Shown in pieces: positions 1-54,506 of a stretch of DNA of 54,506 bases. The notes under the pieces are model-generated. The model saw only the letters and a program-made list of their open reading frames with translations. It was not told where the DNA came from and searched no databases. The position numbers and the translations under genes are program-made. The DNA is from Desulfobacterales bacterium (GTDB taxonomy: Bacteria > Desulfobacterota > Desulfobacteria > Desulfobacterales > C00003060), in contig JABXJW010000003.1 of assembly GCA_013375395.1 (NCBI GenBank), positions 1 to 54,506 on the forward strand, in the 5' to 3' direction. The first letter of the stretch is position 1; every line of letters begins with the position of its first letter.

Positions 1-262
1 TCAGACTGTGCTCTTCCGATCTCGGGAGACTTTATTGTGGGATGTAGGGATAAATCTTTGCGCATCAGTTCCAACGCCTATATGGGTCAAGTGGAATTAT
101 CGCATGCAAATCGCAAAGCCGGTGCGCAGTCTGGGCTGTATGCCGATAGGCAGAACCGGTCTCATGTGGGCATTTGGCAAGAACCCGGCTTTGGGGCTTA
201 CCGGTAGCGCCGACAATTTCCTCTTTATGGTTTTTCGCAAAAGGGCGTGCTGTGCGTTTTAG
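1..262 (+). CDS. traU: Conjugal transfer protein TraU, 3' end (partial, runs off window)
   Basis: C-terminal pattern 'LC..VPTPIWVKWNYRMQ...CMPIGRTGLMW..GKN...DNFLFMVFRKRACCAF*' resembles the TraU C-terminus; lies directly upstream of trbC as in F-type T4SS clusters. Confidence 0.8.
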   Translation, partial: QTVLFRSRETLLWDVGINLCASVPTPIWVKWNYRMQIAKPVRSLGCMPIGRTGLMWAFGKNPALGLTGSADNFLFMVFRKRACCAF

Positions 263-1320
263 AACAACATACACATTTTTACCCTAACGTTTGCAAGAGT
301 CGAGGATGCTGCAGATCCAAGACGTCCGAGGGTGAGGCTGTAGTAAGCTACGCCGAACCCTTGGCAACGCAGGAGATGCAGTATCATCGGCTTTCCCGAA
401 GGGTAAACAACATGGCAGTTTTTCTAGTTTTCTGGATATCACTGGCAGTGAATTCTACAAAGTTTCTCAAAAAGGTCGCAGAGAAAGGCTATTGTTGCTT
501 TTTTGGATCTTTTGCCATGTTGTTTATGCAACTACTGGGTTTACTGCTCCTGCTCGGTTCCACAGTTGTGTTTGCCGGCGACTTTGACGCAAAGAGTGTG
601 AATGACGCGATAGAAAGAACAAAGGAATATGAAAACAAGACAGGCTTGCCTGGCATTCACAGCCCGGAAGCACACAAAGCAGCCCAGCGAGCAGCCGGTC
701 AATTCTATTCGCCGGAATACCAGAAGAAGATTCACGCTGAAACAGAGCGGCTGAAATCCGAACAGTTTGCGGACCTGACAAAGGGATTTGAAAATCCCGA
801 TCAGGCGAAATCAAGAAATACTGCGCTATTATCTGATGAAAGGCTATATGTACTAATATCATCTTCCGTGCCTCTGTCGACACTGCGCACATATGCCGCC
901 GCATTGGACAAGCTGAAGGACTCCAACGTGTCCATGGTCATGCGTGGGTTTGTTGGAGGCATGAAATTTTTCAGGCCCACTCTGGAATTTGTCCAAAGCG
1001 TTGTCGTCAGGAATCAAAGCTGCGATCTTTCTACTGAGCGATGCGACGTTTATCATGCTGCAATCAGTATCGACCCGCTCGTATTCAGGAAATACGGTGT
1101 TCGGCGCGTCCCTGCAATTGCATACGTAAGGGGCGTAGGACTTGAAAACGTTTCAATGCGCGAGGGAGACGCCGAGAACCTGGCGGGTTCGCAAGACGCC
1201 TATATTGTTTACGGTGATGTGTCTGTGGACCGCGCCCTTGAAACCATAGCTAAAGAGACGAAAAGTGTCCGAATCAATAGTCTTGTAAAAAAGTTGAGGA
1301 GTGGTTTTTATGCTGACTGA
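252..1320 (+). CDS. trbC: Type-F conjugative pilin assembly protein TrbC, 5' end interrupted by a 262-bp element (possible rescue start ATG 517)
   Basis: Motifs LYVLISSSVP, MVMRGFVGG, ISIDPLVFRKYGVRRVPA, VYGDVSVDRALE. Removing 280-541 joins GTG252 in frame to give the signal peptide MRFRTTYTFLLLLLGSTVVFA. Confidence 0.85.
280..541. mobile_element. Structured non-autonomous element family A, copy 1 (TACCCT...GGGTT, 262 bp)
   Basis: Homologous to 17925-18187; imperfect terminal inverted repeats; internal inverted pair TAAACAACATGGCA / TGCCATGTTGTTTA; nested palindromic segment at ~295-403. Confidence 0.8.
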
Positions 1321-1852
1321 GACAACAGCTTGCCTGTCTGGCTGGTGGAAGGACCTTCAATGCCGAATAAGGTCTCTCACACCCAGGAAGGGATTATGTT
1401 TGCTGGCCGGTTTCTTGACTCTATCATTTGCGGGGGCCGTCATTCCCGGCAGGTTTTCAGTTTCACCATCAAATTCCGTGGGATACAGACTCTTTTATCT
1501 CAAGCCTCAATTCAAACGTTCGTCGCTGAAGAAGGGCACGTTCGTACTCTTTGACGTATATACAAAGCTAATGCCGGATTGTTGGCCGTGTCTGGCGGTA
1601 AAGAAAATTGTCTGTACGGAAGGGGATGTTTTGAGTGTGAACCAGAGAAACTTCTACTGTAACAAAGAATACATCGGAACTGCAAAACCTTGTGCAAAGG
1701 ACGGGGCGGAATTGGAGGCATTCCAATTCAACGGGGTGGTCCCCGGCGGAAAACTCTTTGTGGCAGGAGCTTGTGTGGACAGCTATGACTCCCGGTATAT
1801 CGGATTTATTGACAAAAAAGATATTAAGGCAATTGTTGTGCCTATCATTTAG
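1310..1852 (+). CDS. S26-family signal peptidase of the conjugation system (TrhF-type pilin-processing peptidase)
   Basis: N-terminal TM segment, 'SPSNSV', 'AVKKIVCTEGD', 'DSYDSRYIGFI' S26 motifs; overlaps trbC stop; GAGGA upstream of ATG1310. Confidence 0.85.
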   Translation: MLTETTACLSGWWKDLQCRIRSLTPRKGLCLLAGFLTLSFAGAVIPGRFSVSPSNSVGYRLFYLKPQFKRSSLKKGTFVLFDVYTKLMPDCWPCLAVKKIVCTEGDVLSVNQRNFYCNKEYIGTAKPCAKDGAELEAFQFNGVVPGGKLFVAGACVDSYDSRYIGFIDKKDIKAIVVPII

Positions 1853-2750
1853 TGTGTTGTTTGTAGTTTTATGTGACCCGATGCGTGCCTGTGGCGGCCA
1901 GGCCACAGCAGATGTGACCGATTACGATGCTGCAAGCATACAAACAGACAAAGGCAACGAGAACATGGTTGGCGCACCGGCTCCGAACTACGATGAAAGA
2001 AAGAAAGGCTGGTATTGGTACGAAACAGAACCTGAATTGGAGGAAGAGGAAAAGACGGAAGCAGACAAGCCTGAACTGACTGTAAGCGACCGGTCTTATG
2101 AAGAACTATGGAATATGTACCCGGACGACTTCCAGGACTTGCTCGACAGAACTACGAAAATCGCAGTACAATCTCCGAGTGAAAAAAATGTGCTGCAGTA
2201 TCTAGTGATGCAAGACATTGCGCGGAGAAAAAGCGTGGCCTTTGCCAACGTGGTAGGATACGTCGGGCAGAAATACCCCCGGTTTTCCAATGCAGACGTG
2301 CACCCTGTCATTCCGCCGGGAAGGACTGCCCTTGCCGAGCTCAAACATGGGGAGGTCAAGCAGACTATCGAGGAATCGTCAAATGAGTTTGCTCTGATCA
2401 TGTTTACACAGAGAGACTGCAAATTCTGCGATATTCAGAAATCCATCCTGAAGTTCTTCACTGCAAGCTATGACTGGGCAGTGCGATTGATAGACATCGA
2501 CAGACACCCGAATCTTTCATCCCGATTCGGAATCGAGCAGACACCGAGCATTATCCTGGTTCACAAGAATTCGCAGGATTACATGCCAATCTCTGTGGGA
2601 GTTATTTCGCTCAGAGACCTTAATGCGCGCATATATAGATCAATCAAATTCTTGCGTGGAGAAGTGACCCCGGAGCAATGGTTCATATATGAGTTTGAAA
2701 AAAACGCCGGCAGCGACCCGCTAAAGTTCATCACTCTAAGAAACCAGTGA
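1785..2750 (+). CDS. traF: Conjugal transfer protein TraF (thioredoxin-like); start uncertain
   Basis: 'ERKKGWYWYE', 'AVQSPSEKNV', CxxC 'DCKFC', 'FGIEQTPSIILV', 'PISVGVIS' typical of F-type TraF. Confidence 0.85.
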   Translation: MTPGISDLLTKKILRQLLCLSFSVLFVVLCDPMRACGGQATADVTDYDAASIQTDKGNENMVGAPAPNYDERKKGWYWYETEPELEEEEKTEADKPELTVSDRSYEELWNMYPDDFQDLLDRTTKIAVQSPSEKNVLQYLVMQDIARRKSVAFANVVGYVGQKYPRFSNADVHPVIPPGRTALAELKHGEVKQTIEESSNEFALIMFTQRDCKFCDIQKSILKFFTASYDWAVRLIDIDRHPNLSSRFGIEQTPSIILVHKNSQDYMPISVGVISLRDLNARIYRSIKFLRGEVTPEQWFIYEFEKNAGSDPLKFITLRNQ

Positions 2751-2767
2751 AAAAAATTCGTTTCGGT

Positions 2768-3036
2768 GAGACAGGATTATCCCTGCGGGATGCTTCGCGC
2801 GACGGGATTATCAAGATATTTTTTTGCCTTTCCACAACAAAGGCAAAAACCTTAATCCCTCTTCGAGGGAACAGCCGTCCTCAATCATTGGGAAAGGGGG
2901 GTCAATGGAATCCGAAAACCAGCAGTGCGAGCAACGAAGCCATGATTTCCGCCGCAGGCGGATTGCATTTTCTCGCCTTCATCTGGAAGGCGAGAAAGCA
3001 ACAAAAGAATCGAAACAATCCTGTCAATCCTGTCTG
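2768..3036. mobile_element. Structured non-autonomous element family B, copy 1 (AGACAGGATT...AATCCTGTCT)
   Basis: Terminal inverted repeat; first ~110 bp nearly identical to the reverse complement of part of 17438-17714. Confidence 0.75.
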
Positions 3037-3069
3037 AACGCTCTCCCTCTTTTAATATCGCACAAAACT

Positions 3070-5511
3070 ATGACGCAGTGCATGATATATTTGATTGCGC
3101 TTGTCTGCTGTATGCTGGCTGTCTATGCCGTGCATGCGGATGAAGCCGAAATGGGCAGAAATGCAGGCATTGAGACAGGTGACAGCATACGCTTGCAGCT
3201 TGACTCTGCGGATAAAATCAACGACAGAGTGGCACAACCGCTGACCTCGGATGGCACACCTATGAAAACTTTTGGCCCGGAGAATGAACAACAGTCTTTC
3301 AACGCCCAACTGACAGCCCCATCTTCTGATGCGTTCCTCGAAGTCTTCGTACAGCCGGCTGCATCAGGCGATCTCGCAGGTGCATCTGTTAGTCAGGATA
3401 CCGACTTCGACGGAAACACGGACTACGTTTACAACGTACCCGTACAGATTTCAGGCGTGTGCGCCAATGGTGTAATCTCGTGCGATGTTGGAACCTGGAG
3501 TCATTGTACCTACTACAGATGGACAGCGAATGACAATCTGGAAGTCTCCCTTAATCAGAAAGACTCAATAACGGATCTTGCTGCGTGTTATTGCATCAAC
3601 AGCAGTTGTGGCAGCCAGCTTGTGTGGGATAACCTTGACCTGATCTTGAAGGACTTGGGCGGAGGCGTTGTTGCGGCGGTGCAATCCAAAAACCCTCACT
3701 GCACGATTACGAACGTCTCAATTGACGGCCCGGTAATCAGGTATTACGGCCAGGAAACAGACGAGTTGGGAAGCGGGGTCCAGGGTGTGTATTCCTCCGG
3801 CACGCCTAATCCGGAACAGTATTATGAAGCAGGATCGCTGCCGGTTGATGCCGAGGTTGCCGGCCAAATGAACGAGCCGGACAGTTATTACTCACAGCTT
3901 AATGATGTTTACAGCACTCAGCCCCAGACCGATTTTGTGAGTTGTACGATAACCAATGATATTGTCCCTGTTTCGCATAATGAGGTGGTAGACGTTCAAA
4001 TGACGGTATGGTACGACTCAACGACGGCGGCTGCGACGGACCGGGTGAAAGTGACGTCCATCTCGCCAATTGGGAATACTTATGATTGGTCTGCCGGACT
4101 GGAGAACCACTTTGGCGATTTAGGCTATGAAATATTAAGGAGAGCGGGGCTGAACGTTAATTCCGTAGAGCAAGATGATCTGGATACATTCAACAAAACC
4201 GCTCAATTCTGGTGGATGAACTACCCTCAAATTCATGGGCCGTGCAACATGACACTTACATGTGAAACGGTGGTGTCAATTCTAGAACATCGGATTCAAA
4301 ACAGTTGCCATCCTGATGCCAGTTGCCGGTTAAAAGAAGAAAAGGTCTGTGACGCTGAGGGCCTGAACTGTGTTCAGACATGGCAGCACTTCAACCCGAC
4401 ATCGCAATCTCCGTTGCCAACATGCAAAGGGTTTTCAGCTATTGAATATGAAAAGGCGGTTCATTACACCGCCTGCATGGACGGTGTCAACGCTACGGTT
4501 GCCAGAGACGGCGGTGGCAGCCAAATACTTGCATCCGGCGATGATATGTGGTGGCGTGTAGAGCGTGTTTATTCCTGTCAAGCCGATGGTGAATACGATT
4601 TTGACAATGTGTTGCAAAGAACAAGGCATATCAGGGATACCGAACAGGACAATACCGTTACCTTGTATTATGAGGATTATGATCCCGAAACCGGATTGGC
4701 CACCCCTCGCACTACAGACCTGCCCGAAAGATCTGCCGGCGAAACTTGCGAGAAAGCCTGCAAGCTGAGAAAGCCGGTCGAAGATACAGAAGCAGGAGTG
4801 CCCGGAACCACAGCCGACTACCGGACAACAGTAAATAGCTATACTTATGTATATAGAAAATGTGAAGGGGATGTGTGCCCTGTTGAGGATGGAGAGGAGA
4901 TCGTAAAAGACTGCGCCTGTCTGAACGATTTTGGGGAAGCAGCCTCAGTCATGCAGGTGTTGGATGATGCCGGCGATGACCTCATCTGTACAGAATACAA
5001 CCAACAGGGAAACTGCATCGGTCAAATTTATATCTTCAGCGGCAGTGACAGTAGGTGCAGGTCCGACGGCCTCACAATCGGTTTTGACAATTGCTGCAAG
5101 GACGACGAATACTGGTTCGGGCTGGGGCAATGCAGAGAAGACGAAAGGCAGCTTGCAACATCCAAAGCCGAAGGCTTATGCCACTACATTGGTCGCTATT
5201 GTTCAGAGGAGTTTGATCTGCTCTTTGGCTCAATTTGCATAGAACATTCCCGAACGTATTGCTGTTTCAATTCCGAGCTTTCCCGAATGGTTCATGAACA
5301 GGGAAGGCCGCAGTTGCAGGGCGACATCAGCAGTTGGGGCGGCCCTGAGAGCCCCAATTGCCGCGGGTTTACCCCGGAGGAATTTCAAATGCTCGATTTT
5401 TCCAGGATAGATCTCTCTGAATGGTACGGTGATATCGAAGCTAAAGGGCAGGATCAGATAGAGAACGAAATGCAGGAATCAATAGAGAATCACTACGAAA
5501 AGATCGAATGA
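3070..5511 (+). CDS. traN: Mating-pair stabilisation protein TraN (ancestral start may be GTG2747)
   Basis: Signal peptide; Cys-rich; C-terminal TraN motifs 'IFSG...C...NCCK', 'CHYIGRYCS', 'YCCFNSELSRMVHEQGRPQL', 'PNCRGFTPEEFQMLDFSRIDLSEW'. Confidence 0.92.
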   Translation: MTQCMIYLIALVCCMLAVYAVHADEAEMGRNAGIETGDSIRLQLDSADKINDRVAQPLTSDGTPMKTFGPENEQQSFNAQLTAPSSDAFLEVFVQPAASGDLAGASVSQDTDFDGNTDYVYNVPVQISGVCANGVISCDVGTWSHCTYYRWTANDNLEVSLNQKDSITDLAACYCINSSCGSQLVWDNLDLILKDLGGGVVAAVQSKNPHCTITNVSIDGPVIRYYGQETDELGSGVQGVYSSGTPNPEQYYEAGSLPVDAEVAGQMNEPDSYYSQLNDVYSTQPQTDFVSCTITNDIVPVSHNEVVDVQMTVWYDSTTAAATDRVKVTSISPIGNTYDWSAGLENHFGDLGYEILRRAGLNVNSVEQDDLDTFNKTAQFWWMNYPQIHGPCNMTLTCETVVSILEHRIQNSCHPDASCRLKEEKVCDAEGLNCVQTWQHFNPTSQSPLPTCKGFSAIEYEKAVHYTACMDGVNATVARDGGGSQILASGDDMWWRVERVYSCQADGEYDFDNVLQRTRHIRDTEQDNTVTLYYEDYDPETGLATPRTTDLPERSAGETCEKACKLRKPVEDTEAGVPGTTADYRTTVNSYTYVYRKCEGDVCPVEDGEEIVKDCACLNDFGEAASVMQVLDDAGDDLICTEYNQQGNCIGQIYIFSGSDSRCRSDGLTIGFDNCCKDDEYWFGLGQCREDERQLATSKAEGLCHYIGRYCSEEFDLLFGSICIEHSRTYCCFNSELSRMVHEQGRPQLQGDISSWGGPESPNCRGFTPEEFQMLDFSRIDLSEWYGDIEAKGQDQIENEMQESIENHYEKIE

Positions 5512-5573
5512 AAACAGACCGGATAGCTACTTGCTCTGTTCGTCTGGGGCGGGGGCGAATTCGATTTTATTTA

Positions 5574-5827
5574 TCATTCCTTTAGCAATTCCTCGATCTC
5601 TCGAATAAGAGCCGGTAAATTGGGTTGGGTGAAACTCATATCAGGTGCAGGGAGCCGATGATGCTTAATATCAGGCAGAATGTGCTTAAAGTAACCTCTC
5701 CTTGTACAATCGCCGTGCGTTTACCCCGTGGCACAATGGTCAAGGTTGACCTTTGAACGGAAGGGAACCGTTGCTTGAGGGTGTAAACAAACTCCTCATA
5801 GTTACGAAGTGACTGGAATGGGTTCAT
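5574..5827 (-). pseudogene. DUF6516/TumE-like toxin remnant with internal deletion and frameshift
   Basis: N-part MNPFQSLRNYEEFVYTL... in one frame; C-part KHILPDIKHHRLPAPDMSFTQPNLPALIREIEELLKE* in another; overlaps the antitoxin-like gene. Confidence 0.6.
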
Positions 5828-6104
5828 GGCGAGCTGTTCTTTCGATGACGCCGACTAATGTCTCTGAGCGTTCCCGCAAGGCATGAATTGCACGACGATA
5901 TTGTTCCTGGCGACGGAGCAAGATTTTATATGCTCCAGCCCAATCGGCCCAGTCCAGTACCCAAACATCATCTCCTGGCTCTTCACCGCTCGTGTACGAT
6001 TCGTAGAATGTCTCTGAAAGCACCCCATACTTCCGCTCATAAGCTTCCAGATCCTCAGTGAGTGCGTGAATGTCAGCCATAATCTCTTGTAAAGTCATCA
6101 CCAT
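5802..6104 (-). CDS. Small putative antitoxin (TumA-like)
   Basis: 'LEAYERKYGVLSETFYESY..G...DWADWAGAY' pattern; GGAGGAGG RBS before ATG6104. Confidence 0.65.
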   Translation of the reverse strand: MVMTLQEIMADIHALTEDLEAYERKYGVLSETFYESYTSGEEPGDDVWVLDWADWAGAYKILLRRQEQYRRAIHALRERSETLVGVIERTARHEPIPVTS

Positions 6105-6532
6105 ACCTCCTCCGGTCCTTATACCGGATCGGTGTCCGTATGCAAGATAGCCATTTGGGCTATCTTGTTGATCTGTGAAACAAGTTCGGATATCCCTGTT
6201 CTCACCGAACCTTTTCATGTCAATCAAGAGTTTGGAAAAGTTCCCACTGTATGAACTTTTCAAAAGATTAGCTAAGAATACCAAAAGATGAACGCCATTA
6301 CAAGGCTACACCTCTTGAATCAGGTTTCTCACCACGTATTTCAGTGCTTCAACAGGCTACCCTCAACAGCGGCTCCATCCGGCAATTCAGAGTAAAGATA
6401 TGTACTGTATATCGAAAATGATTTGCTGGTGGGTTGCCGTAAAGATACATAGCAGAGATCTCCACCGATGCCCAAATATCCGCCCCTTATATATGGATAT
6501 CATACTTTGAAATGCTTCTCGATTTCATACAG

Positions 6533-6592
6533 TCATAGCGGCGGGCATCAGCCGCGCAGTTCACCCCGTCTGGTGGATGCTTTGGTTGGGGC
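6533..6592 (-). other. Degenerate attC-like site downstream of the ParA/RelA-SpoT pair
   Basis: Minus strand GCCCCAAC-CAAAGCATCCACCAGACG...CGCGGCTGATGCCCGCC-GCTATGA: imperfect hairpin with a YYYAAC start and a degenerate GTTRRRY end. Confidence 0.45.
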
Positions 6593-6665
6593 ATCGTAGC
6601 CATAGTCTTTTTGATGCTCCGGATTCTGTCAAATGTTGGCCACTATGTATTTCCAAAGTTTCCTT

Positions 6666-7352
6666 CTATTTTGTCTGATCTTTCCGCATTTCTTCTTCGT
6701 TTACACGAAATATTGAATCTGCCAGCCTACTACCAGCTCCAACTAGGCGTGCAAGCACTCGAAGTTGTTCCTGACAGGATAGGCTCGTCGTACTATGCGG
6801 ATAGTTGATAGTGTGATCTATTTCGCCCCAAATTTCTTCGAATAGTGTTCGCACTTGAATTTCACAGGTCACCTCGGAATCTTTGCGCGGTTTCACGACG
6901 TAGTGGATGCTTGTGTAAAAACTTTCCTTTAACTGGACCTCTAGGTTATAACTTTCAAAGAATTCTTTCGATTCTGGATCCCAGGTGTAAGCCTTCGGAT
7001 TCTCAAAAAGCACCCAGTCACGTCTACTCAATTGCTCGTTAATACATTCATGAATCTTCGTAAACTGCTGTTGATAAAGATGCATAACGCGTATGCCTGC
7101 GAAATCAGTTATGCGCTCGAAGACATTCTTTTTCGTTATGGGATCGGCTTCATCAGATTTCCGATTTATCTTGTCCTCTATGCGGTCATTAGCCTTGATT
7201 CGGGTTTTAATAGAATGAATTACTGGAGGTACTCCATTCAACACAGGATCTTCCCTAAATACCGATTCAACACCCTTCAGGAAGATTTTAAACAAATGAA
7301 TCTTTGACTCAATATATTCCCGCAAGTCCTCAACAATATGAATTTCAGTCAT
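6666..7352 (-). CDS. RelA/SpoT-domain protein (small alarmone synthetase-like)
   Basis: Synthetase motifs 'KTRIK', 'ITDFAGIRV', 'YTSIHYVV', 'CEIQVRTLFEEIWGEIDHTINY'. Confidence 0.9.
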   Translation of the reverse strand: MTEIHIVEDLREYIESKIHLFKIFLKGVESVFREDPVLNGVPPVIHSIKTRIKANDRIEDKINRKSDEADPITKKNVFERITDFAGIRVMHLYQQQFTKIHECINEQLSRRDWVLFENPKAYTWDPESKEFFESYNLEVQLKESFYTSIHYVVKPRKDSEVTCEIQVRTLFEEIWGEIDHTINYPHSTTSLSCQEQLRVLARLVGAGSRLADSIFRVNEEEMRKDQTK

Positions 7353-7355
7353 AGC

Positions 7356-8459
7356 TCAGCCCAATGTGTTGATTCTGTCTAGAATATCTTTTGCAAAAGC
7401 ATGGTATGCCGCCCGCGTTTCTTCATATCGGGCACGATTCCCAGCGATTGTGCCCCGGTCACTTGCTTGCAGCTTTCCACAATCGGGTACTTTCCACATA
7501 GGCACTTTGTACTTTTGGGCCATACTTGGTAGAGTTGAGTGAGAATGCATTACTGAGGTTTCGCCTACCGGCTTTGTTAATTGTTGTTCTGAAAGATGTT
7601 CAAACACGGTACGAGGGATAAATTTTTTAATAGTATTTGGAACCTGCTGTGCATAGTGATAGTGAGCTTGTGCCAGATTCCACGGATTTCTCCTTGTGGA
7701 ATACTTCTTCGCATTGAAAATGGTGAAGCCTAGGAATTGAACGAAATTTTTCGGAAGGTACTCCCGCTTCGTGTCAGACAACAAGCTGTACATTGTTTTG
7801 AGTTCTCGGTCCCACTTACTTAATGCCATGCCGATATTTCTGATCCCATAAAGAGAGAACATATCAGGCATACATGGAATGACAAATCCATCGGCTGTGG
7901 AGATGATCACTTTATTGAGGATTCCAAGACTAGGCGAGGTGTCCACCAAAACATAATCGTATCCTCGTGACTGTGCATAATCACTAAATAACTTGCGAAT
8001 CCTAGTAATGGTGCGAATAGCAAGGGGGTCACCCAGAAAGGCTTGGCTCCAGCGACTGGCAATAGTATCCTCGTACATATGAATTGTGAGACGCCCAGGA
8101 ATTAAGCCCAGATTATTGTGCAACTCCATCGGAGCGGGTAATATCTCGTGTTCCCCTGTACCGTCTTCTGTAGGTTTCAGGAGAAAATGAACTGACCGAC
8201 AGCTACCGGTCAATTTAGACAACTTTTTTGGGGAGTATTCTTTCCGAGCGCTATCAAAATCATCAATGAACGAATCTTCGTCTGTCCAAATATGGTGCAA
8301 TTGTTCTTCCGTTAAGCCGAAGAGCGTTAGATTTGACTGAGGATCTAGGTCCACCAGTAGGGTCTTGTGACCCAATTCGGCCAGTGCATAAGCCACATGG
8401 AAGGTTAACGTAGTCTTACCGACACCACCCTTGTTATTAAAAATCGCTATTGATTTCAT
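7356..8459 (-). CDS. ParA/Soj-family ATPase (long, stand-alone type)
   Basis: Deviant Walker A 'NNKGGVGKTT', 'VDLDPQSNLT', 'YVLVDTSPSLG'; 3 bp upstream of the RelA/SpoT gene. Confidence 0.9.
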   Translation of the reverse strand: MKSIAIFNNKGGVGKTTLTFHVAYALAELGHKTLLVDLDPQSNLTLFGLTEEQLHHIWTDEDSFIDDFDSARKEYSPKKLSKLTGSCRSVHFLLKPTEDGTGEHEILPAPMELHNNLGLIPGRLTIHMYEDTIASRWSQAFLGDPLAIRTITRIRKLFSDYAQSRGYDYVLVDTSPSLGILNKVIISTADGFVIPCMPDMFSLYGIRNIGMALSKWDRELKTMYSLLSDTKREYLPKNFVQFLGFTIFNAKKYSTRRNPWNLAQAHYHYAQQVPNTIKKFIPRTVFEHLSEQQLTKPVGETSVMHSHSTLPSMAQKYKVPMWKVPDCGKLQASDRGTIAGNRARYEETRAAYHAFAKDILDRINTLG

Positions 8460-8947
8460 TCTATCTCGTTTGCTCCATAATTTGAATTATACGGCAAGCC
8501 ACCTTCTTAACGTACTGGGCTTGCCTCAACCGATCATGCAGTCAAGGTTGTCAACAGTTATTTCCAATTAAACCAATGGATTTCATTATATGTGTCTAAT
8601 TGAAAACGCAACACTTGTCAAGCTTCTGGACGAAATCTCGGTGAGCTCACGTAGCAGAGGAGACGTTATCAGAGGTATGACCGAAAAATTGAGACCGGAG
8701 AAGGACCGCGTTAGCCCAGGATTCGATCGGGCAAAGCCAAGATCTGATTCGGCGACCTAAAAAAGTGGGCTTTTTCACTATCTTAACATTATAGCAGGCA
8801 CTCTCACTCCGAGCCTGCTAATTCTGATCAAAGATACTATGGCAGTATCGTGAATTAGGACTGGAGCCTGACGAACAGTAGAAAGTATAGACTAACGAAG
8901 ATTAACCCAAAAGAAGAATTTCACTGATATCAGCGTGAAGCCGCTAT

Positions 8948-10096
8948 TTAATAATCCCAATCCAAGTCCGATGCGACGTTTATTTTGTCAATTGAATCGA
9001 AGGAGATGTCAACATCTTCCCCAAGTTGTGCAACTTCTTCATCAGTGCTATCGTTTGATTCAAAAACTACCGTTGCAAAGTCCAATGAAATAGACGCCTC
9101 AACCCTTAGGCTAAACGTTTCTTCTGCATCATAGTAATGTTTGTTGAGTTCGCTAATCGAAATTTGTTCGGCCCTTTCTTCACTCAGAGTCCAAAAGTCC
9201 ATCTTAAACACTGCATATGAAACTTCGCAGTCTGTTGAAAACTCGACAGGAACGACAAAGAGCCCTTCTCCATAATACTCAGCCTCAGCGATTCGGATTT
9301 CTATATCTTCTGCGCTCCCAATTCCGAGGAGTATTCCTTCATTGTTGTCGTCAAGAATTTGTTCGCTCGTCACGGTCAGCCCATGAAGAACATCGACAAC
9401 TTGATCCTGAATCGTTGCTTCTATTTTTTGTTTTATTTCAGGTACAAGAGATAGAAGGCGCTGGAATGTCAGTTTTGCCTGCTCCTCTTTAAGGAGAGGT
9501 TGACAAAAATCAGATGAGATGAATTCGTCTATAGACGAGAACGCCGTCACCCTTTCATCGGTCTCGCTTGCGCCTTTGATTCCTTTATCATTACTGACTA
9601 CGATGACTTCTCCATACTGTTGAGCTATGTCGAGGACAGTTTGCCAAATGAAGGCGTCAGGAATATCATCTCGTCGTTTCTTTTCTCGGAAAGGAGGTTG
9701 TCCTTCGAAGTAGGCATCAATGACTTTACCGGCATGAGAAGCATCAATCGGATGCATTTGGGCTGTCATTTCAGCATGCCACTCTTCAAAGTCTGACCTG
9801 GCAAATTCAGCCAACTGCTGATCGAGATCCATTAAACCCTGCTTCGTTTCGTCAAGGAGGGCTTTTGCGTTATCTGGCAAGTGCTTTTTCCCGAATTTTG
9901 AGATGTTAGTGGTGATTTCGCGTAGACCCGCATGATACTCTTCAATCTGTTGCGTAAGAAATTCTTCTTTGACAACATATGGAATGTGCAGTTTGAGTTT
10001 CCCTGCCTTCGCTAAGCCCATTACCGCACGAAAGCCTGCCTTTTTCCTTGCAGGATCGTTTCTTAACGCGGTGGAATCAATGACGAGGTGAATCAT
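8948..10096 (-). CDS. PIN-domain protein (DUF4935/PIN_12-like) with acidic C-terminal domain
   Basis: 'LVIDST', 'IPYVVKEEF', 'PPF..KKRRDDIPDAFIW', 'VVSNDK' PIN acidic motifs. Confidence 0.8.
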   Translation of the reverse strand: MIHLVIDSTALRNDPARKKAGFRAVMGLAKAGKLKLHIPYVVKEEFLTQQIEEYHAGLREITTNISKFGKKHLPDNAKALLDETKQGLMDLDQQLAEFARSDFEEWHAEMTAQMHPIDASHAGKVIDAYFEGQPPFREKKRRDDIPDAFIWQTVLDIAQQYGEVIVVSNDKGIKGASETDERVTAFSSIDEFISSDFCQPLLKEEQAKLTFQRLLSLVPEIKQKIEATIQDQVVDVLHGLTVTSEQILDDNNEGILLGIGSAEDIEIRIAEAEYYGEGLFVVPVEFSTDCEVSYAVFKMDFWTLSEERAEQISISELNKHYYDAEETFSLRVEASISLDFATVVFESNDSTDEEVAQLGEDVDISFDSIDKINVASDLDWDY

Positions 10097-10316
10097 AACA
10101 TTTCAGGCCTGCATGGCACCGCCTTTGCCAAATCGTAGCCATTTGAAGCCGAGGATTTTGCGAGATAACTTCCCATTATCTATTCTGGCTCTATGGAAAA
10201 TCCGGTCATCAATGTCTTGCCACTGATCTTTACATTCCAAGAAATTGCGATTTCATGTCTGTATCAAAACCCCACCGCTACTCACGAGAATTGGGGTGTC
10301 GGTTGGTGCGCGGGTT

Positions 10317-11630
10317 TTATTGGCCACCCTTAGCGGCATTACATTTACGGCACAAAATTGCTGCATTTTTCAGTTGGGTCCTACCGCCTTTACTCCACGG
10401 CTTAATGTGATCAAGGGTGAAATCCTCCCAAGTCAATTCCTTCCCACACTTTTCATTTTCACATTTCCGAGATCGTGCCGTATTCCACATTATCCGCCGC
10501 TGTTCTTGGCTAAAGAGTCGTCGGGAATCCTTTTTCTCAAAAAGGCTCTGCAAGAGGTTCCTCAGTATTTCCTCTCTTTTCTTACGCTGTAAAGCCGAAT
10601 CTGTTTGTTGTTGTACTGTAGCAAGGTAATTTCTAAAGACCTCTTGTCCTGGCTTGATTCCCTTTCCCTTTCTCTGAAGTTCCCGGACTTCGTCGACATT
10701 GTTTGAAAAAGCCATGAGCAAGTCTTGAGCTAGTCTGTTTCGCGTCCCATAGGTAAGTATTAAACCTTGGTTCTCAAATTTGGAAATCAAAACGGCCAGA
10801 GTATAGAAATCAACGATTTTACAGAATCGTGTTTGTTTGATGTTGGGAAAAATGTTTCCTAACCGATTAAGCACCTTGACGGTTCGCTTGTTCGCTTTTT
10901 GTATCTGTGTCTTGGTCATGCTGGATTTACCAGATTGCCCTGACTGCATCACATGGTCCAAGGCAGCTTTTTTGTTGATTACGTCCCCGAGGTGGACAGA
11001 TTGGATAATCTCACATACCAACTCGATGTGCTTCATTCGGGACATTTGGTTTGGGCTAACGATTTTGTTCTTCTTGAAGTACCCTTCGTATTTCTTGGCC
11101 GTTTTGGCGGCGGTTTTGAGAAATTCACTGTTGTAGTACCGGGCATTTCGTTTTTCTTGTTTAGTCAAAGCCTTTCCCGTAGAATTGATACGAACGAACA
11201 GATCAACGATGTCCGAAAAGTCTCCATCTACCTCAATTGTCGGAAGGCTATATCCAGTGATTAGATATTGTTTTTCAAGTTTATTAAGCTCCTTCCAATC
11301 GCAACTGGTGGCTTTTTCACTGCCTGGAAGTGTAGTCTTGGTGACAAATTTATTACCCATAATTCTGCCAGTAAACATAAATATGGATTCCAGGCGTTGT
11401 TTCCCATCAACAACGTCATACACTATGTCACCATCGGCTTGCCTTTTATAGAGGAAGATTGCAGGCAGAGGATATCCGTAAAGTATGCTCTTGATTAGGT
11501 TTCTTCTGTCAGTGATAGTCCATACTGAATCTCTTTGGAAACCAGGATTTAGATTCAATTTCTTGTCCCTGTATAATCCATCGATCTCTTGAATTGTCTT
11601 GGAGCCTGTCTTGTATGTTAGATCAGCCAT
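10317..11630 (-). CDS. DUF262 (ParB/Srx-like) plus C-terminal HNH nuclease, GmrSD-like
   Basis: 'PGFQRDSVW', 'VVDGKQRL', 'FVRINSTGKAL'; C-terminal 'DHIKPWSKGG.T...N..ILCRKCN..KG'. Confidence 0.88.
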   Translation of the reverse strand: MADLTYKTGSKTIQEIDGLYRDKKLNLNPGFQRDSVWTITDRRNLIKSILYGYPLPAIFLYKRQADGDIVYDVVDGKQRLESIFMFTGRIMGNKFVTKTTLPGSEKATSCDWKELNKLEKQYLITGYSLPTIEVDGDFSDIVDLFVRINSTGKALTKQEKRNARYYNSEFLKTAAKTAKKYEGYFKKNKIVSPNQMSRMKHIELVCEIIQSVHLGDVINKKAALDHVMQSGQSGKSSMTKTQIQKANKRTVKVLNRLGNIFPNIKQTRFCKIVDFYTLAVLISKFENQGLILTYGTRNRLAQDLLMAFSNNVDEVRELQRKGKGIKPGQEVFRNYLATVQQQTDSALQRKKREEILRNLLQSLFEKKDSRRLFSQEQRRIMWNTARSRKCENEKCGKELTWEDFTLDHIKPWSKGGRTQLKNAAILCRKCNAAKGGQ

Positions 11631-11860
11631 AACAATCTCCTTTGTTAAAAGAGAAAAACCGCAGTTGTCCTTGTGAGAAACGGAGGTTTCATGTTCAAGT
11701 CATACAAGCCCTAAAGGTCGGAGTCATATAGTAAACAGCCGAACGACCGGTGAAGATAGCTTGCCACCATCGTAACTATTGGAAGTTTAACGATATCAAA
11801 ACGAGATCTAAGCGACTCAGATTAACCACAACCGTGTGGCACACCAAGTATCATTTCCCT

Positions 11861-12085
11861 TTATCCGTCTTCCCCCAGAGCCGACAATCTTTCCTTGGCT
11901 TTCTTAGCGTATTCGCTTTCAGGGTATTTTTCGATGATCTCCTGGTACAGTTTTGTGGCGTGTTCCCGATTGTCTTGCAGTTCCTCCAATTTCGCGGTGT
12001 CAAATAGTTGCTCAGCACCGTCGCCTGAACATCCCAAGAGCACCGTAGCAAGAATTACCATTAAAATCAATATGATCTGTCTCAT
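11861..12085 (-). CDS. Small TPR-like lipoprotein
   Basis: Lipobox 'LLGC'; 'LYQEIIEKYPESEYAKKAKERL' TPR-like helix. Confidence 0.7.
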   Translation of the reverse strand: MRQIILILMVILATVLLGCSGDGAEQLFDTAKLEELQDNREHATKLYQEIIEKYPESEYAKKAKERLSALGEDG

Positions 12086-12482
12086 GAGGTCCCCTTGTCG
12101 CTAAGGCTGTGAATAACATCCCCAAGGTTCGATCTCAAGTGTTCTTCGTTTACTATAAGAGCCGCCCCTGCGTCAATTTTAAACATATGAAGCGTTTCTG
12201 CGGAAAAAGGGATACTCGGCTGGGAGGATTTCAAGAAGTGGATCCAAGATAGGGAGGATCGGGACCTTAGGTGCGAATGCGAGTTGGTCAATTGCCGTGC
12301 GACCCATAAGCCCGCCGGGTTGCAAAATGATCTTTGGGTTTGATTTTGATGAACCAGGAAAGGATGATTGCGGGTCAGCGCGGTGGCGGGCGAAAAAGGT
12401 AGAGGGTGACTTTTCACCGCAAATAATCTATTAGAAGGGTCGTGTCCAAACCTAAGAGTAAGGACGGCCGAAAGGAACTGTT

Positions 12483-13343
12483 ATGCTAAGGAACACTTTT
12501 CTCCATATACCAGGTATAGGCGCAATAACCGAGAAACGTCTATGGGATTCTGGCGTCACGAGTTGGGATGCATTCGTTGAACCGTACCCAGTGAGACTAT
12601 CGCCAAACCGAATAGAATCTCTTCGCAGGTATCTTGACGAATCCAGAATACACTTTCAAAACGTTAATCCCAATTACTTCATCGAACTGCTACCGTCAAA
12701 CCTTCAATGGCGACTGTTCCCTGAATTCAGACACTCAACCGCATACCTGGATATTGAAACTACGGGTATGGACGGATATTACAACGACATTACAATGATC
12801 GGTCTTTATGACGGAACGTCCATATACCATTATGTCAAAGGACAGAACCTTGATGATTTTAGAGCGGATATAGAGAAATACAAGGTCATCGTTACATACA
12901 ACGGGAAATGCTTTGACTTACCCTTCATTCGTAGCAATATGGGTATAGCCATGAACCACACACATATTGACCTGCGATATGTTCTTGGAAGTGTTGGTTT
13001 CAGCGGAGGACTTAAGGGCTGTGAAACTCAGGCTGGTATTGAGCGGGGTGAGTTGACGGGTCTTGACGGATACGATGCTGTTCTTCTGTGGAACGACTAT
13101 AAGCGAAACGGAAGTCAAAAAGCTCTGGAAACGCTCCTTGCGTATAACAGTCAAGATATTGTCAATCTTGAGGTGTTGATGGTCCTTGGGTACAACCTGA
13201 AGTTGAAGGATACGCCATTTTGGGGGACAAGTCAGTTACGGGACCCGGTTGTACCAGAAATTCCATTCAAGGGTGACTTGGAGACCATCGAGCGGATCAA
13301 GATTGAGAAGATGAACACGTTTTCGGGGTATGGTTATTGGTGA
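12483..13343 (+). CDS. RNase H-like (YprB/RNase_H_2) 3'-5' exonuclease-family protein with N-terminal HhH
   Basis: 'HIPGIG', 'AYLDIETTG', 'VTYNGKCFDLPFI', 'HIDLR', 'YNSQDIVNL'. Confidence 0.85.
   Translation: MLRNTFLHIPGIGAITEKRLWDSGVTSWDAFVEPYPVRLSPNRIESLRRYLDESRIHFQNVNPNYFIELLPSNLQWRLFPEFRHSTAYLDIETTGMDGYYNDITMIGLYDGTSIYHYVKGQNLDDFRADIEKYKVIVTYNGKCFDLPFIRSNMGIAMNHTHIDLRYVLGSVGFSGGLKGCETQAGIERGELTGLDGYDAVLLWNDYKRNGSQKALETLLAYNSQDIVNLEVLMVLGYNLKLKDTPFWGTSQLRDPVVPEIPFKGDLETIERIKIEKMNTFSGYGYW
13318..13343 (+). repeat. 26-bp direct repeat, copy 1 (3' end of exonuclease gene)
   Basis: CGTTTTCGGGGTATGGTTATTGGTGA matches 14106-14131 at 24 of 26 positions. Confidence 0.75.
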
Positions 13344-13476
13344 GACTGGTTCTTCCTGATTCTTCTTGGTTTCAGACCAGGCTTGTTGTAACAGTGCCTC
13401 CAGAAAATGGCACATTGTCCGGTGTATAGGTCTTTGCAAAAGAGATTACAGATCAGAAAGGTTGGGATTCAAAGAC

Positions 13477-14082
13477 ATGACATCAGATTTTCTCGAGGAA
13501 ATCAGCGGCTACAACGTCCGCAGCGCAATGCCCAAACCGGGAAAATGCGCACTCTTGGTCATCGACATGCAACAATATTTTTTTTCGCTTGCTTCTCCCA
13601 TAGTTGGAAATGTTGTGTCGATTATCAAGGCTTGTCGTTTAAAGGGAGTCAGGATCATATTCACCAGACATGGCCACAAGGACATTTCAAAGGACGGAGG
13701 AATGCTTTCGAAATGGTGGGGCGACTGCATAGTTTATGGATCAAGGGAATGGGAACTTATCAAGGGTCTCGCCCCGCAGAATACAGATGGTCTTCTCGAT
13801 AAAGACCGGTACAGCGCATTTTTCGGGACTCAGCTTGATGAGGGTCTAAGATCACGTGGAATTGAGGAGCTCATTATAACTGGTGTGATGACAAACTGCT
13901 GCTGTGAAACGACCGCCAGAGATGGGTTCGTCAGGGATTATCGAGTATTCTTTGTCTCAGATGCAACGGCTACTGCCAATGATGAGCTTCACGTCGCCTC
14001 TCTCAAAAACCTGGCTTACGGATTTGCCCATATTGTATCTACTGAAGGGTTGTGGAAGCATCTTAAGAATTACGGGGTGTGA
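13477..14082 (+). CDS. Isochorismatase-family cysteine hydrolase
   Basis: 'ALLVIDMQ', 'KDRYSAFFGT', 'ITGVMTNCCCETTARDG', 'VSDATA'. Confidence 0.92.
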   Translation: MTSDFLEEISGYNVRSAMPKPGKCALLVIDMQQYFFSLASPIVGNVVSIIKACRLKGVRIIFTRHGHKDISKDGGMLSKWWGDCIVYGSREWELIKGLAPQNTDGLLDKDRYSAFFGTQLDEGLRSRGIEELIITGVMTNCCCETTARDGFVRDYRVFFVSDATATANDELHVASLKNLAYGFAHIVSTEGLWKHLKNYGV

Positions 14083-14105
14083 ATGTGTTTTTGGGGATAG
14101 GACCG

Positions 14106-14131
14106 CGTTTTCGGGGTATGGTCGTTGGTGA
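14106..14131 (+). repeat. 26-bp direct repeat, copy 2
   Basis: CGTTTTCGGGGTATGGTCGTTGGTGA. Confidence 0.75.
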
Positions 14132-14144
14132 ACTGAGGAGTTAA

Positions 14145-14350
14145 ACGGTTGACTCTTGGTCAGGACGGTTTTGAGTTTTTCAACCCGCTGCCTGAGCTTC
14201 CGGTCTTTTGATATCTGAACTTTCGTTCGCTCCATGACCGTGCTAACAGAACTGTACCTCTTGAGATCAAAATCCCTGCCCAGTTCATCCAGCCGATCGC
14301 CCCTTAAAAGCCTGGAAAGATAAACGGCCACATTCCTGGGTTCAGGGGTC
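14145..14350 (-). pseudogene. C-terminal fragment of a RAYT/Y1-type transposase (DnaA-C-like HTH)
   Basis: 'EPRNVAVYLSRLLRGDRLDELGRDFDLKRYSSVSTVMER...DRKLRQRVEKLK' resembles the HTH tail of such transposases; no HUH domain seen. Confidence 0.6.
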
Positions 14351-15113
14351 ACTGCCCGGCAGCCAAGGAAGTCTTTTTCTTTCAAATACCTGAACAATTT
14401 CCTCATCGTTTTCTTTCCCAACGAATTGCCTGTAAGCCCTTTGCTGTTGCCATTTATCCGTGGTAAGAAGCGAGAGCACAAAATCTTTGGATAGCCAGTC
14501 CCACTTCTTTGCTCTGGATACATACCCCTTATGGCTGCTCCATTCATACCTGTCAAGCTTGTCCGCTAGTCCGGCCTCAAAGGGTATTCAATTCTTAACG
14601 GCCTGGACATAATAGCTTCGTATGAAAGTCGACAGCAAGAGTCAACCGTAGACCCCACTTGATTTGGCTTTTCATCTATGAAGCCAAAAGAATAGCAGTC
14701 GTTTTGCGACTGCGACCGAATCTGTCACACCCCTCTGAGATGATGGTCTCCAAATAAGAGAATCACGAGATCAGGGTTGTCGGGGCGGCGGGCACGGTGG
14801 TCCGGAAATATCAGTGTCGCTGAAACCAGGTGCCATTAGGCTCGAATTGAGGCCAGCTCTTACTGGCCCCCATTTGTCTGGTGAGTTCATTCTTGAATTC
14901 CTCCCGGAGTGAGTCTTAAGCTCTCTCTGACCTCAGATGGACCATTCCTAATTTTCACTTGAAAGGATCAGATAATTTTCATATGTTCCAGAGTTGTATT
15001 GTGAGGTTTGACCGCCGTAATGTTTCAATAGAGGCCTGTCGTTTTTCTGTGAATGAGCTTCCTGCCAAATATAGATGGGTCTTGTGCAGTTTTCAGATTA
15101 GGATGACGAAATC

Positions 15114-16652
15114 ATGGGTAAGCTAAGGATATTTCTTAGTTCGGTACAGAAAGAATTGGAAAATGAAAGAATCGCAGTAGCGGAGATTATTACTACGGAT
15201 CCCTTTCTCAGCGGGCATTGCACACCTGTGCTCTATGAGTATGAGCCGGCATCTCCGGATAAAGGCCTTTCGGGCTGCCTTAAGCATGTTGATTCATGCG
15301 ACATATACGTCATCCTGATTTGGAATGAATATGGTTATGTACAAAAAGGTCTATCAATCACCCATCACGAATATAGGCGCGCCAAAAAGAATAAACTTCC
15401 CATCCTGGTCTATATTAAGGGTTCCAACGAGGCTCGACGCGATATTGGCATCAAGAAGAAGCTGCTCAAAGAGATCCGCCATGACGGTTACAAATACAAA
15501 CGTTTCGCAAATTACAAGGAGCTTCAGACCGAACTTCGAGCGTCTTTAGTAAAGATCTTGAAGGAACAGCACGGAATTGAGCCGTCATCCGATGAGGATG
15601 AGATCGCAGAGCAAACCATCGAGGCTGCGTCCAAATTTGGATCTCGTCAAGTACAGGTACCGTGGAACAGCCTGAATCTAGAATTGGCAAAGGAGCTTGT
15701 TGCAGCAGCAGAAAACACCTCGGCCGATAAGCTGAGCGATTCCAATCTTAAAAGGAGCTTACTATCACGCGGTCTGCTGTGGAGCGATTCGGATTCTGGT
15801 AAGGAATACGCTACTGGTGCTGGTGTGGTAATTTTGGCGAACGATCCGAGCATCGCATTCCCGCATTGCCGGATCCTTGCGGACGCGTTCCGGGGAACCG
15901 AAAAGACCAGCCGCCCCATTGATCAAGAAGACATCCGTGCCCCTATGCCAAAGGCCATCGAACGCGCTATCGAATTCGTTCAGCGCAATACCCGCCATCC
16001 TATGCGGGTTGTAGGCTTGAACCGTGTCCAACTTGATGAGTATCCAAAAGAAGCGCTTCGAGAAGCGCTTGTTAATGCTGTGGCTCACCGAAGGTACGAT
16101 CTGGAAGGTCAAAAGATTTTTCTTACGGTTTTCTTCGACCGGGTGATTGTGGCCAGTCCTGGTCTTCCACCCAGGCCGATCACTCTGGCAAAAATTCGTT
16201 CGGGTAAGTATCGTCCTTGTTCCCGTAATCCACTCATTGCTCATAATCTTTCATTCTTCCATCGGATTGAAGAGCGCGGCAGCGGTATAGGCCGTATGAG
16301 AGACGAGATGGCAGATCACGGCCTCGATCCTCCACTGTTCGGATCGAGTAGTGGCTTTTTTGAAGTTGTTCTACCGGGATCGGGTGATGATCTTGATCAT
16401 CTGCGCGTAAGGGTGGACAGTGTTGGCCAAATAGTAACACCCTCGGTTGAAGCCAAGTTGAACCAGCGACAGAAGCAAATGATGGCGTTACTTGTACAGG
16501 ACGAACGGTTGACGAGTCGGCGCTGTGAGCAAGAGTTCGGAGTCACTCGGGACACTGCAAATCGGGACTTTAAGCACTTGATTTCGTTGGGCTTAGTGGA
16601 GCCAAGAGGAAAAGGTAGATCAAGGCATTATATACTTAAAGGCAGTACATAA
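15114..16652 (+). CDS. DUF4062 domain + RecG-C-like ATP-binding domain + C-terminal HTH
   Basis: 'IFLSSVQKELENER...CDIYVILIWNEYG...SITHHEYRRA'; 'YPKEALREALVNAVAHRRY', 'SRNPLIA', 'IEERGSGI'; 'TRDTANRDFKHL...GKGRSRHY'. Confidence 0.85.
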   Translation: MGKLRIFLSSVQKELENERIAVAEIITTDPFLSGHCTPVLYEYEPASPDKGLSGCLKHVDSCDIYVILIWNEYGYVQKGLSITHHEYRRAKKNKLPILVYIKGSNEARRDIGIKKKLLKEIRHDGYKYKRFANYKELQTELRASLVKILKEQHGIEPSSDEDEIAEQTIEAASKFGSRQVQVPWNSLNLELAKELVAAAENTSADKLSDSNLKRSLLSRGLLWSDSDSGKEYATGAGVVILANDPSIAFPHCRILADAFRGTEKTSRPIDQEDIRAPMPKAIERAIEFVQRNTRHPMRVVGLNRVQLDEYPKEALREALVNAVAHRRYDLEGQKIFLTVFFDRVIVASPGLPPRPITLAKIRSGKYRPCSRNPLIAHNLSFFHRIEERGSGIGRMRDEMADHGLDPPLFGSSSGFFEVVLPGSGDDLDHLRVRVDSVGQIVTPSVEAKLNQRQKQMMALLVQDERLTSRRCEQEFGVTRDTANRDFKHLISLGLVEPRGKGRSRHYILKGST

Positions 16653-16738
16653 TCGTCAGATAATCGTCAGGTGATGGAGCTTAATCGTCAGATCTGTGTC
16701 GGCTCACCCGCTCGGGTAATTGTCAGATAATCGTCAGG
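16650..16738 (+). repeat. Five copies of the 11-bp motif TAATCGTCAG(A/G)
   Basis: Copies at 16650, 16661, 16682, 16717 (one mismatch) and 16728. Confidence 0.85.
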
Positions 16739-16901
16739 TTTTCCACCTCCTTATGCTTATGTGTATCCGACCAGGCCACAGACTTCACAACAGAAACCGT
16801 CAGAATTTATGCCAACCAAGAGATAAGGATCTTGGGCGTGGTGGGAGCAGTGATCCGAAAATATCGGTGTTACTGAAACTGTGGGAGAGGGGGAATTAAG
16901 C

Positions 16902-17402
16902 TTATGCCGCTACGTAAATCCCCCTGCCGGCTCGCTTGATTTTGCCCTGCTTGGATGCCCGGAAAACAATATTCCTTATTTTCTTGTCTTCCATGCCAGT
17001 CTTCTTCACCAACGTGGGAACGTCAACGCCCTTCTTCGATCTCTTAATAATGTTCACAACCTGGTCGGTAGCCGTCAGCGCAGCAGCTTTCTTCTTGGCA
17101 GGGGCTTTTTTCGCAGCAGCCTTTCTGGCGGGTTTGGCCTTGGCTTTGACTTTCGCTTTCTTGGCAGCGTACTCCTTCTCAAACTTTTCAATCGCCTTAA
17201 TCAGTTTCCCCGTCTGCTTTGTGAGAGCCTTCAGGGCCTCGGCTGTATGTTCTGCCGGGGATTTTAGTTTGATAGCAGCTTGAGCCTTTTCAAGCTGGCC
17301 TGCGGCTGTCTTCTTCAGTTTGGTTGTCAGTTCTTTTGTCCTCTTCGTGAGTGCCTTGAATTCCTTGGTCACACCCTGCAGGTCCTCTTTGAACTTTTTC
17401 AT
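16902..17402 (-). CDS. Lys/Ala-rich histone-like protein with probable C-terminal winged helix
   Basis: AAKKAKVKAKAKPARKAAAKKAPAKKKAA tract; 'DQVVNIIKRSKKGV....KKTG..KKIRNIVFR..KQGKIKR..RGIY'; AGGAGG RBS. Confidence 0.75.
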   Translation of the reverse strand: MKKFKEDLQGVTKEFKALTKRTKELTTKLKKTAAGQLEKAQAAIKLKSPAEHTAEALKALTKQTGKLIKAIEKFEKEYAAKKAKVKAKAKPARKAAAKKAPAKKKAAALTATDQVVNIIKRSKKGVDVPTLVKKTGMEDKKIRNIVFRASKQGKIKRAGRGIYVAA

Positions 17403-17437
17403 GGCCGTTTTCCTCCTTCTTGGTCTTTTTATTGTTT

Positions 17438-17714
17438 TGAGACAGGATTTACACGATTAGCAGGATTTTGTTTACTTCATCACTTTCCTGATGAAAGTGA
17501 TGAAGTGCCCCAGTGAAATAGGCTCCGCCCCAGAGGAATAAGCTTCGCATTCCACTTGCCTATGTTTGACGACGGCCTTTCCATCGAAGAGGGATTAAGG
17601 TTTTTGCCTTTCTTCCCTCCGGGGCGTAGGCCCCACGGGCCGGAGGCTGGAAAGGCAAAGAATATCTTGATAATCCCGTCGCGCGAAGCATCCCGCAGGG
17701 ATAATCCTGTCTCA
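17438..17714. mobile_element. Structured non-autonomous element family B, copy 2 (inverted)
   Basis: TGAGACAGGATT...AATCCTGTCTCA terminal inverted repeat; shares a long segment with 2768-2880; carries extra internal GC-rich hairpins. Confidence 0.75.
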
Positions 17715-17747
17715 GTGAAAGGAAATAAGCGTTTATCCAAACGGACA

Positions 17748-18283
17748 CTAAATGGTATCCTTGAGAGCCTTGCCCGGCTTGAACTTGACGGCATTGGATG
17801 CCTTGATCTTTATTTCTTCACCGGTCTGAGGATTGCGGCCTTTTCTGGCCTTGCGACGGACCTTTGAAAATGTGCCGAAACCAACCAGCGTGATTTTGCC
17901 GTCCTTCTTCTTGAGAGCTTTCTGTACCCTGATGTTGCAAAAGTCGAGGATGCCGCAGATTCAAGACGTCCAAGGTTGAAGCCGTAGTGAGCTACTGCGA
18001 ACCCTTGGCAACGCAGAAGATGCGGTATCATCGGCTTTCCCAAAGGGTAAAGAACAGGGCGAATCTTTCATTGTCTATGGATACCACTCTTGGCGGAAAG
18101 GCGACAAAGCGCGTTATCAGCGTGCAACAACATAATATGCTGGTCATATTCTCCGACTCGCCGTGTTGTTTATGCAGCGTTAGGGTTGACACTGTCAACA
18201 GATAAATCCATAGCCTTGTTGGCCTCAGCCTTTGAAATCCCCGCATCCTCTGCCATCTTGTCAATCAGTTCTACCTTTGTCAT
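17748..18283 (-). pseudogene. hup: HU DNA-binding protein gene split by a 263-bp element
   Basis: MTKVELIDKMAEDAGISKAEANKAMDLSVDSV | [58 protein letters not shown]. Deleting 17925-18187 gives an intact 90-aa HU; AAGGAGG upstream. Confidence 0.9.
17925..18187. mobile_element. Structured non-autonomous element family A, copy 2 (TACCCT...AGGGTT, 263 bp)
   Basis: Homologous to 280-541; the reverse complement of its right end (ACCCTAACGCTGCA) matches the left end of copy 1. Confidence 0.8.
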
Positions 18284-18627
18284 AATGCCTTCCTCCTTCG
18301 CTTTGGGTTAATAAGGATCTTAATCGAAGCCTGCCGGTTCATAGAACACAACCTCTTGAAAGGTCAAGGAAAAATGTTTGGTCTCATTGCCAGACTCTGT
18401 ATTTGACGATGATCGGGCTGGTCAAAGCGTTTCTTTCAAGAAAATGCCTAAGTATGACCGTATCTGTCACGGTTGTCGTGCCATAATGTCGATTAAGTCT
18501 GGGCTTTGGCCTTTACTTTGCTGTCGGTTCCTGGTAAGGAATTCCCCTAAATCATTAAGAAATAAGGTGTTAGCCACAGACCGATGCAGACCTGCGCAAC
18601 TTTACGCCAAACCCGGAACAGGTCAAA

Positions 18628-18706
18628 TGATCATGGAAGTCGGCGGGCTTTGCGAGGTCATGAGCTGGGTATTGGGGTTTGGCAGACATGCCGAGGTGCT
18701 GGAGCA
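18628..18706 (+). pseudogene. Fragment of a WYL-regulator C-terminal (WCX) domain
   Basis: 'MEVGGLCEVMSWVLGFGRHAEVLE' matches the WYL/PafC C-terminal 'WVLGFG..AEVLEP' pattern. Confidence 0.6.
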
Positions 18707-19003
18707 TTTTTTTGAGGATAAAAGAAAGGGTTGGAGGCATTTTTACAGTGATGATTTTGGCCCTGAAAATGGTCGCTTAAGGGTTCAAAAGCCCTGTTTT
18801 TGAAATCTTTATCGTGGTATATCAGCAGGGTGGCTTGGTTCGACCCTAAAAAGATGGTCAAAAGGCTAATAAAGTAGCAATAAAATACAATAGTTATAGA
18901 GGTATTAACTTGATTAACGACGTCCCGGTTATCTCCTGTTATCTCAAGTGCCGAAGAAGAAATTAGAAAAAAGGGACAGGCGAAATATGCTTTTGAGACT
19001 AGA

Positions 19004-22000
19004 ATGTCACTAATGCAGATTCCGAAATGGCTCTCTAAGCGTCCAATTAGCCGCGATGATCCTCTCGAATTGAGGCAACTTTTTCCGGAGGACGGGTTAA
19101 ACTTTTTTTCAGATATCTCGATTGAAGCAGTGAAGGAATATTATCATCTTTACCCAGGCAACGTTTTTTATGGACTTATCAGAATCCTAGGATTTTGCGG
19201 TGTTCAATTTTATGAAAAACTGTCTGCCTATAGCGGCCCCCTCGAACCATATCCGGACGTTCTCTGTATTTCCCCTGAACATGGACAAGATCGGCTTTCT
19301 TGTATCCTGCATGATACAAATTGGACTCCGTTTTTTCGTGCCTGTGGCATTCGTACCTTAAAACAACTTCATGGTGTCCCGGTAGAAAGCTTTATTCGAA
19401 TGTCGAAACAGCCCCTTACTCCCGACCAAGTTGTTTCAATTTTACCTGCAACTATTACAACGGCACATGATGATTTTTTTGTTAAAACTCCAACAGTACC
19501 GACAATATTTAATATCACTGCAGAACCAGACAATCAGAGCCAGTTGGAAGAGAGTCAGCCTCTGGCGAAATACTGCCCTATTTTGGATGACGACAAGCGT
19601 CTGTCAGAACCTGTCGAAAGTCTGCAATTATCCGTTCGCTCCGTGAACTGTTTACATTCCAACAATATCCACTATATTGGTGAATTGCTCGCGAAGAGGG
19701 ATGAGGAATTAATCGCAATTCCTCACATAGGGAAAAAATCATTCCAAGAAATAAAAGACGGTCTTTTTGACATTGGCCTCTACACTGGGTTGAATGTTGA
19801 AATAATTATTGAAACCAGAGAGCCTTCTGATGATGAAAATGTTTCTTCGCGTTCAGTCGACACATTAAACCTTTCTGTCCGGTCAAGAAACTGTCTTAAG
19901 CAAGCCAATATACGTACTATTTCGGAGCTACAGACAAAAACCGACAAAGAACTGTTTGCCATTCGCAATTTTGGGAGACAATGCCTCAGAGAGATTCGAA
20001 CAAAAGTTAGGCATGTTGAGTCGGATCAAAACCAAAATGTGGTCCCGAGATTTATTCTAAAAGACGAAATCCGGAACGAAATTGACCTTAATTCGAAAGA
20101 GACACTCGCAAAGCTCTGCACAAAAATAAGTGATTTGGTCTTATCCACGCGCAGCAGAGGGTGTTTGAAGAAACAGAATATTGAGTTTATATGGCAGATA
20201 GTCCAACTAACTGAAAAGGAGTTACAGGAAGTTCGCAACCTAGGCCGCAAATCCATTAATGAGATAAAAGGGGTGATAGAAAATTTAGGATTATCCCTCT
20301 GTGTATGTTTTACGCCAGAACAGCTGAGTATCATCAATAGCTATAAACCGACGATCCCCAAGGTTGTTGCATTGGCTCACCGAATAAACAGGGTTGTCTT
20401 AGAGTTGAGTGTTTCACCTTTAACCTTTTTAAATGATCGGGAAAACATAGTTGTCAGCGAGCGACTGTTTAAGGAGGGCAGAAAAAAAACGCTAGAAGAA
20501 ATAGCTAAGCATATTTCGTTGACTCGGGAGAGGGTTCGTCAAATCGAATTGTCAGCTATATCAAAGATCAAACAGAAATACATAAAAAATCTAAGGATTG
20601 TTGTTTCCAATGTGAAGCAGCTCGTTGATAATGTTGGTGGGGTTACAAGTTTAGAAGAACTTGATGTTTACCTAACTGAATTGACAGCCCGTGAACAAAC
20701 TATAGTCGTTTGTTTGTTGCAAATAATGGACGAAGAGCTATTTATCGATTGGGAGTTCGGCCTTGTTTCTACAAATGGTGAGGAATTGATACTCTCTCTT
20801 TGCGATGTCATCCAGGAGGAAATCATCCAGACAGTGTCGGACAAATTTTTTACCGAGCATGATCTCGTCGAGACGGCTAGAAAAGTCATGCATAGGTTTG
20901 GCCTATCATCCAATCAGTGTGAAAAGAATCTAATCAATAGATTTTACCTAGAAAAAAAGGTTACGGTTTTTGAAAACCGTTTGTGTTGTGGAAGGATAAC
21001 CAAGCAAGACCAAATAGTTCAGGCGTTTAAAGAGTTCTTTCCTGATGGGTTGGAGGTGTACAAAAAACAAGATGTTTTAGTTCAGCGGTTAAAGGAATCT
21101 GATCCAAAAAGGTTTGGAAATGCTTCTCCAAGATCAATCCTTGGAAGATTAATAGACCACCCTGAGGTATTGTTATGGGGCCGTGGTTTTTTCATCCACA
21201 AAGATAATGTGTTCTATAAGGAGGATGTCGTTAAAAAGGTGGCAATCTGGATAGAACGCCGCTTCGACCAAGGTCACTCCCGATTTCAAATTGATATTCC
21301 CTTTAGTGCATTTCGGGATGAATTGCTACAAAGTGGCGTGCCTAATCAGTATGCCTTGTATACCCTGATCCGATTGCAGAACCACAAACGAATTGGCCAG
21401 AGGAGATTCCCTACCCTTGTCGACTTGGAGGCTGATGTCGATATCCAGGAAGGGGTTCTTCAAGAGTTAGAAAACTTTTTTCTTCAAGCTGGTGGGCCAA
21501 TCCCCCTCTCACAATTGAAAGAAGAATTTCTTGTTAAACGGGGGTGGAAGGATTATATGTTACAGCTAAACTTGACTGTCAATTCCGAGTTGATATACCC
21601 TTGGAAAAATCAATCCTATATCCATATTGAATATATTCCGGTCGATTATGCCAAACTTCAGGATGTTCTTGAGGCCCTGCGAGTAAAGCTTAACTCCATC
21701 CAGGGAGCCTACAGCCTGAAGGGCTCCAAAAAGGAAATGAATGTCCTTTGGGAACAGGCTTGCCCTTCTGCCTCGGTTCGAACGATGATCAAACTAATCC
21801 GTTCAGTGGACCCTGAAGATCTTCAAATAGAGCGGTATTTTGTCCAATTTGCTGATTCGTCGACAGAGTTTGTGTCTCCCGTTGCGGAGCTTGAGGAATT
21901 TTTTTTGAATAAAGGTGTGGAACTCAACACCTATGAATTGCATAAAGAATTTTGTACTCAAAGGGGGTGGTCGGAAAATCAATTATATGGAGCGATTCGC

Positions 22001-22522
22001 AAGGCACGATTATTCAGATCGGGCAAATCGACGTATCTGCATCCGGCGACAATCGGCTGGAATGAATCATTGTCCCAGGAAGTACACCAGGTTATGGAAG
22101 CCCATCTATCCGAGCGAAACAAAAATTGCTATCCTCACATGCAGATTGAAGAGCTTATTTATCAATATGCTTTGCCGGAATTGCCCCAAAATATTCAATG
22201 GACTCGTTATCTCATGAAAAGTGTTGGTGAAGAATTTGGAGATTTTCTCTTTCTTGACGATGCCTATGTCGCCGTTGATAACGATTTTGATATTGAAGAC
22301 CTTGATGACATGATCGGTTTTTTGATCGGTTGCCATTTTCGTCTGGGAATTGCAAAAAGAGTTGAACTCGAACAAATGTTATGGCGGGAAGGCATACTTG
22401 AAAGCGGCAGATCCATTCCAGCTGATCAGTATTTCGAAGAATCATCTATAGTGTTTTTAGAAGATAGTGATGAAGTTGGATTGAGCCCAATTGGGTACGA
22501 GAGGTATGGCCACTCAATATAG
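19004..22522 (+). CDS. Large protein with three RNA polymerase alpha-CTD repeats, a sigma70 region-4 HTH and a long uncharacterised C-terminus
   Basis: Three 'L.LS.RS..CL...NI..I..L......EL..I.N.G.KS..EIK' repeats; 'TLEEIAKHISLTRERVRQIE'; stop overlaps the start of the helicase gene. Confidence 0.85.
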   Translation: MSLMQIPKWLSKRPISRDDPLELRQLFPEDGLNFFSDISIEAVKEYYHLYPGNVFYGLIRILGFCGVQFYEKLSAYSGPLEPYPDVLCISPEHGQDRLSCILHDTNWTPFFRACGIRTLKQLHGVPVESFIRMSKQPLTPDQVVSILPATITTAHDDFFVKTPTVPTIFNITAEPDNQSQLEESQPLAKYCPILDDDKRLSEPVESLQLSVRSVNCLHSNNIHYIGELLAKRDEELIAIPHIGKKSFQEIKDGLFDIGLYTGLNVEIIIETREPSDDENVSSRSVDTLNLSVRSRNCLKQANIRTISELQTKTDKELFAIRNFGRQCLREIRTKVRHVESDQNQNVVPRFILKDEIRNEIDLNSKETLAKLCTKISDLVLSTRSRGCLKKQNIEFIWQIVQLTEKELQEVRNLGRKSINEIKGVIENLGLSLCVCFTPEQLSIINSYKPTIPKVVALAHRINRVVLELSVSPLTFLNDRENIVVSERLFKEGRKKTLEEIAKHISLTRERVRQIELSAISKIKQKYIKNLRIVVSNVKQLVDNVGGVTSLEELDVYLTELTAREQTIVVCLLQIMDEELFIDWEFGLVSTNGEELILSLCDVIQEEIIQTVSDKFFTEHDLVETARKVMHRFGLSSNQCEKNLINRFYLEKKVTVFENRLCCGRITKQDQIVQAFKEFFPDGLEVYKKQDVLVQRLKESDPKRFGNASPRSILGRLIDHPEVLLWGRGFFIHKDNVFYKEDVVKKVAIWIERRFDQGHSRFQIDIPFSAFRDELLQSGVPNQYALYTLIRLQNHKRIGQRRFPTLVDLEADVDIQEGVLQELENFFLQAGGPIPLSQLKEEFLVKRGWKDYMLQLNLTVNSELIYPWKNQSYIHIEYIPVDYAKLQDVLEALRVKLNSIQGAYSLKGSKKEMNVLWEQACPSASVRTMIKLIRSVDPEDLQIERYFVQFADSSTEFVSPVAELEEFFLNKGVELNTYELHKEFCTQRGWSENQLYGAIRKARLFRSGKSTYLHPATIGWNESLSQEVHQVMEAHLSERNKNCYPHMQIEELIYQYALPELPQNIQWTRYLMKSVGEEFGDFLFLDDAYVAVDNDFDIEDLDDMIGFLIGCHFRLGIAKRVELEQMLWREGILESGRSIPADQYFEESSIVFLEDSDEVGLSPIGYERYGHSI

Positions 22523-24653
22523 CCTGCAAGATGTACCGATTAAGAATACCTACTCTAGCCTAGAGACGGATTTGGTAGATGAACTGGTCGTTCCTCTGCT
22601 TCAGCGTGCCGTTCAGTACGACCGTGGGGTGGGATTCTTCACCTCCGGCTGGTTGAAGGAAGCAGCCAAGGGTTTGCTATCCTTTGTCAAACATAACGGA
22701 AAGGCACGCATTATAACTTCGCCGAATTTATCGGAACAGGATTGGCAAACTATCAAGGTAGCTGATGAACAAAGGCAGGGGCAAATGATCGTTGCAGGTT
22801 CTATTGAAAATGCCCTTTCTGATTTGAAGAAAAAATTGGAATATGACACCTTAGCTGCTTTAGCTTGGTTGATACGCGACGGAATCCTGGAATTTTGTTT
22901 TGCAATCCCACAAGGGAATCTAGCAGGAGGGATTTTCCACAGCAAGCTATCAATTTTCATTGACCCATATGGCAACGGTGTAGCATTGCACGGTTCACAA
23001 AACGATAGTGTGCAGGCATCGCTCAACGAAGAGAGTTATTCCGCTTTCTGTTCCTGGAATGAAGGGGTAAAATGGTTTGATGAACATTGCTATCGTTTCA
23101 ATCAAATCTGGAACAACCTTTTTCCGAAGTTACGCGTCCTGAAGGTCCCGGAGGTGGAAAAAGAAAAGCTTATCCGTTACACGAAAGAGTATCCTCGGCC
23201 ATATCCCGCACCATCCGTAGAAGGTGGCAGCACGGCTGCCTTGCCTCCTGTGCCATCATTGCATCCTGTAAAAACTCCGCGTGATTATCAAAAAAAAGCC
23301 ATTGCCAAGTGGGAAGAACAGGGACGGCGCGGTATTTTCGAAATGGCGACCGGTACGGGCAAGACCATTACCGCTATCTTGGCGGCAGTCAATGTCTTCC
23401 AGCAAGAAGGCAGTTTGGCTCTTGTGGTCCTGGTGCCATACAAGCATTTGGTTGATCAATGGATTGAGGAGTTGCGGGGATTCGGTTTTCTGCCAATTCC
23501 TTGTTACGAGAGCATCAATACGTGGAAAAAGGTTGCTGCCAACAGTATCCGCGAGGTTAATGCCAGGCTGGTTAGTAATCTGTGCTTGGTGAGTACGCAC
23601 CAGACGGCATCCATGGAGCCCTTCCGGAAAATGATCTCAAGGCTCCACTCCCCTTTTTTGCTGCTTGGGGATGAGATACATGAATTGGGAGCGGCTCATT
23701 ACAGAAAAGCTCTGTCTGAGCACGCCCCTTGGCGAATTGGTCTGTCAGCCACCCCTGACCGGTGGTATGACGAGGAGGGCACTTCGTTTTTGCGTACATA
23801 TTTCGGCGAGACCGTTATCAAGTATGAACTCGATCAGGCAATCAAGGATAAAGCCTTGACCCCTTATCAATATTATCTGGAAAAAATTGATTTTAATACA
23901 GAGGAGATTGCCGAGTATTTGCGTCTTTCTAAGTTGATTGCACAACTCAGTACGGATGCAGAAAAAAACCAGACCAGGCTGGAAGATTTGCTGAGGAGAC
24001 GGGCTGATTTGATCGGCAAGGCGGCCAATAAAATTCCGCGCCTGTTGGCCATAGTGCAAGCACATCGTAAAGCGTGTGAGGTGGAAGGGGAAAAATACCA
24101 ACACATTTTAGTTTATTGCAATAAAGGGACCCACCGCGAGGTGTTGACAGCCATGGCCGGATTGGGCCTGCGCATGCATGAGTTTGTTCATGATGTTCCA
24201 CTGGTCGAACGACGAAAGATTCTCGATGCCTTCAGTAAAGGAGAAATCGACGGCCTAGTTGCCATTCGCTGTTTAGATCAAGGAGTGGATGTGCCGGCAA
24301 CCCGCAGGGCCTATATTCTCGCCAGCTCCACCAACCCAAGAGAATTTGTACAAAGGCGTGGCCGAATATTACGAAAAGCCGAGGGAAAACAATTTGCGCA
24401 AATATACGATTTTCTGGTAGGACCTTGGAATACAACTGAGGTGTTGAGCAACGAATCAGCACGAGGGTTGCTTTTACGCGAGCTACCGCGGTTCGCTGAG
24501 GTTTCCTTGGATGCCATAAATTCCCAGGAGGCCAGAAACGCCATTTGGTATACGGTTATGGATTTAGACCTTGTCGCCTATTTGCGAAAAAGACCTTGGG
24601 AAGTGTATCAGGAAATGCAGCAAAGAAAACTGGATCAGAATTATGAGAGATAA
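22506..24653 (+). CDS. pbeA: PLD-like nuclease + SF2 DEAH helicase (PbeA-like, dnd-associated)
   Basis: 'FHSKLSIF...GSQNDS' HxK motif; 'EMATGTGKT', 'DEIH', 'GLSATP', 'CLDQGVDVP', 'QRRGRILR'; next to a dnd cluster. Confidence 0.75.
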   Translation: MATQYSLQDVPIKNTYSSLETDLVDELVVPLLQRAVQYDRGVGFFTSGWLKEAAKGLLSFVKHNGKARIITSPNLSEQDWQTIKVADEQRQGQMIVAGSIENALSDLKKKLEYDTLAALAWLIRDGILEFCFAIPQGNLAGGIFHSKLSIFIDPYGNGVALHGSQNDSVQASLNEESYSAFCSWNEGVKWFDEHCYRFNQIWNNLFPKLRVLKVPEVEKEKLIRYTKEYPRPYPAPSVEGGSTAALPPVPSLHPVKTPRDYQKKAIAKWEEQGRRGIFEMATGTGKTITAILAAVNVFQQEGSLALVVLVPYKHLVDQWIEELRGFGFLPIPCYESINTWKKVAANSIREVNARLVSNLCLVSTHQTASMEPFRKMISRLHSPFLLLGDEIHELGAAHYRKALSEHAPWRIGLSATPDRWYDEEGTSFLRTYFGETVIKYELDQAIKDKALTPYQYYLEKIDFNTEEIAEYLRLSKLIAQLSTDAEKNQTRLEDLLRRRADLIGKAANKIPRLLAIVQAHRKACEVEGEKYQHILVYCNKGTHREVLTAMAGLGLRMHEFVHDVPLVERRKILDAFSKGEIDGLVAIRCLDQGVDVPATRRAYILASSTNPREFVQRRGRILRKAEGKQFAQIYDFLVGPWNTTEVLSNESARGLLLRELPRFAEVSLDAINSQEARNAIWYTVMDLDLVAYLRKRPWEVYQEMQQRKLDQNYER

Positions 24654-24843
24654 AGTAACCATCGAGTCGATTCTAGGCCAAATCAACGATCCGGCAGTAA
24701 GGATCATTGCGGAGCATTCCCTAAGAGTTGCCAGGAAGGCTCTTAATATGAGTGAATATTCCCGCAAGCGGTTTGTTGTTGAAGAAATAGACAAGATTAT
24801 GCCGAGGGCACTAAAGGTCAGAGCAAACCATGATACTACATAA
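24643..24843 (+). CDS. pbeB: Small protein between helicase and ATPase (PbeB position)
   Basis: 66 aa, overlaps both neighbours; assigned by synteny only. Confidence 0.5.
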   Translation: MRDKVTIESILGQINDPAVRIIAEHSLRVARKALNMSEYSRKRFVVEEIDKIMPRALKVRANHDTT

Positions 24844-26866
24844 CATTGAACTGGTTGATTTCCGGCAATTTAAAGGCCGCCAGGCGATCGATTGCGCGAC
24901 CGGTTCTCCCCATAACGTTTCAGTTATATATGGCGAAAACGGCAGAGGAAAGACCGGCATTTTTCGGGCTCTGATGTTCTGCCTTTATGGTGACCGAAGC
25001 CTTTCCCAGGATGAACTCTCCGGCGAACAAAAGAAAGAAGGGCTGAGCCTGATCAACGAGGTAACGCTTAAAGAAAACATTGGGAGTCAGGTTGAGGCAC
25101 AGGTCGCAATTTCTTTTTCTCACCAACGAAAGAATTTTCGAATCGTCCGCCGAGTCGACGGCTTAATGAAAACAGACGGGACAATTATTCAGAATCCCGG
25201 AGGCCGGGTCGAATTACAACAAACCGACGAAAATGGCAATACTCAGCCAGTTGAGACCGACTTGGAAAAAATAACGGGCCAAATTCAGGAAATTCTTAAT
25301 TCGCGGCTGCGAGACTATTTCCTGTTTGATGGAGAACGCATCGAACGTCTAACTCGCAACACCAGGGAACGGCGGGAAGAAGTTCGCCGGGGCATCAGGG
25401 CACTTTTGGACCTGGATGCCTTGGAATTGGCCAATGCGGGGCTGAAGAGTTTGATATCACAGATCGAAAAAGAGATCGGCCATAAATCCACCGGCGAACT
25501 GCAACGAGTTTACACCCATATCGATGCATTAAACACAAAAATTGATGACCTGGAAAATGCCCAGGAGCTTGGTACCCAGGAATTAAAACGGCTGGAACAT
25601 AAGATCTACGAAATTTCCGAAATGGTTAGTGAAAACGAGGACACCGCTGCAAAAGAGCGAAAACGACAGGAGTTAATAAAAAACAGTCAAGACTTAAAGG
25701 TGGAAAAGGATGCACTAAAGAAAGAAATGGTCGGCTACCTGAACAAGAGCGCCCAATTGGTCGCTTCCCAACTGATCGAACAGCTCCGGGAAGAGTTGGA
25801 GTTCCGGCGACACAAGGGTGAGCTACCGCCGAGTATTCGCAAGGAATTTGTAGAGAAACTACTGGAACAGGAACGATGCATCTGCGGGACCTCTTTAGGG
25901 CACGACCATCAGCAGGAGCGGGAATGTCTACAGGAATTCCTTGTAAAGCACTACACCCCTGGGCTTGGCAGCGAGAGTCTGGACCTTCTTTTATCTTTAA
26001 ACAGACTTTCCAGTGCCAACGAAGGATTAGCAAACCAGTTCAATCGATTATTGGTTAAAAATAAAAAGCTGAGAGATGAGATAGCTGACCTGGAATCCAA
26101 GATCAAGTTATTAAGCGATGAACTTAAAGAAGGGGGAACCAGCGTTGATGATTTGATTCAGGAAAGAAGCCGGTTGGAAGATGATAAACGGACACTCGAA
26201 AGAGAAATGGATCGTCAAGCTGATGAAATTGCCCGGGCTCAAGACGATAGGGAAGATTGGTTAAAGAGGACCAATGTTCTGGAAAAACAGCAAAGCCAGG
26301 TAGACAGCCTGGTCGCCAGGCGCGATCTTACCAAGGAAACTCTGGCAGAACTGAAAGCAATTTACGATCGATTCGCCAATGAGGCCAAAGAAAGACTGGC
26401 AGAAAAATCCACCGAAATCTTCACCAGGCTGGCGGATGAGGGAACCCAAAAAGATATCAAGAAAATCAGCATCGACGAAAGTTATATGCTGGATGTTTTG
26501 AACTGGACCGGCCAGCGACGACTCGGCGAGATCTCCGCCGGCCAGCGCCAGATTGTCTCCCTGTCGTTTATCATGGCCCTCATCCAGGTCGCTGGGAATT
26601 TGGAGGTTGCTTTATTCATGGATACTCCCTTTGGCCGGCTGTCGGGTGTGCATCGGGACCATCTGCTAGACACTATCCCTAAGATGGCATCGCAATGGAT
26701 TCTTTTGGCCACGGATACGGAATTTACCGAGGTTGAGGCCAACGCTCTGAGACAGACCAACGCATGGGGAAAGATTTATGAACTGGTTAAGGAGGGGGAA
26801 GGAATCACTCAGATAGTTGAACGTGAGGTTCATCAATTTACCCCCAAGCGTAAATCAATTTTTTGA
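24830..26866 (+). CDS. pbeC: SMC/Rad50-like ABC ATPase with CxC hinge (PbeC-like, DndD paralogue)
   Basis: 'YGENGRGKT', 'YFLFDGERI', coiled coil with 'CICG', 'ISAGQRQ', 'FMDTPFGRL', 'ATDTE'. Confidence 0.75.
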   Translation: MILHNIELVDFRQFKGRQAIDCATGSPHNVSVIYGENGRGKTGIFRALMFCLYGDRSLSQDELSGEQKKEGLSLINEVTLKENIGSQVEAQVAISFSHQRKNFRIVRRVDGLMKTDGTIIQNPGGRVELQQTDENGNTQPVETDLEKITGQIQEILNSRLRDYFLFDGERIERLTRNTRERREEVRRGIRALLDLDALELANAGLKSLISQIEKEIGHKSTGELQRVYTHIDALNTKIDDLENAQELGTQELKRLEHKIYEISEMVSENEDTAAKERKRQELIKNSQDLKVEKDALKKEMVGYLNKSAQLVASQLIEQLREELEFRRHKGELPPSIRKEFVEKLLEQERCICGTSLGHDHQQERECLQEFLVKHYTPGLGSESLDLLLSLNRLSSANEGLANQFNRLLVKNKKLRDEIADLESKIKLLSDELKEGGTSVDDLIQERSRLEDDKRTLEREMDRQADEIARAQDDREDWLKRTNVLEKQQSQVDSLVARRDLTKETLAELKAIYDRFANEAKERLAEKSTEIFTRLADEGTQKDIKKISIDESYMLDVLNWTGQRRLGEISAGQRQIVSLSFIMALIQVAGNLEVALFMDTPFGRLSGVHRDHLLDTIPKMASQWILLATDTEFTEVEANALRQTNAWGKIYELVKEGEGITQIVEREVHQFTPKRKSIF

Positions 26867-26893
26867 TGCGTTGATTTTTCGAGGTTTTTGGTT

Positions 26894-27346
26894 ATGCAGG
26901 AAACATCCGACAACCCAATGGCCCATATCAGCAAGAGATGGGAGTCCATCTATGATGTACTCTGCCGTGGTGATAGCATATTTGACCAGATGACAAATCT
27001 CTTCACGCTCTGTGCCGCAATAGGTCATTTGAATGGCGAGGAAAAACAGCCGGAAAATAAAAAGGGTATTTTTAGATGGACAAATCTTAACTCAGAGATT
27101 GGTGTGTCCATCCTAACGGCCATTGCCTGGGATGCCAGAGATAGAGAGCTTGCAATTTTAACAGATAAAAGAAGAATTATGGATATCGCCTGTGATTTTG
27201 CCGAGGGTGGTATGCAGTACCTGTATGATAACTTCTTCGAGGATCATATGCAGGATGGCCAACTCCTCAGGCCGGAAAAACTGGATGTCGAATTCAACTT
27301 GGCACAGATTGTTGAAGGATTGAGACAGAAGCAGAGTATGTTTTGA
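26894..27346 (+). CDS. pbeD: Small DndE-like protein (PbeD position)
   Basis: 'LFTLCAAIG' and 'FAEGGMQYL' resemble dnd-associated small proteins; follows the ATPase. Confidence 0.55.
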   Translation: MQETSDNPMAHISKRWESIYDVLCRGDSIFDQMTNLFTLCAAIGHLNGEEKQPENKKGIFRWTNLNSEIGVSILTAIAWDARDRELAILTDKRRIMDIACDFAEGGMQYLYDNFFEDHMQDGQLLRPEKLDVEFNLAQIVEGLRQKQSMF

Positions 27347-27370
27347 TTTTTTTCATTTGAAAAATATTAT

Positions 27371-28168
27371 ATGAAAGGTATAGACGAACATTGCTCCAAT
27401 CTAAGTAAGCTTGTCTCAGGGTATGAGCCAGAAATAGAATGGTTACGCCAGTCTGAATGGCTTAGTATTGCGTCAGGAATAAAAAGTGTTGAATTTGATA
27501 TAGTTCGCTATGACTCATGCTTTGGGTGGTGCCACAATGCCGACTATTGGCATATCGCACGAGAGAAGCTTCTTGAAAGCTATATTACTGAACTTACGCG
27601 TTTCACATACGTTTGGGGGGCGCTTGAATCTTTAATTAATGACTTACACCTTCCGCCAGGTCCGGAAAAAGGGAAAATCAACTCTATCTGTGGTTATTTG
27701 AAAAATAAACTTTCGTCATACGACATCATTTATCCTTACCCAGATCTTGTAGAGGATTTGAAACACATTTTAAATGATAACAGCGTCAATGAACCAAAGA
27801 TACAGGCGCGTTTTGCTGCCAACTATTTATCATCACATGGTATAGGTGTTTATGTAATATACAGCTTAAGAAATTTATTTGTTCATGGAGTAATTGGTTT
27901 TCCTGAGCCAAATGAAGAAAATAAGCCTGAAAGTGCATACCCTAAGATAGTGAACATGTCTACCAGAATTGTCCTTTTGACTCTACAGATGATTTGGTTG
28001 GCTTATTACAAAGGTACAGGGATTTGCAGTACTCTGCATTGGGAGCCTGACGTTTGCGAAGATAAATACTATCTTGAAGAAATTTTACATAAAATTCACT
28101 TGAAAGATTATGCGGTTCAAAGAGATATCGCTAAACGCCAGCTAAATATACAATGGGGAAATCCCTAA
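27371..28168 (+). CDS. Hypothetical protein with HEPN-like RxxxxH motif
   Basis: 'FTYVWGALESL' and 'IYSLRNLFVHG'. Confidence 0.6.
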   Translation: MKGIDEHCSNLSKLVSGYEPEIEWLRQSEWLSIASGIKSVEFDIVRYDSCFGWCHNADYWHIAREKLLESYITELTRFTYVWGALESLINDLHLPPGPEKGKINSICGYLKNKLSSYDIIYPYPDLVEDLKHILNDNSVNEPKIQARFAANYLSSHGIGVYVIYSLRNLFVHGVIGFPEPNEENKPESAYPKIVNMSTRIVLLTLQMIWLAYYKGTGICSTLHWEPDVCEDKYYLEEILHKIHLKDYAVQRDIAKRQLNIQWGNP

Positions 28169-28185
28169 TATGTGAGGAGTTATGT

Positions 28186-29523
28186 ATGTCTGTAATAGAT
28201 GAATCTTTTACCATCAAAGCATCTCCCACGAAAGAACTTTTTATCTATATGATGACCCGGGATATACCCCTAATCCGTGCAATACTTGACTTGGTTGACA
28301 ATTCCGTCGATGGCGCGACTCGCTTACAGCCTGGTGGTGATTATTCAACATTTTGGGTCCGTATCGAATGTACGGAAGAACACTTTGCCATATCTGATAA
28401 TTGTGGAGGAATACCCATTTCAACCGCTCGTGATTATGCTTTCCGTTTCGGCAGACCAAAAGATATGGAATTAACCCCTGGTTCAATCGGTAAGTTTGGG
28501 GTCGGAATGAAGAGGTCATTCTTTAAACTTGGCAATAAATTTACAGTAAAATCCACGACCTCTACATCCAAATTTGTGGTTGAACACTATGTGAGAGAAT
28601 GGCTAGAAAAGCCGGAAGATTGGCATTTTAAGTTTAAAGTAAAAAATGAATCTCTAAAAAATGTACCTGAGCAAAAAATAGGTACACAAATTTTGATTGA
28701 GGAACTCTTCGAAAGTGTATCAAAAAGTTTTGGGCTTGGAAATTTCAGAAAAGAACTTTGTGACGAAATAGAAACAGCCCATGCAGTAGTTATGGCAAAG
28801 GGACTCGCAATTTCCTTTAACGGTCGTCCTCTTGGGAAAAGGACACTGTCTTTGTATAAATCAGACCAATTAAAACCGGCGTTTATCGAGAAGCGGTATG
28901 AGAATATTGGGCCAGCAGTTGTCAAAGTGCAAATTTACGCTGGAATTTCGGATCGAGATTTTGAAAAAGGTGGTTGGTATATTTTCTGTAATGGGAGGAT
29001 GGTATTAGAGGCCGACCAGACGGATATCACAACGTGGGGTGGTAGCAATACGACACCAAAATATCACCCTGACTTTGCTTTTTTTCGAGGCTATGTTTTT
29101 TTTGACTCGGAGGATGCAGAACTCCTTCCATGGACAACAACGAAAACTGGCATTGATAGTGATTCAGGGCTATATAAAAATGTAAAATTGGAAATGATTA
29201 CATTGATGCGTCCCGTGCTCGATTTCTTAAGAAAACTTGCAAAAGAAAGAGCCGATGTTGAAAAAGGAGATATAGACAAAAGTCTTTTAGAGGAATCAGT
29301 AAAGAAAGCAGAATCGACCAACTATTTAGACTTAAAGGATAAAGGTGCTTTTATTACTCCTAAATTTGATCCAATACCAAGGGGACCACGAACTGGTCGC
29401 ATCCAATACAATAAACCAGTAGATGATATAAAAAAATTGAAAAAAATACTTGGAGTTACAACCTATACGGCGGTTGGGGAAAAAACATTTGATTATTTCA
29501 TGAGAATGGAATGTGAAGAATGA
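28186..29523 (+). CDS. MORC/GHKL-family ATPase
   Basis: 'AILDLVDNSVD', 'ISDNCGGI', 'IGKFGVGMKRS', 'GTQI'; S5-like 'GWYIFCNGRMV', 'LPWTTTK'. Confidence 0.88.
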   Translation: MSVIDESFTIKASPTKELFIYMMTRDIPLIRAILDLVDNSVDGATRLQPGGDYSTFWVRIECTEEHFAISDNCGGIPISTARDYAFRFGRPKDMELTPGSIGKFGVGMKRSFFKLGNKFTVKSTTSTSKFVVEHYVREWLEKPEDWHFKFKVKNESLKNVPEQKIGTQILIEELFESVSKSFGLGNFRKELCDEIETAHAVVMAKGLAISFNGRPLGKRTLSLYKSDQLKPAFIEKRYENIGPAVVKVQIYAGISDRDFEKGGWYIFCNGRMVLEADQTDITTWGGSNTTPKYHPDFAFFRGYVFFDSEDAELLPWTTTKTGIDSDSGLYKNVKLEMITLMRPVLDFLRKLAKERADVEKGDIDKSLLEESVKKAESTNYLDLKDKGAFITPKFDPIPRGPRTGRIQYNKPVDDIKKLKKILGVTTYTAVGEKTFDYFMRMECEE

Positions 29524-30461
29524 AAGCCAGTTATGAAAAAATAAACTATAACATTAGAGCGGCGAAATGTATTGAACGGAAAATGTTATGTGAATCATTC
29601 AGACGTTTATCTGTTTTTGGAAAAATAGAATCGTATAATTATGTCGGTTTTGGTTCAACATATTTCAGTGACTTTTCTTTTTTCCATAAGTCGTTGGATA
29701 TCAGAAACATGATAAGCATAGAAAAGGACGAAAATAATAAAGATAGATTTGAATTCAATCGGCCGTTTCGATGCATAAAAATGGAGTATGGTTCTTCGAA
29801 TGAAATTCTCCAAAAGCTAAATTGGGACGCAAGAACTATATTGTGGCTTGATTATGATGGCCGTTTAAATCAAGAAGTGTTGTTAGATATTAATTCCTTC
29901 TGTACAAAAGTAACTCCAGGGAGTCTCATCATTATTTCTGTTAATGCAGAACCGGGAAAAGAACTGGGAACACGCTTTCAAAAGTTGCGCGACGCAGTCG
30001 GCCATAAAAAGATACCAGAAGGAACACGCGAGAAAGATCTTTTGAAATGGGGTACAGCAAAGGTGTTTAGGGCAATTATTTATAATGAGATCATGCAAAT
30101 CCTGAATGGACGGAATGGAGTGCGAAGTCAAGGCAACAAGCTTTGTTACAGACAGCTATTTAATTTCAATTATTCAGATGGTGCTAAGATGCTCACGACA
30201 GGGGGGATTATTTACGACGAAGGCCAAAGGCCATTATTTGATAGGTGTTCTTTTCGGGACCTCTTATATATTCGCGAGGAAGATGAAGCCTACCATATAG
30301 AAATTCCCAACCTTACCTTCAAAGAAATACGATATCTTGATGAGCAACTACCAAGAAAGCAGGGGCAGACCCTAACAATATCTGGAGTTCGACAAGCAGA
30401 TATTAATAAGTATGAGAAGGTGTATAGGTATTTTCCTGCTTTTACAGAGGCTAATTTGTGA
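29520..30461 (+). CDS. Putative SAM-dependent (O-)methyltransferase
   Basis: 'YNIRAAKCIERKM', 'YVGFGSTYFSDF', 'MISIE', 'ILWLDYDG', 'YSDGAKM'; ATGA overlap with the MORC gene. Confidence 0.7.
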   Translation: MKASYEKINYNIRAAKCIERKMLCESFRRLSVFGKIESYNYVGFGSTYFSDFSFFHKSLDIRNMISIEKDENNKDRFEFNRPFRCIKMEYGSSNEILQKLNWDARTILWLDYDGRLNQEVLLDINSFCTKVTPGSLIIISVNAEPGKELGTRFQKLRDAVGHKKIPEGTREKDLLKWGTAKVFRAIIYNEIMQILNGRNGVRSQGNKLCYRQLFNFNYSDGAKMLTTGGIIYDEGQRPLFDRCSFRDLLYIREEDEAYHIEIPNLTFKEIRYLDEQLPRKQGQTLTISGVRQADINKYEKVYRYFPAFTEANL

Positions 30462-30546
30462 TTTTTTTAAATTTGTGATAGTGAAATGGACGACATCTAA
30501 AATTTTTATTAAATCAACAGGTCGAGATAGTACTGTTAAATTTACC

Positions 30547-30912
30547 CTAACCAAAATGTGCCAAATCCGAAAAAGATTTCACTCGAGCCGACAATATCTC
30601 AACCCCCCTATTGATATGGGCAAGAAACATTGTGTCAATTTCACTCATTGAAATCTTATCTTTTACTAATCGAGAAATTAATAACGCTACAAAGAGCTTG
30701 TCATACTTGCCCAGCAAGGTATAACGATTGATCTCCCTTCCGATCTTAGTGTTTTCCTCAATGGTCGCAGGAATCCCCTGCTCTTCCAACGACAGGCAGA
30801 ATCCTAGACGGCATAAAATATTAGGTGTGATACCGGTGCGAGCCTTTAGCATTCGCAATTGATTGCCCGCATCTACTGTAAATGGAATGCGTTGGAGGGT
30901 TAGTTCGTACAT
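30547..30912 (-). CDS. dndE: DNA sulfur modification protein DndE
   Basis: 'LKARTGITPNILCRLGFCLSL', 'HINRG'; follows dndD. Confidence 0.92.
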   Translation of the reverse strand: MYELTLQRIPFTVDAGNQLRMLKARTGITPNILCRLGFCLSLEEQGIPATIEENTKIGREINRYTLLGKYDKLFVALLISRLVKDKISMSEIDTMFLAHINRGVEILSARVKSFSDLAHFG

Positions 30913-32927
30913 GTGCGCTTCTTCCAAAAATACTCTTCTATTGAGACCGTTCGCTTGGTTTCATTCTCATATTTGAGGTGATAGCAATGAGATATGTTAG
31001 GGCTAAGCTCCTCATACAGTTCTTGATCAACCTCGGTGTCAGTAGACAACAGAATTACCTGGTGAGAAGCCTTAGGAAAGTAATTTTCGATTAAGTTGCG
31101 CCGATGGTCACTGTCGAGCCGACCAAGTGGTGTGTCCACAATGACAGGCAAGGGCCGACCCGATGTCTTGGCCAAGCCCCATAGGACAGAGATTGCATAC
31201 AGTTGTTTTTCTCCAGAAGAAAGACCCTCCTTGGGAATTGTTTGGTGAAAACGGTCATAGTAAGTAACGGCAAAAGTCTCAGGATCTATCTTAATCGAGT
31301 GAATAATGTCATCCTTGCGACAAAGCTTGTTAAGACAATCAACCACTGCCTGGCTGAGTTGGCCAATTTTTTTCTCAGTTAATCTCTTGAGATAAGTATC
31401 TAGAGTAGCTTGAATAGTTTTTACCAAAGAAAGTCGGCTTTCGATAGATTCCTCATGCATTTGCTTCTCAATTAACTTCTTTTGGTCTCGCTGCAATAGC
31501 ATGAGGTCATATTTTTTCTTGAGAACCTCTTCCTCATTCTTTTTCTTTTTGTAATGAAGATCTCCCATACGTTGGCTTAATGATGATAATTCCTCGAATA
31601 TTGGTTGGACTTGGGCTTCGGCTGGGCCTTTGGCTAGTTGCTTCGAGGTGGTCCGCAAGTCGCGAATATCCCTTTCAAGCGCTTGACCGACCTTCTTTAC
31701 ACGTGGGAGAGATCGTCTGTCACTATCATTTAGCCACTCGAGAATTTGCTGTGACTCTGATGCAGAAAAACCGAATATCACCTGAATGTTGTTTTGATAC
31801 GCAGGGGGTTGAACTCGTGGCCTGATAACACTTTGTATGATAGAAGTGACTTCCTGTTTTGATGAGTTGTTAAGTTTTAACTTACTAGAGGAAACAGCTG
31901 ACAGTAACTCATCTTGCAAGCCCTCTATTTCATTCCTCACTGCACTCCAGTGTACGATTTCCTTTTCTTTTGAAATTTGCTCTTGAAGCGCTTTGCTCAC
32001 TGAAGGACACAAACTGAAGGGATAAGTTAATTCACATTCCTCTTTTATCTGGGCCTTATATTTTTCTATCTGAGCAGTAATAGCTACTTTTTTATTCTTG
32101 AGTGAATCCCGTTTTGAGGCAAAGACATGTCCTTCTTGGTGAAGGCGCTGCTCCCTTGCTCGAATATCAGCAGTTATCCCGTTTATCTTCGTTTCTATAT
32201 TGGCATGTTCTTCTAACAAAATCTGTAACTCTGCTTCGATATTGCCAATTTTCATTTCTATTTCGTTCCAGTCTTTTTGATCACGTTTGGTAGAAAGCTT
32301 CTTTGCCTCGCGGGAAGAGTAAATTGCTAAATCGGCTTTAAGTTTTTCAACCACATCCAGGCCTAAAAGTGTTTTTATTGAATCTACCAGGGCATAACTG
32401 CCGGTTTTGTCCTCTGCTATGCTTTTGATCTTTTCTCCATCAAAGAAAAAGAGTTGAGAAAGGCGCTCTGGAATTATTTCTTCAACGAATCCCTTCCAGT
32501 ACTCAGGTGTAATGTCATCCAATGCTTGGCCATTCACAAAAATTTTAAGAAACTCTTTTACACCTTTTCGCTTTTTTAATGTCCAAGAGCGTTCAACATA
32601 ATAGCTTTGTTTCTCCCCCATGAAGACATAATCAAACTCAATTGCCACTTTTGCATACTCTGGGGATAGCAATCCATTTCCGGACTGATGGACCTGTTGT
32701 CGTAAGAAGGCTTCATACCTTTCTTGACTTATTCGATCTCCTAAAATTGACATCCCATACAAAACCAACCTTATCGCATCCAAGAAAGTTGTTTTGCCTG
32801 CGCCATTCTTGCCACCAAACAAAATTACAGGCCGTTCTTTCCTGTATTTTACACGCGGCGTGAGGTCGAACTCAACCTTGCCCGAATACAAACCAAAGTT
32901 TTCCAAAATTACTTTATTTAAAAGCAT
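30900..32927 (-). CDS. dndD: DNA sulfur modification protein DndD
   Basis: 'FGGKNGAGKTT', 'LFFFDGEKI', 'LSSGEKQ', 'IVDTPLGRLDSDHR', 'ASHQVILLSTDTE'. Confidence 0.95.
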   Translation of the reverse strand: MLLNKVILENFGLYSGKVEFDLTPRVKYRKERPVILFGGKNGAGKTTFLDAIRLVLYGMSILGDRISQERYEAFLRQQVHQSGNGLLSPEYAKVAIEFDYVFMGEKQSYYVERSWTLKKRKGVKEFLKIFVNGQALDDITPEYWKGFVEEIIPERLSQLFFFDGEKIKSIAEDKTGSYALVDSIKTLLGLDVVEKLKADLAIYSSREAKKLSTKRDQKDWNEIEMKIGNIEAELQILLEEHANIETKINGITADIRAREQRLHQEGHVFASKRDSLKNKKVAITAQIEKYKAQIKEECELTYPFSLCPSVSKALQEQISKEKEIVHWSAVRNEIEGLQDELLSAVSSSKLKLNNSSKQEVTSIIQSVIRPRVQPPAYQNNIQVIFGFSASESQQILEWLNDSDRRSLPRVKKVGQALERDIRDLRTTSKQLAKGPAEAQVQPIFEELSSLSQRMGDLHYKKKKNEEEVLKKKYDLMLLQRDQKKLIEKQMHEESIESRLSLVKTIQATLDTYLKRLTEKKIGQLSQAVVDCLNKLCRKDDIIHSIKIDPETFAVTYYDRFHQTIPKEGLSSGEKQLYAISVLWGLAKTSGRPLPVIVDTPLGRLDSDHRRNLIENYFPKASHQVILLSTDTEVDQELYEELSPNISHCYHLKYENETKRTVSIEEYFWKKRTCTN

Positions 32928-32938
32928 ATCTTCAGACT

Positions 32939-34375
32939 TTATTCTTCTATTCCTGCCTCGGCGAATACTTCCTCGCGCGAACGCCAGTCTTTCTTGAGCA
33001 CGGATTCTATATTAGTAAAAATTGCAGAGCGCCTGCTCATGCCATATTGTCGTTTTTCTGCGTCAAACAATTCTGTGAGGAGCCCGATAGGTAAATCATA
33101 TTCCTGACACACATCTTTTAATACCTGAAATTCCGTACCACCCATTCCTGACCAGTCATCAGTATGAACTTCTAAATGGTCCCCGGTTACCTGATGATAC
33201 ACCTGCGGCAAAGTATCCAGCCAATCACCCTCCTCGAAAAACCAAATTCGACGTATTTCAAGCAACTCTTCTTTGGAAATAAGGGTCACAGTTGGATCTG
33301 GGCCATGCTCTCGCACGGACTTTTCAGTTTCAAGGAGTCGACGTAAGATTTCTTTGCGAAAATCAAAGAGATAGGGCCCCCAAATAAGTTTCTGGGTTCC
33401 GTCTACATTCCTATACTGAACTTTTCCGGTTCTCCTTCTAAAATCTCGTATCTTTTTTTTCCCATCTGGGTCCTGCGTGGCAGCAAGCCAGTCTCGAAAA
33501 TCAAGCAAAGGTTGCATCCACTCTTCACCCTTCTTGATCATGGATGTCATGGAAATATCTGCTTTCACTACAGTGCATGTCCAGCATCCAAATCGACTAT
33601 TGCCGCAAGGAGGCGTTGTTTTATCTATGACCAGTGGACACTCGCCATCCTGAGCATTTTTGTACATGGTGAGCAGCTCGGAATTATCATCACCCCATGG
33701 CGATGGATGTGAAAGTAAATACTCCCAGACTTCTTCTGTATACCAGTCTTCGATTGGGGTTAAGACCCAGGCGTTGGGCAATTCTCCATGGCGGGTGAGG
33801 TATTCCCCCACTCTTTTGCGTTTATTCATATTTCCAGCACGAGATGCGCTTTCCGTTCGGCGAGCGCCAAGGACAACGACAACTTCGCCAAATGTAGCGA
33901 CTTTATCTGTAATAAACCTATTGGCAGGTTCAATTTTTAACCGATCCGTACACCAGCGAAACTTACTATATGGTGCTGGATAGCCTCGGCCTATCAGGTT
34001 TGCCCAAAAGGTGTCTCCAATCTGCGGGGTAACCTTGTGCGCCTCAAAGGGCAAAGACTGTTGGGAGGCCGCTTGATTGAGCTTGTCAAGAGTGCGGTGA
34101 AGGTAATCCACAATAACCGGTGTCTCAACAAAGGTATCAGACGAGATAATAAAAACCTTTTTGTTCAGTTGTTCTGTCGGAAGTCGTTGCAAACTCGTCC
34201 AAACGACCTGAAGGGTTACGGTAGAGTCTTTACCACCACTGAATCCTATAACCCATGGACGACTATCAGCGAGGTAAATTTTCTGCACGCGTGAGTATAA
34301 ACTTTCCAGATATTCTTCCGAGAAGATACTATCGGATTGGCAGCAGGCGTTATTTTGAGTTTTGGCCTTTTTCAT
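32939..34375 (-). CDS. dndC: DNA phosphorothioation sulfurtransferase DndC
   Basis: 'PWVIGFSGGKDS', 'FRWCTDRLKIEP', 'GECPLVID...CGNSRFGCWTCTVV'. Confidence 0.96.
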   Translation of the reverse strand: MKKAKTQNNACCQSDSIFSEEYLESLYSRVQKIYLADSRPWVIGFSGGKDSTVTLQVVWTSLQRLPTEQLNKKVFIISSDTFVETPVIVDYLHRTLDKLNQAASQQSLPFEAHKVTPQIGDTFWANLIGRGYPAPYSKFRWCTDRLKIEPANRFITDKVATFGEVVVVLGARRTESASRAGNMNKRKRVGEYLTRHGELPNAWVLTPIEDWYTEEVWEYLLSHPSPWGDDNSELLTMYKNAQDGECPLVIDKTTPPCGNSRFGCWTCTVVKADISMTSMIKKGEEWMQPLLDFRDWLAATQDPDGKKKIRDFRRRTGKVQYRNVDGTQKLIWGPYLFDFRKEILRRLLETEKSVREHGPDPTVTLISKEELLEIRRIWFFEEGDWLDTLPQVYHQVTGDHLEVHTDDWSGMGGTEFQVLKDVCQEYDLPIGLLTELFDAEKRQYGMSRRSAIFTNIESVLKKDWRSREEVFAEAGIEE

Positions 34376-35465
34376 ATTTGTCTTCTATAAGTTGTTCACT
34401 GGGATCAAGCGGCAGGTTAAGCACTTTTTTTATAGCATTTGCGGTTAAAATTACATTGGTTTGGGATTTATTAAGTCGTCCGCCAACTAAGGCACGACCC
34501 TCCCACAGGTCGGCGTTATCCCGTGCCCAGTTTATTGTTCTAATCTTCTTTAGCCGGTGTTTCCATTTTTTGGGTTCTGTGGCGATTAAACTGCTTCCGG
34601 CAATCGCTAAGGCCTGGAGCGCGATCCCATGGGCATGTACATAATCCTTACGAAGTTCACTCGTGGTTACCTCTCGCTTAACAGCGGCAAGCCAATCTGG
34701 CATGTTTTTGGCTATTTCAGTCCAATAATCAAAGGCCAGCTTTTCCTCGGGTGGGCTTACCTCCTCCTCCACTTTTTTTTGCAGAAGTCGCTTTGTTGCC
34801 AGATAGATGCTGCTAAGAGTGAAAAGTTTTCTCGAACGGTTCGATATGGTGCTCCTTGCCGTTTCTGTCATCCCTTTGAATACTGTTACTTTTTTTATTA
34901 AACGGCTCACTAATCTTGCCATTGGGTCCCGGTGGTCATAAAGGATCCCCAATGATTTGGTGGGACGCACTGCGTACCGATTGAGATCGGCAAACATCTG
35001 TTGGCTCTGCTTTAATCCTGAATCTACAAAAAGGACAACTGTAATCGTCTCATGACCTAAGGCTGGATTTTCTTCAAGGGCTGCCTCAATGGCTGCCCGC
35101 CTGTGTTGACCATCATTAATAAGAAATTTCGCTTCCATCGGGACAGATAAGATCCCAATTTTGCGACCTATTGTGTCTTCACCTAACGCCTTAAAGTCAA
35201 CCTCTGCATCAATAGAAGCACTGATCGCGGAAAAAACATGACTATTCGAGTTTTCCACAATATATCGAGTAAGGGCAGGTATTCTTCCTTTATTGAGCGA
35301 GCGCTGTGCTCTCAGCTCAGATGGAACGTCCTCGTTATTATAATTGAACATCTTTGGAAGAAGATGGAGAGGGCACATGGTGCTGTAATACTCTCTCCCA
35401 GCTTGAATCCCTCGAATGGCTGGAAATGAAATAGTATAATCGCGCGTCAATTTACTGATTGTCAT
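34350..35465 (-). CDS. dndB: DNA sulfur modification protein DndB (DGQHR)
   Basis: 'FPAIRGIQAGREYY', 'RAQR.LN', 'INDGQHRRAAI', 'QQMFADLN'. Confidence 0.95.
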   Translation of the reverse strand: MTISKLTRDYTISFPAIRGIQAGREYYSTMCPLHLLPKMFNYNNEDVPSELRAQRSLNKGRIPALTRYIVENSNSHVFSAISASIDAEVDFKALGEDTIGRKIGILSVPMEAKFLINDGQHRRAAIEAALEENPALGHETITVVLFVDSGLKQSQQMFADLNRYAVRPTKSLGILYDHRDPMARLVSRLIKKVTVFKGMTETARSTISNRSRKLFTLSSIYLATKRLLQKKVEEEVSPPEEKLAFDYWTEIAKNMPDWLAAVKREVTTSELRKDYVHAHGIALQALAIAGSSLIATEPKKWKHRLKKIRTINWARDNADLWEGRALVGGRLNKSQTNVILTANAIKKVLNLPLDPSEQLIEDKYEKGQNSK

Positions 35466-35842
35466 CTTATTTTTTCAGTTAAAACAATTGGTTTTGACTA
35501 AAATATTTTAAACAGAAGGCGTTTGTTTGGAAGTTATCATAAAAACTTCCAAATACAAACAATAAACTTCCAAATAAGGAAATTTGGTGTCGAAATTCAA
35601 TGGGCACTATCCTTAAATTATTGACGAATATAATAAAGAGGGATAAAGGACAAGAGCCCGTCTAGGGAGCTTCGCCGGGCCAAGCTAGCGTATTGTTAAA
35701 GCTATAAAAAGTATGATTTTATGTTATGTCTTTTAGGGGTTAGAATCCCTTTTTCGCTATAAATATGATGGTTTTTTCAGTGTAACAAAAATGGCAGAAG
35801 AGAACAGGCTTTTCCGCGTGTCACAGACAAAACAGGTGATAA

Positions 35843-36739
35843 ATGAACAAGGCAAAGATTAAGAGCCTCTTTTCAAAAATTACTATTTGGAAACGTGGTG
35901 GGCAACGGGCCCCACACAAGCCTCTTCTGGCACTCTATGCACTTGGACGTTATGCCCATACTGAGGAAAGATTCATCTCATACGTGGATGTCGACAGAGA
36001 CCTTCGAAATCTCTTGATGGAGTTTGGCCCCCGAAGAGGAAGCTATCATCCTGAGTATCCGTTCTGGCGACTACAGAACGATGGCATCTGGGAACTGAGT
36101 AACGCAGAAAAGGTCAAGTTACGCAAGAGCAGTACAGATGCCAGAAAAAGTGAGTTACTTAAATACGACGTTCATGGCGGTTTTAGTAGAACAATTTATG
36201 ACCAGCTCATCACCGACAGAGAATTATTGGCGGAAGTAACAAAAAATTTGCTTGAGGCCAACTTCCCCACGTCTATCCACGATGACATCCTTCAGGCTGT
36301 CGGTCTTGACATTGAGACGGATGGTACAAGAAAGCGATCACCTTTATTTCGTGAAACCGTGCTGAGGTCCTATGAATACCGCTGTGCTGTCTGTGGCTTC
36401 AATGTGCGTGTAGGCGATTCCTTGGTGGCTCTTGAAGCTGCCCACATCAAGTGGTTTCAGGCCGGTGGGCCGGACAATGGGGTTAACGGTGTGGCTCTTT
36501 GTACGATGCACCATAAGCTCTTCGACCGCGGAGCATTCAGCCTGGATGAATCCATGCACATACAAGTCTCCGAACGTGCTCACGGCTCAAACGGATTTAA
36601 GGAATGGCTGATGGACTTTCATGGCAAAAAAATCCATTTGCCACAACGACCATCTTACTATCCAAAACCACAGTTTGTCGGCTGGCACGTTAGAGAAGTG
36701 TTTCAAGGGCCTTCGCGGTATAGGAAAAGAGGAGGGTGA
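35843..36739 (+). CDS. Phosphorothioate-binding (SBD) HNH restriction endonuclease, ScoMcrA-like architecture
   Basis: SBD signatures 'RAPHKPLL' and 'YPFWRLQNDGIW'; HNH 'CAVCG...LEAAHIKW...GGPD...NG.ALC..HH.LFDRG'. Confidence 0.85.
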   Translation: MNKAKIKSLFSKITIWKRGGQRAPHKPLLALYALGRYAHTEERFISYVDVDRDLRNLLMEFGPRRGSYHPEYPFWRLQNDGIWELSNAEKVKLRKSSTDARKSELLKYDVHGGFSRTIYDQLITDRELLAEVTKNLLEANFPTSIHDDILQAVGLDIETDGTRKRSPLFRETVLRSYEYRCAVCGFNVRVGDSLVALEAAHIKWFQAGGPDNGVNGVALCTMHHKLFDRGAFSLDESMHIQVSERAHGSNGFKEWLMDFHGKKIHLPQRPSYYPKPQFVGWHVREVFQGPSRYRKRGG

Positions 36740-36771
36740 ATTCAAGTTCCAAGGGAAACTTGGGAGGCTTC

Positions 36772-37024
36772 GGGGACATCCTTTACATTTACAGTTTTGA
36801 AATTATGATTCTTGTGCATGTTAAGGCAAAAAGTCTGTTGTGCTATTTGGCAGTAAGAGACCTTGGTATTGGTATGGCTCAAATAGCAAGGCGCTTGAAT
36901 CTCTCATTGGCCGGGGTGAGTCAGTCGGTAAAGCGAGGAGAGACAATAGTAAAACAAAAGGGCTACAATCTCATCGATCCTTAAGGCTAAAGCTGTAAAT
37001 ATGGAAATGTAAAGGGATGTCCCC
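36772..37024. mobile_element. Internally deleted RAYT/Y1-transposase-type element with GGGGAC...GTCCCC inverted ends
   Basis: Inverted repeat GGGGACATCCTTTACATTT / AAATGTAAAGGGATGTCCCC enclosing the transposase tail 'KAKSLLCYLAVRDLG.....ARRLNLS..GVSQSVKRGE'. Confidence 0.7.
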
Positions 37025-37234
37025 AAACTTACCCAAACTTACCAAGAGTCTGAGATAGACGCTATGGCTGAAAACACTTTAGGCACGTTCGGAACGAACG
37101 TGCCCTTTCCGTTTACTTTTGGAATTCTCTTATCAAGTGGTGCACTTTGGAGTAGAATTCACCTGTTGAAGCGGCAGAACTATCGAGATTGGGGATATTT
37201 GGGTCGGGGGCGGCTTCCTGGTCGGGTACGCAGG

Positions 37235-37378
37235 AAAAGCTAATAATTGCAGGACAGAATAAGCTAAATAGCACTCGACAAAATAAGCTAACAATGACAT
37301 AATCAAAAAAGCTAAATTTGGTACTACATTAAAAGCTTAAAATTGTACGGCGCAATAAGCTAACGAAAGCCCGAGAGC
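37235..37378 (+). repeat. Six-unit array with exact 24-bp period (AWAAGCTAA + 15 variable nt)
   Basis: AAGCT core at 37237, 37261, 37285, 37309, 37333 and 37357; ends 1 nt before the Fic ATG. Confidence 0.9.
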
Positions 37379-37379
37379 T

Positions 37380-38936
37380 ATGGCAAGTCCACATGAAAAA
37401 CTGGCCGAATCCCTTGAGGCCCTGAGAGCACTGCAAGAGCGCGGTGTCGTCGCCGTGCGTTCAGGTGATCTGACCCGGACGCATCGGGAACGCCTTGTAA
37501 AAAACGGCTTCTTGCAAGAGGTCATGAAGGGCTGGTACATCCCTGCCCGCCCGGACGAGGCCACGAGAGAGAGCACGGCATGGTACGCATCGTTCTGGGG
37601 TTTCTGTGCAGCCTATTTGAAGAAGCGTTTTGGGACGAATTGGAGTCTCTCTCCTGAGCAGTCACTATTGCTGCATGTCGGGAACATGACGGTTCCACGC
37701 CAATTGCTTGTACGCTCACCGAAGGCCCGCAACAGGATCACAACGCTGCCGCATGATACGTCGTTATTCGACACGCGTGCGGCTCTGCCCGAGGCTGGAC
37801 AAATTGCAGAGAAGGGCGGCTTGCGTCTATTCTCTGTACCTGCGAGCCTGGTGAGCTGCGGATCTGGATTCTTTCGACAAAACGCGACAGACGCACGCGC
37901 GGCTCTGGCCATGGTGCGCAATGCATCTGATGTGCTTGCATTGCTCCTTGAAGGTGGACGCACCACGGTTGCCGGCCGTCTCGCAGGTGCGTTCCGAAAT
38001 ATCGGACGTGACCGTATTGCCGACGATATTGTCAAAACAATGCAAACTGCAGACTACGACATTCGTGAAAAAGATCCATTCGAAGATACAATAAATCTGA
38101 TCCTGCCAGCACGCGAACAGTCGCCGTACGTGAACCGCATTCGCCTAATGTGGCAACAGATGCGAGAACCAATCCTCAAACAATTTCCGGCCGCCCCTGG
38201 CCGGCCTTCCGACATCGCTGCCTATCTCAAGGCCGCCGATGACATTTACGTTACGGACGCTTATCACTCGTTATCCATTGAAGGCTACCGGGTCAGCCCT
38301 GAGCTGATCGAACGGGTCCGCAGTGGCGAATGGAATCCTGATGAAAACGAGGATGACCGCGACCATCGTAATGCCTTAGCTGCACGCGGGTACTGGCAGG
38401 CCTATCAGGCGGTCCGTAAAAGCGTACGCAAGGTGCTAGAAGGCGATAACCCCGGAGCAGTTGGCGATGATGATCACGGTGACTGGTACCGTGAGATGTT
38501 TGGGCCGGGCGTAACAGCCGGCCTCTTGCGGACAGCGGACCTAGCTGGCTACCGCAACGACCAGGTATATATCCGCCGCTCAATGCATGTGCCACCGCGC
38601 CATGAAGCGGTGCGAGATTGCATGCCGGCATTCTTTGATTTGCTGAGAGAAGAGCTGGAACCATCGGTGCGTGTTGTTCTGGGGCACTTCGTGTTCGTAT
38701 ATATCCATCCGTACATGGATGGCAATGGCCGTATGGGACGATTTCTTATGAACGTGATGCTCGCTGCGGGCGGGTACCACTGGACCGTTATTCCACTCGA
38801 AAAGCGAGACCACTATATGGCTGCGTTGGAAAGCGCGAGTGTGGAACAGGATATCTCGCCGTTTGCAATGTTTCTTGGACGCCTTGTTTCTGAAAGTTTA
38901 GAAGGTAAACCAGCACCACAGATACCTACCAGTTAA
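37380..38936 (+). CDS. Fic-domain protein with long N-terminal extension
   Basis: Fic motif 'HPYMDGNGRMGR'; 'AYHSLSIEG'. Confidence 0.92.
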   Translation: MASPHEKLAESLEALRALQERGVVAVRSGDLTRTHRERLVKNGFLQEVMKGWYIPARPDEATRESTAWYASFWGFCAAYLKKRFGTNWSLSPEQSLLLHVGNMTVPRQLLVRSPKARNRITTLPHDTSLFDTRAALPEAGQIAEKGGLRLFSVPASLVSCGSGFFRQNATDARAALAMVRNASDVLALLLEGGRTTVAGRLAGAFRNIGRDRIADDIVKTMQTADYDIREKDPFEDTINLILPAREQSPYVNRIRLMWQQMREPILKQFPAAPGRPSDIAAYLKAADDIYVTDAYHSLSIEGYRVSPELIERVRSGEWNPDENEDDRDHRNALAARGYWQAYQAVRKSVRKVLEGDNPGAVGDDDHGDWYREMFGPGVTAGLLRTADLAGYRNDQVYIRRSMHVPPRHEAVRDCMPAFFDLLREELEPSVRVVLGHFVFVYIHPYMDGNGRMGRFLMNVMLAAGGYHWTVIPLEKRDHYMAALESASVEQDISPFAMFLGRLVSESLEGKPAPQIPTS

Positions 38937-39054
38937 TTGGAGGAATAAGCGGGACATCCTTAAATAATTCAAGGAAAAACAACGGGCAAGAAAGTGGAGG
39001 ATAGAGCAATTGAGCGTTGTAGCGGACCCATGGAACCTCAAACTGAACCGCAAT

Positions 39055-39186
39055 AGCGAGCGCATTCCCCGCAGGTTCTGCCTGACGGCAGTGCTTCGCG
39101 GGCGGCGGGGTTAGCGAGCGAATCGAAAAATGACAAACTTCCTTACGGTCGAAGACTCCCTGCGACTTGCTGCGGGGAGCTTCAAA
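39055..39186. repeat. REP-like palindromic element (CCCCGCAG.../...GCTGCGGGG hairpins)
   Basis: GC-rich hairpins, duplicated TAGCGAGCG, terminal CCCTGCGACTTGCTGCGGGG. Confidence 0.5.
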
Positions 39187-39301
39187 CCTGCAAAACTGAA
39201 GAGTGACCCCTTTCTCTGAACTGGAAAAGCTCTACGGAGAACCTGTGGATTACGAATACGAAGACCTGGCAGCAAGGCCGGGATTATGAGATTGAGTTCG
39301 C

Positions 39302-40207
39302 ATGAACGATAAAGACTCACAAGAAAAACTCACCATCTTCACAATTGGTCATTCCAACCATTCGCTGGACGCGTTCATTGGTTTATTGAAATCCCACAAG
39401 ATTGATGTGCTTGTTGATGTTCGTTCCAAGCCGTTTTCGCGGTTTTCACCCCAGTTTAACAAGGACGGGCTTGAGAAAGCAGTTAAGGCAAGTGAATTTA
39501 AATACTTGTTTCTGGGACAAGAGCTTGGCGGAAGGCCACAGGACTCGGAATTCTACGACAACTACGGATTTGTTTTGTATTCGCGGATTGCTGAAACCCT
39601 GTTGTTTCATGAAGGCATTGATCGCCTGATAAAGGGGATCAAGACATATCGGGTGGCTGTGATGTGCGGCGAAGAGAATCCTGCGAACTGCCATCGCCGG
39701 CTTCTTGTCGGGCGGGTACTTGCGAAGCGAGGGGTGAGTGTTCGGCACATTCGTGGAGATAGCACGGTTCAGGATGAAGACTCACTTGCCCGTGAGGAGT
39801 ACCAGAGCAAGGGCGAGCAGGCTCAACTAAGCCTTTTCGAGTCCAACGAGGAGGTCCCCGAGTGGAAGTCTACACAATCGGTTTTGCCAAGAAAAAAGCT
39901 CGACAGTTCTGGACAGGGACTTGGGTTGGTGGCTGTACTCATTGCGCTCTGCGGAGGATTGATTGAACGGAGTGTGAAGGGCGGGCTTATCATCGTCGGT
40001 GCTTTAAATCTTGGAGGTTCTATTGAGTTAGTTCCAAATCCTGTTGCAGTTGCTGAACTGGCTGTAGAAAAAGGTGCAATGACTTTGTTGATGCCTATAT
40101 CATCTCGAAGGCAATTATTTGATCTGTCCGACGATATGGCAACCAAAGTCAACATCGAATTTTACGCGGATGCAATTGATGGGTTTACAAAAGCCATTAT
40201 GGATTAA
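39302..40207 (+). CDS. Chimera: DUF488 protein fused by deletion to the C-terminal Lon-like tail of BrxL
   Basis: DUF488 'IFTIGHSN', 'LVDVRSKPFS', 'ELGGRP', 'MCGEENPANCHR'; last ~100 aa 'VLIALCGGLIERSVKGGLIIVGALNLGGSIE...AVEKGA.TLLMPISSRRQL.DLSDDMATKV.IEFY.D' resemble the BrxL C-terminus. Confidence 0.75.
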   Translation: MNDKDSQEKLTIFTIGHSNHSLDAFIGLLKSHKIDVLVDVRSKPFSRFSPQFNKDGLEKAVKASEFKYLFLGQELGGRPQDSEFYDNYGFVLYSRIAETLLFHEGIDRLIKGIKTYRVAVMCGEENPANCHRRLLVGRVLAKRGVSVRHIRGDSTVQDEDSLAREEYQSKGEQAQLSLFESNEEVPEWKSTQSVLPRKKLDSSGQGLGLVAVLIALCGGLIERSVKGGLIIVGALNLGGSIELVPNPVAVAELAVEKGAMTLLMPISSRRQLFDLSDDMATKVNIEFYADAIDGFTKAIMD

Positions 40208-40216
40208 TAAAGAATT

Positions 40217-43009
40217 ATGCCAAAATCTAGACTCGACATTTTGAAAGAATTTATGAACGCCAACCAGGGTTCTAAGTGGCATAAGGTCAATTTGCATGTG
40301 CATGCCTCAGGCCAAGACCCCGAAATGATTGTCGATGCCGCGATTAGGGCAGGTATAACACTCATGGCGATCACAGACCACAACACATTTAAGTTCGTTA
40401 GACCCGTCCAAGATGCAGCATCAAGAAGGACAGATGACGACCTAATTGTACTACCAGGCATAGAGATCACACTGGAGGAAGGTGCTCATATTATAGCAAT
40501 TTTTGACACTGATTTCGATGAATCTAAACAAAAGCACTTTCTTGGAATGCTCAAACTTCCTATTAATGGTTCCACAAAAGATGCGGTTAGAGATAAACCC
40601 TGTTCAGAGGTTCTAACCGACATCACCGATGCCAAAGGAATAACTGTAGTACCACATCCTTTTTCTAATGACATAGGTTTTCTTGATAAGGCGAGAAAAA
40701 TATCAACGAAAATGACTTGGCTCGAATCCGGTAATATTGGCTTAATTCAGATTCCAGAGGAAAAAGTAAAATTTATAGGCTTTGACGATGATGGCAAATG
40801 GCAGAATAGGTATGTACTTAGCAGTGCACCTCCTTCCATAGTATCGGCAACGGATTATTGTTTAGCTCCCATAGCCCCTGGAGAAGCTAAAACCTCAAAT
40901 GAAATTCAGAATGGGGCTGTTTGGCTTAAGCTTGGAAGCAGGACTGTGCGCGGGCTAAGGCAGGTTACCTGTGAGCCGCGAACCTGCATATCAAAACATA
41001 CCCCCTCTGATTCAAAATCTTATAAGCTGCTTAGCCTGACGGTTGAAGGCGGATTCTTTGACGGGCTGGAAGTGGGTTTCTCGCCGGACTTCACCTGCAT
41101 TATCGGTGAAAACCACTCCGGGAAAACGGCGATATTTGATTTTATCAGTTTTGCACTGGGACGGGACCTCTCCGTTCTGAGTGTTGTTGACCGGGAAGAG
41201 GAGCTAGATATTCTCGTCCGCCGGTTGAATGCCATACTTCAACCAAACGGCAGTGTTGATCTATACCTCACCCGGAATGGCCGTTCTTACTGCGTCTCCA
41301 GAACCTTCACACCAGAGTATGATAGAAAGACGGGAAAGGTAATAAGCATTCAGAGCAGCCCTGAAGCCTTGGTATATGACACTGGCAAAGATGAGCTTGT
41401 GCCGGTGGGTTTCCAGGAAATAGCGGTATTGCCGGAAATTTACACCCAGGGGCATGTTGGGGTTCTAAGGAAAAGCGTAATATCTCAGCTTTCCCTTATT
41501 GATGATTTAGCCGGTCTTGCGGGGCGTCGCAAAGAAAGAGAGGAGCTAAGGGAAAAACTGAGGATGAATGCAGAAGCGCTTGCTGAGCAGTATGAGCAGA
41601 CAGAGGAGGTGGCTGGCACTGTGGGCAACCTTAAACAGCTTAAAAAGGATTTGAAGGATAAGGAAAAACATCTGGAAGCCACCGGGAACACCTTGTGGCA
41701 GGCTTCAGCAACGCTGATCAACAACGTCAAAAGGCAGATTGAATCAATAGAAGAAGGCATCAATGACAGGGCAAAAACAGCCCTGGGGAAGAAATGGAAA
41801 GTCAGTCGTCTGGATTTTGACGAAACTAAAATTGCCATGCAGGATCTCCTTAGGTCCATATCCTGGGCAGTGGATACGTATAACAAATCGATTGACTCTG
41901 TAATCCAGCAACTGGAGGATTCTGTTAAGACCCTGAAGAAAAGCTGTTCACTGGTTTTTGATGAATGGGATGAGAAATACGCTGCTCACAAGGATCAGGT
42001 ATCCAAGACACTGCGGAAACAAGGCTTTGACTCCCCTGAACAGCTTCTCAATAAAGTGGAAGACTTAAGGAATGAAATCAACAGGATTGAGACGGTGGAT
42101 GTCCCCCAGCTTAGAGGGATATTGAATGAAATAAATACCTTGACAAAAGTCAGGAATACGCTTTTGGGGCAGCTAAAAGCTACATCTGAGATTATCGCGA
42201 AAACGCGCAGTTCAAAAATTGCGGAACTGAATCAAACCGTTGGGCCTGATATCACCATCAGCCTGGAAAGGCCAGACCCGCAGGGATATATTGGCCTGTT
42301 AAAGGAAGTATGCGCGGACATTGCATCCAAGGACCGCAAAATCCAAAAACGGGATGAACAATTGGCTCTGGTAGGCATGCTTGTCCAACCGTCTGAGCTT
42401 GTAGAGGCGATTGTAAATGATGGAGTCTTCAAAAAACCAGATGGACAAAAAACAACCTTAGTAAGGGTCTGTAACATCACACAGAACACTCAGGAGGTTC
42501 TATGCACCATAAAGGGTGAATCCCGCGCTTTGCACAAGCTCCAGGTTTTTGAACCTGAACCCGTCCCCAAAATAACCGTTCGCCGTGAAGGGACAGATAA
42601 GTTCGCTGATTTAAGGACAGAATTATCTCCAGGTGAACAAAGCTCGACAATTCTTGCACTAGCCCTTATGACCAGAGACGTGCCCCTTATTATAGATCAG
42701 CCAGAAGACGAGCTTGGATACAGCTATATCGTAAACAAAATAGTACCCAAGATTCTGGAAGCTAAGAGAGAACGACAAGTTATGCTCATTTCCCACAATG
42801 CCAACATTCCGGTTTTGGCAGATGCAGAGTATCTGGTCAAAATTCGGAATGACCCTGTTGCATCCCAATCAAAATGTACCATTGAAGAATCCGGCACTTT
42901 TGCTCATGAAACCATGTGTGACAAACTCCTTGAACTTGAGGGAGGAGAAAGGGCCTTCCAGATAAGACAATACAGGTATGCGATTCCCCGCAGGGCGGGA
43001 ATCTATTAA
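40217..43009 (+). CDS. PHP-domain + ABC/SMC-like ATPase (TrlF/Ppl-like)
   Basis: 'NLHVH', 'AITDHN', 'PGIEI', 'HIIAIF'; 'IIGENHSGKT', 'LSPGEQ', 'LIIDQPED', 'ISHNANIPV', 'LEGGERAF'. Confidence 0.88.
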   Translation: MPKSRLDILKEFMNANQGSKWHKVNLHVHASGQDPEMIVDAAIRAGITLMAITDHNTFKFVRPVQDAASRRTDDDLIVLPGIEITLEEGAHIIAIFDTDFDESKQKHFLGMLKLPINGSTKDAVRDKPCSEVLTDITDAKGITVVPHPFSNDIGFLDKARKISTKMTWLESGNIGLIQIPEEKVKFIGFDDDGKWQNRYVLSSAPPSIVSATDYCLAPIAPGEAKTSNEIQNGAVWLKLGSRTVRGLRQVTCEPRTCISKHTPSDSKSYKLLSLTVEGGFFDGLEVGFSPDFTCIIGENHSGKTAIFDFISFALGRDLSVLSVVDREEELDILVRRLNAILQPNGSVDLYLTRNGRSYCVSRTFTPEYDRKTGKVISIQSSPEALVYDTGKDELVPVGFQEIAVLPEIYTQGHVGVLRKSVISQLSLIDDLAGLAGRRKEREELREKLRMNAEALAEQYEQTEEVAGTVGNLKQLKKDLKDKEKHLEATGNTLWQASATLINNVKRQIESIEEGINDRAKTALGKKWKVSRLDFDETKIAMQDLLRSISWAVDTYNKSIDSVIQQLEDSVKTLKKSCSLVFDEWDEKYAAHKDQVSKTLRKQGFDSPEQLLNKVEDLRNEINRIETVDVPQLRGILNEINTLTKVRNTLLGQLKATSEIIAKTRSSKIAELNQTVGPDITISLERPDPQGYIGLLKEVCADIASKDRKIQKRDEQLALVGMLVQPSELVEAIVNDGVFKKPDGQKTTLVRVCNITQNTQEVLCTIKGESRALHKLQVFEPEPVPKITVRREGTDKFADLRTELSPGEQSSTILALALMTRDVPLIIDQPEDELGYSYIVNKIVPKILEAKRERQVMLISHNANIPVLADAEYLVKIRNDPVASQSKCTIEESGTFAHETMCDKLLELEGGERAFQIRQYRYAIPRRAGIY

Positions 43010-43054
43010 GTGGAACCAATGACATAAACACACTGCCTTCGCGGACATAGAAGC

Positions 43055-43215
43055 ATGAACGGATTCCTTTCTGACATACCGACTGATTATCTAGAGGGGT
43101 TTACAGGCAGAGATCGAGAACTCCATTCACTCCATAGCCTGCTTAATACAGAAAGCTCATTACCAGTCTTCGTGGTGGGTCAACGCAGTATTGGAAAGAC
43201 TTCATTATGTCTTCT
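43055..43215 (+). pseudogene. Truncated P-loop (AAA_16/STAND-like) ATPase fragment
   Basis: 'FTGRDRELHSL...VFVVGQRSIGKTSL', after which similarity is lost shortly before the downstream MITE. Confidence 0.55.
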
Positions 43216-43272
43216 GTATGGTGTGGTTGGGTCGAAAAACAGAAAAAGATTCAGTCAATCGTTGGCTGCTCC

Positions 43273-43389
43273 GGGCGGGTATTGGGGACGTTCTCAGCAT
43301 TTAAACTTTGGGTTGCTATTAGGGAACTATTAGGGGACCTTGCTTTATGTTGCTGATGATTGATAACTTTAAATGTTGAGAACGTCCCT
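43273..43389. mobile_element. MITE-like element family C, copy 1
   Basis: Inverted ends GGGACGTTCTCAGCATTTAAA / TTTAAATGTTGAGAACGTCCC; nearly identical to 50082-50198. Confidence 0.85.
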
Positions 43390-43597
43390 TATGTTCCCCA
43401 TGTTCCCGTTCCCCATGTTCCCACGATCTGTGAAAAATGCGATTGAGTCTCCCAATAGGCTGTTGGCGGGAAGGCCGCTTTTGAAGACTGTCAGCGCTGC
43501 AAGAGGCTTAAGAAAGCGATGAGAATGGTCATGTGTGAAAAAAAAGGTTGAAAAAACTGGAAAACTTACTTCAGTGAACGTTCTCGGGAGGAGGCTA

Positions 43598-46330
43598 ATG
43601 GCTTATCAGGATGTTATAAAAAAAATATCGCGGATAATTTTATCAGAACTAAATAACATTGATACGAGTTTGAAGGTTGCCCCCAGCGTTTCTACAGATG
43701 TGTTTGCTTATCCGGAACATGCGATCACTCATGGCGTACAGGCAAGTACATCACTTCAGCAAACCCAAGAACAAGTTCATCTATCACAGAGGAAACTGAA
43801 GGAGAAACCATTTATTGCCTACGTGAAAGCAACGGTTGATGGACAACCAAGGATATTCTTCATCTGCCGAGGGTATACACCCAAAGGCTATTCGCCTTCT
43901 ACTCCTTCTAGTCGTTTCGTTAATTATTTGTCCCCTATGGGACGATTAGTTGAGATGGACGCGGGGGATGAGCATGAGGTTATTACACCCGCGGGTAAAA
44001 TAGAAGTAAGCGTTTTTGAGAAAGACCTCTTCAAACCGGAAAGAAAAGACCACCGATGGGACGGGATTAATAACAGGTTTTTTCTGGATATCGGGACCTA
44101 TTCCATACCATCTCTTGTAGACTTCTTAAGATCTCTCGAATCTATCATTCAAAGAAAGCCCGAATTAGATCTCGTAAAAGACATCCAAGAACTTGAAACA
44201 AGGCTTCACGAGGAACTTGAAAAGAAAATTAAAATAAGAAAAGGCTTGACGAGAGAAGTCATTGAGAAGATGGAGCTTAGAGACCAGCCGACGCTCGATG
44301 ACAAACAAGGAGAAATTTTTAGGCAGCCTTTAGCCTCTCAACTAATTATATCAGGTGCCCCAGGCACGGGCAAAACAACCTTATTAATAAAGAGAATCGC
44401 CCAAAAATGCGATTTCTCATACCTTGAATCATTCGAAACAAGTGGTTTGAGCCCAGAGCAGGTATCCCTGTTTATCAACAAGGAGAACTGGATTCTATTC
44501 ACGCCGACAGAACTTTTGAAGATCTATTTAAAGGAATCATTTGCAAAAGAACTCCTGCCTGCTTCAGACCAGAGGATAAAAATATGGGAGGAAGAACGAA
44601 TGATTCTAGCCCGGGACACTTTGAAATTTCTGCGAGTTGGGGACCAAGGTTTTTTCAGAAAAGTGAGCCGGCAAATAGTCCGTGCAGACTGCAATCAAGA
44701 TCTAATCGAATACGCAGAGACATTTGTTACATTTTATGGTCAGTTGTTCGTTGAAGATTTCCACAAAGCCGTTGACACGATAAAGAAGAATAACATCGAT
44801 CAGGAGATGATATCCGGTCTTGAAAAGATTGTTAAGCAATTGAATGAAGCCAGTTTTAGGAATGAGACAGATAGAATTTTGATTTTAGTTGAGGAGCTGT
44901 ATAAGTTACAGGAGATCTTGAATCGAAGAAATAAAGAAGTAAATGAGAGAATCGAGAATATAACGAACAACATTATCGCATCGAAACCCAGGGTTTTAGA
45001 GGAAGTATTCGAAGAGATGAAATCATTCAAATCAGATGCTGAGGAGGATTTGCTTGATGAAGTAGATGAGGAGGGAGAAACAGAATCGCCAACAACAGAA
45101 TACACCGTCCTGGCCAAACGCCAGATGAAAAGAACTCTCGCTTTTCATGCACAAAGGTTGGCGACTGATAGGAAGATTCCTTCGAAGAGCATTCATAATA
45201 GGGTTTTAGGAATCATTGAGTCGTTCTTACCTGAGCCTCCTGAATTGGAGAAACTTGGAAAAAGGCTGATTGACCGCAGGGCTGCTGGGTTGATGACGCG
45301 TGGATATACGAACATGCTGAATCGGATTCCGAACTTCTACAATCGATTTCGGCAGCATCTTTTAAAGAATGAGCCGCGTCTATTTAATGAGGGAACTGAA
45401 AATGACATAAAAGAAAGAAAGATATGTGGCGTTGAAATTGATCTTTTGATTTTTGTCATGCTGAAAAATGCGCGAAAGATCTTTGATAGGCATGGAAATC
45501 TACTGGATGAAAATTCTAGAATCGAGCTGCTGGAAGACATAAAGGACAAATATGCAACACAAATCGCCGTGGATGAGGCCACTGATTTTTCGACAATTCA
45601 GCTTGGTTGCATGTACTATTTGGCGCATCCCCGCTACACTTCAGTCTCGTTTGCCGGGGATCTGATGCAAAGGGTCACTGATTTTGGGTTAACTGATTGG
45701 GAAGAATGCAAATTTATCACTAAAAATTTTGAAACTCATAACGTCGATAAAGTTTATCGGCAAAGCCCAAAGCTGCTGAAAATCGCAGAAGTCCTATATG
45801 AGCATAGCGTCGGACAGGCACCTCCTTTCAAATCCGCTTTTCTTTCGAGTGACGCTGATCCTTCTCCTCTCAAATTCGATGAGGGAATTGAGAACGAAAG
45901 CTTAGGTAAATGGGTGGCTTACAGAATACTAGAGATTTTTCAAGTAAGTCATAGCCTACCTTCCACAGCCATTTTTGTTGCAGACGACGATCAAATCGAT
46001 CATGTCCTTCGAGTTATTGAAGATCCTTTGGAGGAGAATTCTATTGGGGTCAAAGGTTGCCCTAAGGGTGAAATTCTCGGTAGTGAAGGCAAGGTCAGGA
46101 TCTTCAGTGTGAAATACATCAAAGGTTTAGAATTTGAAAGCGTCTTCTTCATCAACCTCAATGAGATTTCGAAACGTGCTCCTCAATTGGTTGACAAGTA
46201 TTTGTATGTTGGATTGACGCGCGCGGCTTCATTCTTGGGGGTCACATATGATGGGGCCTTTCCAGAGAAGATTAGATTTGCGGAAGGTTATTTCGAGGAC
46301 GGAGATTGGGGAAGATTAGCTCAGACTTAA
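43598..46330 (+). CDS. SF1 (UvrD-like) helicase/ATPase with HelD-like N-terminal region
   Basis: 'NYLSPMGRL', 'TLDDKQ', 'ISGAPGTGKTT', 'VDEATDF', 'AGDLMQR', 'YRQS', 'IKGLEFESV', 'LYVGLTRA'; GGAGGAGG RBS. Confidence 0.85.
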   Translation: MAYQDVIKKISRIILSELNNIDTSLKVAPSVSTDVFAYPEHAITHGVQASTSLQQTQEQVHLSQRKLKEKPFIAYVKATVDGQPRIFFICRGYTPKGYSPSTPSSRFVNYLSPMGRLVEMDAGDEHEVITPAGKIEVSVFEKDLFKPERKDHRWDGINNRFFLDIGTYSIPSLVDFLRSLESIIQRKPELDLVKDIQELETRLHEELEKKIKIRKGLTREVIEKMELRDQPTLDDKQGEIFRQPLASQLIISGAPGTGKTTLLIKRIAQKCDFSYLESFETSGLSPEQVSLFINKENWILFTPTELLKIYLKESFAKELLPASDQRIKIWEEERMILARDTLKFLRVGDQGFFRKVSRQIVRADCNQDLIEYAETFVTFYGQLFVEDFHKAVDTIKKNNIDQEMISGLEKIVKQLNEASFRNETDRILILVEELYKLQEILNRRNKEVNERIENITNNIIASKPRVLEEVFEEMKSFKSDAEEDLLDEVDEEGETESPTTEYTVLAKRQMKRTLAFHAQRLATDRKIPSKSIHNRVLGIIESFLPEPPELEKLGKRLIDRRAAGLMTRGYTNMLNRIPNFYNRFRQHLLKNEPRLFNEGTENDIKERKICGVEIDLLIFVMLKNARKIFDRHGNLLDENSRIELLEDIKDKYATQIAVDEATDFSTIQLGCMYYLAHPRYTSVSFAGDLMQRVTDFGLTDWEECKFITKNFETHNVDKVYRQSPKLLKIAEVLYEHSVGQAPPFKSAFLSSDADPSPLKFDEGIENESLGKWVAYRILEIFQVSHSLPSTAIFVADDDQIDHVLRVIEDPLEENSIGVKGCPKGEILGSEGKVRIFSVKYIKGLEFESVFFINLNEISKRAPQLVDKYLYVGLTRAASFLGVTYDGAFPEKIRFAEGYFEDGDWGRLAQT

Positions 46331-46852
46331 GAAGACCGGTACTCGAAAAGACACTAAAGCTCAGGATATCGAGACCAGTTCACATAAAGGGAGCTTTGGG
46401 GACATTCTTTGACTATGTTGAATAAGTCTGAAGCGAGAGTTTCAAGAAAGTGTCCATGGCCGTCATATTTGGAAAATATGGCACTGCCAAGCGAAAGGCA
46501 CAGATCCGCAAGAACCGCCTCAAGCGACCTGCCCGTGGGTACTGCGCAAAGGAGAGAATATTAGAGAAGGTGCACAAGAGGAAGAAACGTCTTGAGGGTC
46601 AGAGAGGTGGCTCTTAAGGGAGGTTGCGTCTATTTGTAAATAAGTAAGTCATCTGGACAATCTGTAACTTCTCACTTTGGCTATCTTTTCTCCTTTCGTT
46701 GATGGGTTCATCGCGACACAAAACGCAATATCATAAATATGTTATGGTGTAAACTAATTTACAAATGGGCGTCCTCACGGTCCGCACAAGGCGGTTTATG
46801 TAGCGAATAGGCTGTACAATTTGAGTGAATTCTAAAGAGGGGAGCATGGGGG

Positions 46853-48037
46853 ATGGAGTCATATTCAATGTTTTTTGAGGGAGCGCTCCTTGAAGGGGGA
46901 TTCTGGTTGTATATATGGGATATTCAAAAGCCAAATGAACGCTTTCTCTACGTGGGAAGAACTGGTGATAGTTCATCATCGAATGCCGCATCTCCTTTTG
47001 CACGAATAGGCCATCACCTAGACCTTAGTCCCAATGCAAAGGCGAATTCAATTGCGAGGCGACTCAACGAAAAGAACGTGACGCCATCCTCCGCAAGATT
47101 TGAAATGTTGGCAATTGGCCCTTTGTTTCCTGAACAAGAATCGTTAGAATACCATGTCGTTTACAGGGACCAAATGGCGGCGTTGGAAAAGGCTTTGGCG
47201 AAACACCTTCGGAAGAACGGGTACAATGTCCTCGGTATCCATAACTCAAGAAAAGTGGTGAATCAAGAGACGCTAAGGGGTGTTGTAAGAATAGTGAATA
47301 AACGTTTCCCTCCCATAAGTAAGGAACCAAAGAAGAAGTTATCCTTGATACCAACTGCTTCCTTAAGAAATGCAGGGATTGCTTCACTGGATAATGCAAA
47401 GGCACTTCTTGATGAAGCCAAACTACTTTCTGAAAATGCCCATTACGCCCGTGCATTGTGTTTATCGACAATAGGGAAAGAAGAGCTTGGTAAAGCTATT
47501 CTTTTTGCGTTGGCTGGCTTAGACCTGTTCCCTGACTTAAGGGAAAGGCTTTCAAATAGTGACTGGAGCAATCCCGCTCTTGAGCATGAGCTAAAGCAAT
47601 TATTAGAAGATTACTGGGGGATAGCAGTATGGCAAGTTGAGGAATATCATCAGATACTGATGGATGAAATTGGTTGGGAAAATTGGACCCCCATATCCGA
47701 TGTAGAATGGTTGAAGGAATTATTTGTGTCTATAGCGAAAGAAGATCCCTCATCCGCAGATATTCTTCAGAAAAGAGGAAAAGCTAGGAAGACGATGAAA
47801 AAGTATATGACTAAGGTTCCAGATGGTCTCACGGCTGAAGAGGAAAAACATGCAGGTTTTTACGTAGACCTTAAGCCTGATGGTTCGGTTTCAGAACCTA
47901 ATTGCATTACTGAAATGCGTGCCCGTTTGGCTATTGGTGAACTTGAATCAGGGCTCAATGATTTCAAGAGGCTTGAACGGGTATTCAAGAACGATGAAGA
48001 TTGGAGTAGCCTGGAAGAAAGGCTGAAAAACATATGA
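46853..48037 (+). CDS. GIY-YIG-like N-terminal domain fused to an AbiV-like (HEPN) domain
   Basis: 'WLYIW...LYVGRTGD...PFARIGHHL...LE'; 'LDNAKALLDEAKLL...HYARA..L...KEELGKA', 'H.LK', 'GFYVD'. Confidence 0.65.
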   Translation: MESYSMFFEGALLEGGFWLYIWDIQKPNERFLYVGRTGDSSSSNAASPFARIGHHLDLSPNAKANSIARRLNEKNVTPSSARFEMLAIGPLFPEQESLEYHVVYRDQMAALEKALAKHLRKNGYNVLGIHNSRKVVNQETLRGVVRIVNKRFPPISKEPKKKLSLIPTASLRNAGIASLDNAKALLDEAKLLSENAHYARALCLSTIGKEELGKAILFALAGLDLFPDLRERLSNSDWSNPALEHELKQLLEDYWGIAVWQVEEYHQILMDEIGWENWTPISDVEWLKELFVSIAKEDPSSADILQKRGKARKTMKKYMTKVPDGLTAEEEKHAGFYVDLKPDGSVSEPNCITEMRARLAIGELESGLNDFKRLERVFKNDEDWSSLEERLKNI

Positions 48038-48302
48038 CAAATATCAAGAGGTTTTTCGGCTTACCTAACAAATAAGGGAACTTTGGGGACGACCTTCAGT
48101 TTTACAGTTTCTAAGTAATCCTTTTAGAGCCGGTTCATGATGACAAAAAAGGCGTGGATGGAGCAATTTAGCGTTGTAGCGTACCATGGAACCTCAAAGG
48201 GAATTATATAAAATCCAAAACAGCGCTTGTCGAGGGTTTTAAATTTGGTGTTATTATAGAAACCACATACTAACTGGTTATGTGCCCTGAGAATTATGTG
48301 CA

Positions 48303-49154
48303 ATGGCGACACTGAGGGAATATTTCAAGAAAGACCAAGGTCGATCCTTGTGTATTGACAAGGAAACTCCGATACAAGGGGCGAACGGCGAACATTTGTT
48401 GAATGTCTTGACAAGGCTTCATGTGGATTTCGAATCAAACGCTTTATATATCTCTTTTTATGTTCCGCATTCCGAAAAAGTCGAGTGCCCGTCAAGAGTC
48501 ATTTTGAATTCAATTAACCAAATTTTGGCGTGGAAAAACGAAACATATGTAGAAAGTGGATTTAAAGGTCAGGAAGCTTCAACGATTAAGGAATGCCTAT
48601 TCACAGGGAGGATCTACATCTACTCAGAAGATGATGTTAAGGAAGAAAACAAGCGCTATGTAAGGGGCCGAGCAGCCGAATTGGGTCAAAGCGTCAAGTT
48701 TAGAGAACAAAGTTACGCTGATGAGCGAAACCGAAGCGAAAAACCGCTGGCGTTTATTTCCCATGATTCGCGCGATAAGGAGTCAATCGCCAGTCCACTA
48801 GCGTTACAGCTCCAAAAATATATGTGCCCTGTATGGTACGACGAGTACTCCCTTAAGGTAGGGGATAGTTTGAGAGAGCAGATAGAAAAAGGACTTAAAG
48901 AGTGTCTGAAATGCATTCTCATATTGACGCCTAATTACTTGTCGAATGAAGGCTGGGGTAAAAAGGAGTTTGATTCTGTATTTACCAGGGAATTGATAGA
49001 AAATGAAAAGGTAATCTTGCCGGTATGGCACGGCGTGTCTAAAAAAGAAGTATATGAATACTCGCCTGCTTTAGCGGACAGGGTGGCCGCGAATTGGAAT
49101 GACGGCGTTGAAAATGTCGCTAGAAGACTTAAGCGGGCAGTTGAGTCAAATTAG
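48303..49154 (+). CDS. TIR-domain protein
   Basis: 'AFISHDSRDK', 'VWYDEYSLKVGDSL', 'WGKKEF' (catalytic Glu), 'VILPVWHGV', 'YSPALAD'. Confidence 0.92.
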   Translation: MATLREYFKKDQGRSLCIDKETPIQGANGEHLLNVLTRLHVDFESNALYISFYVPHSEKVECPSRVILNSINQILAWKNETYVESGFKGQEASTIKECLFTGRIYIYSEDDVKEENKRYVRGRAAELGQSVKFREQSYADERNRSEKPLAFISHDSRDKESIASPLALQLQKYMCPVWYDEYSLKVGDSLREQIEKGLKECLKCILILTPNYLSNEGWGKKEFDSVFTRELIENEKVILPVWHGVSKKEVYEYSPALADRVAANWNDGVENVARRLKRAVESN

Positions 49155-49156
49155 GC

Positions 49157-49283
49157 ATGTAACCAGGCAGTTCAGTGGACAGCCAGAGCCGGGCCACTTT
49201 GGCCTGCCGAGGAGTTTAGAACAAAATCTTGTTTTATGAATGTCAATGGAAGCCCTGGCTGCCTCTAACTGCAGGCGTTAAGC
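49157..49283 (+). other. Integron attC site
   Basis: TAAC-CAGGCAGTTCAGTGGACAGCCAG ... CTGGCTGCCTCTAACTGCAGGC-GTTAAGC: imperfect inverted arms with unpaired bases, directly after the TIR stop. Confidence 0.75.
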
Positions 49284-49295
49284 GTTCGAGATACA

Positions 49296-50072
49296 ATGAA
49301 AGTCTTTAAATCTTGGCAAAGCTATTCTCGATATGTGAGGGCGTTGAAACATACCTACAGGTACATTCACACACCTGAAGTTGAAGTTTTTCTTCAGACT
49401 GTCTTAGAGACAGCAGAGGAACGAGTCGAAAGCATACCGAAAGATAGTGTTTTATGGAGAGCGCAACTTGGTCATGGTTGGCGGTTTGAGAACGAGGAGG
49501 TTGGTGAGGTGCCTGCTCCATACGAGCCAGAGCGGATGTGCCCAAGACCCGGACGAGCCACGGAAGGTCGTGCAAACCCAAAAGGAATACCTTACCTGTA
49601 TCTGGCCTCAAATCGCGAAACTGCACTTGCAGAGGCAAGACCTTGGATGGGGTCTCAAGTTTCAGTGGGGCAGTTCAAAATACTTCGGAAGCTCAAGGTT
49701 GTGAATTGCACTACCGAAAGAAAGGGCCTTATAATTTATTTTAAAGAACCACCTCCAAAAAAACGTGAAGAGGCTGTTTGGACTGATATTGACAAAGCCT
49801 TTGCAAAACCTGTCACTCCCACCGACGATGCAGCAGATTATGTGCCCACTCAGGTTCTATCTGAGTTTTTAAAAGCAAATGGCTATGACGGCATCGGGTA
49901 CCGGAGTTCTTTAGGGAATGGATATAATATCGCACTTTTCGATATCCATTCTGCAGAAATTATCAATTGTTTTCTTTTCGGAGTGAGTGGAATTAATTTT
50001 GATTTCTCTGAGATTGCTAATCCATATTATCTTACGAAACACTATAAAAAAAAGAAAGGTAAAGGCGCTTAA
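49296..50072 (+). CDS. RES-domain protein (NAD+ phosphorylase-like)
   Basis: 'LWRAQ', 'EGRANPKGIPYLYLA', 'TALAEARP', 'YVPTQ.LSE', 'DGIGYRSS'. Confidence 0.9.
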   Translation: MKVFKSWQSYSRYVRALKHTYRYIHTPEVEVFLQTVLETAEERVESIPKDSVLWRAQLGHGWRFENEEVGEVPAPYEPERMCPRPGRATEGRANPKGIPYLYLASNRETALAEARPWMGSQVSVGQFKILRKLKVVNCTTERKGLIIYFKEPPPKKREEAVWTDIDKAFAKPVTPTDDAADYVPTQVLSEFLKANGYDGIGYRSSLGNGYNIALFDIHSAEIINCFLFGVSGINFDFSEIANPYYLTKHYKKKKGKGA

Positions 50073-50081
50073 CCTTGGGCT

Positions 50082-50198
50082 GGGCGGGTATTGGGGACGT
50101 TGTCAACATTTAAACTTTGGGTTGCTATTAGGGAACTATTAGGGGACCTTGCTTTATGTTGCTGATGATTGATAACTTTAAATGTTGAGAATGTCCCT
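50082..50198. mobile_element. MITE-like element family C, copy 2
   Basis: Direct near-identical copy of 43273-43389. Confidence 0.85.
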
Positions 50199-50527
50199 CA
50201 TGTCAGACCTACCCCTTATAATCCTTCAGATAGATGCTGCAATTCCCCCTGATTTCCATCCTGTCCTCCATAGTAAAAGCCTCAGTCCTTTCCCCGAAGA
50301 ATAGCTGCAGCACGTGATTTGCTTCAAGATTTGAACGGGCAGGACTACAAGATGGACCAATCGCGAAAATGAAGCATCTAAAAAAGACTTGAAAAGATCC
50401 CGCAGAAACTGCAAAAAGGATAGTTTCCCTCGAAGAATCTTAATCGCATACTGTCGATTGAAGATTTTGTGTTTGAGTGTCTGATATGATGGCAACTAAC
50501 GAGAATTCCTATAATAGAAAGTAAATT

Positions 50528-52381
50528 ATGCGACTCTCTCAACAACAGAAGGATGCTATAGAATACAGCGGCTCTCCGGCCTTGGTTGTTGCCGGCGCCG
50601 GCGCCGGCAAGACACGGACATTGACCGCCAAGATAGTCCAACTTGTCTCCAAGGGCTATGATCCTGAACGTATTCTTGCGATTACGTTCACGAACAAATC
50701 TGCAAACGAGATGAAAGGCCGCCTGGTTCATATGGCCGGACTGCCATTGAATCGTTTCCCGTGGGTCCGCACGTTTCACTCCGCATGTTTCAGGATATTG
50801 AAAGATCATTGTTCCCGGTTGGGATACAGTTCGCCTCTTCAGATCTATGCCGAGTATCAGCAGCAAAAGACCGTCAAAGAAATTATTAGCCGGTTAAATT
50901 TCGACAAGAAATACGTTCCGGCAGTATTGGCCCATATCTCCTATGCCAAAAATTCCGGCAACCCTATGGCATATTTTGACCGGAAACCCCGCGTTTCTCA
51001 TATCAGGTTGTCAGACGTCTTCGATACTTACCAAAAAGAGCTGCGTTCAAGAAACGCTCTCGATTTTGACGATATTTTGCTTCTGACCCGCAACCTGCTT
51101 CGGGATCACAAAGACCTGAAAAAGCAGTATCAAAGGCTTTTCCAGTTTGTTCTTGTCGATGAATATCAGGATACCAATGATCTTCAGGAAGAGCTGACCG
51201 GGCTGCTTTTGCACGATGGAAACCTTTTCTGCGTCGGCGATGACTGGCAGGCGATTTACGGGTTCCGGGGAAGCAACGTGAACAACTTCCTGTCGTTTGC
51301 GGAAAAGTACCATGGGGCCAAAATCTTCCGGCTCGAACAAAACTATCGTTCGGCAGACGAGATTGTGCAGGTTGCCAACGACTTGATCGGATATAACGAC
51401 GATAAAATGGAAAAAAGATGCTTTTCGGAAAAGCGTGGGGGTGTTGTGGACCTTCACGATTTTTATGATGAAAGAGAAGAGGCAAGATGGGTTGCCGGAA
51501 AGATTCAAGCCCTTCGGGATACGGGCATTGCCTACGATAAGATGGCTGTTTTGTACCGGACCAAGTTTTGTTCTCTATCCTTTGAGCAGGCTTTCCGATC
51601 TGCCGGTCTTCCATATCGAATGATTGGCTCCAAGGGCTTTTTTGAGCGAAAAGAGGTCCTTGATATCAATTGCTATCTTACAGCAGCGGCTTTCCCCAAA
51701 GACGATGTTGCTTTTGAACGAATCGTCAATGTCCCGAAACGCGGGATCGGTCCGGCAATGCTCAAAAAGATCGGCCAAGTGCGATCAGAGGACATGGGCC
51801 TCCAAGACGCTACGCGCAAGGTCCTAAGTGAAAAGATCCTGACGCCGAAGGTCTACAGCTCTCTTAGCCAGGTGCTTCAGTGCCTTGATGACATTAAGGA
51901 TCAAAAACCTGATGCTGCGATGCACGAGGTGTTATCCAGGTTCAAGTATTTCGACTATCTCAAACAGTATTCAAAGGCCGATTCCATGGATTATACGTCA
52001 AGGGTGGAAAACATCGAACAGTTAATCTATTCGGCCTCGCAGAAAGAGACCATTGTCGACTACCTGGAAGAAGCGGCCCTGGTTAAAGAGGACAAAGAAG
52101 ACGAATCCGAGAAGAGTTTTGGCGTAAACCTTTCGACGGTGCATGCCAGCAAGGGCTTGGAATACCTTGTGGTCTTTGTTGTTGCATGTGAGGAAGAGCT
52201 TTTCCCACACTGGAAATCCAAGGATTCCGATACGGGGCTGCAGGAAGAAAGACGGCTGATGTATGTTGCAGTATCGAGGGCCGAACGATATCTCTTTTTG
52301 AGTTGTGCCAACTTCAGAAAAGGCCAATACAATCAACGAAGTCGATTTCTGGATGAGATCGCAGAATCGTTGGGCTTGTAG
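50528..52381 (+). CDS. ATP-dependent DNA helicase, UvrD/PcrA family
   Basis: 'VAGAGAGKT', 'ITFTNK', 'LVDEYQDTN', 'VGDDWQAIYGFRG', 'LEQNYRS', 'HASKGLEY', 'EERRLMYVAVSRA'. Confidence 0.95.
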   Translation: MRLSQQQKDAIEYSGSPALVVAGAGAGKTRTLTAKIVQLVSKGYDPERILAITFTNKSANEMKGRLVHMAGLPLNRFPWVRTFHSACFRILKDHCSRLGYSSPLQIYAEYQQQKTVKEIISRLNFDKKYVPAVLAHISYAKNSGNPMAYFDRKPRVSHIRLSDVFDTYQKELRSRNALDFDDILLLTRNLLRDHKDLKKQYQRLFQFVLVDEYQDTNDLQEELTGLLLHDGNLFCVGDDWQAIYGFRGSNVNNFLSFAEKYHGAKIFRLEQNYRSADEIVQVANDLIGYNDDKMEKRCFSEKRGGVVDLHDFYDEREEARWVAGKIQALRDTGIAYDKMAVLYRTKFCSLSFEQAFRSAGLPYRMIGSKGFFERKEVLDINCYLTAAAFPKDDVAFERIVNVPKRGIGPAMLKKIGQVRSEDMGLQDATRKVLSEKILTPKVYSSLSQVLQCLDDIKDQKPDAAMHEVLSRFKYFDYLKQYSKADSMDYTSRVENIEQLIYSASQKETIVDYLEEAALVKEDKEDESEKSFGVNLSTVHASKGLEYLVVFVVACEEELFPHWKSKDSDTGLQEERRLMYVAVSRAERYLFLSCANFRKGQYNQRSRFLDEIAESLGL

Positions 52382-52431
52382 CAGTTGTGGCCGTTCACCG
52401 GTTCAGAGTTCACCGTTGAGGGTTATTGCGC

Positions 52432-52471
52432 TTTTGTCATGGGAAACAGGCAATTACAACTCGAAATTCCG
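52432..52471 (+). repeat. ~40-bp direct repeat, copy 1
   Basis: TTTTGTCATGGGAAACAGGCAATTACAACTCGAAATTCCG vs 54466-54505. Confidence 0.75.
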
Positions 52472-52815
52472 GGTCGGAAATGCGGGCTGCGTAGTGGGAA
52501 TGGGGCCACGCCAACCTGCTGACATTGCATAAGAAACGGCCAGAATTTGTGCCATATAAGCCTGTGAATTCAAAATGTCATTTTGGGGCTAAAATCATCC
52601 TTTTAAGAAAAGTGAAGATCTGGGGTCACCCATTGGCCTCCCCCAAGAACCGGTCTCAAGCTGCTTCCAGACCACGAGATCAGGATACTCTGTATGGTGT
52701 GCGCGGTGATTCGGAAATATCGGTACCACTAAAGCAATCCCTATCCTCTCCAAATCCCTTGACAAATCAAGTCCTTAAAGCTAACCTCCCCAAAAGATCA
52801 AAAAAGGAGTGCGCT

Positions 52816-53106
52816 ATGAGCCTCACCAAAGCCGACATTATTGATGCCGTCCGTACTAACCTTGGCCATTCCAAGGCACAGTCCGCCAAACTTGTCGAAT
52901 CCCTCCTGGAAATCATGAAGAGAACCATGGCAAATGGCGAGGATGTCCTTATCAGCGGCTTCGGGAAGTTCTGCGTCAATGAAAAGAAGGAACGCAGAGG
53001 CAGGAACCCCCAGACCAAAGAGGACATGATGCTGAGACCGAGGAGGGTGGTCACTTTCAAGTGCTCCGGGGTTTTGAGGGATAGGATCAATCTGTCATCA
53101 CGTTAA
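52816..53106 (+). CDS. ihfA: Integration host factor alpha-like subunit
   Basis: 'MSLTKADII', 'GEDVLISGFGKF', 'RRGRNPQT', 'RRVVTFKCSGVLRDRIN'; AAGGAG RBS. Confidence 0.9.
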   Translation: MSLTKADIIDAVRTNLGHSKAQSAKLVESLLEIMKRTMANGEDVLISGFGKFCVNEKKERRGRNPQTKEDMMLRPRRVVTFKCSGVLRDRINLSSR

Positions 53107-53205
53107 AAGGACCTCCGTCTCGTGAGCCGCCACGAAAGACCGCAAAGAGATACGCCTCTTAAGTCATTCAATACTATCCTCATTGTCTCAACCGCGTGCT
53201 TAAAG

Positions 53206-54408
53206 TCAGGGCAGCGGCAGCCGCAGCCAAAGGGGCATGTGGTCACTGACCTTGTGCTCAAATCGCGCCAGGAATTCGCCCTTCTTGTCGGGCGACAATT
53301 GATCAAGAGATTGGTTGTTTAGGGCATCGCTGAACAGGTTTGCAAAGTCAAACACGCCGTAGTCAGGGCCGCGGGGGTCCTGCCCTATGGTTGCGTTATC
53401 CAGGTAGGTGGGCAAGCGCTGGTCCCGGCAAAATAGACCGATCTGGTCGAAAGTTTGATCCAGGCGGGCATTGGTTCGGAATACCTTATTTCGGCCTGGA
53501 TAAGGATCCAAAAAAGGGAAGTTCACGTTCACATCGTCTTCCGTATCACCATTGAACGTCTTCATGTGCTTTTCGATGCGTTTCCGGTCGGTCCGGGGAT
53601 TGTCGAAATCCAGGTTGAGGTCACCCAGAAGAATAAAATTTGGATAGTAGGCCCTGTCGTGCTCCCTCACGCGGGCGAGGATCCACTCCATCAGCGCGTC
53701 AAACTCCTGGCGGCGGTCTGCCATGTAATCCCCGAAATAGAGGTGCGCGTTGATCGCCATGAACTGGTAAGGTTCGGTACCGGGGTGGCCGCTTATTTCG
53801 AAACTCACGCAGAACGGCGTGCGGATGAATGTGAGGAAGGTTGGCATTTTCGCCTTGAATCTGGGCCTCTTTGGCCTGGTACGGCGATTGCCGGCCTTGT
53901 ACTCTTCCAGTCTGGCAAGGTAATTGTCTAACTTTTTGGCATAAGGTGCCATTGCTTCGTAGATCTCGTCGTTATACCGGCCAAGAGTGTTTAGCACCTT
54001 GGACCGGTCATAGGATATGTCCGTGGCAATCTCTGTGCGGCGGACAACCGAACGGCTGAAAATGAAGCCCAAACGCTCACCAAGGCCTGGTTCTCCCGGA
54101 AAAGCACCGGTCTTGTCGGACACGATCATGCCGAACTCAGGCCCCATCAGGCCCTGCAGTTTCCGCAGGCCGCTCAGATCATCCATAATCTCCTGCACGG
54201 CCAGCAAATCGAATCGCCTGCACACGTCTGCGAGAAACTTCCAGGTGTCGTTGTTGCGGCTTGTAGCCGAGCCGAGTTTCCGGATGTTGAAAGAGGTCAG
54301 CATAACCGATCCATACACCCGCTCCGGCAACCCGTACCGTGCCGGATCAGCTTCCAGCGTCTCCCAAATCTTCTTCCATTCGCTATGCGTGAAGACTTTT
54401 GCCGCCAT
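53206..54408 (-). CDS. Endonuclease/exonuclease/phosphatase (DNase I-like) family protein
   Basis: 'SFNIR', 'LAVQEI', 'NAHLYFG', 'LGDLN', 'TFDQI', 'VSDHMPLW'. Confidence 0.9.
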   Translation of the reverse strand: MAAKVFTHSEWKKIWETLEADPARYGLPERVYGSVMLTSFNIRKLGSATSRNNDTWKFLADVCRRFDLLAVQEIMDDLSGLRKLQGLMGPEFGMIVSDKTGAFPGEPGLGERLGFIFSRSVVRRTEIATDISYDRSKVLNTLGRYNDEIYEAMAPYAKKLDNYLARLEEYKAGNRRTRPKRPRFKAKMPTFLTFIRTPFCVSFEISGHPGTEPYQFMAINAHLYFGDYMADRRQEFDALMEWILARVREHDRAYYPNFILLGDLNLDFDNPRTDRKRIEKHMKTFNGDTEDDVNVNFPFLDPYPGRNKVFRTNARLDQTFDQIGLFCRDQRLPTYLDNATIGQDPRGPDYGVFDFANLFSDALNNQSLDQLSPDKKGEFLARFEHKVSDHMPLWLRLPLP

Positions 54409-54465
54409 CACCTGATCCTTTCCTTTTTAAGTGGCGTAGCCGCGTTGTATAAAATCGTGCAACGA

Positions 54466-54505
54466 TTTTATCATGGGAAACAGCTCCTTACAACTCGAAA
54501 TTCCG
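54466..54505 (+). repeat. ~40-bp direct repeat, copy 2 (at window edge)
   Basis: TTTTATCATGGGAAACAGCTCCTTACAACTCGAAATTCCG. Confidence 0.75.
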
Positions 54506-54506
54506 C

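What the first reader, a model, noticed from the sequence alone, without database searches (positions are those of the whole stretch)
19004..27346. Protein built from RNA polymerase parts (3x alpha-CTD + sigma70 region 4) heads a PbeABCD-like operon
Seen: a 1172-aa ORF with three tandem alpha-CTD repeats and a sigma region-4 HTH but no sigma region 2 or alpha-NTD. Its stop overlaps the start of the PLD-helicase, and the next two genes also overlap their neighbours, so this reads as one five-gene operon. Known: PbeABCD is a four-gene PT-dependent antiviral module described with archaeal dnd clusters; alpha-CTD and sigma-4 bind UP elements and -35 boxes and are common targets of phage proteins. 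Inference: this may be a fifth component, acting as a decoy sensor for phage RNAP-hijacking factors or as a promoter-scanning loader for the helicase-nuclease/SMC complex. It is my best candidate for an undescribed system here.
Basis: partly seen in the sequence, partly recalled or inferred. Interest (0 to 1): 0.82.

Follow-up and report, generated by a model that had tools for sequence, protein, structure and literature searches.

The report
RNA-polymerase-like DNA binder heading Pbe operon
A very large protein with no enzyme domain, built from copies of the parts that bacterial RNA polymerase uses to recognise promoters plus a chain of winged-helix domains, is a conserved extra first gene of a phosphorothioate-linked anti-virus operon and may show how that system picks its DNA targets.

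Summary
Window 19004-22522(+) encodes a 1172-aa protein ("X") with three RNAP alpha-CTD repeats and one sigma70 region-4 HTH, and no alpha-NTD or sigma region 2. Folding adds a compact N-terminal domain and about nine tandem winged-helix (WH) units. No enzymatic fold was found.

X overlaps pbeA and is followed by pbeB, pbeC (CxC ABC ATPase) and pbeD, convergent with dndBCDE. In 13 of 13 loci found through X alone, pbeA lies directly downstream. In 400 genomes of the phylum, the X C-terminal profile matched only the two genomes whose copies were rows of that profile; both copies abut pbeA. Distant sigma-r4 proteins flank 6 of 14 plasmid pbe operons examined. The C-terminal profile finds 685 clusters at 50% identity, and the sigma recognition helix is nearly invariant.

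Best reading: X is a fifth, DNA-binding scaffold or target-selection subunit of a Pbe variant, analogous to the alpha-CTD plus wHTH half of PglW. The decoy idea is neither excluded nor supported. It is a new variant of a known system and I did not find it in the papers I could read.

The parts
19004..22522 (+). Gene X: 1172-aa multidomain protein with no enzymatic domain, first gene of the conserved block
   Evidence: No conserved gene lies upstream of it across loci.
19004..19489 (+). X aa 1-162: compact N-terminal domain. aa 90-160 weakly resemble SAM / alpha-CTD-like helical folds; aa 1-88 have no match. A disordered linker follows (aa 165-200).
   Evidence: AlphaFold2 model, blocks 1-160 mostly pLDDT >85, pTM 0.77. 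Foldseek PDB gave 0 matches at E<=0.001. VIA-wide best Z 4.0; RpoA CTD 1z3e_B Z 3.8, rmsd 3.2, 63 aligned.
19589..19798 (+). alpha-CTD repeat 1 (aa 196-265)
   Evidence: Motifs LSVRSVNCL and IGKKS line up with the genome's own RpoA. This repeat is absent in many family members.
19829..20038 (+). alpha-CTD repeat 2 (aa 276-345)
   Evidence: R293 and G324 are invariant in 19 homologues.
20099..20311 (+). alpha-CTD repeat 3 (aa 366-436)
   Evidence: G414 is invariant and R383 and N412 are at least 90% conserved.
20414..20584 (+). sigma70 region-4 HTH (aa 471-527), recognition helix TRERVRQIE
   Evidence: It matches the own RpoD motif TRERIRQIE at 8 of 9 positions. R508, E509, R510, R512 and Q513 are invariant in 19 close homologues and at least 90% conserved in 43 distant ones.
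20591..22519 (+). X aa 530-1172: about nine tandem units, most of them winged-helix folds. The middle units are basic and the last two are acidic (net -8 and -13).
   Evidence: AlphaFold2 pLDDT 87.2, pTM 0.46. Foldseek: UFL1 and SelB tandem WH. VIA-wide: Rpa2 WH Z 8.4, MCM WH 7.6, DpnI WH 7.6. Charges. Units 808-874 and 956-1017 are related (hhalign 98.2%).
22491..24653 (+). pbeA: HKD (PLD) nuclease fused to an SF2 helicase
   Evidence: PADLOC PbeA E 3.1e-216. ResIII and Helicase_C. H150 and K152 are invariant in 11 homologues.
24643..24843 (+). pbeB: 66-aa small protein overlapping pbeA and pbeC
   Evidence: 48-80% identical in the 11 loci that reach it. No HMM hit.
24830..26866 (+). pbeC: coiled-coil ABC ATPase with a CxC motif (ERCICG)
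   Evidence: PADLOC PbeC E 1.6e-160. Translation.
26888..27346 (+). pbeD: 152-aa protein
   Evidence: Position and size. Found in 10 of the 11 loci with DNA there. hhalign 93.8% to a plasmid protein annotated 'DNA phosphorothioation-associated protein 4'. No direct HMM hit.
28153..30461 (+). Accessory pair after pbeD: a GHKL ATPase (HATPase_c_3, weakly MzaB-like) and a Methyltransf_35 protein. The unassigned 265-aa ORF 27371-28168 lies before them.
   Evidence: The pair recurs after pbeD in L001, L008 and L012, and L002 is cut inside the ATPase.
30547..35465 (-). Convergent dndB (34350-35465), dndC (32939-34375), dndD (30900-32927) and dndE (30547-30927)
   Evidence: PADLOC DndC E 6e-198 and DndD E 1.3e-201. 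orf371 is 37% identical to an annotated DndB.

Best explanation
X is a fifth, non-enzymatic subunit of a bacterial variant of the Pbe (CxC ABC-ATPase) restriction module that works with dndBCDE phosphorothioation.

Shown: its anatomy, namely an N-terminal domain, 3 alpha-CTD helix-hairpin-helix domains, 1 sigma region-4 HTH and about 9 winged-helix units. Also shown: its strict linkage to, and frame overlap with, pbeA.

Inferred: the alpha-CTD repeats, the sigma-4 HTH and the basic middle WH units bind duplex DNA, probably A/T-rich or -35-like (TTGA-type) promoter-like sequence, because the recognition helix is the housekeeping-sigma one. The best-conserved, strongly acidic C-terminal WH units dock X onto PbeA and/or PbeC-PbeD. 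X would thereby choose or present the DNA on which the helicase-nuclease and the ABC ATPase-DndE pair are loaded to check for phosphorothioate marks. That is the role BrxA / DUF4007 and the C-terminal half of PglW are proposed to play in BREX.
For: Linkage.
- 13 of 13 loci found with X-derived peptide patterns have pbeA directly downstream. pbeB and pbeC follow in all 11 loci that reach that far, and pbeD in 10.
- The pbeA frame opens before the X stop in the window and in the 9 other loci where I compared both frames.
- No conserved gene precedes X.
- In a 400-genome sample of the phylum, the X C-terminal profile hit only G106 and G312, both rows of the profile. Both copies abut pbeA.
- Distant relatives with the same order of domains precede pbeA on the Pontibrevibacter, Ruegeria, two Rhizobium and Arthrobacter plasmids. 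A short one follows pbeD in Aurantiacibacter. That is 6 of 14 pbeA plasmid regions examined.

DNA-binding features.
- All three repeats keep the SxRS motif and the glycine of the G(K/R)(K/Q)(S/C) turn. Repeats 1 and 2 also keep NCL; repeat 3 has GCL. The own RpoA has the same motifs.
- R293 and G324 are invariant.
- The sigma helix TRERxRQIE is invariant in 19 homologues and at least 90% conserved in 43 members that are only 16-26% identical overall.
- The number of alpha-CTD copies varies. In distant members they are replaced by generic HhH domains: Sigma70_r4 in 38 of 43, RNA_pol_A_CTD in 24 of 43, HHH_5 in 4 of 43. This fits generic DNA binding better than mimicry.

Folds and conservation.
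- No catalytic fold was found; the C-terminal half consists of WH folds.
- Conservation rises towards the C-terminus, from 34% pairwise identity in the N-terminal part to 57% in aa 1021-1172. The last two units carry net -8 and -13. This fits a constant docking surface plus a variable front end.

Precedent. PglW has an alpha-CTD-like domain followed by three wHTH modules, read there as a nucleic-acid-binding module (PMC12839542, passages read). The PglW HMMs align to X aa 284-555.
Against: - No binding, to DNA or to Pbe proteins, was shown here.
- The archaeal pbeABCD that was tested experimentally works without any such gene (PMC6459918). 8 of 14 plasmid pbe operons examined lack one, so X is not a universal requirement.
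- The whole protein is acidic (net -29), which is unusual for a DNA binder.
- The promoter-like specificity rests only on similarity of the recognition helix.
- The residue roles (265 determinant, -35 contacts) are recalled from the E. coli literature and come from no call.
- The close loci may be one horizontally spread cassette. L002/L012 and L004/L013 look like the same sequence seen twice, so the 13 loci are not 13 independent events.
- G106 and G312 match the profile by construction.
Confidence: 0.5

Rival explanations
1. Integrated decoy or guard. The alpha-CTD and sigma-4 copies imitate the host RNA polymerase parts that phages modify or bind, such as ADP-ribosylation of alpha-CTD or anti-sigma factors on region 4. 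Modification or binding of X would release or activate PbeA and PbeCD.
For: - The repeats are close to genuine RpoA CTDs (about 61-65 bits each).
- The sigma helix matches that of the own RpoD at 8 of 9 positions.
- The arginine that aligns with the E. coli ADP-ribosylation target (a recalled role) is kept in all three repeats.
- N-termini vary across the family, with TPR, WD40 and DUF4145 in single members, as in sensor proteins.
- X evolves faster than PbeA and PbeC: 42-58% against 59-82% identity over full-length matches.
- The experimentally tested archaeal pbe operon has no such gene (PMC6459918).
Against: - By my alignment to the own RpoA, the acidic position that contacts sigma in E. 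coli alpha (a recalled role) is Q, N and V in the three repeats. Protein-contact surfaces are therefore not faithfully copied, while the DNA-contact motifs are.
- The alpha-CTD copy number varies from 1 to 4. The copies are degenerate or replaced by generic HhH in distant members.
- The cassette sits in different phyla, which argues against mimicry tuned to a host.
- No trigger is known.
Confidence: 0.15
2. X is a transcription regulator of the pbe/dnd island, or a sigma-like factor, and not a working subunit of the restriction complex.
For: - The HTH is of the sigma region-4 type, and NCBI annotates relatives as 'sigma factor-like helix-turn-helix DNA-binding protein'.
- Many defence islands carry a regulator as first gene (my own knowledge).
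- In Aurantiacibacter a short 437-aa version lies at the 3' end of the operon.
Against: - The protein has 1172 aa and about 14 domains, and lacks sigma region 2, so it cannot be a sigma factor.
- It overlaps pbeA in frame-coupled fashion in every locus compared.
- The C-terminal WH array is more conserved than the DNA-reading part.
- It was never found away from pbeA in what was searched.
Confidence: 0.15
3. RNA-polymerase tether. The sigma-4 module binds the beta-flap of core RNAP, or the alpha-CTD copies bind activators, so that X couples the Pbe machinery to transcribing or initiating polymerase on invading DNA.
For: The region-4 fold and sequence are close to housekeeping sigma. The tested Pbe system is reported to stop virus DNA replication without visible cleavage (PMC6459918), which leaves room for action through host machinery.
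Against: No test was done. Flap-contact residues were not evaluated. Sigma region 2, the main core-binding part, is absent.
Confidence: 0.08
4. X is an unrelated neighbour that merely lies next to pbeA.
For: None beyond its absence from many pbe operons (8 of 14 plasmid regions).
Against: 13 of 13 adjacency, overlapping frames, and the same order in operons whose PbeA is only 27-47% identical.
Confidence: 0.02

Closest known systems
PbeABCD, also called the CxC ABC-ATPase-DndE system (Xiong 2019, PMC6459918; NAR 2024, PMC10853773)
   Same: pbeA (HKD + SF2 helicase), the small pbeB, pbeC with a CxC motif, and pbeD, in that order and convergent with dndBCDE.
   Different: The described system has four genes. 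In the text I read there is no sigma or RNAP-like partner: 0 occurrences of 'sigma' and 'RNA polymerase' in PMC6459918, and in PMC10853773 only a sigma-related HTH inside a DndH variant. Here a 1172-aa fifth gene heads the operon.
PglW of type 2 BREX, C-terminal half
   Same: An alpha-CTD-like domain is followed by HTH/wHTH modules. The PglW HMMs align to X aa 284-555 or 367-555. PMC12839542 describes an RNAP alpha-CTD-like domain plus three wHTH modules as the nucleic-acid-binding part of a sensory hub.
   Different: X has no NERD nuclease, no kinases and no iSTAND domain. It scores 46 bits against a cut-off of 990. It has 3 alpha-CTD copies and about 9 WH units, and it is a separate polypeptide in a PT system rather than a BREX system.
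MzaA (Mza / MADS-type systems)
   Same: It is a large defence-linked protein with a sigma70 region-4 HTH. Its model matches X and the plasmid relatives over region 4.
   Different: Only about 55-85 residues match (X scores 32 bits against a cut-off of 800). A true MzaA-like protein (L005, E 5.5e-65) lies next to a kinase, not next to pbe genes.
BrxA / DUF4007 (SspB-like) tripartite HTH-wHTH proteins
   Same: They are non-enzymatic multi-HTH DNA-binding components of modification-based defence, proposed as scanning units (PMC12839542). DUF4007 genes lie beside pbe operons that lack X on two plasmids.
   Different: They are much smaller, with three domains and no alpha-CTD or sigma-4. Homology to X was not tested.
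RpoA alpha-CTD and sigma70 region 4 of RNA polymerase
   Same: The domains are true sequence homologues, with the DNA-contact motifs retained.
   Different: There is no alpha-NTD and no sigma regions 1-3, so X cannot assemble into, or direct, RNA polymerase as those proteins do.

Membership tests
PbeABCD / CxC ABC-ATPase system | PbeA: HKD (PLD) nuclease fused to an SF2 helicase | tested here: met
   PADLOC PDLC02707 E 3.1e-216 over aa 11-683. ResIII and Helicase_C. H150 and K152 invariant. NCBIfam dnd_restrict_1 scores 453 bits, below its cut-off of 600.
PbeABCD / CxC ABC-ATPase system | PbeC: coiled-coil ABC ATPase with a CxC zinc hook | tested here: met
   PDLC02730 E 1.6e-160. The motif ERCICG lies mid-protein.
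PbeABCD / CxC ABC-ATPase system | PbeB: small, fast-evolving protein between pbeA and pbeC | tested here: inconclusive
   A 66-aa ORF lies in the right place and is conserved in 11 loci. No PbeB / Sp-DndD HMM hit.
PbeABCD / CxC ABC-ATPase system | PbeD: DndE-like partner after pbeC | tested here: inconclusive
   152 aa in the right place. hhalign 93.8% to an annotated 'DNA phosphorothioation-associated protein 4'. No similarity to a small DndE profile (probability 0.2%) and no HMM hit.
PbeABCD / CxC ABC-ATPase system | Linkage to dnd phosphorothioation genes | tested here: met
   dndB, dndC, dndD and dndE are convergent at 30547-35465. The same holds in 6 related loci.
PbeABCD / CxC ABC-ATPase system | PT-dependent protection against viruses | not testable with these tools
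   Needs an experiment.
RNA polymerase alpha subunit (RpoA) | N-terminal dimerisation and assembly domain | tested here: not met
   The rpoA models match only through their C-terminal positions, at 101-186 bits against cut-offs of 228-523. The real rpoA is elsewhere in the genome.
sigma70-family sigma factor | Region 2 (core binding, -10 recognition) | tested here: not met
   Only Sigma70_r4 is found. The sigma models match about 50-60 residues, far below their cut-offs.
PglW (BREX type 2) | NERD nuclease plus tandem kinases plus C-terminal iSTAND | tested here: not met
   Only model positions 792-981 match, at 46 bits against a cut-off of 990.
MzaA | Full-length match to the MzaA equivalog model | tested here: not met
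   32 bits against a cut-off of 800, over region 4 only.
HARE-HTH | Match to PF05066 | tested here: inconclusive
   The ESM Atlas gave a lead at score 0.85. The HMM finds nothing in the whole genome at E<=10. One WH unit aligns at Z 7.0 to chain L of 7f75, tied with many other WH folds.

The most novel reading that the evidence does not exclude
X is an integrated decoy of the promoter-recognition modules of host RNA polymerase. Phage enzymes or anti-sigma proteins that attack alpha-CTD or sigma region 4 would also hit X, and this would unleash the PbeA nuclease-helicase. That would be a prokaryotic counterpart of the integrated decoys of plant NLR receptors, and possibly shared with PglW and MzaA.
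Probability: 0.13. Interest if true: 0.9.

Novelty: new variant of a known kind. Interest (0 to 1): 0.62.

Why it matters
How Pbe (CxC) systems find foreign DNA is open, and so is why the tested archaeal system stops replication without visible cleavage.

A dedicated, conserved, non-enzymatic partner carrying intact UP-element-type and -35-type DNA readers gives a concrete and testable candidate for the target-selection step in bacteria.

It also links three defence systems (Pbe, BREX type 2 PglW and Mza) through a shared alpha-CTD / sigma-4 module. Whatever that module does, whether promoter-like DNA recognition or sensing of attacks on RNAP, it is likely a recurrent principle.

The family is not small: 685 clusters at 50% identity. 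In the records seen here it is annotated only generically, as 'DNA-directed RNA polymerase alpha subunit' or 'sigma factor-like HTH protein'.

Tried and rejected
- Complex prediction of X aa 905-1172 with PbeA: verdict 'no answer', score 0.00. It is not used as evidence either way.
- Expression: no RNA holder is listed. The only full holder is a DNA run that may be the source sample. No reads were laid.
- HARE-HTH identity of the WH units: an Atlas lead at 0.85, no HMM match. Left open.
- DndE identity of PbeD by a small profile-profile comparison: no match.
- Pfam, NCBIfam and PADLOC gave nothing for X aa 1-199 and 530-1172, pbeB, pbeD or the 265-aa ORF.
- Foldseek on the N-terminal model gave no match at E<=0.001. 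VIA-wide gave only Z<=4.0, so aa 1-88 remain unassigned.
- tblastn of the X C-terminal half against plasmids: no match.
- A scan of viral contigs with the diverse alignment was not possible.
- A conserved upstream gene or regulator: none found. The 141-aa ORF with a sub-threshold WCX match has no counterpart in the other loci.
- The PbeA tree is only the quick version, with long branches. It shows one well-supported 11-row clade in which all rows have X, and scattered X-positive rows elsewhere. I draw no order of gains and losses from it.
- Literature. Krishnan et al. 2020 (NAR 48:10045), the first description of CxC systems, is not held, and supplements are closed. A mention of this protein there, or in Supplementary Data S1 of PMC10853773, cannot be excluded. 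My statement that the fifth gene is not in print rests on searches and on the passages and section read. One search returned only unrelated papers.

Full report
WHAT IS THERE

The ORF at 19004-22522(+) is real and encodes 1172 aa. Public collections start it at residue 4.

Pfam finds three RNA_pol_A_CTD stretches (E 1.6e-60) and one Sigma70_r4 (aa 476-523, E 3.1e-9), and nothing else. A family profile searched against PDB sequences hits only RpoA C-terminal domains and sigma region 4. Genome-wide HMM searches place the three alpha-CTD matches at 19541-20299 and the RpoD C-terminal match at 20402-20578. The true rpoA and rpoD genes lie on other contigs. The alpha N-terminal domain and sigma region 2 are absent.

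THE REST OF THE PROTEIN

aa 530-1172 fold with high local confidence (pLDDT 87.2) but low global confidence (pTM 0.46). The model is a string of about nine helix-helix-helix-hairpin units.
- Foldseek's 6 matches at E<=0.001 are the tandem winged-helix arrays of UFL1 and SelB.
- An exhaustive structural search matches the single units to winged-helix domains. The best are Rpa2 (Z 8.4, rmsd 2.1, 58 aligned), MCM C-terminus (7.6), DpnI (7.6), Cul1, Stn1, MukF and ScpA.
- No catalytic fold appeared.
- Only units 808-874 and 956-1017 are still recognisably related in sequence (hhalign 98.2%). The other 35 unit pairs score at most 3.6%.

aa 1-162 form a compact domain (pTM 0.77). It has no Foldseek match and only a weak likeness of aa 90-160 to SAM / alpha-CTD-type bundles (Z<=4.0). 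aa 165-200 are disordered.

The protein is acidic overall (net -29). The basic patches are alpha-CTD 2 and 3, sigma-4 and WH units 3 and 4. The last two units are very acidic, at -8 and -13.

THE OPERON

Downstream lie four genes:
- pbeA: PADLOC E 3.1e-216, with the HxK residues invariant.
- A 66-aa pbeB.
- pbeC: E 1.6e-160, with the motif ERCICG.
- A 152-aa pbeD: no HMM hit, but hhalign 93.8% to an annotated 'DNA phosphorothioation-associated protein 4'.

X/pbeA, pbeA/pbeB and pbeB/pbeC overlap. Then come a 265-aa ORF, a GHKL ATPase and a Methyltransf_35 gene. Convergent with these are dndE, dndD, dndC and dndB.

None of the 40 relatives searched, 24 of them in the same genus, has a full pbeA. 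The island therefore looks horizontally acquired.

IS X PART OF THE SYSTEM?

Close family.
- Searching with the C-terminal half found 44 clusters at 90% identity. 43 carry alpha-CTD and 42 carry region 4.
- Peptide patterns from X alone recovered 4 loci in reference genomes labelled Desulfobacterales, 'Deltaproteobacteria', Bacteroidales and Desulfocapsa, plus 9 metagenome loci. Two further loci, L005 and L015, were domain-only matches.
- In 13 of 13 family loci pbeA follows at once. pbeB and pbeC follow in the 11 loci that extend far enough, and pbeD in 10. Convergent dnd genes occur in 6.
- L002/L012 and L004/L013 are probably duplicates, so about 11 of the loci are distinct.
- The pbeA frame opens before the X stop in all loci compared.
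- Nothing upstream of X is conserved.
- X is 42-58% identical across these loci. PbeA is 61-79% and PbeC 59-82% identical over full-length matches.

Phylum sample.
- In 400 genomes of the phylum, pbeA (E<=1e-40) occurs in 5.
- The X C-terminal profile matched only G106 and G312, which were rows of the profile, and none of the other 398.
- In both genomes X (1308 aa, and 850 aa with a frameshift) abuts a pbeA that is 43-47% identical to the window's.
- Of the other three pbeA genomes, two contigs end at the pbeA start and one has no X.

Plasmids.
- 31 records hold pbeA and I examined 14.
- Six carry a large protein with sigma region 4, mostly also with alpha-CTD-like HhH:
  - Pontibrevibacter: 1017 aa, upstream, with stop/start overlap.
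  - Ruegeria: upstream, judged from coordinates.
  - Rhizobium NXC14: 748 aa, upstream.
  - R. leguminosarum: upstream, judged from coordinates.
  - Arthrobacter: an unannotated ORF ending 3 nt before pbeA.
  - Aurantiacibacter: 437 aa, located after pbeD.
- Eight have none: Halococcus, Chlorohelix (an IS4 lies upstream), Pseudanabaena, R. indigoferae, L. plantarum, a Sphingomonadaceae plasmid, Methylobacterium and B. thuringiensis.
- Sources.

A quick PbeA tree puts the window family with G106 and G312 in one supported clade in which every row has X. The other X-positive operons lie scattered among X-negative ones. The tree has long branches and came from the quick method.

FAMILY SIZE AND CORE

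A profile of the C-terminal half finds 685 representatives at 50% identity (538 at E<=1e-10, 329 at E<=1e-30). Those listed are mostly 800-1400 aa.

I took 42 of the 150 listed, picked by hand down the list, plus X. Among these 43:
- 38 have Sigma70_r4.
- 24 have RNA_pol_A_CTD.
- 4 have HHH_5.
- 2 have a RAD51D_N-type HhH.
- 2 have DUF4145.
- Single members have N-terminal TPR or WD40.

At 16-26% overall identity, the sigma recognition-helix residues (R508, E509, R510, R512, Q513) stay at least 90% conserved, as do motifs in several WH units.

The core is therefore a variable front, then HhH repeats, then sigma-4, then the WH array.

MECHANISM

The repeats keep the SxRS and G(K/R)(K/Q)(S/C) motifs, and the sigma helix is that of the genome's own RpoD at 8 of 9 positions. 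In E. coli, from recalled literature, these are the DNA-contact determinants for UP elements and the -35 box.

By my alignment, the acidic alpha-CTD position that touches sigma in E. coli (recalled) is Q, N and V in the three repeats. Protein-contact surfaces are thus not copied.

Three further points argue the same way:
- The number of repeats varies.
- The repeats are replaced by generic HhH domains in distant members.
- Conservation rises towards the acidic C-terminus.

I read this as a DNA-binding front end and a constant docking end. X would be a target-selection or loading subunit for PbeA and PbeC-PbeD (confidence 0.5). The decoy model (0.15), a regulator (0.15) and an RNAP tether (0.08) remain open.

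That X is a working part of this Pbe variant I hold at about 0.85.

COMPARISON WITH WHAT IS KNOWN

The four-gene PbeABCD was defined in haloarchaea. All four genes contributed to defence there: pbeB, pbeC and pbeD were indispensable and pbeA only partly. Defence was PT-dependent (PMC6459918, passages read).

It was re-described as the CxC ABC-ATPase-DndE system, whose partners are the HKD-helicase, the small protein, methylases and MTaX1 (PMC10853773, section 16 read whole). Neither text mentions an alpha-CTD / sigma-4 partner.

[quoted passage not shown] The PglW and MzaA models match X only over that module.

X fails the defining features of RpoA, sigma factors, PglW and MzaA. The operon meets those of Pbe.

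VERDICT

The interpretation as a fifth component is supported, and the proposed mechanisms remain undecided. X is a new variant of a known system that I did not find described in what I could read. The first CxC paper and all supplements could not be read. Interest 0.62.

Noticed in passing
window 28153-30461 (+); L001 18396-20698; L008 10099-12379; L012 18155-20451: A GHKL ATPase (HATPase_c_3, weakly MzaB-like) and a Methyltransf_35 gene follow pbeD in the window and in three full related loci. L002 is cut inside the ATPase. This may be a further accessory module of this Pbe variant. The 265-aa ORF 27371-28168 has no match in any locus.
   Followed up: partly
L031 8940-10382; L032 8909-10309: In the two distant X-pbe operons of the same phylum, a roughly 470-aa protein with a radical-SAM match below Pfam's cut-off follows pbeD instead of the ATPase/methyltransferase pair.
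   Followed up: no
window 32939-34375 (-): DndC carries a C-terminal Sp-DndD / PbeB-like small-protein module (aa 417-460; Pfam PF20306, PADLOC PbeB E 2.2e-7). The small protein seems to be fused here.
   Followed up: no
L005 8558-12095: A Bradymonadales MAG holds an MzaA-like sigma-r4 protein (E 5.5e-65) next to a PD-T4-6 / mad6-like kinase. This is another defence context for the sigma-4 module.
   Followed up: partly
L032 1284-4129 (G106): The X homologue in G106 is split near its C-terminus into two frames (850 aa plus a 132-aa frame). This points to a frameshift or an assembly error.
   Followed up: no
L003 1860-3972; L004 3344-5375: pbeA in L003 matches in two pieces whose coordinates fall in different frames. 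pbeC in L004/L013 matches in two overlapping pieces. These may be frameshifts or an internal duplication.
   Followed up: no
L041 9158-15401; L049 1-5911: On two alphaproteobacterial plasmids, pbe operons without X sit beside a set of cysteine desulfurase, DUF4007, large ATPase and PAPS reductase genes. From recall this looks Ssp-like or BREX type 4-like. Pbe therefore pairs with more than one modification module.
   Followed up: no
window 12483-18803: Upstream of X lie other defence-island-type genes: an RNase_H_2 protein, an isochorismatase, a DUF4062 + HATPase_c_4 protein with weak pAgo-associated matches, a small RPA_C-like WH protein, and a 141-aa ORF with a sub-threshold WCX match.
   Followed up: no
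proteins P0006, P0014, P0040, P0042, P0044, P0049: Six of the 44 homologues carry a precomputed Pfam hit PF26169 that my Pfam scans did not report. I could not find out what that family is or where it lies in the protein.
   Followed up: no
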